A stretch of DNA of 63,638 bases, filler included, from 6 parts of 6 records of this genome joined end to end with filler, not necessarily neighbours in it; one strand, 5' to 3'; positions 1 to 63,638 are shown, counted from the whole stretch's first letter. A program made the numbers and translations. Notes: generated by a model from the letters alone, not told the origin.

Positions 1-243
1 CAGGCGCATCAGGCGTTCCATTTCCTGAACTGCAGATGCCGGAGCATCGGAGCGCAGGAAGGCATAGTGGCCCTTGCGGTTTTTGTTGATCTTGTAGGCC
101 ATCGTCTTGACGCCCCAGTACTCGTTGTCGACCAGCTTACCGCCATTGTCGGACAGCACAGCACCGAAGTGTTCGATGAGGCCTTCAGCTTGCGAGTTGG
201 ACAGGTCCTGACGCGCAATCATGACATGCTCATAGAGTGGCAT
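1..243 (-). CDS. rpsF: 30S ribosomal protein S6 (3' end runs off the window)
   Basis: Hand translation MPLYEHVMIARQDLSNSQAEGLIEHF...EYWGVKTMAYKINKNRKGHYAFL; AGGAG RBS upstream; absent from the ORF track because it has no stop in the window. Confidence 0.96.
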   Translation of the reverse strand, partial: MPLYEHVMIARQDLSNSQAEGLIEHFGAVLSDNGGKLVDNEYWGVKTMAYKINKNRKGHYAFLRSDAPASAVQEMERLMRL

Positions 244-490
244 GCGAACTCCTGTTTGTGTCTGGGCGCATTTCATAGGCAGGGCATAATCGCCTTCCGT
301 TGCCCCACCACGAGAGTCTGCGCGGATCAAAGTGATACGGAAGGAGGCCTCGCTTTAGACGGCTTTCCTCAAAAGCGCAACCCACCGCAGCGCGTCTGTG
401 AGGGATGGGCGCAGGAGGAGGTAAACAGCCCGGGCCAAGTGTTTCCCAATGCGTGCCACACTACAGCCCCATTCCCGGAAGAATAACGTG

Positions 491-507
491 GTTAACAAAA
501 CGTTAAC
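491..507. promoter_or_regulatory. CtrA-binding full site
   Basis: GTTAA-CAAAACG-TTAAC matches TTAA-N7-TTAAC and is symmetric; 45 nt before the ORF at 553 in an alphaproteobacterial contig. Confidence 0.7.
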
Positions 508-552
508 AATGCCTGGAGGGCCTGACCAAAGGCGCCTGGACCAACTGAGGAT

Positions 553-1095
553 GTGACTGACATGACCGCGATCAATCAGAACTTTGCCGATTTCTCCCAT
601 GGCGCGCGTCCAGTGCAACCCTCGCTGGGGCGGGGTGCGGCGCAATCCCAGGTCAACATTCGTCCCGGCGGGTCGGTGTCCGCCATGCTGTTGCGTCTGC
701 TCGGCGGTTGCATGGTTTTGGCTTCCATCGGTATCTGGCTCGCGCCAGAGGCCGGTGCCGACCCGCAGCTGGCATTGGTGCGCATGGGGATTACGGTCTT
801 CTTGATGTTCCTTGGTCTGTGCCTGCTGCTGCAGCGTGAGACCACCGATCAGCCGGAATTTCAGTTCGATGCGCAGCGCGGCGAAATGCGGATCGAAGAG
901 ATCCGCGCCGACGGTCGGCCCGTGGTCGTGATGCGCCGCAGCTATCGCTCTTTGGGGGCTGCGCGGTTCAGCGACAAAACTCTGCAAATCATCGAGACCA
1001 ATGGCACGATTTTGCTCGAATTGCCGCTGGAAGGGCGCGCCACCCGCAGGTTGTTGATGTCGCAGATCCGCCCGCATCTGCCTATTCTCGATTGA
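553..1095 (+). CDS. Hypothetical membrane protein with two TM segments
   Basis: 180-aa ORF with two hydrophobic helices followed by a soluble domain; GAGG near the start; exact start codon uncertain. Confidence 0.7.
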   Translation: MTDMTAINQNFADFSHGARPVQPSLGRGAAQSQVNIRPGGSVSAMLLRLLGGCMVLASIGIWLAPEAGADPQLALVRMGITVFLMFLGLCLLLQRETTDQPEFQFDAQRGEMRIEEIRADGRPVVVMRRSYRSLGAARFSDKTLQIIETNGTILLELPLEGRATRRLLMSQIRPHLPILD

Positions 1096-1350
1096 TCAAC
1101 AGCATCTGGGGGCGACAGAGGCAGGCAACCTCCTGAACTCTGACCCACGGCGCCTGACATTCACGTGAACAGCGGCCAATCCGGGGGGATTTGTCGCGTT
1201 CGCGTGTGTAGGTGTGCAAGCACTGTGAAAAGAACCGCAGGGTCGGGTGTTCATATACCAACACCCGATGTTGGGTTTTGCGGACTAGCTGACGCCAACC
1301 GCATGGCCGACATTATGACCATGAAAACCACGACTTTGGAGTCCAAGCCC

Positions 1351-1926
1351 ATGAAAAAGATCCTTCTTGCTGCTGCGCTGATCGGTACTGCCGCGACCTC
1401 TGCTTTCGCCGCACCAGAGAAATACACTCTGGACTCGAGCCACAGCCAGATCCTCTTCAACTATAACCACCTTGGCTATTCGACCTCCTACGGTATGTTC
1501 TCCGGTTTCGAAGGCGAGATCATGTTCGACCAGGAAGACCCGGCGAACTCCTCCGTCACCGTATCCATGCCGGCAAACTCCATGCTGACCGGGTGGGAAG
1601 CACGCTTCAACCACTTCATGTCCGATGATTTCTTTGGCGCCACCGATGATGAGATGGTCACCTTCACCTCCACCGGCATCGAAGTGACCGGCGACGACAC
1701 CGCCCTGATCACCGGCGATCTGACCCTGAATGGCGTGACCAAGTCGGTCGTCCTCGACGCCAAGCTGAACCAGGCGGGTGAGCACCCGATGGCGAAAAAA
1801 CCATGGGCCGGCTTTGACGCAACCACCACGTTGGTGCGGTCCGAGTATGAGCTGGGCCAGTTTGCCCCCTACGTCAGCGATGAGGTCGAAGTGCATATCT
1901 CCGTCGAGGCGATGAAGGCCGAATAA
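1351..1926 (+). CDS. YceI family periplasmic lipid/polyisoprenoid-binding protein
   Basis: Signal peptide MKKILLAAALIG..AFA; YTLDSSHSQILF, GDLTLNGVTK and GFDATTTLVRSEY motifs; GGAG RBS. Confidence 0.92.
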   Translation: MKKILLAAALIGTAATSAFAAPEKYTLDSSHSQILFNYNHLGYSTSYGMFSGFEGEIMFDQEDPANSSVTVSMPANSMLTGWEARFNHFMSDDFFGATDDEMVTFTSTGIEVTGDDTALITGDLTLNGVTKSVVLDAKLNQAGEHPMAKKPWAGFDATTTLVRSEYELGQFAPYVSDEVEVHISVEAMKAE

Positions 1927-1957
1927 GCCGCGCCTGAGCCTTCAAAACGACTGAGAG

Positions 1958-1992
1958 TGCCACCGGTGCCAGCGCGCGCCGGTGGCATTTTT
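1958..1992 (+). terminator. Rho-independent terminator after the yceI-like gene
   Basis: TGCCACCGG...CCGGTGGCA stem followed by TTTTT. Confidence 0.75.
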
Positions 1993-2085
1993 GTATGCTG
2001 CGCAATCCTTTGATTGACATCAACGAGCGCTGCAGAGCATCTGGCCCGCAGGACTTCCCCTTGGAAATATCTGTCAGGTCTGCCC

Positions 2086-2871
2086 ATGCCGCGTTCTCTT
2101 GCCAAGGTCACTGACCACCTGATCCTGATCCTCGGCTGCGTCGTGATGGTCGGGCCGGTTGCGTTGCTGCTGGTGGATCTGCTGTCTACACCGAACCTCT
2201 GGCCGCAGTTCCAGGCCCTGTTTGGAGCCGATGGGGTGCTGGGATATGATGTCAGCCTCTGGCGCATGCTGGGCAATTCTGTGCTGCTTGCGCTTGGGGT
2301 GGCGACATTGGCCTGCACCCTGTCCCTGCTGGCGGGGTTTGCGCTGGTGTTCTTCCCGCTGCCGGGGCGGGAGTGGATCTTTGGTTTGATGGTGCTGGCG
2401 ATGTTTTTTCCCATTGAGACACGCATCCTGCCGAGCTTTGCGGTGGTGCATCAGCTGGGGCTGCTGAACAGTCATGCCGGGATGGTGCTGCCCATCGTTG
2501 CCAGTGGCTTTGGCGTGCTGGTGTTCCGCCAATTTCTGCGACAGGTGCCCAAGGAGTTGATCGAGGCCGCACGTCTGGACGGGGCCCACCCGATGCGCTG
2601 CCTGCGGGATATTATTCTGCCGATCTCTGCTCCGATGATTGCGGCGCTGTTTGCGATCTTCTTTGTGCTGGGCTGGAATCAATATGTCTGGCCGTTGATG
2701 CTGTCGACCACCCGGCAGGACATGGTGACGGTCGTCAGCGGCGTTGTGCGGGCCGGGCCAGATGCGGTGCAAGGGCAGGTGCTGGCGCTTCTGGCGATGC
2801 TGCCACCGGGGCTGGTGATCCTGCTGTCCCAACGCTGGCTGATGCGCGGACTGACCAGCGGTATCCACTGA
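2086..2871 (+). CDS. Carbohydrate/glycerol-3-phosphate-type ABC permease (UgpE/MalG-like)
   Basis: EAA loop ELIEAARLDGA, WNQYVWPL motif, multiple TM helices. Confidence 0.85.
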   Translation: MPRSLAKVTDHLILILGCVVMVGPVALLLVDLLSTPNLWPQFQALFGADGVLGYDVSLWRMLGNSVLLALGVATLACTLSLLAGFALVFFPLPGREWIFGLMVLAMFFPIETRILPSFAVVHQLGLLNSHAGMVLPIVASGFGVLVFRQFLRQVPKELIEAARLDGAHPMRCLRDIILPISAPMIAALFAIFFVLGWNQYVWPLMLSTTRQDMVTVVSGVVRAGPDAVQGQVLALLAMLPPGLVILLSQRWLMRGLTSGIH

Positions 2872-2965
2872 TCGCGTCCCGGCGACAGGTCGCGGTGGGA
2901 TCCTGCGGATGCGTGGCATTTTGCGAAAAACTGACTCTTTTCATGCGCATTTTGCCGAGGCGCCG

Positions 2966-2981
2966 TTAAACCATCGTTAGC
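2966..2981. promoter_or_regulatory. Near-consensus CtrA site
   Basis: TTAA-ACCATCG-TTAGC, one mismatch to TTAA-N7-TTAAC, about 60 nt upstream of ATG 3040. Confidence 0.4.
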
Positions 2982-3039
2982 CCATGTCGTGAAACGTGAA
3001 CGCGCATCCCTTCCGTGCCAGCCGTTCAGGAGCCAGCCC

Positions 3040-3825
3040 ATGTCTAACCCCTCTCGTATCGTCGCCGCCCTTGCCTTTGCCCTCACCACCCAGCTGCCCG
3101 CCATGGCCAGCGCCGAGGATCTGACCATCCTTGCCGGGGACCTGCCACCGATGTTCAACGCCGATGGCACCGGACGCGAAGCGGAGGTCATCACGACGGT
3201 GATGGAGCGCTGCGGGCATAGCGTGACCTTTGAGATCCAGCCGTTCACCCGCCATTGGAAGACCTATGCCAATGGCAAGGGCGACGGAGTTGCCACTGTC
3301 CCGCTCGGCATGCCGCTGGACGGTCACCAGAGCGAGGTCTACATCCAGTATCAGAACGGCGTGTCATCCCTGACCGAGGCCAGCGCCTCCTATGCGGATC
3401 TCGGCGCGCTTTCGGGGCAGTCGGTCATCGCTTTCATGGGCGCGTCTGAGATTCTGCCGGGGCTGAAGGACGCGGTGCCCAGCTTCAAGAGCTACAAGGA
3501 AGTCGCGGATCAGATCGGCCAGAGCCGGATGATCTTTGGCAAGCGCGTGAACGCGGTGATCGGTGACGGCATGATCTTTGCCGAATACAATCGCCAGCTG
3601 CGCGACCAGGCCGACGACCTGATGTTCGATCCCAATCAGGGCGTGACCTTTCAGGCGATCTTTGCGCCCTCCGATTATGGCATGAATTTCCGCTCCGAGG
3701 CGCTGACGGCGGATTTCAACCGCTGCTACAGCGAGGCCAGCGCCGATGGCACCATTGATGCGATCAACAAGAAATGGGCGGATCAGTATCGCGATACGCT
3801 GGGGACACAGTACCTCGGTCACTGA
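3040..3825 (+). CDS. Periplasmic substrate-binding protein (family 3-like)
   Basis: Signal peptide, DLPPM, RVNAVIGD and C-terminal DGTIDAINKKW; AGGAG RBS. Confidence 0.82.
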   Translation: MSNPSRIVAALAFALTTQLPAMASAEDLTILAGDLPPMFNADGTGREAEVITTVMERCGHSVTFEIQPFTRHWKTYANGKGDGVATVPLGMPLDGHQSEVYIQYQNGVSSLTEASASYADLGALSGQSVIAFMGASEILPGLKDAVPSFKSYKEVADQIGQSRMIFGKRVNAVIGDGMIFAEYNRQLRDQADDLMFDPNQGVTFQAIFAPSDYGMNFRSEALTADFNRCYSEASADGTIDAINKKWADQYRDTLGTQYLGH

Positions 3826-3857
3826 TCCCGCAGCGCGGACGTGAACCTGCAGACATG

Positions 3858-3899
3858 AAAAAAGCCGCCGCGCCTGATCCCGGGCGCGGCGGCTTTGTT
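3858..3899. terminator. Bidirectional terminator between convergent genes
   Basis: AAAAAAGCCGCCGCGCC...GGCGCGGCGGCTTT. Confidence 0.85.
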
Positions 3900-3916
3900 G
3901 TATCCCAGCAGGACGG

Positions 3917-5149
3917 TCACTCGGCGCGGGTTGCGATCAGCTCCACCGTGATATCAACGCCAAAGCCCAGCGTGCCGTCGTCCTGCGTGCCGGTGCCGAC
4001 GTTGAAGTCCAGCCGGTTGACTTCGGTGCGACCGCTCATGGTGGCCGTGTCGCCTTCGATCTCCAGCGTGAAGGGCAGGGTGGTGGGCACTGATTGGTCG
4101 CGGATGGTGAGCGTGCCTTGCGCCTCGTAGCTTGTGCCCTCGATCTGCACGATGTCGGCCGCAAACACCGCGGATGGGTAGGCTTCCGCACCGAAGTAAT
4201 CAGCCCCCATGGCCTGATCCGTGACAGATCCCAGCGTCAGCGACGGAATGGCGATCGTCACCTCCACATCACCGGCAGGGCCGGGCGCGTCGGGCTCGGC
4301 GAAGGTGATATTGGCGCTCCAGTCTGCAAAGCTGCCGCTCACGGCGCTGCCCATCTGCACGACCTCGATGCCGAGGGTGCCGCTTTGGACCGCCCAGCCA
4401 GAGCCCTCGGCGGTCTGACTTGCGATCGGCGCGGCAGGTTCCGCGGCGCTGTGTGAGCGCACAAACAGCGCCGTGCTGCCGCCGATCACCATGGTCCACA
4501 CCAGCACAGCGGTGACGAAGGGCAGAACCGAGTGCGTCTGCGCCGGGGGCTCCGGCATGGCGCGCTCTCCGGGCAGCATCCGCAGAAGGGTGCTGTCCTT
4601 GTCGATCACATGGTGTTTCAGCGCGCCGGCCACATGGGCGAGGATCGACGCCCCCAGCAGCAACATGGCATAATAATGTATGCTGGCGAACATTTCCGAC
4701 AGCAGCTCGGATTTCGGCACCATCGGCAGGTTTTGCCCGAACGGCCACCAGATCGGGGCAAACCCGTCCGTCGCGGCGTGGTGGATCCAGCCTGACAGGG
4801 GCACGATCACCATCGCACAATAGAGCACCCAATGCGCGGTCTCTGCCGCCCAGGCCTCCAGCTTGCGATCCGGGTGCAGGAGGCGCGGTTTCTCCTGGGT
4901 GATTGCCCACAGAATGCGCAGCAGCGCCGTGAAGAACACCGTGACGCCAATGGTCTTATGCAGGGAAAATAGCAGTTTGGCGCGATCTATCGTGGCTTGG
5001 GAGCCGTCGAACTCCGGGCCCTGAATTGTATGGGCGAGAGAGTTGGCGAAATACCCAAGGGGAAAGGCGGTGAGGATCAGCAAGGCAGTCAGCCAGTGAA
5101 AGCTCTTGCTGACAGAGCCATAACTCTGGTGGGTGTTGAGACGGGACAT
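3917..5149 (-). CDS. Cytochrome b561-YceI fusion protein
   Basis: Haem-ligand motifs FHWLTA, LHKTIG and HVAGALKHH; C-terminal YceI domain (GTLTIRD, VNRLDFNVG). Confidence 0.9.
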   Translation of the reverse strand: MSRLNTHQSYGSVSKSFHWLTALLILTAFPLGYFANSLAHTIQGPEFDGSQATIDRAKLLFSLHKTIGVTVFFTALLRILWAITQEKPRLLHPDRKLEAWAAETAHWVLYCAMVIVPLSGWIHHAATDGFAPIWWPFGQNLPMVPKSELLSEMFASIHYYAMLLLGASILAHVAGALKHHVIDKDSTLLRMLPGERAMPEPPAQTHSVLPFVTAVLVWTMVIGGSTALFVRSHSAAEPAAPIASQTAEGSGWAVQSGTLGIEVVQMGSAVSGSFADWSANITFAEPDAPGPAGDVEVTIAIPSLTLGSVTDQAMGADYFGAEAYPSAVFAADIVQIEGTSYEAQGTLTIRDQSVPTTLPFTLEIEGDTATMSGRTEVNRLDFNVGTGTQDDGTLGFGVDITVELIATRAE

Positions 5150-5397
5150 GGGACATCGGTCCTTACTGGGGCTAGCGTTGGTTCCAACCTAGCAACACAG
5201 GAGGTAGGCGCAATCATCAGTAGTATTCGCTCATGCACAGGTGATCTGCGCCCGTGAGTCCACGAGCGCGTCCACGCGTGCGGCTGGCGCTGTGGAATTG
5301 TCCACAGCCGCGTGGATTTCACCGAACCCAATGCTTGTGTGCCCGTTCCGCCCCGTTTAAACCAACGCAGAAGACAGTTTTTTGAATGAGGACAGCC

Positions 5398-6333
5398 ATG
5401 TCGATCGCTTTCGTATTCCCCGGACAGGGCGCACAGACCATCGGAATGGGACAGGCGCTGGCCGAGGCCTATCCGGCTGCCAAAGCCGTTTTTGACGAGG
5501 TGGACGACGCCCTGGGCGAACGTCTGAGCACGCTGATCTGGGAGGGCGAGATCGAAGCCCTGACCCTGACTCAGAACGCGCAGCCCGCACTGATGGCAAC
5601 CTCCATGGCCGCGATGCGCGCGCTTGAGGCTGAGGGTGTTTCCATCGACAAGGCGAGTTTTGTGGCCGGTCACAGCTTGGGCGAATATTCTGCCCTGGCG
5701 GCCGCCGGTTCGCTGAGCATTGCCGACACGGCCCGCCTGCTGCGCACCCGTGGCCAGGCCATGCAAAGCGCCGTTCCAGTGGGCGTTGGCGCCATGGCGG
5801 CGCTCTTGGGGTTGGACTTTGAGACGGTGAAAGCCGTCGCCGCCGAGGCCGCCGCCGAGGGCGAGGTGGTGCAGGCCGCCAACGACAATGACCCCACGCA
5901 GGTCGTGGTCTCCGGTCACAAGGCCGCTGTGGAGCGCGCCGCCGAGATCGCCAAGGAGAAAGGCGCCAAACGCGCAGTGATGCTGCCGGTCTCAGCACCG
6001 TTCCACTGCGCCCTGATGCAGCCCGCCGCCGATGTGATGGCCGAAGCGCTTGCGGGCGTTGAAATCAAGGCGCCTGCGGTGCCTCTGATCGCCAATGTGC
6101 GCGCCGATGCGGTCACGGATCCCGACACCATCCGCCAGCTTCTGGTGGAGCAGGTCACCGGATCCGTGCGCTGGCGCGAGAGCGTGCAGGCGATGGCCGC
6201 CAAGGGCGTCACAGAGTTCTGGGAGATCGGCGCGGGCAAGGCGCTGTCTGGCATGATCCGCAAGATCGACCGCGCCTTGGTCTCAAAACAGGTTGGCACC
6301 GACGCCGACGTCAAAGCCGTGACCGGCGCATAA
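5398..6333 (+). CDS. fabD: Malonyl-CoA-ACP transacylase
   Basis: FPGQGAQ, GHSLGEY and VSAPFH motifs. Confidence 0.97.
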   Translation: MSIAFVFPGQGAQTIGMGQALAEAYPAAKAVFDEVDDALGERLSTLIWEGEIEALTLTQNAQPALMATSMAAMRALEAEGVSIDKASFVAGHSLGEYSALAAAGSLSIADTARLLRTRGQAMQSAVPVGVGAMAALLGLDFETVKAVAAEAAAEGEVVQAANDNDPTQVVVSGHKAAVERAAEIAKEKGAKRAVMLPVSAPFHCALMQPAADVMAEALAGVEIKAPAVPLIANVRADAVTDPDTIRQLLVEQVTGSVRWRESVQAMAAKGVTEFWEIGAGKALSGMIRKIDRALVSKQVGTDADVKAVTGA

Positions 6334-6353
6334 TCCATAAGGAAGAGACAGAT

Positions 6354-7091
6354 ATGTTTGATCTGACAGGTAAGAACGCGCTGATCACAGGCGCATCCGG
6401 TGGCATCGGTGGCGACATTGCGCGCGCTCTCCACGCAGCGGGTGCGACTGTTGCGCTGTCCGGCACCCGGCCCGACCCGCTGCACGCGCTGGCCGAGGAG
6501 CTTGGCGAACGGGCGCATGTGGTGACCTGCAACCTCTCCGATGCCGAGGCGGTTGAGGCATTGCCGAAACAGGCCGCTGAGGTGATGGGCTCTGTTGATA
6601 TTCTGGTGAACAATGCCGGTATCACCAAGGACAACCTTTTCATGCGCATGAAAGACGAGGAATGGCAGAGCGTGCTGGACGTGAACCTGACCGCCACCAT
6701 GCGTCTGTGCCGCGGCGTGTTGCGCGGCATGATGAAGGCGCGCTGGGGCCGCATCGTCAATATCTCTTCCATCGTCGGCGCCACCGGCAATCCGGGGCAG
6801 GGCAACTACGCCGCCGCCAAGGCGGGCATGGTCGGCATGTCGAAATCGCTGGCCTATGAGGTGGCTAACCGCGGCATCACCGTGAACGCCGTGGCGCCGG
6901 GCTTTATCGCGACCGCGATGACCGACAAGTTGAATGACACGCAGAAGGACGCGATCCTGACGCAAATCCCCGCCGGCCGGATGGGAGATTCGAAAGAAAT
7001 CGCCGCCGCCGTGCTGTATCTGGCTTCTGCAGAGGCCGCCTATGTGACCGGCACAACGCTGCATGTGAACGGTGGCATGGCGATGATCTGA
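6354..7091 (+). CDS. fabG: 3-oxoacyl-ACP reductase
   Basis: TGASGGIG, NNAGIT and YAAAK motifs; follows fabD. Confidence 0.97.
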   Translation: MFDLTGKNALITGASGGIGGDIARALHAAGATVALSGTRPDPLHALAEELGERAHVVTCNLSDAEAVEALPKQAAEVMGSVDILVNNAGITKDNLFMRMKDEEWQSVLDVNLTATMRLCRGVLRGMMKARWGRIVNISSIVGATGNPGQGNYAAAKAGMVGMSKSLAYEVANRGITVNAVAPGFIATAMTDKLNDTQKDAILTQIPAGRMGDSKEIAAAVLYLASAEAAYVTGTTLHVNGGMAMI

Positions 7092-7473
7092 TCCGATCCG
7101 CGTTGACCTTTGGGAAAGCCGTGTGGGGAACCGCGCGGCTTTTCCCATTCTTTCAGTCACTTGAGTGATTAAGCTCCGCTAACCCGGGCCAAGCGCTCGC
7201 TTATGCTGCGCGGCAGAATTCGAGGCCGTCCGCGCGGCCATTTCCAGGTTGAAATGCTGCGCCTGCAACGGCGCTTTACGGGTTGGAAATGATTTGCGTT
7301 GGCTTGCGTCTGTGCTATAGGCCCCCCATCTTCGTGTTGGCTGGCACCTTGCTTAGCCATCACGCCCCCGTTTCCGGATGGGGACCCCACCGCCCGCTTG
7401 GGCAAAACCAACCCTCCCGAGTGGGTAAGGGCAGAACCGGGCATCATGCCCTGATAAAAAACGAGGAATAGAC

Positions 7474-7492
7474 ATGAGCGACGTCGCAGATC
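7474..7492 (+). CDS. acpP: Acyl carrier protein, first codons only (cut by contig end)
   Basis: GAGG RBS then MSDVAD; fabD-fabG-acpP gene order. Confidence 0.75.
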
Positions 7493-7592
7493 NNNNNNNN
7501 NNNNNNNNNNNNNNNNNNNNNNNNNNNNNNNNNNNNTTAATTAATTAANNNNNNNNNNNNNNNNNNNNNNNNNNNNNNNNNNNNNNNNNNNN
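7493..7592. other. Artificial contig spacer
   Basis: 44 N + TTAATTAATTAA (stops in all six frames) + 44 N. Confidence 0.99.
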
Positions 7593-7670
7593 CAGGCTAT
7601 TTCCCAATACAAGCGCGGATAACAGCGGAGAAAAAACGCCACTTGTGAGCGCAAGCATGGTAGACCGTAC

Positions 7671-10600
7671 CTCGAAGGCTTCGCGCTCGCGTGTTTCCTC
7701 GCGAATGCGGCGCGCGTTTTCGTCATCGAACCCTTCGCCGACGGCGTCGCTTTCGCTGTCCTCGTCGTCCTCATCACCGTCATCACCAGATGCATCTGTT
7801 GAGATGTTTTCACCGTCATAACACCCCAGGCATGACATATGCCATTGTAACGGATACGTATGAGTCAACGCACGAAAAAAAAATCTGCTGGATCGCACAT
7901 GCGCACACGATCCAAGCCTGTGTCCCGTGTGCGCTCCGAATTCACACGTCCTGCCTGCGCAAATCGGCAAGCTGTACAAATTAAAACTTCATACGCTCGC
8001 GCATGGCAGTGTACCGCCATAAAACACATGATGCTACCCATGCAATGCTACCTCGCTAGGCACTCTCATCGTAGATACAAACTGCTCACACGCGAAGGAG
8101 AAAGAGCAAAGTAGGACGCGAACCGCAGACTTCAAGAGCAAAGCCCTTTCCCCTCTCCCTACCGTGATGTCGCGGCAACATATGTCTGCAAGAACGGACC
8201 TGGCTTTGACGCAGAGGCCGCTTCTAGCGCCTTTGCTTCTGCGCGTCGCTTTTCCGCGTCAGAGATGGAACGCGACGGCGCGGCCTTTGGCAGAGCCGCG
8301 CCCTCGACGGCAGCCGCAACGCGGAGCGCGCCGAGCCAGAGCCCCGACTCGTCGCTGGCAAGATCAATCTGCGGAGGATACTGCAGATTCAGGCTGATAA
8401 AACGCATCCGACAAAGCACCAAAGAGCGGACGACAGGTGTGAGGATACTTCCAATCAACATACATTGAGATGCATACAAAAAATAAGACTGCTCGTCAGG
8501 AACGGATCTCAGAGGAAAGAGAGCACAATAGGGATGAACGATCCTCCGTGTGGATAGTATGCGATCACCACTGGAGCGGGAGAGAGGGAGCAAGTCGGAA
8601 TACCATACCTGCGGTACAGTTTGAGATTGATAAAATGCAAGAATGTTTCGTAAAACTCGAGGAACGAGCTCATGACACGAAAATCGACATCCTGTACGTT
8701 GCAACACGAGCAACATGGGAGCAGGAATACGTGAGATACAACGGTACCAACGAAGACGCATACAACGAGCACTTGCGCACAACGCATTGCTTACAGTGCA
8801 AAATTTAGCGCGGGGAGGGGGGGGTTGCACGATCCTGCGACCTATCCGCTTGCATCGCCAGCGATCAACTGTATATCGACAGTGTATTTTCGTGTTCATA
8901 CCGTGGGAGGCTGATGAGCGTAGTTGTATGTTGTGAGCCATGTTACTGGTTGACCCAACACATCAGCCTGATAGTATATCCCTTTAATCGAAAGGAAGAC
9001 TTTGCGAAGACCCTGTGGAGGACCAGAGAGGTGCGTACGACACGTAAAACAAAGCACGTAGTGCACTAGGCATGGTAAGGCACACAATTTAATTGCGGCG
9101 TCCAAAAGGCGTCGAAAGCGGGCACTTTGGACGATGAGCCTTGCACAACAATCTCACGTGCTTGCTCTCTTCCTTACGCTTCTGAGACGACTCGGTTCGC
9201 GCGCTGCTAAGCTACGAGATTAGATGCGCAGATCGGCAAAATCAACCGATTCCATACGCGCAAATACGACTGACCTTGGAACGGATAACGTAGTGCTGGA
9301 ATTCGCGACAGAGCCTTCGGCAATTTTCGATTCGCTGTGCGGGGACTGTGTGCGAGGCTGGCATATGCGCGAAAGTATGAACAAGAGTCAACGCGTCGTC
9401 CATGTCACGCACAGCGTCGATAAATGTCGGATATCTTTCCTAAACAGTACAGTACAACAATGACAGGCGGTAATATCACAGGTTCAGACATAGGTGAGGA
9501 GATGCAAGATGTTTTGTCATCACAGCGCGGTTTCCCGTGCGTACAGCGTTTGCGAGAATCCGAGCCTCCGCACGTGCAACAAAAAAGAAAAGAAGAAAAT
9601 TGCAATGCATCCTAACCCGCCACTTGAACGAACCTTGACAACATGCAAAAGCGTGATCTTCGGTCGTGAGGACTTGTCGATATCACGCGCAAGGTCGGTC
9701 TGGCCGCGACCGATGAGTTTGCGCACCCGCTACAGCGTAGGTACCACAACCCAACGGCAAAGAGCATGTCCTGGCGACGTCAGCAAGAGAACGGCGCTGC
9801 ATCCACCGCCTCAATATCCACGATATTCCTAGCAAAAACAGCTGTAATTTAACATTGGTAGTCATGGACGTTAATTGTTCCAGGCAAAGCGAGCGCACTT
9901 CCTCCGGCGGCAAGCACGCAGCCCGTACACAGCGAGCGCAGCATGGGCTGTGGCCTCGGCGTGCTGCGTGCTTGCCACGGTTGCCTTGGAGCGCCGTTCA
10001 AAACGACGTTCTTTTGCAGTGTGTGCTCGCATAAGCTCCCCGTGGCACGTAAGTGTACACGTACCTTCAAATGAGACTTGAGTTGCCGGAACTTGTCCAC
10101 AATTGGCTCATGGGAAAGAAACTACGCACAGCAAGTATTGTCAGCGGGCGCAGCATGCGCGGCAGTCAGGTTCCTGAGCTTCCAGAAAACAGAGGCTTGT
10201 GCCGAACCCAGGTCGTCAACAAGGCGCGGCACTGCTGTACTGTGCACGCAATAGATGAACCCACTGTTAAATCTAATTCAAGAGTGATGAAAGATTGCTA
10301 GTGGAAAAGCGGTTTCAGGAGCCCGTTCCCAACGTGCACCATGTCAGCGCGACGCCTGCAGTGCAGGCAGCCGTGGCGCGGGCAAAAACGCTGCGGCACC
10401 GCCAGCCCTGCCGCAAGTACAGTGCTCTTCCCCGACGCTCAGCAAGTTCTCTCTCTCCCTCCCTTTCTCCATTTTCGCCGTCCGGATACACAAAGGTGAA
10501 ATGTATCCTACTAGATGATTGTGACAGAGGAGCAAGGAAAGGCGCGGAACTACACGTGATCGCATCTGAAGGCTGAAGCAAACAGCGTGGTGCTGCGGAG

Positions 10601-11293
10601 CGCGAGAAACGCCGCGCGCACCTGGATGTCTTTCGTGAGGTAGTATGTCTTTGTCGGGCCGTGCGGCTTCTTCTTCGGTGCCCTCGGGTAGATTCCTTTC
10701 AAGATACAGAGGCGACGAAAGTCTTTCAATGACAGCTGGTTGACATGTACAAGCGAAGCGTGTTCAAAGAATGCGCGTCAGATAGCTGCGGAATGCCGAA
10801 GCCGACACGTGGTGAGAAGCTCTCCCACGCACAGCGCTCGAGCAATCGCCGTACGGCAGCGCCTGCGCACGCTCCGTGTCAAACGGGACGTGTGTGCCCT
10901 TTCGCCTCCAACAAAGATGCGGGGATAATCCATACCGTTACGATCAAACCAAAATATATGGGTGTGATACGCATGATTTGTACGACTTCACTCTCATGGC
11001 AAGCATAGAAGGCATTGGCTCGCGCGAGACGCGCAAGCGTAACGGGCGCGCAGCGCCGCACACTCGCACCGTCGCCCCCTGGCTGTGTTGCTGCACCTCG
11101 CTAGCAGGACAGCGAAGAATCACGGTCCTACCACCACAAAACAAACCCTGCCCCATGCCGGAGCGGTCTCACACGCGAGCACGATTCCACTCCAGCACGC
11201 GTTACACACCTGCAATCGTTTGAGAGCTTGCTGCCGCGTCATATACGTCGCAGCAGCTCCGACTTCGCCCTTCTTCTTCTTTGTGCCTCCCAT
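7671..11293 (-). CDS. PES1: Pescadillo/Nop7 60S biogenesis factor, spliced, 3' truncated
   Basis: GT-AG exons 11293-11210, 10735-10622, 10121-10065, 9729-9634, 9439-9275, 9012-8902, 8691-8609, 8393-8200, 7795-7671 join in frame: [86 protein letters not shown]. Confidence 0.95.
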
Positions 11294-11925
11294 GGTTGCG
11301 CGTGCAGCACGGCGCTCGATTGGACAGAGCTCGGAGCACGGCGAGTCCGTGCAGCGGCTTGGCACACACACGCCACGCTGCGCGTCAAACCGGTTAGGTA
11401 TATAGGGGTGATAAGTATAGAACCAGCGACGTTTTACACACCGCATCGCAGCGGCCCCTCCTGATCGGTTAGCCGTTAGGGTCTGATCACCTTCCGGCTC
11501 TCTTACCTCCCGCGAAAGCGCGCCGGTGCAGATACGCAGCCGTCGGTGTGCCAGAGCAGCAGCTTGTTCCCCTCGACACCACGAGCGCGCGCGCTATCCC
11601 GTGTAAACACCCGCTTCATCTATGAACGTTCTAAGTCCAAAGAGGTGGTTTCATGCTGCGGAGAACTTGAAGTGCAAAACAGAAAGCGAAAGCACTTTTG
11701 ACGGGCTTGGCAGCTTTCGGTCGTCGTGCATATGCCGACACGGAACGTAGATACCAACGTAGAGCAGGCCGATGTGATGCCCGCGCATAATGCCGTTCTT
11801 TCCCTTCTCGCATCCACTCGTCGTCAGATACATGTATTCGTTTGGATGAAAACATTTCTTTCCACAGAAAGCAAGTTCGCGCAACAGACGGGTATGCCAG
11901 CACCACAGCGGCCTGCCAAAGGACA

Positions 11926-14900
11926 CTACAACTCGCACACTTTGGTCTTGATCTCATCCATGAACTCCACGCAGTTGCTACAGTGGCACGCACACAGAAC
12001 ATGAGCACGGGGCATACTCTTACATATGAGCATACATGTGGGGAATGCAATGCATCTTGCTTTCGCGCAGGAATACAAGTGCGAGGTAGGTGCCAGCGCA
12101 TCCCAGCCGCCACGTACCGATAATCAATGGGCACTTCGATCAGGTGCACGCCTGCAAACAGCCACACAAGATACCCCACCCCACCAGAAACAGAAGAGTA
12201 GAAACCGTTAACCGGGCCGGACGTGAAAGATTATCGGATGCATATTTCGCCACTCGTATACAAATACAATGATACGGCAAAAGGCCCCGTCCCTCGCGCA
12301 CCCCCCAACACACGCGCGCCAAGGCAGAGACGCCGCGCCCATCCTCCCCTCCGCCACACCGGCGCGCACCTCCTTCATCAAGGCTCGCGCGGAGAAGGCG
12401 AGAAAACTCCGGAACCGCAGTGACCCGATGGCCTTTGGCACCGTACGCCTCTGCATACTTGACAAAGTCCGGGTTGCCGAAATTCATTCCAAACACGTCG
12501 TATCCAAGGGTCTCTTGCTGCAAAAGCCCGCCCCGTACGCGTCCAGTCAGAGATACGGGGGTTAGGTGCAGTAGCAAGGCGGTCCAGTTGCGCTCCTTCT
12601 GTCGCGAGCGCGAGCACGGCGGACGACGGCGAGGAATGCGGACTCGACGAACCTTGAACGCGATCATGCCATAGCAATTGTCGCTGACAACAACGATCAC
12701 CAGGTCCAGCTTGAGTCTCACCGCTGTTTCGAGTTCTTGGGAGTTCATCATGAACCCGCCGTCGCCACAAACGGCAATCACCTGGAGCCACGAAAGAGGG
12801 GAAACGAAAATTAGAGCGCAAGCCGTCCAAGGCCACAGACATGTCACAGCGCGTTGGGTACCAACATCACCGGTGACACTGACCGCAAGCGCAAGCCGAG
12901 TACGTGAGTCCCCATCGCCGCCCATAACAAAACGCGGAATTTTCCACTTTGTCCACCCACCATCACGCCGCTGCGCTAGGTGGACCGCACCTTTCTGTTG
13001 GGATACACCATCTTGGCGGCCATGGCAGACGGGAACCCGGCGCCCATGGTCGCCAGCGCGTTGTCGAGCAGGAGCGTATTGCGGTCCCGGGCGTTGTACG
13101 AGCGCGCAAAGAACACCTTGTAAAGACCTGCATGCGGATCAGGTGGCAAGCGCACGCGCAAGAAGCACTTCAACAACCAGATCGTTCTGTAGAAACGAGA
13201 GCATCCCGCCAAAGAAAAACTCCTACGGAAATCAAATCGATACAGGGGGGGGAGCAGAAACCCGAGTGGCACTGGGTGGGAAATACCGCTGCAGCCTTGT
13301 CCGCATCTGGCACGGAAACCCCGGCACGCAAGTTCGCCCATTTCAGGAATGACCGGAAGCGCTCAAGGTCCGCTGATACACCGCAGAGTCAACGAAGCTC
13401 GGGAGTGTCTACCTAGCTTACCATTATCCAAGCAGACGATTCCGTCTTCCGGCATCACACCGCGCGTGTCAGCGATAACGCGCTGGATACACATGGGAAA
13501 GCGATCATCGTTGTCGAATCGAGACGTGTCCTCGCGCACAAGAGCGGCAATTTTCTCAAAGTACGAAAAGTCCCACGCGCACTCGGACGGCACGAGAGCC
13601 TCTTTGATCTGCCAAATTGCATTCGCAATATCGCCGACCACCTCAACCTGAGGGAAGTAGACTTCGTCCACTTGAGCGGAATAGTAATTGATATGGATCA
13701 CTTTGGTGCCTCCTTGATGCATGAAGAACGGCGGCTTCTCGACAACATCGTGGCCGACGTTGATAATGAGGTCAGCCCGCTCGATTCCGCAGTGAATATA
13801 ATCGTCTTGCGACAAAGCGGCACACCCAAGATACCTGTTGGATAGTATCGGCAGTATACATAAATAGGTGATGGAACGTATATTCGAGTCAATGCACGGC
13901 ACACGGATGGGCACCTTGGCGCAACGCTTTCGCTGAAGCGTTCCTTCGTCTAGCCTGCAAGCGGGGCCATGGGCACAACAAAACCCGAGCAATGCACCAC
14001 CGGCGACGCGCGCGAACGAAAAAAAAAACGTACTGCGGAAGATTTTCATCGATGACACCTTTTCCCATTTGCGTATTGAACCAGTACATGCCCGTCTTGG
14101 CGATAAACTCGGTCAACATATTGCAGGTTTGCTTCCGGTTGGCACCCGCTCCGACGAGCAGAAGCGGCCTCTTCGCTTCCTTGATCAGTTGTAGCGCCCT
14201 GAAACGCAGGTGTGCGAATCAAACATTCGCAAGCGTCTCCAAATTACCCCGATTTAATGTGCAACCCACATATGGCGTCGTACACAGCTGACGTATGACA
14301 GCTAGTCTCGCATTTTCGAAGCAACACACTCGCGGCCGAAAGGGCACGCACAGCAGCACGTTGCATTTCTCTGGACCTATGGCACCACTACAGCTCAGCA
14401 GAATCATTGGCAGAAGCGCATGAACCCCATCTCAGCAAGAAACCGAGTCGATCCAAGACGTACGAGTCGACATGACATAGTACACAATGCATAAAACGAG
14501 AACGATTCTGCAGAATCGTGGCGATCGAAGCAAGTCTGCGAATGCCAAGATGCTGTGCTTTGCGCTGGCGAGCACCGATGCCCTCGTGAATGGAACAGGA
14601 AAAATCAAGGTCTACCGGCCACCTTTTTTCTCACAGAAGTCAGAACGAACGCAATAAAACGAAACAAGAGAAAGCTATACATAGAAGTCGTGGCACATAC
14701 ATGTTGATGGCTTTTTCTTCCGCAATTGGGCGGCGTTGTTGGGACTTGTGGAATGGCGTCTTTCCGAGCTCATCGTTGGATATTTCTGTGCACACGACCA
14801 GAAAAGTCGGAGAATATCGCAGCACGAATAGCAGAGAAAAGAATTAGGCATCCGATCTACCAGGTACCAGAGCCAGCTTCATAAGAATCAGGAAAGCCCG

Positions 14901-17254
14901 AATCAAATCCGTGAAGAAGCGGTATGGCAGTGCGCGCCTCTACGACGGGGTGCGTCGCAGCTGCTACAGCGCGCCAAGGAACGCGCGTGTTCCCGTGGCA
15001 ACGCCTCGACTGCGATTGACGTACCGCCGGCAACATCTTCAGGAAGCTCGATATGCACGGGCCCCGGCTTTTCCTCTTCTGCAACACGGAACGACTCGCG
15101 AATCTACATATGCGTAGATGGAGAAGGAAAACGGATGCAATGAGACCAGAGTCGACACCTCATATAGCACGCTCGTCCTGCGGAAGATGCGGCGGCGGCG
15201 GTGGCATAGAGGCTTACAACTCGCGCGAAATCTGCGCACATCCCCGAGATCCAATTGGCCACCGGCTGCGCACCTGCGGAGGCACGAGATTCGCGGAGAC
15301 GATCTCAACAGAACGCTTCGTGATGTGCGCAAAGAGCCCCACCGTATCGACAATCTGGAATCGACCTGCGGTGTTGGCACCAAAAAAATATATTAAAAAT
15401 CCGCCGCGTGATCGATGGATGAGCAGCCTGGTTGGGAGCTTCGCACTGCAGTTTTCGGCACCTTCTCATCTACGAAACACGCCCATATGCGCGTGATCAA
15501 CCCAACCGGTCTACGAGAGAGCAGCAGTGCAGTAGTGCCAGACCGACCTGGAGGCAATGGCACAGACGAGCAAGAAAACGGCAAGCGCTTGAACCAACGT
15601 ACCTTGCTTCGATTTCTTGATCGGCTTCTGCCCAGTGATGATGACCGACGGAAGGCCTGCCAGGTGCGCATACGCTGCAGTTGCAGCACAGTGACAGGTA
15701 TACCGATGATTACTATCAATTTCGCACTACAGCAGCACGTGTAGAGGAGGCAGCTGCGGAGTGCCCGCAAATCGCTCGCGAACACTTTGCGCCGGATCCT
15801 GTTGGGAGAAACATGCCAGTGCCGTCTGTTTTCAAACGAAATTTCCTGCTGGATTCGTGCGCCCCATGATCTCATGTATACACAAAAGAAACGGCATATC
15901 GGGCTGCCGTGTATCGTGGTGTTGCGAGCGTCACAAAACCACTTGTCCGGCCGCAAGGCGAAACACACCTGCGGAAGTGGCAAAGTTGGTCGCGCCGGGC
16001 CCAAGCGTCGACAGACACACCCCAGCGTGACCGGTCAGGCGACCGACGGTTGCTGGAGAAACAACGCAGCGTGGTGGAAACGTTGACATCAGCCAGAAGC
16101 AACACGCATCCACCGGCACAGTGGGCCGAGAGAGCGTTGAAAAGTGCTGACCCACACAGGCGACCGCAGCGGAACGTACAGGCCATGAATCCAGCAGCTT
16201 GCTCGTGCCGAGTGACAATCAGCTTCACCTTGTCCTGTCGGCGGAGCGCGTCTGAAGCGCAGCAACGGAGCAGTGCGGTAGTCCCGTAAGAAACATGACG
16301 CATAGAAAATTATCAAAAACCCATTCGCTCACTGTATCTGCAGTAAATTCCTGACGAAACCGGTCTCCGCCGCGACGGCGAACGAGCGCACGAGACAGCG
16401 TGAGATGGTGCGTCCTCAAACAACGGTGCGAAGCACGTACCAACAAGGTCTGCGCCGCGTGATACGAGAGAAACGCATCGCGGAGGGCCGTACGTCCGAA
16501 AGACAGTCACGCGAATCATGGTTCATATCGATGGATGCAGTGCACGGACAAAGGGAGCGCGCGAGGGTGAGTTTGCCGCGGAAGTGGAAGTCGTGCAAGT
16601 CGGCGGCCGGCGGCAAACTAGCAGCGGTAAACGCGCAGGAGTACACAAGCCACCACAGGAAGGGAACAAAACTCGCGTGCGCACACTGAAGAAGGCGTAC
16701 GCAAAGCTGTACAACGACAAGGCACTGGCACGACGGGTCCAGCGCTACGCAGATCAATCGCATACATCTTTCCTCTCGCATTCGCTCCTACGCTCGTGTT
16801 TCGGTGCCTGAGAATCCCGCGCGGTCCATCCGCGGACGGCACAATATCGGTTAGTAGACGACGAACCGGGCAGCGGCAGTCGTGCCTTGGGTTGCGGAGC
16901 ACCACTTGGTCCCGACACCGCAAGACCGTGGTCCTCGAAGCAAATCCAAGCAGTGCGCGGGCGGACTGCGCGAAGCGCGTATTTGCCCGTGCACGGAGGT
17001 CCCACTGCGCTAAATACGATGGTTTCCACTACTGGCGCAGCTGAGCGTGTACCTTTTGTCGATCTGGCCCACAAAAGGGACTGCTACGCACAAACGTCAG
17101 CCGGAAAGTGGGCCCACCGCGACTGACTGGGTCGCCATTTGCTGAACGCACCAAGGTTTTCCTCGCCGGGGACCCCAAAAATGTACTCAACACCTTCGTT
17201 CGCAAGGCACGCGACAAGCACATCGGCCGCGTTGGGAGCACGTGAATCACTCAT
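11926..17254 (-). CDS. ThDP-dependent enzyme of the bacterial acetolactate synthase-like / 2-oxoglutarate decarboxylase (OgdA-like) group; 15 exons, 557 aa
   Basis: Exons 17254-17152, 16449-16441, 16251-16180, 16052-15969, 15674-15603, 15365-15274, 15103-15025, 14785-14701, 14198-14034, 13834-13422, 13127-12991, 12781-12653, 12517-12370, 12151-12118, 11977-11926 total 1674 nt, all GT-AG and in frame. Motifs GVPGEENLD, TRHEQAAGFMA, TLGPGATN, TGQKPIKKSKQGRFQ, GHDVVEKPP, LLDNALATMGAG, GDGGFMMNSQELETAVR..DN. Confidence 0.92.
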
Positions 17255-17835
17255 GGCGTGGTATGATAGAAGAAATGGAAAACTTGTCGTGCGCAGATAA
17301 CGGGAACGATTCGGCGGTGTTACTCCGATAAAGGCAGGCAGGCGCGGCGGTCTTTGAGCAAGCACCGGCGAGGGAGCAAACGAGGAACGATGGCAGGGTT
17401 GTGCAGAGAAAACCTGACGCGTTCGCGGAGAGCAGCACACCAGCAGAGGCCCGCAAGTGCAAATGCGGCAACCAGCACGCTCCAAAGCGCCCACGTGTAT
17501 TCCAGTGAAAGAAGTATCAGAGAAACTATGTTGTAAAAGTTCTTTCAATAAAGCGATATACAAATTTGTTGGAACACGTGTACTGCGAATAGGAGAAGCC
17601 GCTAGCGTACATCCTTTTTAGCCCTATTACAGCTAACCATTATCCAGAAGGCTCGTGCTCAGGGTACGATCGACCCTGTCGGGACTTCGCTCGTGCGTCC
17701 AACGCAGAACCGAACCTGCTATTTGAGCCAAGCACCTTCACGTTCTGCTTGCCCCGGGTTACCGCCTTGCGCAACGCCTTTTGATCCCACTAACTGCACG
17801 CTGAAAACAAGGAAAAATACGTATCTACTCGTATC

Positions 17836-20800
17836 ATGTCGAATTCTGCGCGCCATATTGGTGTAATGGTGTCCGGCGCTGCAGCTTCTGGGGTACGCAG
17901 GTTGAACGCACCGCTCTGGCCTCACGGTAACTCGCTGCGTTCGCTCACAGGAACAGAGGCGACTGGTGTCTCACACGTACGTGCTGCTCACAACCTCGCC
18001 TCTTGTTCCTTTTTCGCTTTGCTGGTAGAGGTGCTGCCAATAGAGACGCTCAGTATGTGGTCATGAGTAGTGGTTGGCACCTTCACAGTTGACCCGCAAA
18101 ATCCCTGGGCTGGTGCAATATTTGTCAGGAGGTGGAAGGTTTCGCACGGCGCTCGTCCCGGTCCTTGCCATGTTGCAGCACTATGCTGCTCGCATGTGCC
18201 GAGGGACGTGCTTCTTGTTCCAATTTTGTCTGCCAGAGCTGGCGCGAAACAACTCCCAGCCTTGCCGCTTTCGCACACGCGACTGTCCCCATTTCCATAG
18301 ACGATTATTGTCAAGATACAAGCGATTGTGCATACTATCAGTTTTGTCCTTTCTAACCAGACAGCGCAGTAGCGCTGCGCGGGAGCCGTCGCCGTGCCTC
18401 TGACCGCGACAACGCGTTCGAATTGCTACCACTTGCAGAAGAAGCTTGAAGTGCGAGCTCCATTTGACCAGAGTGTCATTGGAACTCTCGACTGTGTCGG
18501 TCTGGATGGCGTGGAACAAGCATTCAACACTGCCAGAGCGCTTTTCCAGAACAAGTACGTACACCTTCACAAAGACAGGATGACAGGATTTCGCTTGGCG
18601 GCGCTGGCGACGTGCACAGCTGAGCAGCTAGCGGCGCTTGTTCTGTCGCGTGGATGCGCACGTGAGAAAGCGCATGCGGCTTCTCGCCCCCGAACCGCAG
18701 ACGCCTGCTTCTTGCCTGGTATCCGCATAGACCCTTCACAAAGCAGACAGTGTACCATTTATTACACGCATTGCAAATCTCAAGAGATGTAATGTTTTCA
18801 ATATGGGGTCAAATGCTACCTGGCGAACGCGGAACATTTCCCATGCGAGCAAATGGTGTCCGGCACTTGCAAGCGGCGCGTGCCCAGGCTTGGCAGTGCC
18901 GTGTCGTGCCGTTGGTTGGCGACGCGGTTTCCTTACGCTTGGCTGTGAACGGTGGATGTGCTCTGCACCGCGGTTACTGTTTGCGCAGGGATGGCTGGCT
19001 ACCGAAATGGAAACGCGTTGAAATTCTTGAGCGAGCGTCCGCACTTGCGCTGGAGCGCAAGGAGAAGTATGCGCTCGAAGCTGCCACAGAAGGTACGCGC
19101 TGAAGCGACTTTTTTTTCTCTCTTGCAGTGCGAGGTGGCTGGCTTGGACTACTTGTGCAGCGAAGCGGCACCGGCATCTCAAGACTACGCTCGCTGGCGC
19201 TCTTGCTCGGCTGAGGTGCACAGCTGCCGTGTTTTGTGAAACTCAATGTGGCTACAATTGTGTAGAGTGCGCGCTTTGTATGCATGAAACGGCCTCTTTC
19301 GTGGGGGGTTAGATAGGAGAAAAAGCGAGGGTCGATCCCCGTGCGTCGACGGTCCTGGAGTCTGCGAAGCACCGCCCACTCTCCGCGCTTGCTTTTCTAT
19401 GATCAGAGCTACGACCTTTGCACCGTCTCATTCACGCGCGTTTCCCTCGCGATATTGTGTAGGCGGAAAACCTTTCAAAGACTCCCTGGTAGAGGTCGTC
19501 CGGGCAGCTGATGGCCTCAAGTCGTGTGCGGAAGAGCTGCGCACACAATCGGGCTCGGAGATCCCCATGGGCATCACGCAGTCGTCGGCGAACCGGCTAG
19601 CGTTCACGACGCACGAGCCCATTGGCATTGTCGTTGCACTGTCCGCGTTCAACCACCCGTTCAACTTGATTGTGCACCAGGTTGGCCCGGCAGTTGCTGC
19701 AGGCTGCCCTGTCATTGTCAAGCCAGCTTCGGACACGCCGCTGTCCTGTGTGAATGTGGTTGAGCTGTTGTATGAAGCGGGTCTCCCACGCGAGTGGGTC
19801 CAGCTGGTGATTCCTGCCGATCGTGCCGTTAGTAGCCGGCTGGCGTCACATCCCGACGTTGCATTCCTCTCGTTCATTGGGTCCCCCGGAGTCGGCTGGA
19901 AGCTCCGGTCGGATCTACCCCCTGGCGCAAGGTGCGCGCTTGAGCACGGCGGGTGCGCCCCAGTTGTTGTGGAGGATGCCGACATCGACTACGTACTTCC
20001 CGTTCTTGTCAAAGGCGGATTCTATCACGCCGGCCAGGTGTGCGTAAGCGTGCAGCGCGTCTACGTTACCGGCGAAGAAGCGGCCAAAGAGTTGGCAAAC
20101 CGGATTGCTGCTGCTGCTTCCGCTCTCAAAGTTGGCGATCCGCGCGATGCCGACACGGATGTCGGTCCGCTGATTCGCCACAAGGAAACCGACCGTGTTG
20201 ACGAGTGGGTGAAGGAGGCTGTGGGCGGAGGCGCCGAGCTCATTTGCGGTGGGAAAAAGCTCTCGCCGGCCCTGTATGAGCCGACGGTGTTGTTGAACCC
20301 TCCCGACTCTTGCCGTGTGACGAAAGAGGAAATATTTGGGCCTGTTGTATGCGTGTATTCGTCCAAGAGTATTGAAGAGAGCTGTACTCGCGCGAACAGC
20401 GTTCCCTTTGCCTTTCAGGCTGCCGTATGTACACAGAACATCGACAAGGCAATGCAAGCGTTCCGCCTTCTCAACGCGTCTGCAGTCATGGTGAACGATA
20501 CCACTGCATTCCGAGTGGACTGGATGCCGTTTGCCGGTACGTTTGTAGAAATACGCTCCAGAAGAGGGCTATCATCTGGTCCTGATGCCACCCGCCCGTT
20601 GTGCGCGCAGCTCCGTCAGCGCCACGCACTTACTGTTACGCGGAAAGGATGCAGTCCTTTTTCCGCGGGCGGAGCATGCAAAAGCGTATCGTGGCGCGCT
20701 TCATGTGTACCAGAGTATGCTGGGTTGCGCCAGCACAACACTTTTGTCGCCGGCACCAGAGAACCGGCGCTTCACGTTCCCCGTAATCTCACGGGCTGCT

Positions 20801-20938
20801 GCGCCATGTTGCTCCGCGACCGACTCGCGTTTTTGTGTAGGACTGCGCCATTCTGGGCACGGAGTGGGCGGAATCAAGTACACGCTGGAAGACATGCAAG
20901 TGCAAAAGATGATGGTGTTGCGCTCGAAAGAATTGTAA
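17836..20938 (+). CDS. Aldehyde dehydrogenase, ALDH21/RL0313-like (candidate succinic-semialdehyde dehydrogenase); 5 exons, about 482 aa
   Basis: Exons 17836-17892 (least certain; alternative ATG 17866), 18439-18554, 18989-19092, 19463-20536, 20841-20938. Motifs EGGKP, SAFNHPFNLIVHQVGPA, KPASDTP, SFIGS, LEHGG, HAGQVCVS, EEIFGP, FRVDWMPFAG. Confidence 0.92.
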
Positions 20939-22180
20939 GCTGCCAACTTGCGCACGCAGGTGTTTTGCGTGAAAGTACGCTGCACATTCCCGCAAGGAGC
21001 ATGCTCGAAAGGAAATTAAATGTCCCCGCTGCCTGGTATGCACGAGCGGCGCCCAGAAAGGGCCGCGCTACCCGCAGCCCCTAAAACGTCAGCATCGCTT
21101 GACCCTCCTGCACATCAGTTACAAGAAGATCACGAATAATTCATACCACTACAATGCAATCACGAGGAGGAAACCCAAGCCGCCGGCTGCACGGCAGGCG
21201 CGTGGTGTACCGTCACCCAGGGGCAGCTGAGAGGATGGGTTCTAGGGTTACATAGGTATGGGTGAGCGATCAGCTCCCTTTGCGTCTCGTCGGGGAAGCA
21301 CGCATATCGAGAAAGCTGCCCTGTCCGCTACGACGACGGCGGAGCCTGCGAAAGCGCGCGCACACAGAGCGCGGTATTCTTCTCCTCAGGTACACACGGC
21401 GCTCGCCGCTCGCGCTGCGCAGAAAGCCGACGAGATGACCGAAGAGACTCCCGGTACGCGTTTCATTCTCGTTCTGTCATAGCGAGTTGTGGAGCGGAAA
21501 TCTCGGCATGATCTGTATATTTCCACCCTAATCAAGCGTGCAAATCCGTGTGTCTCGCTGTGCCCTCGTGCTCGCAGCTGAGGCACCTGTGCTGCCACCG
21601 TTCGTGAAGGACCTGCTGGCTGCTTCTGGCGTTGCGATGCCGGACGAAGTTGCAACACATGTACGTCTGCTCGTAGCGGCGCAAATGATCGTATCGGTTT
21701 TGCACAAGTGCTAGTCTATACGAAGTAGAGGGATGGATTGCGCTTGGTGGTTCCCACATTGTCGCCGCGCGGGGCCGGGGACGCTCACTCGCTGCCGTGG
21801 CGCGTTTGCTCCGGTTGCAGCTGTATCGGCTGATGGAGCTCGGCGTCGCTCCGCACGCTGTGCTCGAGATTCTCCGCGTGCACTGCATTGGCCGATAGCG
21901 GCTCGCTGCGGCGACGCGCGAATTTTTTCGCGGCTGTGTCTTGATTATGATGTCAGTGGACAGAGTTACTCTGCGCTTGGAAATGGCAAGGTAGTTCCAA
22001 GGCCGCTCGCGCACAGGCCGTGTTGTATTTTACACACGCACGCGTCCACGCGACCTTGCGCAGTCAACCAAGTGCATTGGCGCGGGAAAAATGAAAGGAA
22101 CAAGAAACGAATGGCTCCAAACAGGCGCACGAGCCAAGGACACGGTTTCTCTCCGCGCGAAGCTGTCCTTTTAGCGCACG

Positions 22181-23776
22181 CTACACTGCGGCGATCATGT
22201 CCCACAGCCGATTCGTGATATAAAAGTCAGAGTTTTCGGAAGTGCTGCATTCCAAGTTCAAATACACGAAAGAAGAACGTGCGCAAGGAATCGTGAGACG
22301 GGAACCTGTGCGGAGAGGCACAGAGCAGCGCGAGCCCACACGCTCCGCGGCGAAGGCGCACCTGAAGTCAAAGTTCTTGGTACGCGACGCCGTGCCGCCA
22401 AGCACTTGTCCGCGCACAGTATCCGCATCGTAGTCCCAACGAATATTAGAAATATTTGAGAACAACCCGAGCGCGTACCTACAGCGGAAACGCAGCCGAA
22501 ATTAGAGCAGGCGATGCTTAGCGGAGGCTCGCCAACGTGCTGCAGCCACACGCAGCGCCCGCGCTGCGGACAACGTCGCTCGAGCGCTCACAAACTGCGC
22601 GAGGGGACAAAAACGATCCCACTCCACGACGCAAATTGCGGGGAAGGAACCTTTGTCAACATACTTGATCCGTGGGACGTCAACGCGGTTTGCATTTTCG
22701 ATTTCCAGCCGCTTGTCGCTGAGCTGAGCGCCTTGCTTCCGCAACACAGACAGGGCCTCGCGCAGCGACTCAATCTCGGACTCGAGGCTGTTCATGCTGG
22801 CGATCGTGGCAGCCCGCTCGTCCTCAATACCCGCCATCTACGCTCGCACGAAAACCGCATTTTCGTACACATTGTGCATCAGCTTCCGTGATGAATAGAT
22901 TCTATGTTTTATGAATTTTTCAGTTATCTTTAATAACGGAGCTGGTGGCGGCATGGACGGGATGCTCCGTACTTTGCTGCGCCATGCGAGACAATTTGCG
23001 GCGCACCTCACTGTCAAAACGGGCTTGGATTTCGTCCGGGTTCGCGCTGGAACGCAAATCCTCCACCTTTCGTGTGAGTTCTACGCAGCGCAGAATCCAA
23101 GAAGCAGGTATTCACGCGAATCAAAAATTCACACGACAAGAAAGGTGAGATCATCAGGAAGGGGAGCGAAAGAGCGCGCATTCGGTCTCCAGCTGGGACG
23201 GTTTGCACGCGGGTGCGTTCGTCACAAGCGGGAGGCGCAAAAGCAACAAACAGCTCCTTTCGCGCCAAACGCGGCGGCTGTGGGCGCCGCAGCGCTACCA
23301 CCTGCAGAGGCTCGCGCAGTTCTCTCAGCATGAGCCCAACCACGGTCGTTTCTTTCTTTACGAGATTGCAGTATACATCAATGATTGTGAAATAATTTCT
23401 GCCAGACGAATCTCTTTCAATTGCGTCGGTCCCAAAAAACCTCACCAGCGTCAAGGAGGTGCAACTCGGCCGAAGGGTATCGACTGCCGGTGCGGCGCCA
23501 GGTGAACGTTCACCGCGTGGCCCACAACGCTGCTGGACTGCTCAGCCAACCGCGCCAAGCACGCTCGATACAGACAGTTGTCGCCGTACCTTTGATAATC
23601 TCTTTGATTTCATTCTGCCGGTCTTCGCAGAGAGTAGAAATGTTTTCTTTTGTCTCTGAAATGCGAGCAAGCGCGGTGAAGTCGTTTGTGTCTTCATACA
23701 CGCGCGTCATTTCCTCCAAGACGGTGGTGAGCCCGTCGGAGCTGGCAGCTGCCGCCATCGCTGCTGCGGCGGACAT
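22181..23776 (-). CDS. SPC24: Kinetochore Ndc80-complex subunit Spc24-like; 5 exons, 204 aa
   Basis: Exons 23776-23590, 23080-23007, 22837-22665, 22478-22362, 22244-22181 in frame; coiled coil, then LFSNISNIRWDY and terminal FYITNRLWDMI typical of the Spc24 globular domain. Confidence 0.75.
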
Positions 23777-25077
23777 GGTGCTCTCGTGTTACTTTGCGCC
23801 GACAAGTTTCGCGGCCAGAACAAGACGACTGAAGAAGAGACTCACGCCTTTCTTCAACAGAGAGGTAGAGTGTTGTCTTTTCCGTGGCGCTTCTCCAAAG
23901 GGAAATTGACAAAGGCAAGCGCAAGTGGCACACGGTTCGTCGCAGTGCTGCGCAGTGCAAGAAAGAAGCACGCTCCAGGAGTGCGTAGAGCACAGCCTGC
24001 CGTACACCCAGTATCGTCGCCTTGGCAGCAAAACACGATAAACATTACTAATGGATCTGTTTAAAAGAAACGCGAGCCCGTCCTTCTCGTACAGAGATGA
24101 ATTGTCAAGCTTGAAACCGGTTTTATCTACGTATGATATAATGAATTCTCAACCCTAATGCCAACCCTCGCCACTGCTGCTTGCTGCTGCTCGCGCGCAC
24201 AGGAAAAGCGACAAGGGACTGAAGATCGAAAGCCGTCGAGGAGCAACAGAGCCGCACATTCTACGTGCTTGCGCTTCGCTCTGCGGTTGTGCGTTCGACC
24301 GCAACCTGCAGAATATCGCGTTACGTGTATTCTCAGTTTTATACTACAGTCGTTGGCGTCCGCATATCGGGAAATTTCAGAAAAGGAGGTAAATGGTAAG
24401 TGAGTTTCCGCTCGTTCTTGTGCTGTGCCAAGCAGACGCGATAGTGCCGTTGGATGGCTGCAGGTCCGGCCAGCCTGTCCAGAAATGGCATTGGCACGCG
24501 AAGCCTCGCCCTCCATTACTTTCCTATTTTATCATCAAACCTAATTTTTCATCACGATCTATATTATGTTAATTCCGTATGCATTGTGAGGAATGCACTA
24601 AGCGCAGGCATGTAGTGGCGTAAGGCAGGGCGTCGCCGTGGGGAGTTCCTCCCGAAGCGGCAGGTGCCGCAGCGTGCAGGTATCGGCCCAGAAAATGGGC
24701 GTCTATAGCAGTGCAAGACGGGAGCACGTGCATCCGTTTGCTGCAGCTTCAGGCAATGATACTGTACATACTCGTTGAAACCTTGAGATAAGGACAGGAT
24801 TCGATAGGTTGCTTCATGTTCGTATTGCCGGTTTCTTGTGCGCCCTTGCGCCTGTGGTCCACGAGCTTGCACCACGCAGAAAGTCAGCTTCGCGAGGCTG
24901 CGAATCCATCCAGCGAAACAGCTTCTATTTGCGCTCGTTACGTACGCCAAGCCGACGAACAAATCTCCGCTTCGCTAGCGTTGAGAGGTGCAATGATGTA
25001 TTTTTACTGCGCAAGTAAACAGTAAGCTGTCGTCTTCTTCGGAATTTCCGTTCGATCATCGGCTGCTTTAGGTTTCC

Positions 25078-28000
25078 ATGGGGCCACCGCCACCGCGCAC
25101 TGCTATTGCGCACACGCGACCCAGATCGCGATATTCTCGGGAACCCGCAAACGAATCCCCCCACCCGGCCAAAAGAAATCCCTCCCAAGCTTCGCAGCGC
25201 TCTCTGTCATGGAGTGAAAGGTACACAAATTTCTGCAAGACAAACGGAGCTGCGGTCGATCGCATTTTCCTGGAGAGACTGCGACGCGGTGAAATACGAC
25301 ACGAGGTGCGGGAACCCGACAAGCTCTTCGTGCGCATCCATAGCGATCGTATGGAGCAAAATCCAAAGTAGATTCGCGCTTAGCGCCGTAACATTGTAGA
25401 GACGAAGTACGGACCGATGCTGCATTCGAATCCATTATTCCTTTTCGTATTTCCATCAAACAGCGCTCTTGGTTGCCGCTTTTTTCGCAGTGGCCACAGA
25501 GAAGGATGCGCATCGTAGTGTACGGAAACGTCCGCGAATTTCTTGTACGCCTGTCTCATTGTTGCGTTCGCGACCAGGCCCCAACAGGCTAACTTGCGGT
25601 TCTTGTCATCCTTTACTCCCCGGTGTGCCGTTGCAAAAAATGCAGGTCTTCGCCTTATGTGATGGAGCTGGAGAGTTTCTGAATGAAATGAGCAAAGATG
25701 GTGCGGCAGGGCTTTCGCGCATTGTGCTGTTTCATGGGACCGATCACGAGGAGAAAAGTCGCAGAAGCGCTTCGACCAGCCTCAAGCGCGCGCGCCGACG
25801 ACACACGTCGGGGTCAGGGTCTACTTCTCATAGCCAAGGTGAGAGAACCCAACCGTCTATCCTACAGCCTCACACGAAAACCGCCTGCCAGTCACGCAAA
25901 TCTTGTTTACTTCTCGAACTCCAACGCACCTGCCAAAACGCAGGCATCCCCGTTCCGGTCCTGCTAAAGAGTCGCGCTGGCGGGAACGGGCAGCGTTGCG
26001 CAAATCTGGTGCGACGTCTCCCACGGAGAAATGCAAAGGGCACAATCAGTGAGCTGCCGTGATTTGTCCAAACTGCGCACAAACTGACTCTTTTCGGTTT
26101 TCTGTTACGAGCATGGAGCAAGCAGAGTGTCTACCGAGGGTAAGCCACTAATTCGCTTTGACTACTTGCGTTGCTACGCTGCACGTCTCCTAGGGATTCT
26201 CACCCTCCAGAGGAAATCGCTCCACCGAATCTGGCGGTTACTGTCTCGATCGGCAGGAGTTAGCGCGACGCTCCAGACGATTGCTCTTCGCGGCGAGTGG
26301 ATTTCAGGCACAGGTACGGGACAGAAACGAGCGCAGACGCGAAATCGAGCATACGAAACGCCATGTCATGGCTCCAGCGGCTGCAAGTGCAAAAGCACAG
26401 ATGCCAACTGCCTGGCACACTCACACTGCGTACATATGTTGCTTTCTACAGCACGTCCACACGCCTTCATACAAGGCTTTTCGAAATTAATAATAATTAA
26501 TAACCACTGCCCCTCATCACGCCCCGGCCGTGTGACTATCGCTGTTGCAACTGTGAGGCGGAAGTGGTGGGACTCTTGCAGCGTTCGATTCCCGTTTACC
26601 ACTTACCATCTCCCCCATGCCCGACTGCTGGCGCAGGTCTCCGAACATTCGCCCGTGGACTGTCGCAGAGCGCACATCTGCACGAAATATCTATATCAGA
26701 GGCAAAGCTTGACGAAGCAGGAGTGAGCGCTCTGGCAAGAGCTCTCAAAGAAAACACATCTGTCCACACTCTGCGGCTTTGCAGCTGCAATGTGGGACCG
26801 GCTCTCGGAAACGAAATATCCCACGTAATCCAGGTAGGCTGCGAATTCATTTTTGCAGGAAAATCTTCCCTGTCTTTTTTCATTGATATATGCTAGTTTC
26901 GAGCGACAAAAACTCTCTGCAGAGTACATATCGAGCATAATGTGCGAGCGCATTCATCCGGTCCCGAGAGGAACTCTCGCATATTCTTTCATTTTGAGAA
27001 GCGGGAAAACGTACTTGCTCCGCAACAAGTTCGGCGCGAAAAGGTGGACTGTCGGCTTTCGATACGATGTATCGCAAGCACGTGTTCATCAGTAAGATGC
27101 AGGAGCTATCCGCTGCTCTTTTTGTTACATTCATGCGAACCATACTGACTATGCAGTGTATGTAGTGTCGCTTGTGATGAGTGGAAAATCGCGGCGCAAC
27201 AGCAGGCGCTTCCAATGTCAGCTCTTAGTATGAGGCGCTTGCTTTGCTGGTGCGCGTTCGTTGCTCCCACGGCGCAGCGGCAAACCGTTCGGAGAATGGA
27301 ATCTCGTTGGCTCCTTTCGCTAAGAGGAGAGGAGTACAAGAATGAACTTTCAGGAATCAGGGTACTTGACCTATCTGGAAATAGGCTGAACGATTCGTGG
27401 GCGATCGATTTCGCACGTGTCCTCAAGGTGCGACTTCTGGCGGTGAATTCCCGCAAGCCAGCCGTCGTAGGGCATTGCAAGGAGAGAATAACGATCTGTA
27501 ATTGGTGCCACTTCTGTTTGCCTTTCGTCCCTATATACGCAGTCATGCGGCACATATGCTGTGAATCTGTACCGATTGGTCTTATGTGCAACGTGCTCTT
27601 TTTGCTAGCTTTTTTTTCTTTCTCGCTCGTTCTCTGGGTTTGCTCAGTGGTTCCCTCCTTGCTTCCAATATTTGCGGATGATGCGCAGATGGACTCCTAC
27701 ATTACTGACGTCGACCTGCGTAGAAATGAGCTATCGATGCACAGTTTAGATGCCTTCCATGAACTCTTTGATGAAAATCGCACCCTGCGCAATTTGGATC
27801 TCCGTGAGAATGCTCGTGGGTTGCAGGGCCACTTTGTGGGCCGCGTCGACGTGCTCGCAGCATCGCAAGGTACTTCCCGCACGCTCAAGAGCCGTCTACA
27901 GGCTTGGCATCCGCCTGAATGCAAAGAATCCAGTACGAGAGCCCGTGTAATGATTGATGTTTCTAATGCGGTAGAGAACGATTCTGTGTGCATATTGTTG

Positions 28001-30212
28001 ATACTGTATTTTAGCATCTGGATTGTGTGTGCTCAGTGGTCATGGTGGTTGCTCGGAGGGAGGAAGCGGGACCGTTTCTGTGCACACCTTCCTTCCTCGC
28101 CGAGGAACTTGCACGGGCGACCTGTAATGTGCTGCTATCTCACTGCCCCTCTGACAATTGCTGCCTTGCACAAAAAGTATCCGGCTGGCTGTACTGCCCT
28201 AAGCTGCTCCAGCAGTGTCTTTTTCACACACAGCGACCGACGTTGTTCTTTAGAGCACCATAGTGCACTTGGATCATGGGCGGTCCCGCAATTCCTTTGG
28301 CTCCGTGGCGCGCGTCGACCCTAACGAGATTGGCAGCAGATGTACCGCTCGCAAGTGTCTTAGTTTGAGAACAGTCTCTTGTGTGCACCTTCACCATAGT
28401 CTTCGTGTGGAGGAATTCGTCTTTCTCGGTTTCAATGCGGCGGAAGTCCGCGCCAGTGTACCTCTGGCCGTGGCGGTTTTCAACGTCGTCGCTAGAAGAG
28501 ATGCTCCGCAGATGAATACGCAAATTGATTTTGCTCCGCGAAAGAACGTGTGTGATAACAGTGCATGCCTAGCATCACGCGCTCACAGAAAGAGTTTGTG
28601 CGCGTCGTTGCAGGGATAGTTGAGGATACTGAACACGTTGCCCCCGCTTCCCGCATGAACGGCGCGCGTACGCATCCCTCGGCGCCGATGAAAGCCTGGG
28701 CTGACATTGCGAAGAAGCCCGCGCGTGTCTCGGCGGCGAAAAAGTGTACAAAGTCACTGATCAAAGAAGTCAAGCACCTCCAACGCGAGCGTGTTCGGTA
28801 CGTATACCATAGCACAAAATAACAAAGTCAACATCTCATCAGCAGTGGCTAAGTTCGCAGATGCCAGATCGCAGTGCACAGACATTCGCATGTATTCTCC
28901 CTGATGGAAGGGCGAGGCGTAGTGCAGAACCTTCCGTGGCTTCGTTCTTGTGTTCTTGTTGCTGCTTATTATTGACGCCCGCATAGTGGTACGGATTAAG
29001 ATTTCGCCGGACTTTATGGCCCGTGGTCACAGCAACCCGGGAGGCGCAGCGATATTGGTGCGGAATTTTCGGCGAGTCTAGGTTATTGTCAGTGCGCAGA
29101 TCTCTCTGTCGCGTGCATCCGCTCTTCTGTCTTTCCCACAGTATCCCAAGCACAGCCTATGTGCAAAACTCAAACTCGTCCTTGTGTACTGTCTACAATA
29201 ACTTTGCCAACTACACTATTCGTTGAGCAGATTGGTTACGCTTGTGGACAGCATCCTTGATACGGTGCAGCTCATGTCGAACTCGATGTTGAAGGCTTTT
29301 GATGGGGCCAGCGCGTCTTCCGCAGCCGCCGCAGCCGTTGACGAATGTATTACGGCAAGGTGAGCGTACGCATGAACGTACAATCATATCAAAGACAAGT
29401 GAGCAATGCTTATGGGCTTCTCCTTGGCGGGGCATGCATGCACGCGCTCCGAGGGAGCCGGCAGGACGTCACAGTGCCGACACCGCCACGCCGAGTGTGT
29501 GTGGGGGTGGGGTATGCCGCCGGCGCACTCCTTGTACAAGTCCCGAGGAATAACGCTTTTGCTTTCCATTTTCTTGCACCGATGGCATTGTATTCGTTGG
29601 TATACTATTAATCGCACGATCTCTGCAGCGAAGCGTTGGAATCGGATGCCGAGCAAATACGGAAGCTGCTGATGAAGGGTCCATGTGCCAAGCGGTCGCG
29701 CAAGCAGAGAGTGGGGGTGGAGGCTGCCGCTCCTTTCCTTTCCTGCCCCGAGAATACCGTCCGCATTCCCACTCCGTCCAGCCCCGCTGCGAGTCTGCAT
29801 GTGGAAAACAGCAAGACGGATCCTACATATGATAGTAATACGCCAGATTCGCACAGTGATTTCTCAGAGGCGGACGAGGACGACGCCTCCGCCTTCGGTA
29901 CGCAGCGACCTGTGCAGTGCTTCCGCCCCGCACTCACGGTGCCCTTGCGACGCAAACGATCCTTCGCGTCGGCTGCGTGCGCATTTGAGGCTGCTCATCA
30001 GCCAATGTGCTGAAGACTTTTTAGGTGGCAAGAATGTTCATCAGACACTCTCGTATGCCTATGGTGGTCGGATAGGGAGTGCGCAACTTGTTTCTTGCCT
30101 GCGGGTGCTGCGCGCTTCTCACTATTCGGCCCTGACGCTTCAACCTGTGCACGCAGAGGACTCGTTGGGCGAGCATATTTCGTCCAAAATCAAAAAACTG
30201 TGGAATTTATAA
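25078..30212 (+). CDS. Leucine-rich-repeat protein, CEP78-like, multi-exon
   Basis: Phase-compatible exons 25078-25305, 25646-25838, 26194-26313, 26637-26833, 27278-27427 and one starting at 27689; RI-type LRRs (ALKENTSVHTLRL, VLDLSGNRL, LRNLDLREN) with insert QTVRRMESRWLLSLR recalling CEP78; later exons near 28600-28800, 29230-29360, 29630-29900 and a stop at 30212 are less certain. Confidence 0.65.
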
Positions 30213-30550
30213 CATGAGAACGGCCGGTAATTCCAGCGAGGACTGTAAGTTATATTCTTAATCGTGGCTTTCTCAGAGTTGCCTCGCCAGCGGCGCCAGC
30301 AGCGGTTGAGTACACACGACCTGCTGGTGCAGTCGTTCGGCACGAGAGCGCGCTGACTTCGCCGCTTCCGGGCGCGCGAGGCCATCGCGATCCCCGAATT
30401 CCAACCGCACTGACTCCTGTATCCCGGCCAACACACGACAGTGCGACGCAGGAGCTTTGCCCCAAGTCGTTCTTGCTATCCATTACGGACGTGTACAATA
30501 CATGAGAGCAAGGATGCACCGCAAACGCCGGGAAAGAAGGGTGGGAGCCG

Positions 30551-30578
30551 AAAAAAAACAAAAAAAAAAAAAAAAAAA
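30551..30578. repeat. Poly(A) tract at contig end
   Basis: Near-pure A run abutting the spacer; probable assembly break. Confidence 0.8.
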
Positions 30579-30678
30579 NNNNNNNNNNNNNNNNNNNNNN
30601 NNNNNNNNNNNNNNNNNNNNNNTTAATTAATTAANNNNNNNNNNNNNNNNNNNNNNNNNNNNNNNNNNNNNNNNNNNN
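30579..30678. other. Artificial contig spacer
   Basis: 44 N + TTAATTAATTAA + 44 N. Confidence 0.99.
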
Positions 30679-31137
30679 TTGCTCATCTAAGCGACGCTGG
30701 GCTTCCTCAAAGCGGCGCTCGGTCTCAGCAATAACGTCATCGACATCTGAACGCGTGGTTTCGCCAGGCATAGCACTGGCTTCATCGAGAGCATCTTCAG
30801 GGTCCGCTGCAAGCGTGTCTTCATCTGCCTGCACCTCTTCGTTATTGGGCGAGGTTGAGGCTTCCGATGCATCACTACTGTCATCTTTCAGCGCCTCTGC
30901 TTCCTCTAGCTCCTCTGCCGCTTGACGCGCTTCAATGTCCTCTTCGATATCATCCGCACTAGCGGCTTCATCCGTCTCTTCGCTGCCATCTGCAGCAGTA
31001 GGTGCCTGTTGAGCATCAACGTCACTGCTAGAGGTGCTCTCTTCGTTTTCTGGCGTGGCATCTTCCTGAGCATCGCCGCAGGCGCTTAGCAGCAGCGCGA
31101 GACTGGCCAGTAGTGGCATCCAAAAGCGATTTACCAT
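30679..31137 (-). CDS. Acidic lipoprotein (3' truncated)
   Basis: Lipobox LLSAC followed by a very D/E-rich chain; AGGAGA RBS. Confidence 0.85.
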
Positions 31138-31178
31138 TGGGCTTTCTCCTTAATAGTGATTCAAGTAATAAAAAACAC

Positions 31179-32138
31179 TTAGTGGCGATCATTAGCCGTC
31201 AATAGTGAGCACCCTTCCGGCAGCAGCACTTTCAAGGCAAGTGGCACGACTTCGACGCAAAATCGCTCATAGCGACGCGCCTCCCCATCTAAGGTTAACG
31301 GCCAAGGCTCGTCATCTAGCTGAGTCGTCACCGACAGCTGGCTGGCGGTAAAATAGCGCACAAAGCGCCCTTCGGCTGGAAACTGCTGCAGCTCATTCAG
31401 CAACCTCGGCAACTCTGCCGCTGATGAAAAGTCCTTGACCAGTAGCACATCGAAACGGCCATCGTCGAGCTTAGCTCTTGGCGCCAATACTTGCCCGCCG
31501 CCAGATTGGCGACCATTGCCCAGTGCGAGCAGTAATAGCGATACTTCTTGCTGTTGATCCCCCCAATGCAACGTGCCGCAATAGCTGCGATGCCGCCATG
31601 CTTTTAAAGCGCCCATCAGGGAATATGCGCCACCACCTAACATGCGCTTTAGCGTTTTGGGGGTTGATGAGGTAATTTCGGCGCCAAATCCGCCAGTTGT
31701 CATGTTGACGTAATAACTAACCGCTTCTTCTGCGCCTGACTGAGCGGTCATTCTGATCACATCAATCGGCGCTGGAGACAAGTGCCTTGCAGCCTCAAGC
31801 GCTGGCCCTGGCTCCAGTGGCAAACCGAGGGAAGTAGCAAAATCGTTGGCACTGCCTAACGGTACAATACCTAGCGCTGGTCGCAGATCATGAGCAATCC
31901 GCATGAGCCCGTTAACCACTTCATTGACGGTACCATCGCCACCGCAGGCAATGACCCGCGTGGCGCCCAGCTCGACCGATTGGGCAGCGAACTCAGCGGC
32001 ATCGCCGCCTTCCCAGGTCGAACGTACGATGATTGACATCCCTGCCTTGCGCTGCTCTTCAACAGCTTCGCGCAGCGCCGGGTTACCGGCAGACTTACCG
32101 TTAATAATCAGTAAATAGTGCTGCTGTGCATCTGTCAC
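31179..32138 (-). CDS. yegS: YegS-family lipid kinase
   Basis: INGKSAG, GGDGTVNEV, PLGSANDFA, GNGRQSGGG and LDGE motifs. Confidence 0.92.
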   Translation of the reverse strand: MTDAQQHYLLIINGKSAGNPALREAVEEQRKAGMSIIVRSTWEGGDAAEFAAQSVELGATRVIACGGDGTVNEVVNGLMRIAHDLRPALGIVPLGSANDFATSLGLPLEPGPALEAARHLSPAPIDVIRMTAQSGAEEAVSYYVNMTTGGFGAEITSSTPKTLKRMLGGGAYSLMGALKAWRHRSYCGTLHWGDQQQEVSLLLLALGNGRQSGGGQVLAPRAKLDDGRFDVLLVKDFSSAAELPRLLNELQQFPAEGRFVRYFTASQLSVTTQLDDEPWPLTLDGEARRYERFCVEVVPLALKVLLPEGCSLLTANDRH

Positions 32139-32177
32139 CGGCGCATTCCCTCTCCATGGTTAGTTCGCTGGCTTACC

Positions 32178-34808
32178 TTATGCCAGCGCTTTCTCAACAA
32201 CTTCGAATACGTTTGACGATAAAGGCTCCTGCTTAATACGCACAAGCTCGTCGCGCATTAACTGTTGACGCTCTTCGTCGAAACGCTGCCAACGGGTTAA
32301 CGGTGTCACCAGCCGTGCAGCTATTTCGGGATTCAGGCGATTCAGCTCAATAACCACATCGGCTAACAGCGCGTATCCTTTACCATCTAAACGATGGAAA
32401 TTAACCCGATTTTGGGCAAATGCTCCGATCAAAGCACGCACTTTATTAGGATTCTTAATTGAAAATGCTGGGTGCTGCATTAGATATTGCACACGCTCAA
32501 GAACATCTGGCTGTGGGCGTGACACCTGTATGGTGAACCACTGATCCATCACCAACGGGTCATGTGCCCATTTTTCGCCAAAGGTCTTCAGTGCTGGAGA
32601 CGCGATATCATCACGGTCACTATGAACCAACAAGGTCAGCGCATGACGAACATCGGTCATGTTATGTTCCGCAGCAAACTGCGTTTCGCAAAACGCAATG
32701 CCCTCTTCGTCCTCAATCGCCATTAAATAAGTTAAGGCGACGTTTTTGAGGCTACGCTGGGCAATCTGTTCAGGCGTTGGCGCGTAGGGTTCATCGCGTT
32801 GGTTCGCTTTGTACACGGCGACAAATTCATCACGCAGCGCAACGGCTAACGACTGACGCACGAATTCGCGAGCGGCGTGTATTGCGTCCACATCTACAAT
32901 CGGCTGCTGCTCGGCAATATAGGCTTCAGAGGGTAGCGTCAGCATTTCTGCCAGCACCGCTTTATCGCTCATAGCGCCGGTAAGCAGCGTTCTAAAGGCT
33001 TCCACAACACGGCTATCCATGACCTTTTCAACACCATTACGGTGTGCAGCGATTAGATCATCTAACGCCAGCATCGCAAGCCGCTGGCCTGCATCCCAAC
33101 GGTTAAAGCCATCGCTGTCATGCGTCAGCAAAAACGCAAGGTCTTCACGCGAATAGGGAAAGTGTAGCTTTACGGGTGCAGAAAAATCGCGCAGCAGTGA
33201 AGGAACAGGCGCTTCAGCAACATCAGTAAAGACAAACCTCTGCTCATCTTCAGTGAGATGAATAACCGCGTCGTTACCTAGCTTTTCACCCGACAGTGTT
33301 AATGTCAGGTCCTGCCCCGACTTGGTGCCCACTAGCCCCATACGCACAGGAATGTGTAACGGCAGCTTGTCTGATTGTCCTGGAGTCGCGGGGGTACGTT
33401 GGCGCAGAGTGAGATGATACTCCCCATGGACATAGTCGTATTCACCGTGCGCATCGATTTCAGGCGTACCTGCCTGGGAGTACCAACGCATGAATTGACC
33501 AAGGTCTACATCAGACACCTCGGCCATGCAGCCCACAAAGTCTTCGATGGTCACTGCCTGACCATCAAAACGCTCAAAATAAAGATCTGAGCCGCGACGG
33601 AAGTCTTCCCAACCCAGTAAATTACGCAGCATGCGCACAACCTCTGCGCCCTTTTCGTAAATCGTCAGGGTGTAAAAGTTGGTGATTTCAATAAAGTGGT
33701 CTGGCCGGATCGGATGCGCCGTCGGCCCTGCATCTTCGGCGAACTGAGCAGTGCGGAAAAACGACACGTCTTGAATGCGCTTAACGGGAGCCGAGTTGGT
33801 GTCGGCGGAAAAGCACTGATCACGAAATACAGTAAAGCCCTCTTTTAAAGAGAGTTGGAACCAATCACGGCAAGTCACGCGATTGCCTGACCAGTTGTGA
33901 AAATATTCATGGGCAACAATCCCTTCCACATTTTGGAAGGCTGCGTCCGTCGCGGTATTGGGATGAGTTAATACCGCAGCGGAGTTAAATATATTAAGCC
34001 CTTTGTTTTCCATTGCCCCCATATTGAAGTCATTCACTGCCACAATCATAAACAGATCAAGGTCGTATTCACGGCCATAGGTCTGTTCGTCCCATGCCAT
34101 GGCACGCTTAAGGGAGGCCATCGCATGTTCGGTTTTATCTAGGTTTTCTTGCTCGACCCATAACTGCAGCGTCACGTTGCGACCGCTCATAGTCTCAAAA
34201 GAATCTTCCACCTTATGCAAATTACCGGCGACTAAAGCGAACAGATAGCAGGGTTTCGGGTGCGGGTCTTCCCAGGTTGCGAAGTGACGGCCATTTTCCA
34301 ACGCACCTTGATCAATAGGGTTACCATTGGCGAGTAGCACTGGCTCACTGGTGGCGTTACCAATCACTGTTACCTTAAAAGTGGCCATTACATCAGGACG
34401 ATCGGGGTAATAAGTAATTCGCCGAAAGCCTTCTGCCTCACACTGGGTGCAATACATGCCGTTAGATTGGTACAGCCCTTCCAACGCAGTATTACTGCTG
34501 GGAGCTAGCTCCACCTCACTCTCCAGCATAAAGGTCTCTGGCACATCCGCTATGTGCAGCGCCTCATCCGTTAACTGATACGCAGCATCAGACAAAGGGC
34601 TACCATCGATAGCGAGTGATATCAGCGTCAGATGTTCACCGTTAAGCACTAACGGCGCTTGTGAATCAGCGCTTGGATGACGCTCTATTTGCAGGCGTGC
34701 TTTCACGCGGGTTGCTGCAGGGTCAAGATCAAACGTCAGCTCGGTATGGGTAACTAGGTAGGCGGGCGGCTGATAGTCGCTTAAATAAACCGGCTGCGGA
34801 TCAGACAT
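32178..34808 (-). CDS. pepN: Aminopeptidase N
   Basis: GAMEN and HEYFH...E zinc motif; 876 aa. Confidence 0.98.
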   Translation of the reverse strand: MSDPQPVYLSDYQPPAYLVTHTELTFDLDPAATRVKARLQIERHPSADSQAPLVLNGEHLTLISLAIDGSPLSDAAYQLTDEALHIADVPETFMLESEVELAPSSNTALEGLYQSNGMYCTQCEAEGFRRITYYPDRPDVMATFKVTVIGNATSEPVLLANGNPIDQGALENGRHFATWEDPHPKPCYLFALVAGNLHKVEDSFETMSGRNVTLQLWVEQENLDKTEHAMASLKRAMAWDEQTYGREYDLDLFMIVAVNDFNMGAMENKGLNIFNSAAVLTHPNTATDAAFQNVEGIVAHEYFHNWSGNRVTCRDWFQLSLKEGFTVFRDQCFSADTNSAPVKRIQDVSFFRTAQFAEDAGPTAHPIRPDHFIEITNFYTLTIYEKGAEVVRMLRNLLGWEDFRRGSDLYFERFDGQAVTIEDFVGCMAEVSDVDLGQFMRWYSQAGTPEIDAHGEYDYVHGEYHLTLRQRTPATPGQSDKLPLHIPVRMGLVGTKSGQDLTLTLSGEKLGNDAVIHLTEDEQRFVFTDVAEAPVPSLLRDFSAPVKLHFPYSREDLAFLLTHDSDGFNRWDAGQRLAMLALDDLIAAHRNGVEKVMDSRVVEAFRTLLTGAMSDKAVLAEMLTLPSEAYIAEQQPIVDVDAIHAAREFVRQSLAVALRDEFVAVYKANQRDEPYAPTPEQIAQRSLKNVALTYLMAIEDEEGIAFCETQFAAEHNMTDVRHALTLLVHSDRDDIASPALKTFGEKWAHDPLVMDQWFTIQVSRPQPDVLERVQYLMQHPAFSIKNPNKVRALIGAFAQNRVNFHRLDGKGYALLADVVIELNRLNPEIAARLVTPLTRWQRFDEERQQLMRDELVRIKQEPLSSNVFEVVEKALA

Positions 34809-34841
34809 AGTGCGTGACTCCTGTAAGCTTATAAATTATTT

Positions 34842-34870
34842 GATGGTGCAGCGCCTAACGCTGCACCATC
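34842..34870. other. Perfect 12-bp hairpin between yajQ and pepN
   Basis: GATGGTGCAGCG-CCTAA-CGCTGCACCATC; no clean U tract on the coding strand, so a stability element or weak terminator. Confidence 0.55.
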
Positions 34871-34892
34871 GTATGACTGTCGATCGAGTTAA

Positions 34893-35378
34893 TTAATCAC
34901 GAAAGTTATCGAACTGTAACGGTAGTTCAGGCCCCTCTTCGCCACGTAAAAGCGCCATCACGCTCTGAAGATCGTCGCGTTTTTTACCCGTAACGCGCAC
35001 TTTTTCACCCTGAATCTGAGCCTGTACTTTTAGCTTGCTGGCTTTGATACGCTTAACCACATCTTTTGCTTCAGCCTGATCAAGCCCCTGCTTTAGAACG
35101 ACCTCCTGACGAGCTTTTACGCCAGACAACACCGGGTCTTGAATATCCATACAACGGGCATCAATCCCCCGCGCGATCAGTCGATTGCGCAACACATCGA
35201 GCATTTGCTTTAGCTGGAAATCAACCTCAGCCTCAAGCTGAACTTTCTCTCCTTCAAGTGAAAAGCTAGCGTCAACACCTTTAAAATCAAAGCGCGACTG
35301 CACTTCACGATTTGCCTGGTCGATAGCGTTAGACGCTTCGTGCTGATCAAACTCTGACACAATATCAAATGAGGGCAT
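34893..35378 (-). CDS. yajQ: YajQ family nucleotide/c-di-GMP-binding protein
   Basis: MPSFDIVSE, VRVTGKKRDDLQ and LQFDNFRD motifs. Confidence 0.97.
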   Translation of the reverse strand: MPSFDIVSEFDQHEASNAIDQANREVQSRFDFKGVDASFSLEGEKVQLEAEVDFQLKQMLDVLRNRLIARGIDARCMDIQDPVLSGVKARQEVVLKQGLDQAEAKDVVKRIKASKLKVQAQIQGEKVRVTGKKRDDLQSVMALLRGEEGPELPLQFDNFRD

Positions 35379-35601
35379 GGCATCATTCCTAGTAAGACAT
35401 GACCCACTATTCTAGAGCAGCTAGCCCCCACCCGGCCAATTTCTTACATAATGTGTCTTGCAGCGCTAACTTCGGCACCCCCAAAACTTGAACAGAATCC
35501 TCCATTAACTATACAAGACTTAACCACAGCAATATTAAATTGGCGCTGGATGAATTAACCTAGCCATCATTTACTTAATCACTTACCGATGGACACCGAC
35601 C

Positions 35602-36201
35602 ATGAGCGATCGCGATGCACGTCACAAAGCGTCGATGGAAAAACTGAAAGCCCGCGTTGACGAGAAAGTGGCCAACGCTACCGAGCAGCGTGGGCTGTTG
35701 CTGATAAATACGGGCAATGGCAAAGGTAAGACGACTGCCGCCTGGGGTACCGTCACTCGCTCGCTTGGCTATGGCTATAAAGTTGGTGTCGTGCAATTTA
35801 TTAAGGGATTATGGGAGTGCGGTGAACGCAATCGGCTGGAGGAAGACGCAAATCTCAGTGTTGCCATCATGGCCACGGGCTTTACTTGGGATACCCAGAA
35901 TCGCGAGTCAGATACCCAAGCTTGCCAAGCAGTATGGCAAGAAGCTGAAAAAATGCTCGCAGACCCAGCAACTTACCTCGTGGTTCTGGATGAAATCACT
36001 TACATGTTGAAGTTCGGTTATCTAGATATTGATACGGTTAAGCAAGCACTGATCAATCGACCGCAAGAGCAAACGGTGATTATTACCGGACGCAATGCTC
36101 ATCGGGATTTAGTGGCAATGGCGGATACAGTGACAGAGATGCAAGAGGTACGCCACGCGTTTAACAATGGCCTGCAAGCCCGTCGCGGCATCGACTTTTA
36201 G
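35602..36201 (+). CDS. cobO: Cob(I)alamin adenosyltransferase
   Basis: TGNGKGKTTAA, VQFIKG, VLDE and ITGR motifs. Confidence 0.96.
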   Translation: MSDRDARHKASMEKLKARVDEKVANATEQRGLLLINTGNGKGKTTAAWGTVTRSLGYGYKVGVVQFIKGLWECGERNRLEEDANLSVAIMATGFTWDTQNRESDTQACQAVWQEAEKMLADPATYLVVLDEITYMLKFGYLDIDTVKQALINRPQEQTVIITGRNAHRDLVAMADTVTEMQEVRHAFNNGLQARRGIDF

Positions 36202-36224
36202 TTTCAATACGGATGCTAAAAAGC

Positions 36225-36254
36225 AAAAAGGGGCGATTTACTCGCCCCCTTTTT
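36225..36254. terminator. Bidirectional terminator between cobO and purA
   Basis: AAAAAGGGGCGA-TTTAC-TCGCCCCCTTTTT. Confidence 0.88.
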
Positions 36255-36330
36255 CAACTACTCAATTTTTTCAACTGCTCAATTATCTCAGCAGCTGACA
36301 AACACACACTATTTATGCATGAATGCTCGC

Positions 36331-37697
<1,367 letters not shown>

Positions 37698-37797
37698 NNN
37701 NNNNNNNNNNNNNNNNNNNNNNNNNNNNNNNNNNNNNNNNNTTAATTAATTAANNNNNNNNNNNNNNNNNNNNNNNNNNNNNNNNNNNNNNNNNNNN
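37698..37797. other. Artificial contig spacer
   Basis: 44 N + TTAATTAATTAA + 44 N. Confidence 0.99.
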
Positions 37798-37870
<73 letters not shown>

Positions 37871-37973
37871 AATTTCTTCCCCCGTCATGCCCCTCCCGCT
37901 GTCTTAAACCGGTCAGATTCGCTAGCATACGGCTTTCCCCCGAAGCCCCGGATAGCCCTTTGGCTGGAGAGCG

Positions 37974-39797
37974 ATGAGTTACCAGGTTCTCGCCCGCAAA
38001 TATCGACCGCGCACCTTCGACGAGCTGGTGGGCCAGGAGCATGTGTCCCGGGCGCTCACCCACGCGCTGGATCAGGACCGCCTGCACCACGCCTATTTGT
38101 TCACCGGCACCCGCGGGGTCGGCAAGACCACCATCGCGCGCATCCTGTCCCGCTGTCTGAACTGCGAAGAGGGGGTCAGCAGCCGCCCGTGCGGGGTCTG
38201 CCCCACCTGCGAGGAAATCGGCGAAGGCCGCTTCGTGGATCTGATCGAGGTGGATGCCGCCAGCCGTACCAAGGTGGAGGACACCCGCGAGCTGCTCGAG
38301 AATGTGCAGTACGCGCCCACCCGGGGCCGCTACAAGGTGTACCTGATCGATGAGGTGCACATGCTTTCGGCGCACTCCTTCAATGCGTTGCTGAAGACGC
38401 TGGAAGAGCCACCGCCGCACGTGAAGTTCCTGCTTGCCACCACCGACCCCCAGCGTCTGCCGGTAACGGTGCTGTCCCGCTGCCTGCAGTTCAGCCTCAA
38501 GGCGCTGCCCGCCGAGCAGATCGCCGGCCACCTGAAAGCCCTGCTCGAGCGCGAGATGATCCGCTTCGAGGAGCCGGCGCTGCTGGCCCTGGGCCGGGCG
38601 GCGCAGGGCTCCATGCGCGACGCCCTGAGCCTCACCGACCAGGCGATTTCGTTCGGCGGCGAGCAGCTCAGCGCCCAGTCGGTGAGCGCCATGCTGGGCA
38701 CCGTGGACCGGGGCCATGTGCATACCCTGCTGGAAGCGCTGGCCGGTGGCGAAGCCGCCGGTGTGCTGCAGGGGCTGGCGGCGATCGCCGAGCACGCGCC
38801 CGACGAGCTGGCCCTGCTCGATGAGCTGGTATCCGCGCTGCACGAGCTGGCGGTGATCCAGGCGCTGGGCGGGGAGGGCGCCGACCCGACCATGGCGGGC
38901 CTGGCGGAGCGCTTCCAGGCGGAACAGATTCAACTCTATTACGACGTGGCGCTGCGCGGACGGCGGGATATCCAGGACGCTCCGGACGCGCGGGCGGCCC
39001 TGGAAATGATCCTGCTGCGCATGGTGCTGTTTTCCCCGCGTGGCGTGCTGCCGGGCGGGGAGGCCCGCGCCCCGGCAAAAAAGCCTGACGCCCCGGCGCC
39101 GTCGCCCCAGGGCGGCGGGCCGGGGGATTTGCGCGCCTTGCTCGGCGGTGACACGGGCCGACGCACCGCGCCCAAGGAGCCGGTGGCGCCGGAGCCCCGG
39201 GCCGAAGAAACACCGCCCGCCGAGCCGCCGCCGGCTGAGCGCGCGCCGGCCGAAGCCCCGGCTGCGCGCGGAGAGTCGTCGGCCACGTCATCCGCGCCCG
39301 CCCCGGCGCCGGCCTCCGAACCGGAGCCCGTGTCCGAGCCCGAGCCGAAGGCCGAGCCCACGCCAATGCCGCTGGCGGAGCCGGAATCCGATCAGGACGT
39401 GGGCTCCTGGTGGGCCGCCCTGGTGGAGCGCCTGCCGCTGGACGGCGCGGCGCGCAACCTGGCCCGCAACACGGTGCTGGCGGCCCGCCAGGAGAACCAG
39501 TGGACCCTGCGCCTGAGCACCGGCCACCAGGTGCTGGTGAACCCGGAGCGTACCCAGGAGCTGGCCGGCGCCCTCAGCGACTATTTTCAGCGCCGTATCC
39601 GGCTCAATCTGGAATACGACGCCGACGCCGGCGACACCCCCGAGGCCATCGACCAGGAGCGCCGCCGGGTGCGGCTGGAGGAAGCGCGCGGCGCCTTGCT
39701 GGAAGACCGCACCGTGCAGACCCTGATTCAGCAGTTCAACGCCCGGCTGGATGAAAGCAGCATCCAGCCCCGGGACCACGACCAACCCACCGATTGA
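37974..39797 (+). CDS. dnaX: DNA polymerase III subunits tau/gamma
   Basis: LARKYRP, GTRGVGKT, zinc cysteines, DEVHML and SRC motifs; Pro/Ala/Glu linker; tau C-terminal domain. Confidence 0.98.
   Translation: MSYQVLARKYRPRTFDELVGQEHVSRALTHALDQDRLHHAYLFTGTRGVGKTTIARILSRCLNCEEGVSSRPCGVCPTCEEIGEGRFVDLIEVDAASRTKVEDTRELLENVQYAPTRGRYKVYLIDEVHMLSAHSFNALLKTLEEPPPHVKFLLATTDPQRLPVTVLSRCLQFSLKALPAEQIAGHLKALLEREMIRFEEPALLALGRAAQGSMRDALSLTDQAISFGGEQLSAQSVSAMLGTVDRGHVHTLLEALAGGEAAGVLQGLAAIAEHAPDELALLDELVSALHELAVIQALGGEGADPTMAGLAERFQAEQIQLYYDVALRGRRDIQDAPDARAALEMILLRMVLFSPRGVLPGGEARAPAKKPDAPAPSPQGGGPGDLRALLGGDTGRRTAPKEPVAPEPRAEETPPAEPPPAERAPAEAPAARGESSATSSAPAPAPASEPEPVSEPEPKAEPTPMPLAEPESDQDVGSWWAALVERLPLDGAARNLARNTVLAARQENQWTLRLSTGHQVLVNPERTQELAGALSDYFQRRIRLNLEYDADAGDTPEAIDQERRRVRLEEARGALLEDRTVQTLIQQFNARLDESSIQPRDHDQPTD
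39057..39125 (+). other. Programmed -1 ribosomal frameshift cassette in dnaX
   Basis: GGGGAGG at 39057-39063, in-frame A AAA AAG at 39077-39083, -1-frame TGA at 39086-39088, GC-rich hairpin at 39091-39125. Confidence 0.85.
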
Positions 39798-39809
39798 AAA
39801 AGGTGCGTC

Positions 39810-40127
39810 ATGGATTTCGATATGAACAACCTTCTCCAGCAGGCACAGCAGATGCAGGAGAAGATGAAGAAAGCCCAGGAAGAGGCCGCCAACGCGGAAG
39901 TCACCGGTGAAGCCGGCGCCGGCCTGGTGAAGGTGGTCATGAACGGCCGCCACGACGTGAAGAATGTCTCCCTGGATCCGAGCCTGATGAGCGAGGACAA
40001 GGAAATGCTGGAAGACCTGCTGGCGGCGGCGGTCAACGACGCGGTGCGCCGGGTGGAAAGCAGCCAGAAAGACATGATGAAGGGCATGACCGACGGCTTT
40101 CCCTTCCCGCCGGGGTTCAAGCCGTGA
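39810..40127 (+). CDS. ybaB: YbaB/EbfC nucleoid-associated protein
   Basis: QAQQMQ, GAGLVKV and [12 protein letters not shown] motifs; lies between dnaX and recR. Confidence 0.95.
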
Positions 40128-40726
40128 AGCACACTCCCCTGGTGGAGAAACTGATCCAGTCGTTCACCTGCCTGCCCGGGGTGGGGCCGCGCTCCGCCCA
40201 GCGCATGGCCTACGCGCTGCTGGAACGGGGCCGTGACGACGGCCGCGGCCTGGCGGCGGCGCTGAACGCGGCCATGGACGGCGTTAAACAGTGCCGCCGC
40301 TGCCGCAATTACGCCGAGCAGGAGCTGTGCCCGGTCTGCCAGGACCCGCGTCGCGACCCGGGCCTGGTGTGCATCGTCGCCTCGCCGGCGGACGTGCTGG
40401 CGGTGGAGCAATCGGCGGAATACCGGGGCCACTATTTCGTGCTGATGGGCGAGCTGTCGCCGCTGGACGGCGTCGGCCCCCGCGAGCTGGGCCTGGACGT
40501 GCTGGAAGCGCGCCTCAACGAAGGCCAGATCCAGGAGCTGATCCTGGCCACCGGCACCACCGTGGAAGGCGAGGCCACCGCGCACTACGTGCTGGACCTG
40601 GCCCGGGAAGCGGGCGTCAGCGTCACCCGCATCGCCCAGGGCGTGCCCATGGGCGGCGACCTGGAATTCGTCGACGGCGCCACCCTGGCCCAGGCCCTGC
40701 GCGGCCGCCGACCGTTTTCTTCTTGA
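40124..40726 (+). CDS. recR: Recombination protein RecR
   Basis: [12 protein letters not shown]4 zinc finger, Toprim EGEATA. Confidence 0.97.
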
Positions 40727-40856
40727 CCCCTTCCTGAATCGCGCGGGCGTCGCCCGCGTGTCCCTTGCGGTTGCCTTGCTGCTTTTCTTCCACGGGGCTA
40801 CCATGCGAACCAAGCAAGCGCTTGGTTTATGACGCTCGATACAATAAGGAGATCCC

Positions 40857-41999
40857 GTGCCTGAACTGTCCTATTTCGACGATACCCATCGCATGGTCCG
40901 CGACACCGTGCGCAGCTTCGTTCAGCGTGAAATTCTGCCCTACGTGAACGATTGGGAAGAAGCCGGGGAATTCCCCCGCGAGCTTTACAAGAAGGCGGCG
41001 GACGCCGGCATTCTCGGCATCGGCGCACCGGAGAAATGGGGCGGCAGCGGCGAAGACGTGTTCATGAAAGTGGCGGCCTGCGAAGAGATGGTGCGCTGCA
41101 CCTCCGGCGGCGTGGGCGCCAGCCTGGGGTCGCTGGATATCGGCCTGCCGCCGGTCTGGAAATGGGGCTCGGAAGCGCTGCAGGAAAAAGTGGTGCCGCC
41201 GGTACTGGCCGGCGACAAGATCGCCGCGCTGGCGGTCACCGAGCCGGGCGGCGGCTCGGACGTGGCCAACCTGCGCACCCGCGCCGTGCGTGACGGCGAC
41301 CACTATGTGGTCAACGGCAGCAAGACCTTCATTACCAGCGGCGTGCGCGCCGACTATTACACCGTGGCGGTGCGCACCGGCGACCCCGGCTTCGGCGGCA
41401 TCTCGCTGCTGCTGGTGGAGAAGGACACCCCCGGCTTCACCGTCGGCCGCAAGCTCAAGAAGATGGGCTGGTGGGCGTCCGACACCGCCGAGCTGTTCTT
41501 CGAGGATTGCCGGGTGCCGGCGGAAAACCTGATCGGCGCGGAGAACGGCGGCTTTTTCTGCATCATGAGCAACTTCCAGATGGAGCGCCTGATTCTCGCG
41601 GTCACCGCCAACATGACCGCCCAGGTCGCCCTGGACGAAGCCATGGCCTATGCCCGTGAGCGCGAGGCGTTCGGCCGCCCGATCGCCGGCTTCCAGGTGA
41701 CCCGCCACAAGCTGGCGGAAATGGCCACCCAGGTGGCGGTGAGCCGGGAGTTCACCTATCGGGTGGCGGCGCGGCTGGCCAACGGCGAGGATTGCGTGCT
41801 GGACGTGTCCATGGCCAAGAACCAGGCCACCCAGTGCGCCGACCGGGTCACCTGGGACGCGGTGCAGATCTTCGGCGGCGCCGGCTATATGCGCGGCACC
41901 GTAGTGGAGCGGCTGTTCCGCGACAACCGCATTCTCTCTATCGGCGGCGGCACCTACGAGATCATGAACGAGGTGATCGCCAAGCGTCTGGGGCTGTAA
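40857..41999 (+). CDS. Acyl-CoA dehydrogenase
   Basis: AVTEPGGGSD, NGSKTFIT, QIFGGAGY and IGGGTYE motifs. Confidence 0.95.
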   Translation: MPELSYFDDTHRMVRDTVRSFVQREILPYVNDWEEAGEFPRELYKKAADAGILGIGAPEKWGGSGEDVFMKVAACEEMVRCTSGGVGASLGSLDIGLPPVWKWGSEALQEKVVPPVLAGDKIAALAVTEPGGGSDVANLRTRAVRDGDHYVVNGSKTFITSGVRADYYTVAVRTGDPGFGGISLLLVEKDTPGFTVGRKLKKMGWWASDTAELFFEDCRVPAENLIGAENGGFFCIMSNFQMERLILAVTANMTAQVALDEAMAYAREREAFGRPIAGFQVTRHKLAEMATQVAVSREFTYRVAARLANGEDCVLDVSMAKNQATQCADRVTWDAVQIFGGAGYMRGTVVERLFRDNRILSIGGGTYEIMNEVIAKRLGL

Positions 42000-42008
42000 G
42001 CCGCCGGT

Positions 42009-43007
42009 TCAGCCGCCGGTGCATTCGGCCCGGGAGCTGTTCAGTTTGCAGCGCACTTTGCGCAGCAGGTCGAGCATGTCCGGGTCGTAGTGGCCCTCGT
42101 TACGCATCTGGTCGCGGGCGTCCTGCATCATGACTTCGTATTCCTGCTTGTCCTTGTCGGGGATGTCCACCCACCACTTGTCGTCCACCACCGACGCTTC
42201 CCGTTCCACCTGCTCCAGCACCTGGTCGAGGCTGTTGTAGAAGTACTCCCGTGAGGTCTGGGCCATTTCCTCGGGGAAGCGGTCGCCCTTGGCGATCAGC
42301 TGGATTGAGAGCTGCACCAGCGGGTAGTCGATGATGCCGCCGTCCGGTTCCAGGCCCTTGTAGAGTTCCAGCACGTTGTAGGCCACCAGCGGGGCGGCGA
42401 TCACATCCACCACGCCGTTGTTGAACTTGCCGGCGAAGTTGGTGATGTCCGAGGGCACCGGCGTGGCACCGGCGGCGGCCACCAGCTTGGCCTGGGTGGG
42501 GTCGTAGTCGAGTACCGCCACTTTTTTGCCGGCCGCCTTGGCGAGGGTGTTCACGCGCCGGTCGTTGACGAAAATGTAGGCGGCGCCGATCGGCGCGATG
42601 CCCATGACTTCATAGGAGTTGGCGGTCAGCTTGTCGGCGCTGTTGGGGTGCGCCAGTACCTGCAGCGCGATCTTCATGTGTTCCATGGTGGGAATGGCGC
42701 CGATGGAATCCAGGGTGCCCGCGTAGGTGTTGAACTGGCGCGCGCGGATACCGGTCATCAGGGCGGCGTCACACACCCCGGCCTTGAGGTCTTCCGCGAC
42801 CACCGATTCGTTGGTGTACACCTTCAGGTTGGCGTCCAGCCCCCAGTTCATGGCTTCGGTGCGCCAATCCTGCATGGCGGCCATGGTGGGGCCGACCTTG
42901 CCGGCGATGTCGAAGACGCAGATGTCCCGTTCGATGGTTTCCGCCGTGGCCACGGAAGAGGCCAGCAACAGGCCGGAAGCAAGAAACGCTTTGAGGGTTG
43001 TTGTCAT
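42009..43007 (-). CDS. Putative solute-binding protein (AdeT/DUF6091-like, TRAP DctP-like fold)
   Basis: Signal peptide, CVFDIAG, EDLKAGVCDAA and FAGKFNNG motifs, C-terminal cysteine pair. Confidence 0.75.
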   Translation of the reverse strand: MTTTLKAFLASGLLLASSVATAETIERDICVFDIAGKVGPTMAAMQDWRTEAMNWGLDANLKVYTNESVVAEDLKAGVCDAALMTGIRARQFNTYAGTLDSIGAIPTMEHMKIALQVLAHPNSADKLTANSYEVMGIAPIGAAYIFVNDRRVNTLAKAAGKKVAVLDYDPTQAKLVAAAGATPVPSDITNFAGKFNNGVVDVIAAPLVAYNVLELYKGLEPDGGIIDYPLVQLSIQLIAKGDRFPEEMAQTSREYFYNSLDQVLEQVEREASVVDDKWWVDIPDKDKQEYEVMMQDARDQMRNEGHYDPDMLDLLRKVRCKLNSSRAECTGG

Positions 43008-43171
43008 GATTATGGTCCTTCATAGGAAAAGCTGCCGAGTACCCGATGTTAGAGGGGCGGGGCAAGGACACAAAACCATGGCGCCGGGCGCGCTGAGCGT
43101 TTCGGTCACCCGGCGCGGGAACTTTCGCCCGCCGTGGCCGGCGGGCGGTTTTTTGCCGGTGGCGCCGCCTG

Positions 43172-44101
43172 TCAGAAGCTGTAGTTCTTCAGGCGGTTGG
43201 CCTGCTGGCGATACAGGGTTACCGGGTCGGTGCTCCAGATATCGTGCAGGCCCAGCACCTGGTTGACCTCGTCCAGGTGGTTCATGCGGTAGTCGTCGCG
43301 GATCACCATGCCCAGATGGCTGGAACAGCTGCTCACCAGGCCGTCGTTCTTTTCGCCCAGGAAGACGATGGAGGTGGCGCCGAGCAGCGCGTCGGACGGA
43401 TCGAAACCGTTGGTCAGCGGTTTGGCGCCGCTCCAGGAGAAGTAGGACACGCCGTTGCCGGCCTGACGCTGGCCTTCACCGCAGTATTCGGCGGGCACGC
43501 CTTCAGGGTAGAGCTGGTTGAAGGCCAGAGTTTCCTCGGTGGTCAGCGCCTTGAGCGCGGCCATGATGTCCTGCTGATTGCCGCCGCCGGAAAACAGGTC
43601 GATCAGGCCGGCCAGGGCGTTGCCCAGATAGCCGATCAGGTCGCCGGAGAAGGGCACGTTGTCGGACACGCCCTGCAGCACGTCGGCCATGCGCGCGCCC
43701 CAGTTGACGCCGCCCACGCTGCTCACCGAGGCCACCATCTGCGGGTAGACCGAAGCCACGTAGCGGGCGGTGGGGCCGCCGTGGCTGTGGCCGATCAGAT
43801 TGACCTTGCCGGCGCCGGTGGTGGCGAGGATGTCCTCCACCTGGCGGGCCAGCTGTTCGCCGCGCACCTCGGTGTCCTCGGCGGCGCTGACCTGGGTCAC
43901 GTAGACCTCGGCGCCGCCCTGGCGCAGTTCCTCGGGGATGCGGTACCAGTAGTCCACGCCGGCGGCGCTGTCGAAGCCGAACAGGCCGTGCACCAGCACG
44001 ATGGGGTAACGGGTTTCGGTGTAATCCGCGGTGGTCAGGCCGGGCAGTGACAGAACCGCCAGGGCCATGACCCCTATGAGAGTCCGGGTTAAGGTTTTCA
44101 T
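43172..44101 (-). CDS. Secreted triacylglycerol lipase (family I, LipA-like)
   Basis: Signal peptide, YPIVLVHGLFG, GHSHG nucleophile elbow, NDGLV and NHLDEVNQ motifs. Confidence 0.95.
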   Translation of the reverse strand: MKTLTRTLIGVMALAVLSLPGLTTADYTETRYPIVLVHGLFGFDSAAGVDYWYRIPEELRQGGAEVYVTQVSAAEDTEVRGEQLARQVEDILATTGAGKVNLIGHSHGGPTARYVASVYPQMVASVSSVGGVNWGARMADVLQGVSDNVPFSGDLIGYLGNALAGLIDLFSGGGNQQDIMAALKALTTEETLAFNQLYPEGVPAEYCGEGQRQAGNGVSYFSWSGAKPLTNGFDPSDALLGATSIVFLGEKNDGLVSSCSSHLGMVIRDDYRMNHLDEVNQVLGLHDIWSTDPVTLYRQQANRLKNYSF

Positions 44102-44267
44102 AAGCTTCCCTGATTTTTTTGTTGTCGAATGTCTTGGTCCGCCGGTCGGTCCTTGTTTTTTATCGACCGGTGGTTTGATGCTAGCCTTACTGCTGGCGGT
44201 GGTTCACTAATAAAAAAGTACCAATCCGACTAGCGGTCGACAGGGAACAACTGAACGGAGAACAACA

Positions 44268-45263
44268 ATGAAAGGACCTCTGGCCCTGGCGGCGACCATG
44301 TCGTTGCTGGTGGTGACGCTGGCGCTGATGGGCGTGTGGTGGCGGGAAACGCCGTCGAAACCGGCGCCGGCCCGATCGGACGCGCCGGCGGCGGACCCGG
44401 ACGGCGGCGAATCCGAGTTCCAGGACTACGTGGCCCGCGGACGCAAGCTCGGCGAGGAGCCGGCGTCCTGGCGCGGCACCGTGCCCGACGGCGCCCTGCG
44501 CGAGGACGAGCGCGGCAATCTGATTGTCTCGGAGGAGGTGCGGCGGCGTTTCGATTATTTCCTCTCCGCTCTGGGCGAAGAGGAGCTGAACGTGCTGCGC
44601 GGCCGGGTGGCGGCCCACTTGCGGGGCGCGCTTTCGGAGAGGGCGGCCCGCCAGGCGTGGGATCTGTTCGAGCGCTATATCGGTTATCGGTCCGCCCTGC
44701 GCGAGCTGGACGAGCACGACGGCAGCGTCGCCGGCATGCGGCAAAGCCTGGAAGAGCGCCGGGCGCTGCGCGACCAGTGGTTCAGCGCCGCCACCCGCGA
44801 GGCGTTTTTCGGCTTCCGCGACCGCTACGCGGACTTCGCCTTGCAGCGGCGTGCGCTGTTGGAAAACGAGCAACTCGAGCCGGCCGAGAAACAGGCCCGT
44901 CTGGAAGCGCTGGAGGCGGGCCTGCCGGAGGACATGCGCGAGATGGTGCGCGCCTCGCGGCGGCCCTCGGAGGTGGCCGAGGCGGTGCGGCAATTACGCG
45001 AGCAGGGCGCCCCGGAGGCGCGCGTGTATCAGTATCGGGAACAGCGGCTCGGGGCGGAGGCCGCCGAGCGCCTGAGCGAACTGGACCGGCGTCGGGAGGC
45101 GTGGCGTGAGCGCTATCAGGCGTACCAGGCACAGCGCCGCGCCATCGAGGACAGCGGCCTGGCGGAGGAAGATCGGGAGGATGCGATCCAGCGCCTGCGC
45201 GCGTCGCTGTTCGATGAAGCGGAGCAGCGGCGGGTGCGGGCGCTGGATCGGATCGGTGGCTAG
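44268..45263 (+). CDS. Lipase-specific foldase (Lif)
   Basis: N-terminal membrane anchor, SWRGTVPDG and RRRFDYFLSALGE Lif motif. Confidence 0.93.
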   Translation: MKGPLALAATMSLLVVTLALMGVWWRETPSKPAPARSDAPAADPDGGESEFQDYVARGRKLGEEPASWRGTVPDGALREDERGNLIVSEEVRRRFDYFLSALGEEELNVLRGRVAAHLRGALSERAARQAWDLFERYIGYRSALRELDEHDGSVAGMRQSLEERRALRDQWFSAATREAFFGFRDRYADFALQRRALLENEQLEPAEKQARLEALEAGLPEDMREMVRASRRPSEVAEAVRQLREQGAPEARVYQYREQRLGAEAAERLSELDRRREAWRERYQAYQAQRRAIEDSGLAEEDREDAIQRLRASLFDEAEQRRVRALDRIGG

Positions 45264-45266
45264 TGA

Positions 45267-46013
45267 CTAGCCCTTGGACTGATTGGCCACCGCCTCGGCG
45301 GCCTTGGCGGCCGCTTCCTGGTCGCCCAGGTAGTAGTTCTTGATCGGCGTCAGATCGTCGTCCAGCTCATAGACCATGGGAATGCCGGTGGGGATATTGA
45401 GCTTGACGATGTCCTCGTCGGAGATGCCGCTCAAATGCTTGACCAGCGCGCGCAGGCTGTTGCCGTGGGCGCAGATCAGCACCTGCTTGCCGGCGCGCAC
45501 CTGGGGCTCGATCTCCTGCTGGTAGTAGGGCAGGAAACGGTCCACGGTGTCCTTGAGGCTTTCCGACAGCGGGATACGGTCCTCGTCCAGGTCCTTGTAG
45601 ACGCGCAGACGGCCGGCGTAGCGCTCGTCGTCGCGGTCCATCTTGGGCGGCGGCGTGTCGTAGCTGCGGCGCCAGATCAGCACCTGCTCGTCGCCGTATT
45701 TTTCGGCGGTTTCCGCCTTGTTGAGGCCCTGCAGCGCACCGTAGTGGCGCTCGTTGAGACGGTAATCGCGGATCACCGGAATCCACATCTGGTCCATGCC
45801 GTCGAGGATGGTCCAGAGGGTGCGGATGGCGCGCTTGAGCACCGAGGTGAAGGCCATATCGAATTCGAAGCCGGCTTCCTTCAGCAACTCGCCGGCCTGG
45901 CGGGCTTCCTCGCGGCCTTGATCGGTGAGGTCCACGTCTTTCCAGCCGGTGAAGCGGTTTTCCTTGTTCCAGACGCTCTGGCCGTGGCGGACCAGTACCA
46001 ATTTGGTGCTCAT
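45267..46013 (-). CDS. gpmA: 2,3-BPG-dependent phosphoglycerate mutase
   Basis: [21 protein letters not shown] and AHGNSLR motifs. Confidence 0.97.
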
Positions 46014-46169
46014 GGCGGTTTCCTGTGCAACTGACGATTCAGAGGGCGCAAAGGGTAGCAGAAACCGGCGCTGAAATTGAGTGCCGCCGGGCCGTCTCAC
46101 CGGCACTCGTTTCAGCCGCCGCCCGCGACCCGTATAATGCCGGCACATTCAGCGACGCAACGGATTCCC

Positions 46170-47243
46170 ATGGCGTACCTTTGGTGCGACAGCACCGACT
46201 CCCTGCGGGACTGGGCCGATGGCCTGGCTCCGGATCAGCCGCTTTACCTGGACACCGAGTTCATGCGCGAACGGACCTACTTTCCGCGCCTGGCCCTGGT
46301 GCAAGTGCACGACGGCGAGCATATTCGTCTGATCGACACCACCCGGGTGGACCCGCCGGCGCTGGTGCCGTTGTTCGCCGAACGCCCGTTGATCATGCAC
46401 GCCTGCTCGGAAGACCTGGAGGCGCTGGCGTCGTTCGCCGGCGCTTACCCGGAGCGGGTCCGCGACACCCAGATCGCCGCGGCGCTCACCGGCGAGGACA
46501 TGCAGGTGGGCTATCAGCGTCTGGTGGAGAACCGCATGGGGGTGAGCCTGGCCAAGGGCGCCACCCGCACCGACTGGCTGAAGCGGCCGCTCAGCGAGGA
46601 GCAGTTGCTGTACGCCGAGGACGACGTCAAGTATCTGCCGGAGCTCGCTGAGCAGCTTCAGGCCGAGCTGGAACGGTTGGGGCGGCTGGACTGGTGGTAT
46701 GAGGAATGCGCGCGGCTGCGCGATGATGCCCGCCGCCGCGCCGAGCCCCAGGCGGTGTGGCGCCAGGTGAAGGGCGCCGGCCATCTGCAGGGCCGCGAAC
46801 TGGCGGTGCTGGAAGCGCTCGCCGACTGGCGCGAAGCCACCGCCCGTGAGCGGGACCTGCCCAAGGGCTTCGTGCTGCGCGACAATACCCTGCTGGACCT
46901 GAGCCGCGCCGCCGTGCGCGGCCGCGTGGACCTGCAGAAGCTGGGGTTGCACCCGCGCGCCATCCGCCGTGACGGCGACGCGCTGCTGGCGCTGATTGAG
47001 CAGGCCGCCAAGGCGGAGCCGCCGGCGCCGCTGCCCGGGCCCCTGGACCCGGAGCAGCGCGGCACGGTGAAGGCGCTGCGCGAACGGGTAGGGCGGATCG
47101 CCGAGGAATTGTCACTGAAACCTGATGTGCTGGTGCGGCGCCGCTGGCTGGAAGCGCTGGTCCGCGACCCCGACGCGCTGCCGGAGCCGCTCACCGGCTG
47201 GCGTGAGGAGCTGGTCGCGCGGCCATTGAGAGAGATGCTATGA
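46170..47243 (+). CDS. rnd: Ribonuclease D
   Basis: [25 protein letters not shown] and YAEDD motifs; HRDC region. Confidence 0.95.
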
Positions 47244-47554
47244 GTGCTTCAACTCTGCTTAAGGGCAAGCTGTTCTGCTCGATCTACAAGAGCCGCAAGC
47301 GCGCGGACATGTATTTGTACGTGCCCCGGGGCAAGGGGCTTCAGGACCTGCCGGAGGCGCTCGCCGAGCAGTTCGGCCCGGGCGTGCACGTCACCGATCT
47401 GATTCTGTCGCCGGAGCGCCCGCTGTCCCGCGCCGACGTCAACAAGGTCATGGCCGCCGTGCAGCAGCAGGGCTTTTACCTGCAGATGCCACCGCCGCCG
47501 GATCCGGATCTGTATCTGGCCGACGGCCACCCGGACCGCCCGCGCCGTGCGTGA
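47240..47554 (+). CDS. ycgL: YcgL domain protein
   Basis: CSIYKS, MYLYV and QGFYLQMPP motifs; follows rnd. Confidence 0.9.
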
Positions 47555-47984
47555 GCGCTTCTGGGAGCTGCCCCTGGAGCAGCTCGACGCCCGTGAGTGG
47601 GAGGCCCTGTGCGATGGCTGCGGGCGCTGCTGTCTGGTTAAACTGGAAGACGAGGACAGCGGCGAGGTGGCCTTCACCGACGTGGCCTGTGGTTACCTGG
47701 ACACCGAACAGTGCCGCTGCCGGGTGTACCCGGAGCGCCATCACTATGTGCCGGATTGTGTTGAGGTCACCGCCGAGGTGGCGCAGCATTTCGACTGGCT
47801 GCCCGACACCTGCGCCTACCGCCTGCGCGCCCGGGGCCGGCCGTTGAAAGCCTGGCACCCGTTGCGGTCCGGGCGGGCGGAGTCGGTCCGCGAGGCCGGG
47901 GTCAGCGTGGCCGGGCGGGTGGTCAGCGAAACCACGGTGGATGAAGCGGACCTGGAAGAGCGTATTATTCACTGGGTGAACTGA
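47547..47984 (+). CDS. ycgN: YcgN family cysteine-cluster protein
   Basis: [13 protein letters not shown] and WLPDTCAYR motifs. Confidence 0.9.
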
Positions 47985-47993
47985 GGAGAGATC

Positions 47994-48341
47994 GTGACGA
48001 CGAAAGCCTATTTGTGGGGATGGTTCGCCTATTTGCTCGGCTCGGTGGGCGTGCTGTTCGTGCTCTGGTACATCACCCGGCCGCTGCGCGGCTGGCTGCG
48101 GCTGCCGCTGCGCGCCCTGGCGGCGGCGCTGCTGTTGATGCCCTGGCCGGTGTCGCCGAACCACCAGGAATGGGGGCCGGCCTGGGTGGTCAGCCTGTTC
48201 GACGGTCTGGCCCGGGAAGACGTGAGCCTGTGGCGTGCCGGCGGGCCTCTGCTGGCCGTGTTGCTGCTGGCGCTGTTGTTGGCCGGCGCGGAAATCTGGC
48301 GCCAGCGGCGCAAGCAAGATTACCTGCAATCGGAGAACTGA
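47994..48341 (+). CDS. Small membrane protein
   Basis: GAGGAG RBS, three hydrophobic segments, operon position. Confidence 0.75.
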   Translation: MTTKAYLWGWFAYLLGSVGVLFVLWYITRPLRGWLRLPLRALAAALLLMPWPVSPNHQEWGPAWVVSLFDGLAREDVSLWRAGGPLLAVLLLALLLAGAEIWRQRRKQDYLQSEN

Positions 48342-48791
48342 GTGGCTGACTGCGTGTTTTGCCAGATACTGGAGGGGCGCGCCGAGGGCAGCGTGGTCTA
48401 CCGGGATGAGCGGGCCATCGTGCTGCTGGACCTGTTTCCGGTGCGCGAGGCCCACTGCCTGGTGATTCCGGTGCAGCACCAGCCCCTGCTTCAGGACCTG
48501 GAGCCGGACCTCTGCGCCCATCTGTTCGAGCTGGCCCGGCGTACCATTCGTGCGCACAAGCGGGCCGGCCTGGACGTGCTGGCCCACAACGTGATCGTCA
48601 ACGACGGCCGCGAAGCCAACCAGCACGTGCCCCATGTGCATGTGCACGTGATTCCCCGCCGTGGCGGCGACACCCTGGCCACCGCGCTGACCTGGGGCAC
48701 GCGCATGATGAACATCTTCGGACTGGCCAAGCGCCGCCGCCGGCTGGACCGCCTGGCCGGCCTGCTCGCCGAGCACTTCCCCGAATCCTGA
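48342..48791 (+). CDS. HIT family hydrolase
   Basis: CVFC and HVPHVHVHVIPR motifs. Confidence 0.93.
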   Translation: MADCVFCQILEGRAEGSVVYRDERAIVLLDLFPVREAHCLVIPVQHQPLLQDLEPDLCAHLFELARRTIRAHKRAGLDVLAHNVIVNDGREANQHVPHVHVHVIPRRGGDTLATALTWGTRMMNIFGLAKRRRRLDRLAGLLAEHFPES

Positions 48792-48803
48792 CGGCGCCCG
48801 CTT

Positions 48804-49562
48804 TTATCCGGCCGGTCTTGGTGGCCGCGCGCAGACCCGCAGTTGCAGCGGCCAGCGCACGGTTCTTTCCGCCTCTCCCCAGTGTTCCCGCAGCACCGGC
48901 AGGAACGCCGCCAGCGGGTCGTCGCCGTGGTCGCGGGCTTTGACCAGTGCCGACCAGGTATCCAGATAGCCGGCCATGTCCTGCCAGTGCCATTGCCGTT
49001 CCAGCGGCATGGGCGGCGGGCCTTCGAGCTCCGGCCAGGGCAGGGTGACGCTTCGGTAGCCCTCGATCACCAGCCAGCGCGCCGCCGGCCACCAGGGTTT
49101 CAGGGTGCGGTCGTGGAAGTCCTCGATCAGGCCCTCGAGGCCGGCCACGCTGCACAGTCCATAGCTGATGATCGCCAGCAGCCCCTCGTCGCGCAGCACG
49201 CGGGCGCTCTCATGGAAAAAAGCGGGCAGGGGGAACCAGTGCAGCGCCTGCGCCACGGTGATCAGATCGACGCTGTTGTCGGCGACCGGCAAGGCGTCCG
49301 CGTGCGCCGCCAGATAATGGCTGGTGCCGGGCGGCGCCGCTTTGAGCTGATCGACACTGACGTCGCCGCCGAGCACGGTGTCGAACCAGGGTTCCAGCGC
49401 GCGGCAGGCCTGTCCGCTGCCGCAACCCAGATCCAGGGCGAGACGGTGGCCGGGGCTGTGCTGCGCCAGCCACTGGAACAGGGCGGCGGGGTAGTCGGGG
49501 CGGTGGCTCTGGTAGTCGCCGCCGCGGTGAAACAGCGGGCGCTCAGTGTTCGTCGAGGTCAT
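48804..49562 (-). CDS. Class I SAM-dependent methyltransferase
   Basis: RPDYP, LDLGCGSG and VAQALHWF motifs; start overlaps the end of the PilZ gene. Confidence 0.9.
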   Translation of the reverse strand: MTSTNTERPLFHRGGDYQSHRPDYPAALFQWLAQHSPGHRLALDLGCGSGQACRALEPWFDTVLGGDVSVDQLKAAPPGTSHYLAAHADALPVADNSVDLITVAQALHWFPLPAFFHESARVLRDEGLLAIISYGLCSVAGLEGLIEDFHDRTLKPWWPAARWLVIEGYRSVTLPWPELEGPPPMPLERQWHWQDMAGYLDTWSALVKARDHGDDPLAAFLPVLREHWGEAERTVRWPLQLRVCARPPRPAG

Positions 49563-49902
49563 GGTCTTGGTCGAAGCGCGCCGACCAGAACCGGCCGTCA
49601 CTGCGTTCCAGGTTGAGCGCGATGCCCGCGCGCCATTGTCCCAGCGGCGCGGCGCACCAGGCGATGGTGCCGTACAGATGAAGGCGGCGCTCGTCCCCGG
49701 GCAGCGTAATCCACAGTTCCACATCGGTATCCGGCGTGATCGAGTGGGGGAACGCCACCCCCAGGCCGGTTCGGGACACATCCCGGCATAGCAGATGCAG
49801 CGACTCCTCGTCCGCCGCCGGCGGATCCCGACGCAGGGTCAGGGACACCCCCCGGGGCGGGTCGCGGCGTGGATGATGACGGTGCTCTTGCTGGGACGAC
49901 AT
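49543..49902 (-). CDS. Stand-alone PilZ domain protein
   Basis: RHHPR (RxxxR) and DVSRTG (DxSxxG) motifs. Confidence 0.85.
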   Translation of the reverse strand: MSSQQEHRHHPRRDPPRGVSLTLRRDPPAADEESLHLLCRDVSRTGLGVAFPHSITPDTDVELWITLPGDERRLHLYGTIAWCAAPLGQWRAGIALNLERSDGRFWSARFDQDHDLDEH

Positions 49903-49922
49903 GGATCACCCGTTCAAATGAT

Positions 49923-50075
49923 TCACCCGTAAATTTGCCGGTCCACCACGTAGGCGGCCCCGGCGATCACCACCGTCACCATAAACAAAAAGCCGAGGAA
50001 CAGCAGGGCCGGCTTAACGGATTTGGGAAGCGGCTCGGTGGGCCGCTCGCGGTGTCTTGCTTGTGGGTCTTGCAT
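49923..50075 (-). CDS. Small single-TM protein (about 50 aa)
   Basis: MQDPQARHRERPTEPLPKSVKPALLFLGFLFMVTVVIAGAAYVVDRQIYG, co-oriented with its neighbours. Confidence 0.5.
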   Translation of the reverse strand: MQDPQARHRERPTEPLPKSVKPALLFLGFLFMVTVVIAGAAYVVDRQIYG

Positions 50076-50163
50076 GGTCTGGGCCTTTGCTGGCGGCGCA
50101 ATAAATACCCTGAAGTATCGGATATTCAGACCCGGGAAGAAACCATCTTGTCGGGCACGGGCT

Positions 50164-50256
50164 TCAGAAGCGATACCGTCCGGCTTCGATGCCGGCCTGG
50201 ATCTCCGGCGTGAGGCGCTGGTAGCCGCTCTCGCCGGGCAGCAGCACATAGACCGG
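50164..50256 (-). CDS. C-terminal fragment of an unidentified gene
   Basis: Open frame from the contig edge, PVYVLLPGESGYQRLTPEIQAGIEAGRYRF*, with GC3-rich codons. Confidence 0.55.
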   Translation of the reverse strand, partial: PVYVLLPGESGYQRLTPEIQAGIEAGRYRF

Positions 50257-50356
50257 NNNNNNNNNNNNNNNNNNNNNNNNNNNNNNNNNNNNNNNNNNNN
50301 TTAATTAATTAANNNNNNNNNNNNNNNNNNNNNNNNNNNNNNNNNNNNNNNNNNNN
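50257..50356. other. Artificial contig spacer
   Basis: 44 N + TTAATTAATTAA + 44 N. Confidence 0.99.
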
Positions 50357-50384
50357 GAGGAAAGAGGAAAGAGGAAAGAGGAAA
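50357..50384. repeat. Heptamer tandem repeat (GAGGAAA)x4 at contig edge
   Basis: Four exact copies visible, cut by the spacer. Confidence 0.9.
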
Positions 50385-50556
50385 GTATCGGCTACGCTTC
50401 CAAAAGAGCCATTTGCATGCCTATAAAACCGGCACCCAAATGGCTCTATTTATGCTCGACGTCTCCTAGCACAAGTGCATTTCTAAAGTTAACGACTGGT
50501 ATGAACTAACTCTATTGATATTAAATTTTCAACAATACGTATTCGTGGTTAGCGGC

Positions 50557-51585
50557 CTAAAACCCTAACAACCGCTTACGCATAGGACGAATAGAGAACA
50601 GTACCAGTGCGCCTAAGGCTAGCCACTCGACAGATGCAGGTAGCAACTCCTGAACTTGGCTCGCCTGCTGAACCGGATCCCAACCTGTCATCGCCAGCCC
50701 TTGATCAAACACCCAGCCAATCAGCACCGTCACCAGCAGAATGCTGACGAGATAAACCGCTAACGCTTGGTTGCCAAACTCACGCCGCAGAATAGCCAGG
50801 GTGGCTAGGCTCGTCACAGGGCCAGCCAGTAGAAAAACTAACGCCATCCCCGGTGAAATGCCTGCCAATAGCAAGCCAGCGGCAACCGGTGTAGCTGCAG
50901 TCGCACAGATATATAAAGGAATACCAATGACCGCCATAAGGATTAGCGCCAACAAGCCACCCGAAAAACCTACCAGGGTTTCCGGCGGCACAAAGGTAAC
51001 CAGCACCCCCGCCAGCAATAAACCGGCAAACATCCAACTACTGATGTCATCCAATAAATCACTAAAGGCATACTTTAATCCTGCGATTACCCCCGTCGAC
51101 TCAGTAGCATGTGCGTGAGCATTGCCATCATCAGCCCCTTTTGATGCACAGCAGTTGCTAACAGGGGTGCTTTTCGGCAGCGCTGCTTGGCCGGTAAAGC
51201 CCACTAAAATGCCCGTCACTATCGCCGTTACCAAGGCTCCCAACACTCGCGCCAGCGCCATTAAGGGGCCTAACAGTACACTGGTGATGAGCATTGAATC
51301 CACCCCAACGCCAGGTGTGCTAATCAGGAAAGACGTGGTTGGCCCACGGCCCGCCCCACCCCGATGCAACGCCAGCGCGGTGGGAATCGCTCCGCAGGAA
51401 CACAGTGGCAACGGCATACCAATCACCGCTGCGCGTAAAATGCTGCCTAGCCCACGCCCCCCCATCCAACGCTGTAATAGATGTTCTGGCATTAAAGCCT
51501 TAATTAATCCCGCAATCACCAGCCCCAGCAGCAGCCAAGGCGCGGCGCTTAACGCAATACTCAACAACTCATTAATCAAACTCAT
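50557..51585 (-). CDS. SO_0444-like/ArsP-family metal permease
   Basis: PLPLCSCG, FLISTP, PLYICATA and FLLAGP motifs; central CC/His loop. Confidence 0.88.
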   Translation of the reverse strand: MSLINELLSIALSAAPWLLLGLVIAGLIKALMPEHLLQRWMGGRGLGSILRAAVIGMPLPLCSCGAIPTALALHRGGAGRGPTTSFLISTPGVGVDSMLITSVLLGPLMALARVLGALVTAIVTGILVGFTGQAALPKSTPVSNCCASKGADDGNAHAHATESTGVIAGLKYAFSDLLDDISSWMFAGLLLAGVLVTFVPPETLVGFSGGLLALILMAVIGIPLYICATAATPVAAGLLLAGISPGMALVFLLAGPVTSLATLAILRREFGNQALAVYLVSILLVTVLIGWVFDQGLAMTGWDPVQQASQVQELLPASVEWLALGALVLFSIRPMRKRLLGF

Positions 51586-51623
51586 CGTCGGTTACCTGCT
51601 TGTTAGTCAAGAGAATAACGACT

Positions 51624-51654
51624 AGCCTAAACCCTGTAATCGTTACAGGGTCAA
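51624..51654 (-). promoter_or_regulatory. MerR-type promoter/operator for the permease
   Basis: Minus strand TTGACC-19 bp-TAGGCT with dyad ACCCTGTAA-TCG-TTACAGGGT at 51631-51651. Confidence 0.9.
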
Positions 51655-51658
51655 GCCA

Positions 51659-52102
51659 ATGAAACGCTACTATCGTATCGGTGAAGTTGCCAGCCGAACC
51701 GGATGCTCGCCGGAAAGCATTCGCCATTATGAAAAGCTGGGATTACTGGCACCGCCACAGCGGGGAGAGCAAGGCTACCGGTCTTATGATCAAGCGGCAT
51801 TAGAACGCATTGGCTTTATTCGCCATGGCCGTAGCCTGGGGTTAGATCTGCACAGCATTCAGGAGTTGTTAGCACTTTCCGACAACCCCGACACCGACTG
51901 CACCGCCGCCGATAATATTGCCAGCCGTCATCTAGAGCACTTAGAAGAACGCATCGCTGCTTTACAGGCACTGGCAGGGGAGCTGCGCCAAGTGGTGCAT
52001 CAATGCCGAGGCGGCAAGGCGGCTAACTGTCAGATCATTCAAACGCTGTATGACCACCAACCCACCTGCACCGAGCGGGGATGCGGAGAAGTGACGGCGT
52101 AA
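51659..52102 (+). CDS. MerR-family metal-responsive regulator (CadR/PbrR-like)
   Basis: YRIGEVA..IRHYEKLGLL HTH; cysteines in DCT, QCRGG and NCQII; extra CxxxxC tail. Confidence 0.9.
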   Translation: MKRYYRIGEVASRTGCSPESIRHYEKLGLLAPPQRGEQGYRSYDQAALERIGFIRHGRSLGLDLHSIQELLALSDNPDTDCTAADNIASRHLEHLEERIAALQALAGELRQVVHQCRGGKAANCQIIQTLYDHQPTCTERGCGEVTA

Positions 52103-52153
52103 AGACTACCCCCTGCAATATCGCAGTTCAGTATCGTAAAAAAGGAACACCGC

Positions 52154-52681
52154 ATGATTGAGACAAGGGAACAACTCGACGCCATTAAAAAGTCATGCTA
52201 TTCGATGGTGACCAAAAGCGCAGGGATCTCAGCAGGCACCGCCATTATTCCCATACCTGGGCTGGATATCGGCTCAGACGTGGCCATCTTGATGCGCATA
52301 ATTCCCAAAATTAATGCCCAGTTTGGTTTATCGCCTGAACAAATCGAAAGCCTAGATACTGAAACTAAGCTTTTTGTGATGACCGCCATTTCCAATACGG
52401 GAAGCAAGTTAGCCGGAAAATACATCACCAAGACGTTAATCATAACGCTACTGAACAAGATGGGCGTTAAAGTTGCTGCCAAAGGTGTTTCTAAGTTTGT
52501 TCCCTTTATTGGCAGCGCTGTGGCAGGCAGTATTAGCTTTACTGCCATGAAGTACATGGGCAACAGACATATCGAGGATTGCTACAAGATTGCCTTGGCA
52601 ACTCTGGAAAACAAGCAGCTACCTCCAGCGGCAGAGCCTGCGACCTTTATCCCTGCCGACCACCCTGCTAATTCCCATTAG
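52154..52681 (+). CDS. DUF697/EcsC-like hypothetical protein
   Basis: IPIPGLD and KFVPFIGSAVAG motifs; AAGGAA RBS. Confidence 0.75.
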   Translation: MIETREQLDAIKKSCYSMVTKSAGISAGTAIIPIPGLDIGSDVAILMRIIPKINAQFGLSPEQIESLDTETKLFVMTAISNTGSKLAGKYITKTLIITLLNKMGVKVAAKGVSKFVPFIGSAVAGSISFTAMKYMGNRHIEDCYKIALATLENKQLPPAAEPATFIPADHPANSH

Positions 52682-52761
52682 CGGGTAGCAATACGGCCTG
52701 ACAGAATAGCTTCCTACCTTGAGACAGCGGTTAGCACGACTAAAGGAAGTTACAGTGTCAT

Positions 52762-54285
52762 CTATGGACTGGAACTAGGGCTATATCGCTGGCCTGCATG
52801 AATATTACCCATGAGCAGCAAGCTTAGTACGCCAAAACAGGCTAGCCCTGCCAACAACATTGCCAAATGAAAACCACTTTCCATCGCGCGGGTAAAAAGG
52901 TCTTGAAGTGCGATTGAGGTGTTGGGGAATACGTGCTGAGTAATAGCCTCGCGCGCAATCTGTTCCACACTACCCACTCCTTGCTCAGCTCCTTTATCAA
53001 CTCCTCTCTCAACTACGGCAGAAGCAGAGGCAAAAACATGAATTGCCCGCTCACTCATTAATGTACCAAGCAGCGCAATACCAATTGTCATGCCAGCTTG
53101 GCGGAGTGCATTCATTGTTGCAGAGGCGGCTCCCGATAGTTTGGCCGGTGCCAGGCTCATCACGGCAATGCTAGTGGCAGGAACTGCCAGCCCCACCCCG
53201 ATACCGAGTAACGCAAACCATCCCCCCACAACCCAGTAAGGTGTCTGTGCCGTGGCCGCTGCCATTAATAGCAAAGCAAGCCCAGCGAAGCCGTATCCTA
53301 CTGCCGTTAACCGCTGCAGGGGAATCAGCTTATTTAATCTTCCGAATAGCAGAGAAACACACAGCGTCATGACAAATTGCGGCATCATGCGCCAGCCAGC
53401 CTCAACAGGCGACCAATGCTGAATCTGCTGGAGAAAAATCGAGAAAAAGAACAGGCTACTGTAGTAAGAGAATCCCAATACAAACGAGGCGAAATTCGCC
53501 ACTAAAAAAGCGCGTTCCTGCAGAAGTGCTATCGGCAGTAAAGGCCGCTCTACACGACTTTCTACCACCGCGAACAGTACAAAGCTGATCGCGGCGACCA
53601 TCAAGGCAATGCCCCCCATTGTGATATTTTCGCCTGCCTCAATCATGCCAAAAGCCAATGCGCCCAGGGCTACCACACTAAGAATTTGGCCCAACGGATC
53701 ACGTGCAGCGTGTTCGGGATACTTACGCTCGGTAATGCCGTACATGCCTAGCACCACGACCAATATACCCAGTGGAAGATTAATCAAAAAAATGCTCTGC
53801 CAGCCAAAATGATGCAGCAATAGCCCCCCGCATAACGGCCCCAGGATTAGCGCCAAGGCGTTGGAGGCTGACCAAGCACCGATTACGTGCGAACGCTCCT
53901 TTGGATTGGGAAAGGCAGAGGTAAGAATAGGCATAGCACCACAGATCAGGAAAGCGCCTGCAGTTCCCTGGATGGCCCTACCCACCAGCAACACCGGCAA
54001 TGACGGCGCCCAACCGCACACTGCCGAGCCCAGTGTGAACAGGATGACACCACTGAGCCAAGCGCGCTTTTGACCATACCTATCCGCTATTGGACCCGCA
54101 GACAGCATGAACCCAGATAGGCAGATCGCATAAGCGTTGACTACCCACTGCAGCCCTACGATATCGGTGCGTAATGCCGTCTGCATGGTAGGGAGTGCCA
54201 CGTTGACGATGCTGATATCAAGTGTGGCAATAAAGCTTCCAAGACAAACAGCGCACAATGCGCCGTAGCGGCGAGAAGGCTGCAT
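52762..54285 (-). CDS. DHA2-family MFS efflux pump
   Basis: LDISIVNVALP, DRYGQKR and WQSIFLINLPLG motifs; about 14 TM. Confidence 0.93.
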   Translation of the reverse strand: MQPSRRYGALCAVCLGSFIATLDISIVNVALPTMQTALRTDIVGLQWVVNAYAICLSGFMLSAGPIADRYGQKRAWLSGVILFTLGSAVCGWAPSLPVLLVGRAIQGTAGAFLICGAMPILTSAFPNPKERSHVIGAWSASNALALILGPLCGGLLLHHFGWQSIFLINLPLGILVVVLGMYGITERKYPEHAARDPLGQILSVVALGALAFGMIEAGENITMGGIALMVAAISFVLFAVVESRVERPLLPIALLQERAFLVANFASFVLGFSYYSSLFFFSIFLQQIQHWSPVEAGWRMMPQFVMTLCVSLLFGRLNKLIPLQRLTAVGYGFAGLALLLMAAATAQTPYWVVGGWFALLGIGVGLAVPATSIAVMSLAPAKLSGAASATMNALRQAGMTIGIALLGTLMSERAIHVFASASAVVERGVDKGAEQGVGSVEQIAREAITQHVFPNTSIALQDLFTRAMESGFHLAMLLAGLACFGVLSLLLMGNIHAGQRYSPSSSP

Positions 54286-54330
54286 GACAGTTCCTTACGG
54301 TGAGATAGAAAATTGCGTGCTCTTTGCTTA

Positions 54331-54359
54331 AGCATACAAACCGACCGACCGTCGGTCAA
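54331..54359 (-). promoter_or_regulatory. Sigma70 promoter of the MFS gene overlapped by a TetR-type palindrome
   Basis: Minus strand TTGACC-17 bp-TATGCT; palindrome GACCGAC-C-GTCGGTC at 54343-54357. Confidence 0.82.
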
Positions 54360-54465
54360 CACATTATACTGTATCGATCGCCTATGCTCTGAGCCTTAGC
54401 TCGCCTAAACTAGGCCGTATTTTCTAAGGGATGTTGAAGCCAACCAAGAGTTAAAAATCGACATA

Positions 54466-55101
54466 ATGGATCATAAGACAACGAAGCCAACGCCGCAGGC
54501 AGCTAAAGCGCCAAGAACCAAACCGGCTGAAATTCGCCTAAATGAGCTGATGACTGCCGCCGAAAAGCTCTTCCTGGCCAAAGGCGTTGAAGCCACAACA
54601 ATCAACGAAATTGTTAAGGAAGCCCAAGTTGCCAAAGGCACGTTCTATCACTACTTCTCATCCAAGAACGACATGCTGGTTGCTTTGGGTGAACGGTACA
54701 CGACTGACTTTCTAGCGCGCCTCCAGAAAGCCCTGGACGCCTGCCCAGACCACGATTGGCTGCAGCGATTGAGAACATGGATTGAAGTCAGCGTCGACGT
54801 GTATGCACAAACATACCGAACGCACGACATCGTCTACACCAACCATCACCATCATGATCGTTCTAACCAAGCCAGGAACGCCCTTCTTGATCAACTGCTA
54901 GACATCATTGAAGGTGGACAATTGGCGGGCACCTGGCGAGTGGAGGAACCAAGGGTAGTGGCTCTGGTTATTTATTCAGGGGTGCATGGCGCCACAGACG
55001 ATATCATTGCAGCCAAGGCTAACGACCGTGCACGCTTTGCACACCAAGTTGCAGATGCTTGTCTGCGTATGCTGCCCCCTCCGGAAAAGACAGCCAGATA
55101 A
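54466..55101 (+). CDS. TetR/AcrR-family regulator
   Basis: AAEKLF..GVEATTINEI..VAKGTFYHYFSSK HTH; divergent from the MFS gene. Confidence 0.94.
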   Translation: MDHKTTKPTPQAAKAPRTKPAEIRLNELMTAAEKLFLAKGVEATTINEIVKEAQVAKGTFYHYFSSKNDMLVALGERYTTDFLARLQKALDACPDHDWLQRLRTWIEVSVDVYAQTYRTHDIVYTNHHHHDRSNQARNALLDQLLDIIEGGQLAGTWRVEEPRVVALVIYSGVHGATDDIIAAKANDRARFAHQVADACLRMLPPPEKTAR

Positions 55102-55127
55102 ACTTTTTATCGCGGATCTCAGCGCCT

Positions 55128-56273
55128 ATGATTAACGCCTTTGCCGTATCCAACTATCGCAGTCTGAAAAACGTTGTCTCCCCCCTAACAGGTCTCAATG
55201 TGGTTACCGGACCCAATGGGTGTGGAAAATCCAACCTGTATAAATCGCTGCGGCTACTGGCAGAGACAGCTAAAGGCAATTTGATCTCATCGATTGCCCA
55301 GGAAGGCGGGCTTGATTACACCTTCTGGGCTGGCCCGGAAAAACTCACCAAAAGCATGAAAGATGGCACTGCGCCCATAGAAGGCTCCGCCAAGAGAAAC
55401 AATCCCCGCCTTAGGCTGGGTTTTGTGGGTGAAGACTTTGGTTACGCCATTTCACTGGGAATGCCCGCGCCGCAGGGGTTTGCTGGCTACGGGGACCCTT
55501 CCATGTTCCAGTTCGACCCCGAGATAAAGCGCGAGTGTATCTGGGCTGGCGACGTCTGCCGCCCCAGCAGTTGCCTGATCGACCGAGTCGGATCGGTGGT
55601 GAAAGTGCGTGTTGGCCGCAAATGGCAGGTTTACGACGCCCATCTCAATAGCTACGAAAGCATTTTGAACGAAATCAGTGACCCGATCGCCGTGCCTGAG
55701 GTTCATGCGGTCCGGCAAGCCATTCGTAGTTGGCGCTTCTATGACCAGTTCCGAACCGATTCGCAATCTATTATCCGCACACCACAGATTGGTACCCGCA
55801 CCCCGGTGCTGGATCATGATGGCCACAGCCTAGTGGCCGCATTACGAACCATCCACGAGATTGGCGACAGAGAAGCGTTGTACGAGGCGATTGAAGACGC
55901 CTTTCCCGGTGCAACCATCAATTTTGCAGCCGACGCCGGTAATCGCTTCCTATTACAATTTCTTCAGGATGGGCTGCTGCGCCCCTTAAACCAGTCGGAA
56001 TTATCCGACGGAACGCTTCGCTATCTGCTGCTGGTGGCGGCGCTGCTTACCCCTCGTCCGCCCTCCCTATTAGTGTTAAACGAACCGGAAACCAGCTTGC
56101 ATCCGGATCTGCTGCCTGCCCTAGGACGCCTGATTATTCGCGCATCGCAGGAAACCCAAGTGTGGGTGGTCTCCCACGCGCCACGCTTGGTGGCCACTTT
56201 GGAAAAAGAGGCTGCCTGTAACGCGATTGCTCTGAATAAAGAGTTTGGCGAGACCGTTATCCTCGGCCAGGGA
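55128..56273 (+). CDS. ABC/SMC-like AAA ATPase (AAA_21 type), 3' truncated
   Basis: Walker A GPNGCGKS, signature LSDGT, Walker B LNEPE and SH switch. Confidence 0.88.
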
Positions 56274-56373
56274 NNNNNNNNNNNNNNNNNNNNNNNNNNN
56301 NNNNNNNNNNNNNNNNNTTAATTAATTAANNNNNNNNNNNNNNNNNNNNNNNNNNNNNNNNNNNNNNNNNNNN
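56274..56373. other. Artificial contig spacer
   Basis: 44 N + TTAATTAATTAA + 44 N. Confidence 0.99.
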
Positions 56374-56402
56374 CCGGTCGCCGATGGCTGTGCCTACGAC
56401 AG

Positions 56403-59047
56403 GCACGACTTGTACTTGTGGCTTGCGAAGACACCGAATGGCCCTAGTGCCAAATTTCATGTGCTCAATGGTACGCCATCGGATCACTGCGGAGTTACAC
56501 CTGACGCTGAGGCTGATTCTTGTGAAATATATACATATATTCCTTTTCTGCTGAATGTTGATTCGAGGGAACCCATTTTCGATTTCAGTGGAACACTGCT
56601 TTTGTATTGAACGACGGCAAACAGCCGTCACGCTGCGTCTCCGAGCCGCGCGATGCTCTTGACCTTTCAAGGAGGAACACTACGCTTGCGTGTCCTTCCT
56701 GCTCCTGACTCGTGTGGTCCACTTTGGTCTTGGTATCGAAAAAACATAGACATTGTTTCCCGCGAGATTGCTCGGAGTTGGTCGCATCTCTGCCGCGCCC
56801 ATCGAAGGGCAGCTTCGTTGAACAGTTCCTCCTCGTTTCTCCCCCCCCGCGCGCTCTCCGTTTCTCTGCAGTTCATACGATGGCGGAAGTGCGCTTGACA
56901 GGGAACTGCCTCAAGGGATCCCGCTTTGTGCTTTCTTTTGATAAAACGTTCAACGAGCTCCCGCACGCAAAGTTGCTGAAAGAAATGTTTACACAAGTAC
57001 GTGACTCGGTTGATTGATTACGTGCCTGAGCACGTCGTAGGCTGCTGCTCGACGCCGAGCGCAGCAGGTAGCCGAAAGTCGTTTTTTTTCCGCTTCTTCT
57101 GCTCTGGCATTTGAATCTGTGCACTACGCACATGCGCGTGTCGTGATTGGAACGACGATGGCTATCTTATGCCGTATCAATCAGGCGGTCTACAAATCCT
57201 GTCTTGCCTTGGCGTTTCCTGAGAGGAGGATTGATGACGTTCACTTCGTTCCTTCCCTCGTTCCTTGCTCCCTTTGTCGCCGTGATATTGATCCATCTTG
57301 CGCTGTCAAGGGTTCCTTTATGCTTTGCTTTGCTACTTCGTCCCTATGTTCGGTCGTTTCTGTGGTGCGACCAACCATTCACCACCATCGGTTCTGGTGC
57401 GAGGACAATTTACAAGACCGGGCGGTACTTCCTGTTTCCCTCTGCACATGACCTACGCTTGCAGCAAGGAGCCCGGGAGATGCAGTGAGAGCGCAGCAAC
57501 TCGCAAGCTTTTCCAATAGTACCCGCTCGCTATTGTATCTCCTCATATCCTGCATTTCCGCGTACGACATGCTGCCTTCTTTGCTAGGCATTTGCCGTGC
57601 CGGAGAAACACAAGCACAGCAAACCGTTCATCGACCACGTTGTCACGCTGTCGGTCTGCGATGGAAAGATCTGGTTCCGCCATTACCAGGTACGACGGCG
57701 CGATGCGATGCCCTCTTTCTCGCTCGCTCTCCCCCGCAGCAAGCTGCTGCTGTAGCTAGGTGGTTTTCGTGAAATCAGGTTTCGAATCTTCTATGTCGCC
57801 CGCTTTACGCAAGTGCTGCAAAGTTGGCTGAGAATTGGAATCGAACTCCTGCGTGAGTCTAGGTGCGAAGGAAATGTGCTTGGGTGGAGCTGCTTCGCGC
57901 AACAGTAGGAGAACGCAATGGCTCGAAGAGAAGCCTCAGATACGAAATACGCACATTCCCGTGTCATTTCTCCGCGCATATCGGTCTTTCTGTATTTCTT
58001 CCGGTATGTCCATGATGTTGACACCGTGGCCATCGCTGGCGGTTGCGCGCAGGTTGTCGAGTGGAACAGCGAGAAGGAGGAGCCTGTTCTGGTCGAAATC
58101 GGGCCGCGCTTTGTGATGAATCTTGTCCGTATTTTCGCCGGATCATTGAGCGGAATGACGCTGTACGAAAATCCAGACTTCGTTTCCCCAGGTACGCCCG
58201 TTGAGTGTTACGCATTTCACCAATGTTGCGGTAGAAACGTGATGGAAATCTCTCGGATCGATTGAGCGGGAGGGTGCCGTTGGCCTGCGATGCACCTGTT
58301 TCCTCTCACCTGACGTGCTCTGTACACTGCCTTTGGTCCTTCCATTGTGCTCCTGTAGCTGCGATCATGCGCATGCAGCGCAAAAGAAAGGTGTGTTTGT
58401 CCTGAGAGCGTCTTTTTTGTGCTATGCATTTCCGCGCGTGCGTGCTTACAAAGGGGAGCATCACCCACGATTTGAACAGCTTCTTGGTAGTGTCAACAAG
58501 CGGAATCTATAGCGCACACGAGTGAACCAAGGGGATAGTCGGATGAGAGTGTGTGGGGAGCAAATGTTGGTGCAATAGTGAATTATTCGCGCAGCTTTAT
58601 CCGGTACTCTGTGCTGCCGTTGCCGTCGAGGAAACCAGGAGTCTTGCTCGTTGTATAAGATACATTTTTGCGTCTGCAGGTCTGCCATTTTCGCTCATGC
58701 AGGAGCGCGCGAGGATCATTTCCGCCGTGTGTGTAGACACGGTATTCAGTGATATATGGCAATACTGTGTCTGCTTTCAACCGATCTGTACGAAGCCAAG
58801 TATCATCAGCCGCCTACGTGGTAGCGGTCCGATCTGTTTGGCATCGGCTTCTGTTCATCTTCACTCGTTTCCCTGACTGCTCGTTTTATTTTCGCTGCCG
58901 GTTGGTCTACTCTCTTGGCTGCAGGCTACGCGCGTTGCTGACCGCTCAGGTGCAAAAACGCGCCGCAAGCTGTACGAAGCGCACCACCCGATGCCGAAAG
59001 ATCCGCTGGCAGATGTATTCGACTATGATTCGGACTCGGACGAGTAA
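56403..59047 (+). CDS. BRX1: Brix-domain ribosome biogenesis protein Brx1, spliced, 5' truncated
   Basis: Exons 56403-56470, 56872-56996, 57588-57689, 58053-58191, unresolved exon(s), 58925-59047: DLYLWLAKTPNGPSAKF, LTGNCLKGSR, KPFIDHV, IWFRHYQ, LVEIGPRF, LYENPDFVSP, DPLADVF. Confidence 0.93.
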
Positions 59048-59346
59048 GGTCTTGCCCCGCAAGTGCAAGCGAATGCTCCTCCCGCGGGATGTGCGAACCA
59101 CACAGAAAAAAAAATATATTTACACAACGCTTGTGATGCGATAAATGCCGAGGTATACATGTCGAGTATTGTTACTCCTCGATATGCGCGGCAGGCGGTC
59201 GTTGGGCTCCTTGCCGTCGCCCCGTATACCACGTGACAGGCGAGAGGTGAAGCGTCAGCACCCTCCCTCGAGCACCGCTTTGTTTATTATTATCACTATT
59301 AGTACCGAATAACCCAACACATTTCCAATCCGGCATTGCACATTCT

Positions 59347-62300
59347 TCAAGAACCATGTTTGCCGCTCTCAGAGAACCTCAGGTCGGCAGGATCTGCCGC
59401 TGGGCTGAGAAACCCTTTCTCTGAGGTCAGCTTGGACACAAGAAGAGAGCGAACGTTGGCCACGATGTCGCTCGGCGGAGCGCCATCTTCTAAGCCCAAC
59501 AGGTCGCGCAGTACTTTGACAAAGACCTTAAGCTCAGAGTGTTCCAAGTGCACCTGCAGACAGAAAACCAAATTCCAGAAGGTAAACGTAAGCGTATTGG
59601 GGTGTTCTTCGTGCGCGCGATAGCGAAATGCCCGGTGCTAAGGGCACGCGTGACTGGATATGGAGGAGCCACGTAGCGAGTTTAGGCGGCACGTTGTCCC
59701 TGCCAACCTGCAAGGATGCCGACGCGTCAACCTCGCCGCGGTAAGGCATAGCCACAGCGATAGGCAGGCGCGCGTGAAGACAATCCACGTTACCAACTCC
59801 CAGGTTGGACGTACTTTGTGAAGCACCGGGACAAGGCGCTCAACAGCCTCCACGTGAAACAGCCGCTGCAGAAGCTGCACGATGCGATTCACAGTTACGT
59901 CGGGGCGAGCGCGAATGTCGACGTCGCAGCTCCGCAGCGTGCTCGCAACAAAGCCTAGCGATTTCTCGTGCTCTACAAGCTCGCTTACTGCACGCAGAAT
60001 CGATTCTGTACTCCAGCGCGGTGGCACAAGAGTCTTGTCACGCGCGTTCAGTGTAGACTCGAGTCCTCGTCGTAGCGCCTTCCAAGACACGCTGCGCTTC
60101 TGCATGCGCCTCAGACGTCGCATGACGGACTCGAGCGACGCGCGGCCGCGACCAAACGCCTTGCCGCCCAGCCGTAGAGTCGACACTGCTGCAGCGGCGT
60201 CTTCACATGCGGCATACAGCCCGTCCTTTTCATTCCCACCAGTAGCGATCGCAGAAACCTCGCGTGCGAACTGGAAGTATTTTCGTGGTTCAAAAGCAAA
60301 TGGGAGAAGAAAGAAGAATCGATATGCACGTGCACCAATACGAAGTGAGAAATCGCGGGTTACGGAGGGGATACGCGCGCGCACCACTCTCTGTCCTACC
60401 ACGCGAAACTATTCTGCATGTGTACTACGGCACATCAATCCAATGGATACACGCGTCCATAAATACATTATATTTGTTTAGACTATATAGTGAGAATGTT
60501 CATCGAGTTCGTGAGCAAGGCGTTAGCAGCGAAGTAGTCCTCGCCATTCGGAGCGAGGGAACGGCGCGGAACCACCCTAGGTATCGACAAAAGACCCAAC
60601 AACAAGGACAATACCTTTTCAAGCCGAGGAACGCTTCCCAGTGCCTGTGACACTCGTTCAAGAGCAGGAATGATCAAGTCAAATGAGTGTACGCCGAGAA
60701 GGATGCGCGCACGGCGAAGAATATCGTGGTCTTTTGCAAAGATTTTCTGTTCATCGCTTGCGCGCTCGTTGTTGCGCAAACGCGCGTGCTCCCGGCGTCT
60801 GCTCGCTGGACGGTTCTTCCTTTGCGGACGTTGTCCTGGTCGATTTTGTTGCGAAAGCCCAGTTTCGTGACCGTTGCTAAGCTCACGTAGAATGGCGTCA
60901 AGCACCGAGCGGCGAGAACGGCTTCCTGGGTTGCATTGCGGATCCGCGCTTTGACAGTGGGCATCGGAGTCGTAGGACTCGCTGCTCCCTGCTGATGTGC
61001 TTTCCTCCGACGGCACGGGAAGGTGCTCAGCACTGAAAGGCGCAGAATTCGTTCCCCACAGTCTTGCACGTTTACCCCGCGCAGAAACAGAATAAGCATC
61101 GTATGTTACGTATGATAACGAGCGAAAGAATACTGCACGTACAGAACCAGAATGGTAAGACTCGGTGCGAGAACGGGCGCCAGCGCTGTGGTAGAAGAGC
61201 AGCACGAGTCTGGTGCGCTTGAGCGACTCAGGGACTTCCTTCACTTTGTTCTCCCTTCTCTCCGCAAGACAGAGACACGTCCAATCCGCCAATGACAATA
61301 CAACAACAAAATAGATCCACTTCTTTACAAGTAGTTCAGTACGACGAGAAAATAGGATGCAGCATACCCTGTGCTGATTTTCCTCCGCAGTTTCTGCAAT
61401 TCGCGCTCGCTTCGCTGGAGCTCGCGCTGAACGACAAAAGCTGCTCCGGGATCGGCGATCTGATGCTGCAGAAGCTGAGATTCGACTCGCTACCGTCAAC
61501 GTACGCCATTCAACACCAGAGCATAAAACATGTGCATATGTATGAGCATGCTGCTCTGACTTGTTCACAGATAAACATTGCATAGGGTACACGGTCATTG
61601 CGCGATGTGCTGCCGGTATTGCATGCTAAAGAGCAGCACAAAAGCACTCGAATCGAGCACTGCTTTCTAGCAAACAGTATTCTCCCCATCAAGGACCACT
61701 CTCTACACAGAGTTGGATCACGACAGGTCATGCGATTCTCTACACCCTCATTGACGATTACCAAGCGTTGAAGAAGTAGAAAATGTAAACAATTGGTCGA
61801 CGTTCACGACACTTCCGAAGTGACATTCACGTCATTGGCACGTGTAGTAGAAACGCGATCCGAGCAGAGCGCTGGGCAGATGCATCGGCGTACTGGACGG
61901 ACCTTCATGACGCGCCGAAGCTGCTCCAAAAGTCCACCATACCAATTCTTGATGAACCTTTCGAATTCAAATTTGTCGAGATCGGCTATGGAATTAGCGG
62001 CAAGAAAGTCGTATTCCGTCTCGGTCGTCGCGTCGGCAGTCGCTTCCTGGTCTGTACCAACAACAGCACCACGGACGATACGAGCGCGGCGGCGTCCGCA
62101 GATGGCTTCATACCAAACACCTTTCGTAATGTACCCACTTATCATCCGACAGATCAATTATAATAACGCAAAATTTCCTATTCTCACCACACCACAGGAC
62201 GTTCTACGGGTTCCATTCTCGCGCCATATAATATGATAGGGTGAGCATTGTGGATCCTGCACGCTCCCACAGCACTGCTTGGCTGCGCTGCAGTGCGGCG

Positions 62301-63638
62301 TTTCACGTGATTCCCACAGATGTCGCAACGTTCGCGCACAACTTACCTTTGCTTGTTTGTGAGTATCTCGTCTGTTGATTTTGACGTCGAGCTCTCTGCT
62401 GTGTCTCTATAGCAGCAAGGACACGGTCGCGGTCTTGTCGAGCAATTTCAAGCTGCGCAGCGATTGCTTCTCGTTGTTCGCGCTGGCGTGAACAGAAACG
62501 CATCCGTTCACACCAGGAGTCCCGCCGAAAGGCACCCGTAACGCACGAAAACAGCATTCCAAGAATGTTTGTAAGATGTTCGATCATTCAATATTTGACC
62601 CTGTGTCGAAGCAATACTTCTCACACCGACAATCCGAAGGATTTCTGCTCTACGCGCGCGTTGGCCCGAGCTCCGGACCGACGTAAAGGGCGAACAAGTT
62701 CGTATCGCCAGCCTCCCCCCAACGTTGCATGCAGAGCGACCTCTACCGCTTTCTGCACATATTGCCGCACAGAGATAAAATCCTGCCGGCTTCTCCTTGC
62801 TCAGGCGTTTCTTCTATGTGGCTTCGGCCAGCACTCGTTGCGGTCTTGGTAAATGCAGTGGAGAGCGCGATACGAGGTGCTACGAAGAAGCGGAGCTTCC
62901 CATGCTCTGCAGCGGCGCCGGTCGGCCAAGATACATGCCGATACTGGACACGCATTGCGCCTATACGAGAATTATGGCCAGTCCCATGATGATGTCAAAT
63001 GCAACATTGTAGCATACAAAAGTAAGGAGATATAAGCAAGCACACGCGTCTCACCATTTGCTGTAGTGCTGCTTCAGACTCTGCACGCTCCTTTGCATAT
63101 TGAGCGGTTGTCGTTTCTCCGGACTCGTGAAGTTTTACAAGCGCACCTACGCGTTTCCGCCCGCAGAAAGAGTAAGAGACCCGGCGTGTTTGCCTGTACC
63201 ATCAAGGACACTTTTCAACGCTACATTATAGCCAGCGCTTGTCGTGTAATAATCAGACAATTCACACGCTTCGTTGGAAACACAAGAGTACGAAGGTGGA
63301 ATCCCGGACGCAAGGTGCCTGTTCGCGGGCACTGCGCGCAGGACTCCCACGTCGCGGCCGTCCTCAGCGCCTCACCTTCGACTTCCTTTCTGTCTCGCCG
63401 CAGCAACTGGCAGTCAGCTTCAATTTCCTACACGATGCGCGCGCGATCATCAGCACCAACGACAGAGTGAATGGCAACAATGGTAGCATGACATCGACGC
63501 AGGAAGTCTTGGTGTGAATGGTCTCCGAAATCGCCTGCAGCGCATGGCAAGTCGATCCCTCCGGCTCGCGATCGAGCAAGAGCTTGTGCGGCCGTGACCA
63601 CTACCGACACGCGACAGCGCCATATCAAGAGGTTCCTT
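59347..63638 (-). CDS. Multi-exon coiled-coil protein, CEP70-like; 5' part unresolved or off-window
   Basis: Spliced C-terminus IVQLLQRLFHVEAVERLVPVLHK|VHLEHSELKVFVKVLRDLLGL and LLGVHSFDLIIPALERV recall CEP70; coiled-coil exons near 61370-61490, 62350-62490 and 63375-63430. Confidence 0.5.

Follow-up and report, generated by a model that had tools for sequence, protein, structure and literature searches.

A ThDP enzyme and an aldehyde dehydrogenase (ALDH) are encoded head to head on a eukaryotic contig, and both genes are transcribed and correctly spliced. With some reserve, we favour the interpretation that this eukaryote possesses an acquired bacterial module, now intron-bearing and inverted, which would run from 2-oxoglutarate via succinic semialdehyde (SSA) to succinate, probably in the cytosol. 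What is new here is the eukaryotic variant of a known bypass; in our literature searches, a eukaryotic copy of the pair was not found described.

The window, i.e. the whole stretch of 63,638 nucleotides that was analysed, consists of six contigs that were strung together artificially, with N/TTAATTAATTAA/N as spacers. The gene pair lies on the contig that is bounded by N runs (7493-7592 and 30579-30678, with TTAATTAATTAA in between); the remaining five contigs have a bacterial look and contain bacterial-type genes without introns. The features are as follows.

7593-30578, no strand: eukaryotic contig holding the gene pair, with N runs and TTAATTAATTAA at both borders
10065-11334, minus strand: part of the flanking gene for pescadillo, a eukaryotic ribosome-biogenesis factor (Pescadillo_N on exon 10550-10777; spliced X1 contig)
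11926-17254, minus strand: ThDP-enzyme gene, CDS of 1674 nt, 557 aa, 15 exons (X1 contig joints, gene model, homology)
ThDP exons, minus strand, in plus coordinates, first half: 11926-11977, 12118-12150, 12369-12517, 12653-12778, 12988-13125, 13420-13831, 14031-14197, 14700-14785
ThDP exons, minus strand, in plus coordinates, remainder: 15025-15103, 15274-15365, 15603-15674, 15969-16052, 16180-16252, 16442-16449, 17152-17254
16442-16449, minus strand: ThDP micro-exon of 8 nt (eight letters between the sides of joint 16252>17152 in an X1 contig)
17255-17835, no strand: region of 581 bp between the start codons, with the 5' UTRs of both genes and a putative divergent promoter
17836-20938, plus strand: ALDH gene, CDS of 1449 nt, 482 aa, 5 exons (four joints in X1 contigs; Aldedh 335 bits)
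ALDH exons, plus strand (gene model): 17836-17891, 18438-18554, 18989-19090, 19461-20535, 20840-20938
22505-22837, minus strand: flanking exon with a weak likeness to Spc24 (profile 17.2 bits, E 0.006, cut-off 25.3)

Contigs of the public run X1 join the exons of both genes at the listed introns, with GT..AG ends. Among the joints listed (15 of 25), all 15 have GT..AG on the gene strand. Gene models and contig joints agree on two spliceable genes on opposite strands, as an earlier note on this DNA had proposed, and at the listed joints the transcript check that it had called for came out in its favour. The ThDP gene has 14 introns (three of them from the model) and the ALDH gene 4, i.e. 18 in total. 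The three inferred junctions, 15365/15603, 15674/15969 and 16052/16180, are absent from the listed joints and are based on GT-AG ends, a transcript length of 321 nt and homology (15365-16180). The letters of the micro-exon match only once within the intron, and this site is flanked by AG and GT once it is moved by one base.

The ThDP gene starts with the ATG at 17254 and ends with the stop TAG at 11926-11928; the ALDH gene runs from the ATG at 17836 to the stop at 20936-20938. The distance from ATG to ATG is 582 bp, in line with the roughly 580 bp given before. We take the region between the start codons (GC 0.518) to be a divergent, shared promoter. A ThDP transcript contig extends to 17404, and the first ALDH exon was seen from about 17863 to 17891; none of the X1 contigs was shown to bridge the intergenic part from 17404 to 17863.

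Pfam profiles run on the ThDP exon pieces exceeded their cut-offs for TPP_enzyme_C (PF02775, 77.5 bits) and TPP_enzyme_M (PF00205, 34.5 bits). The TPP_enzyme_N (PF02776) pieces, with 24 and 20 bits, stayed below 26.8 because introns split this domain. In tblastn with a bacterial ThDP enzyme (547 aa) the minus-strand exons were colinear with residues 2-530, and the model contains both the GDG-X-DN ThDP-binding motif (GDGG...SDN) and the catalytic Glu (HEQ). Aldedh (PF00171) reached 335 bits in 19399-20613(+), and with a bacterial ALDH (477 aa) as query the plus-strand exons cover residues 30-477.

The nearest relatives of both proteins are bacterial, with 60-67% identity, which bears out the claim that they are of bacterial type. 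The ThDP model shares 60-64% identity with bacterial proteins of NF006187 (PRK08322, "acetolactate synthase large subunit"), which themselves score 873-899 bits against the whole-protein cut-off of 509. Exon 13420-13833 by itself scored 167 bits with NF006187 (whose cut-off of 509 refers to the whole protein) and 49 with AlsS. The ALDH exon matched at least 120 proteins with 61-67% identity, and all seven with an organism name are bacterial.

In 57 of 80 genome loci of the bacterial ThDP branch, the next 1.3 kb downstream contain an ALDH gene in the same orientation. When stricter ORF criteria were applied to 160 loci, pairs were found in 79: ThDP branch A with ALDH type i (26 loci), branch A with type ii (30) and branch B with type i (23). 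Fused ThDP-ALDH enzymes form 42 protein clusters of 1015-1048 aa, and those with a name come from Melainabacteria or Candidatus Obscuribacter. The bacterial operons of branch A and type i pair the same two families as the eukaryote (ThDP 60-64%, ALDH up to 67% identity). However, the bacterial genes run in one direction, have no introns and are separated by 0-300 bp, or else they are fused, whereas the eukaryotic genes are divergent with a 581-bp spacer and 18 introns. Because of the high bacterial identity, the linkage in 57 of 80 loci and the fusions in Melainabacteria, the transfer of a bacterial module to a eukaryote is well supported. The idea that a bacterial two-gene unit was transferred, also put forward earlier, is backed by this affinity and by the co-directional branch A/type i pair. 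The simplest reading is a two-gene transfer with later intron gain and inversion: the eukaryote would have acquired a ThDP 2-oxo-acid decarboxylase followed by an ALDH, and 14 + 4 spliceosomal introns and the head-to-head order with 582 bp would have arisen afterwards.

A comparable system is the A2770/A2771 operon of Synechococcus PCC 7002, the OgdA/KGD + SsaD bypass (PMC5160925). In both cases an acetolactate-synthase-like ThDP enzyme adjoins an ALDH, the GDG..DN motif, the catalytic Glu and two docked lysines are common, and the overall reaction proposed for the eukaryotic pair is the same. The eukaryotic pair differs in its host, its introns and its head-to-head order, its ThDP enzyme comes from a separate deep branch, and cyanobacterial SsaD represents a third ALDH family, different from the eukaryotic type-i ALDH. 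According to PMC10418658, characterised ThDP enzymes of this type decarboxylate 2-oxoglutarate and not pyruvate, and K386 and K471 of Microcystis MaKGD were docked onto 2-oxoglutarate. Both lysines are kept in the eukaryotic enzyme. When 14 core positions (382-471) were assigned by spacing, with no recourse to the cyanobacterial sequence itself, the eukaryotic enzyme showed 10/14 of the published MaKGD active-site residues, the differences being V382N, A384L, H385Y and L467M. A count of 10/14 was also found in 79 of 106 branch-A rows, and 12-13/14 in 15 of 16 branch-B rows. The OgdA-like assignment made in the earlier note is not supported: the eukaryotic enzyme lies outside that sub-branch which agrees best with the cyanobacterial enzyme that has been assayed. 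No assayed enzyme of ThDP branch A or ALDH type i was found in our literature searches.

For the ALDH, the best solved match is Physcomitrium ALDH21A1, a plant cytosolic NADP+ SSADH (PDB 5mz5, E 1.6e-70; about 38% identity, counted by hand from the alignment), with the carboxylate and catalytic residues conserved. Moss ALDH21 oxidises SSA with NADP+, and Arg121, Tyr296 and Arg457 are its residues for the SSA carboxylate (bioRxiv 10.64898/2026.01.13.699213). These three and the catalytic Asn, Glu and Cys all align and are identical in the eukaryotic ALDH, and the same six are present in 146 of 146 type-i ALDHs. Nevertheless type i is a sister family of ALDH21 and the protein is not an ALDH21 member. 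In the ALDH tree, type ii and the C-terminal half of P0288, both ALDH21-like, stand opposite the type-i clade across a branch with support 100.

In the proposed pathway, the ThDP enzyme would decarboxylate 2-oxoglutarate to SSA and the ALDH would oxidise SSA to succinate with reduction of NAD(P)+, resulting in a path to succinate that starts from 2-oxoglutarate or glutamate and needs no CoA. NADPH production in particular, which the earlier note had put forward, is not indicated. Gene context and ALDH residues make this the most likely function, because the ALDH partners are interchangeable (two with assayed SSADH members), glutamate dehydrogenase occurs as a neighbour and the Arg/Tyr/Arg triad is present. 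Three ALDH families interchange as partners of the bacterial ThDP genes. Type ii is the ALDH21 family (match to 5mz5, E 2e-173), and in two CPR genomes the ALDH adjoining ThDP genes of the studied clade matches solved "succinate-semialdehyde dehydrogenase" chains (E 4e-154). In 6 of 80 loci an NADP-glutamate dehydrogenase (761 bits, cut-off 536) adjoins the pair or lies close to it, and in 5 of 80 a glutamate-synthase-like FMN protein does. Substrates, cofactor and location of the eukaryotic pair are what we infer.

Possibly, though we think it unlikely, origin and architecture are as proposed and the substrate is another anionic 2-oxo acid, e.g. 2-oxoadipate (via glutarate semialdehyde to glutarate) or oxaloacetate (to malonate semialdehyde). 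The four substrate-loop residues that differ from the assayed cyanobacterial enzyme would fit this, and the triad would bind any omega-carboxylate. In the NCBIfam scan, no family reached its cut-off for the bacterial type-i ALDHs and the eukaryotic ALDH exon; the best sub-threshold matches were lactaldehyde, sulfoacetaldehyde, phosphonoacetaldehyde and SSA dehydrogenases. Several NF006187 paralogues can also occur in one genome: one Pseudomonas putida genome has four above 900 bits, and the ThDP tree includes seven branch-A loci from Pseudomonas, six with no adjacent ALDH and one with a type-ii ALDH. Hence membership in NF006187 is insufficient to fix the substrate. Yet neighbours such as glutamate dehydrogenase and the GltS-like protein speak for 2-oxoglutarate, and SSADH members occur in two of the three interchangeable partner families. 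If our favoured interpretation holds, the large family NF006187 would be misnamed, its main branch being most likely a 2-oxoglutarate decarboxylase; this would change the metabolic reconstructions of many bacteria.

The origin of the two genes was studied in AU runs (1000 replicates, LG+F+G4) with placement on two fixed backbones. The ALDH was best placed beside a Planctomycetota protein, and a position outside all bacterial type-i rows was rejected on both backbones (dlnL 75 and 72); in the ALDH tree it falls within a 33-row clade with support 100. The ThDP enzyme was best placed beside bacterial P0128 on both backbones and a basal position was rejected (p 0.0008 and 0.025), with near-root positions allowed on the FastTree backbone. 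Clade tests with all bacterial rows together gave p-AU 0.79 (ThDP) and 0.82 (ALDH), i.e. no rejection; here the constrained searches reached better trees than the short free searches. The end branches of both proteins are long (0.53-0.66). P0017, the closest ALDH relative in the sample, lies on a 13.4-kb contig that lacks a ThDP gene, and the only one elsewhere in its genome is 42% identical. The suggested check for adjacency of the closest bacterial homologues turned out negative, and none of the sampled donors has both nearest relatives side by side.

These different, unlinked sources, the long end branches, the position outside the sampled bacteria left unrejected by the clade tests and a 1108-aa fused ThDP-ALDH21-like protein of the same ThDP group would be compatible with a separate arrival of the two genes, or with ancient eukaryotic or organelle-derived genes lost elsewhere, the adjacency having arisen in the eukaryote. 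We regard this as improbable. In 26 bacterial loci branch A and type i lie close together in the same direction, and in Melainabacteria they are fused, so that chance adjacency in the eukaryote is unlikely; furthermore, the basal position of the ALDH was rejected on the fixed backbones, and those nearest relatives that have a name belong neither to the cyanobacteria proper nor to the alphaproteobacteria. We presume a single transfer event.

A carboligase role of the ThDP enzyme, e.g. as acetolactate synthase, next to a functionally unrelated ALDH seems very improbable. It would agree with the NCBIfam name of NF006187 and with catabolic AlsS as next-best family and next-best solved relative. 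The conserved ALDH partner, for which three families swap in, the ThDP-ALDH fusion proteins and the activity of characterised relatives on 2-oxoglutarate rather than pyruvate (PMC10418658) speak against it.

Bacterial contamination or a chimeric assembly is hardly credible: the stretch mixes contigs of several organisms, with five bacterial-looking pieces, and 17404-17863 is spanned by no contig shown, but 18 introns (three from the model) are spliced out in X1 contigs, GC is alike in exons (0.55-0.58), introns (0.56) and the eukaryotic contig (0.55), and the contig also has a spliced pescadillo gene, 600 bp past the ThDP stop. The joints of this gene are 10121>10622 and 10735>11210, and Pescadillo_N scores 54 bits (cut-off 28.6). 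Hence the pescadillo flank described before is confirmed, the Spc24 flank, being below its cut-off, has weak support, and the verdict that the pair is no bacterial contaminant holds. Spliceosomal introns removed in transcripts, together with a eukaryotic neighbour on the same contig, indicate residency of the putatively horizontally acquired genes.

Neither protein has an N-terminal extension relative to its bacterial relatives. As no presequence-like extension is present, a cytosolic location is probable for the pair, and a mitochondrial role as a TCA-cycle bypass is not indicated. The Euglena 2-oxoglutarate decarboxylase is of the 2-oxoglutarate dehydrogenase E1 type. Euglena gracilis likewise is a eukaryote converting 2-oxoglutarate via SSA to succinate, but in mitochondria (PMC6630311); the likeness lies in the reaction. 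If our interpretation is true, the semialdehyde bypass of the citric acid cycle, present in cyanobacteria and by activity in Euglena, would occur in another eukaryote, and the host would obtain succinate and reducing power from 2-oxoglutarate or glutamate with neither 2-oxoglutarate dehydrogenase nor succinyl-CoA synthetase. It would be a clear case of a bacterial operon keeping its linkage after transfer to a eukaryote, a rare instance of an operon surviving as a linked functional unit, built from enzyme sub-families not known to have been assayed, with eighteen introns and a divergent promoter region recording its domestication. That a whole operon for the CoA-independent 2-oxoglutarate bypass was captured and is now a divergent, intron-rich, co-regulated nuclear pair in the cytosol may well be so, although we would place this just short of an even chance.

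In ALDH exon 4, the X1 contig and the stretch differ at six positions, all of them synonymous third positions, which fits a gene under purifying selection.

The 63,638-base window is not a single molecule. Six contigs are linked in it by five artificial spacers (7493-7592, 30579-30678, 37698-37797, 50257-50356 and 56274-56373), each made of 44 N, TTAATTAATTAA and another 44 N, and the GC content jumps between the pieces (0.50 to 0.69). The second contig (7593-30578, GC 0.547) carries the head-to-head pair of a ThDP-enzyme gene and an aldehyde dehydrogenase (ALDH) gene. The remaining contigs carry long genes of bacterial type without introns; therefore the assembly comprises a eukaryote and several bacteria.

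Bacterial-type, intron-less genes on the other contigs
3917-5188, minus strand, cytochrome b561-YceI fusion
32178-34835, minus strand, PepN aminopeptidase
36331-37671, minus strand, adenylosuccinate synthetase
37956-39797, plus strand, DnaX
52762-54294, minus strand, MFS transporter
55023-56321, plus strand, AAA_21/AbiEii-like ATPase

The eukaryotic contig has no large conserved exon suited to placing its host. Exons at 26504-28321 (plus strand) of it contain leucine-rich-repeat-like text, for which no Pfam family was found in the frames 27149-28324 (E<=0.001) and 26504-26893 (E<=0.01).

In Pfam searches, a long plus-strand exon gave an Aldedh domain (335 bits) and minus-strand pieces gave three ThDP-enzyme domains. 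Tblastn with bacterial proteins yielded colinear exons, which span residues 2-530 of the 547 in a ThDP enzyme and 30-477 of the 477 in an ALDH. The splicing was followed in X1, a public sequencing run whose RNA nature is a guess; it contains one third of the sampled window words, approximately the exonic share. Every listed intron was absent from the X1 contigs, and the 15 joints displayed (10 further ones were not displayed) were all GT..AG on the gene strand, small shifts stated by the tool being allowed. Both gene models were derived from these joints, except that three ThDP junctions were set by GT-AG ends, transcript length and homology.

Reconstructed genes of the pair
ATG 17254 to stop TAG 11926-11928, minus strand, ThDP enzyme; 15 exons, CDS 1674 nt, 557 aa
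16442-16449, minus strand, 8-nt micro-exon of the ThDP gene, retained in the transcript contig
ATG 17836 to stop 20936-20938, plus strand, ALDH; 5 exons, CDS 1449 nt, 482 aa

The coordinates that the earlier note had assigned to both genes agree exactly with these models, and the two start codons are 582 bp apart. Just past the ThDP stop there is a spliced pescadillo gene, as had been claimed, and the Spc24 match proposed for the other side of the pair is weak (17 bits). No displayed X1 contig spans 17404-17863, so the continuity between the two genes comes from the assembly alone. In ALDH exon 4 the X1 contig differs from the window at six positions (19971, 20022, 20103, 20304, 20367, 20394), all of them synonymous third codon positions. 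This fits a gene under selection, and the differences probably reflect a strain or an allele.

Both proteins have bacterial relatives. The ALDH exon gave 120 listed protein matches with 61-67% identity, and all seven of those listed with an organism name were bacterial. No closer protein was found in a search of 5.8 billion clusters, and a Protein Atlas look-up yielded nothing but generic bacterial ALDH clusters. The ThDP model shares 60-64% identity with bacterial members of NCBIfam NF006187 (873-899 bits, cut-off 509). Eukaryotic biosynthetic acetolactate synthases are much more remote, with E values of 1e-60 to 1e-70 for a bacterial proxy used as the query, which excludes the host's own AHAS as the ancestor of the ThDP gene.

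In the trees, the window ThDP protein was placed in branch A, one of two deep branches of NF006187, within a group of 14 rows (support 97 in FastTree; 88 SH-aLRT in IQ-TREE) that includes two CPR bacteria, one gammaproteobacterium and one fused ThDP-ALDH protein. The window ALDH fell within a bacterial clade of 33 rows (support 100), beside a Planctomycetota protein. Clade tests with treekit did not reject trees in which all bacteria stay together (p 0.79 for ThDP, 0.82 for ALDH), but the constrained searches outscored the short free searches and these tests are thus confounded. When, instead, two backbones were fixed and the window protein was tried at each of their branches (LG+F+G4, 1000 replicates), a position outside all bacteria was rejected for the ALDH (dlnL 75 and 72) and for the ThDP enzyme (p 0.0008 and 0.025), near-root positions of the latter still being allowed on one of the two backbones. 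The direction of transfer, from bacteria to the eukaryote, is not in real doubt because the family is spread over many bacterial phyla in operons.

A branch-A ThDP gene was examined at 80 genome loci, and at 57 of them it is followed on the same strand, at most 1.3 kb downstream, by an ALDH gene. Stricter ORF rules gave 79 pairs from 160 loci: 26 of branch A with a type i ALDH (the family of the window ALDH), 30 of branch A with type ii and 23 of branch B with type i. Fused ThDP-ALDH proteins form 42 clusters of 1015-1048 aa, and those labelled with an organism are from Melainabacteria or Candidatus Obscuribacter; these fusions (P0241-P0284, e.g. P0247 and P0263) join ThDP and type i ALDH. Beyond the ALDH, no widely conserved neighbour was found at the 80 loci, so the module is self-contained. 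Given the 26 pairs and the fusions, the combination in the window is thus a standard bacterial unit, and a joint transfer of both genes would be the simplest account.

However, the nearest sampled relatives count against a simple story of joint transfer. That the closest bacterial homologues of the two proteins lie next to each other was not borne out, as no sampled genome holds the nearest relatives of both together. P0017, the closest ALDH relative sampled, comes from a 13.4-kb contig that lacks a ThDP gene, and the only ThDP gene of its genome is 42% identical and located elsewhere. P0128, the bacterial protein beside which the window ThDP enzyme was placed best on both backbones, was not found in the 401 CPR genomes sampled, where the best match was 67% and E<=1e-150 was reached in 7.

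The pair would most likely convert 2-oxoglutarate to succinic semialdehyde (SSAL) and then to succinate. Four lines point to this route: the exchange of partners, the pairing with both ThDP branches, the neighbouring genes and the ALDH residues. The ALDH partners belong to three exchangeable families. In two CPR genomes the ALDH adjoining a ThDP gene of the window group matches solved chains named succinate-semialdehyde dehydrogenase (E 4e-154), probably those of the enzyme from Synechococcus PCC 7002. Type ii corresponds to the ALDH21 family (5mz5, E 2e-173), whose moss member is described in bioRxiv 10.64898/2026.01.13.699213 as a cytosolic, NADP+-using SSAL dehydrogenase. Type i ALDHs partner branches A and B alike and are interleaved in the ALDH tree, and of the 14 active-site positions published for the assayed enzyme of Microcystis (MaKGD; PMC10418658) branch B shares 12-13. 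An NADP-glutamate dehydrogenase (761 bits, cut-off 536) accompanies the pair, adjacent or close by, at 6 of the 80 loci and a glutamate-synthase-like flavoprotein at 5.

According to the same preprint, Arg121, Tyr296 and Arg457 hold the SSAL carboxylate in ALDH21. The window ALDH retains all three together with the catalytic Asn, Glu and Cys, as do 146 of 146 type i ALDHs. In the window ThDP enzyme the cofactor motif, the catalytic Glu and both lysines docked onto 2-oxoglutarate in MaKGD are intact, and four loop residues differ from those of MaKGD (PMC10418658). For the branch-A and type i enzymes these functions are predictions. The Pseudomonas putida genome G002 holds four NF006187 paralogues, each above 900 bits. 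Pseudomonas contributes seven branch-A loci to the ThDP tree; an adjacent ALDH is missing at six of these and is of type ii at the seventh, so some sub-branches may use other substrates. Relative to their bacterial counterparts neither protein has an N-terminal extension, which makes the cytosol a more likely location than the mitochondrion.

The NF006187 "equivalog" (acetolactate synthase large subunit) spans two deep branches with a mutual identity of only 37-41%, examples being L109:7743-9386, L138:7737-9380 and L154:2153-3778. Both lie upstream of a common ALDH family, so the name probably fits neither branch.

The cyanobacterial OgdA/SsaD bypass (PMC5160925) follows the reaction scheme proposed here, which in Euglena mitochondria is known by activity (PMC6630311). 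The ThDP enzyme had been likened to OgdA and the ALDH to ALDH21; both fall outside these groups, the former in the sister group (branch A) of the assayed KGD sub-branch and the latter in a sister group of the ALDH21 family. The window enzymes would work like these kinds while belonging to sister groups. Full-text literature searches, whose coverage excludes supplements and subscription journals, gave no eukaryotic report of the pair. Its eukaryotic occurrence would be what is new, the underlying bypass being known already. The main value of the find, of moderate interest, is that an operon probably became a divergent gene pair after transfer, and that it points to a probably misnamed bacterial family.

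P0285 (637 aa, a JGI "hypothetical protein") looked like a second eukaryotic copy, since its similarity ends exactly at the position of the last ALDH intron. Its closest loci (80-81%) are continuous bacterial genes and it was rejected; its own contig was not recovered in the metagenome scan. Another kind of fusion, of a branch-A ThDP enzyme and an ALDH21-like domain, is represented by P0288, P0441 and P0591 (1019-1121 aa, from Logan and ENA contigs only). A search of 1.84 billion representatives with P0288 gave one more of its kind, P0441; the second fused match, P0262, is of the ThDP and type i ALDH kind. The ThDP half of the P0288-type fusion shares a tree group with the window ThDP enzyme, and the sole taxon clue for this kind is an ALDH21-like protein labelled "Clim_" in EukProt.
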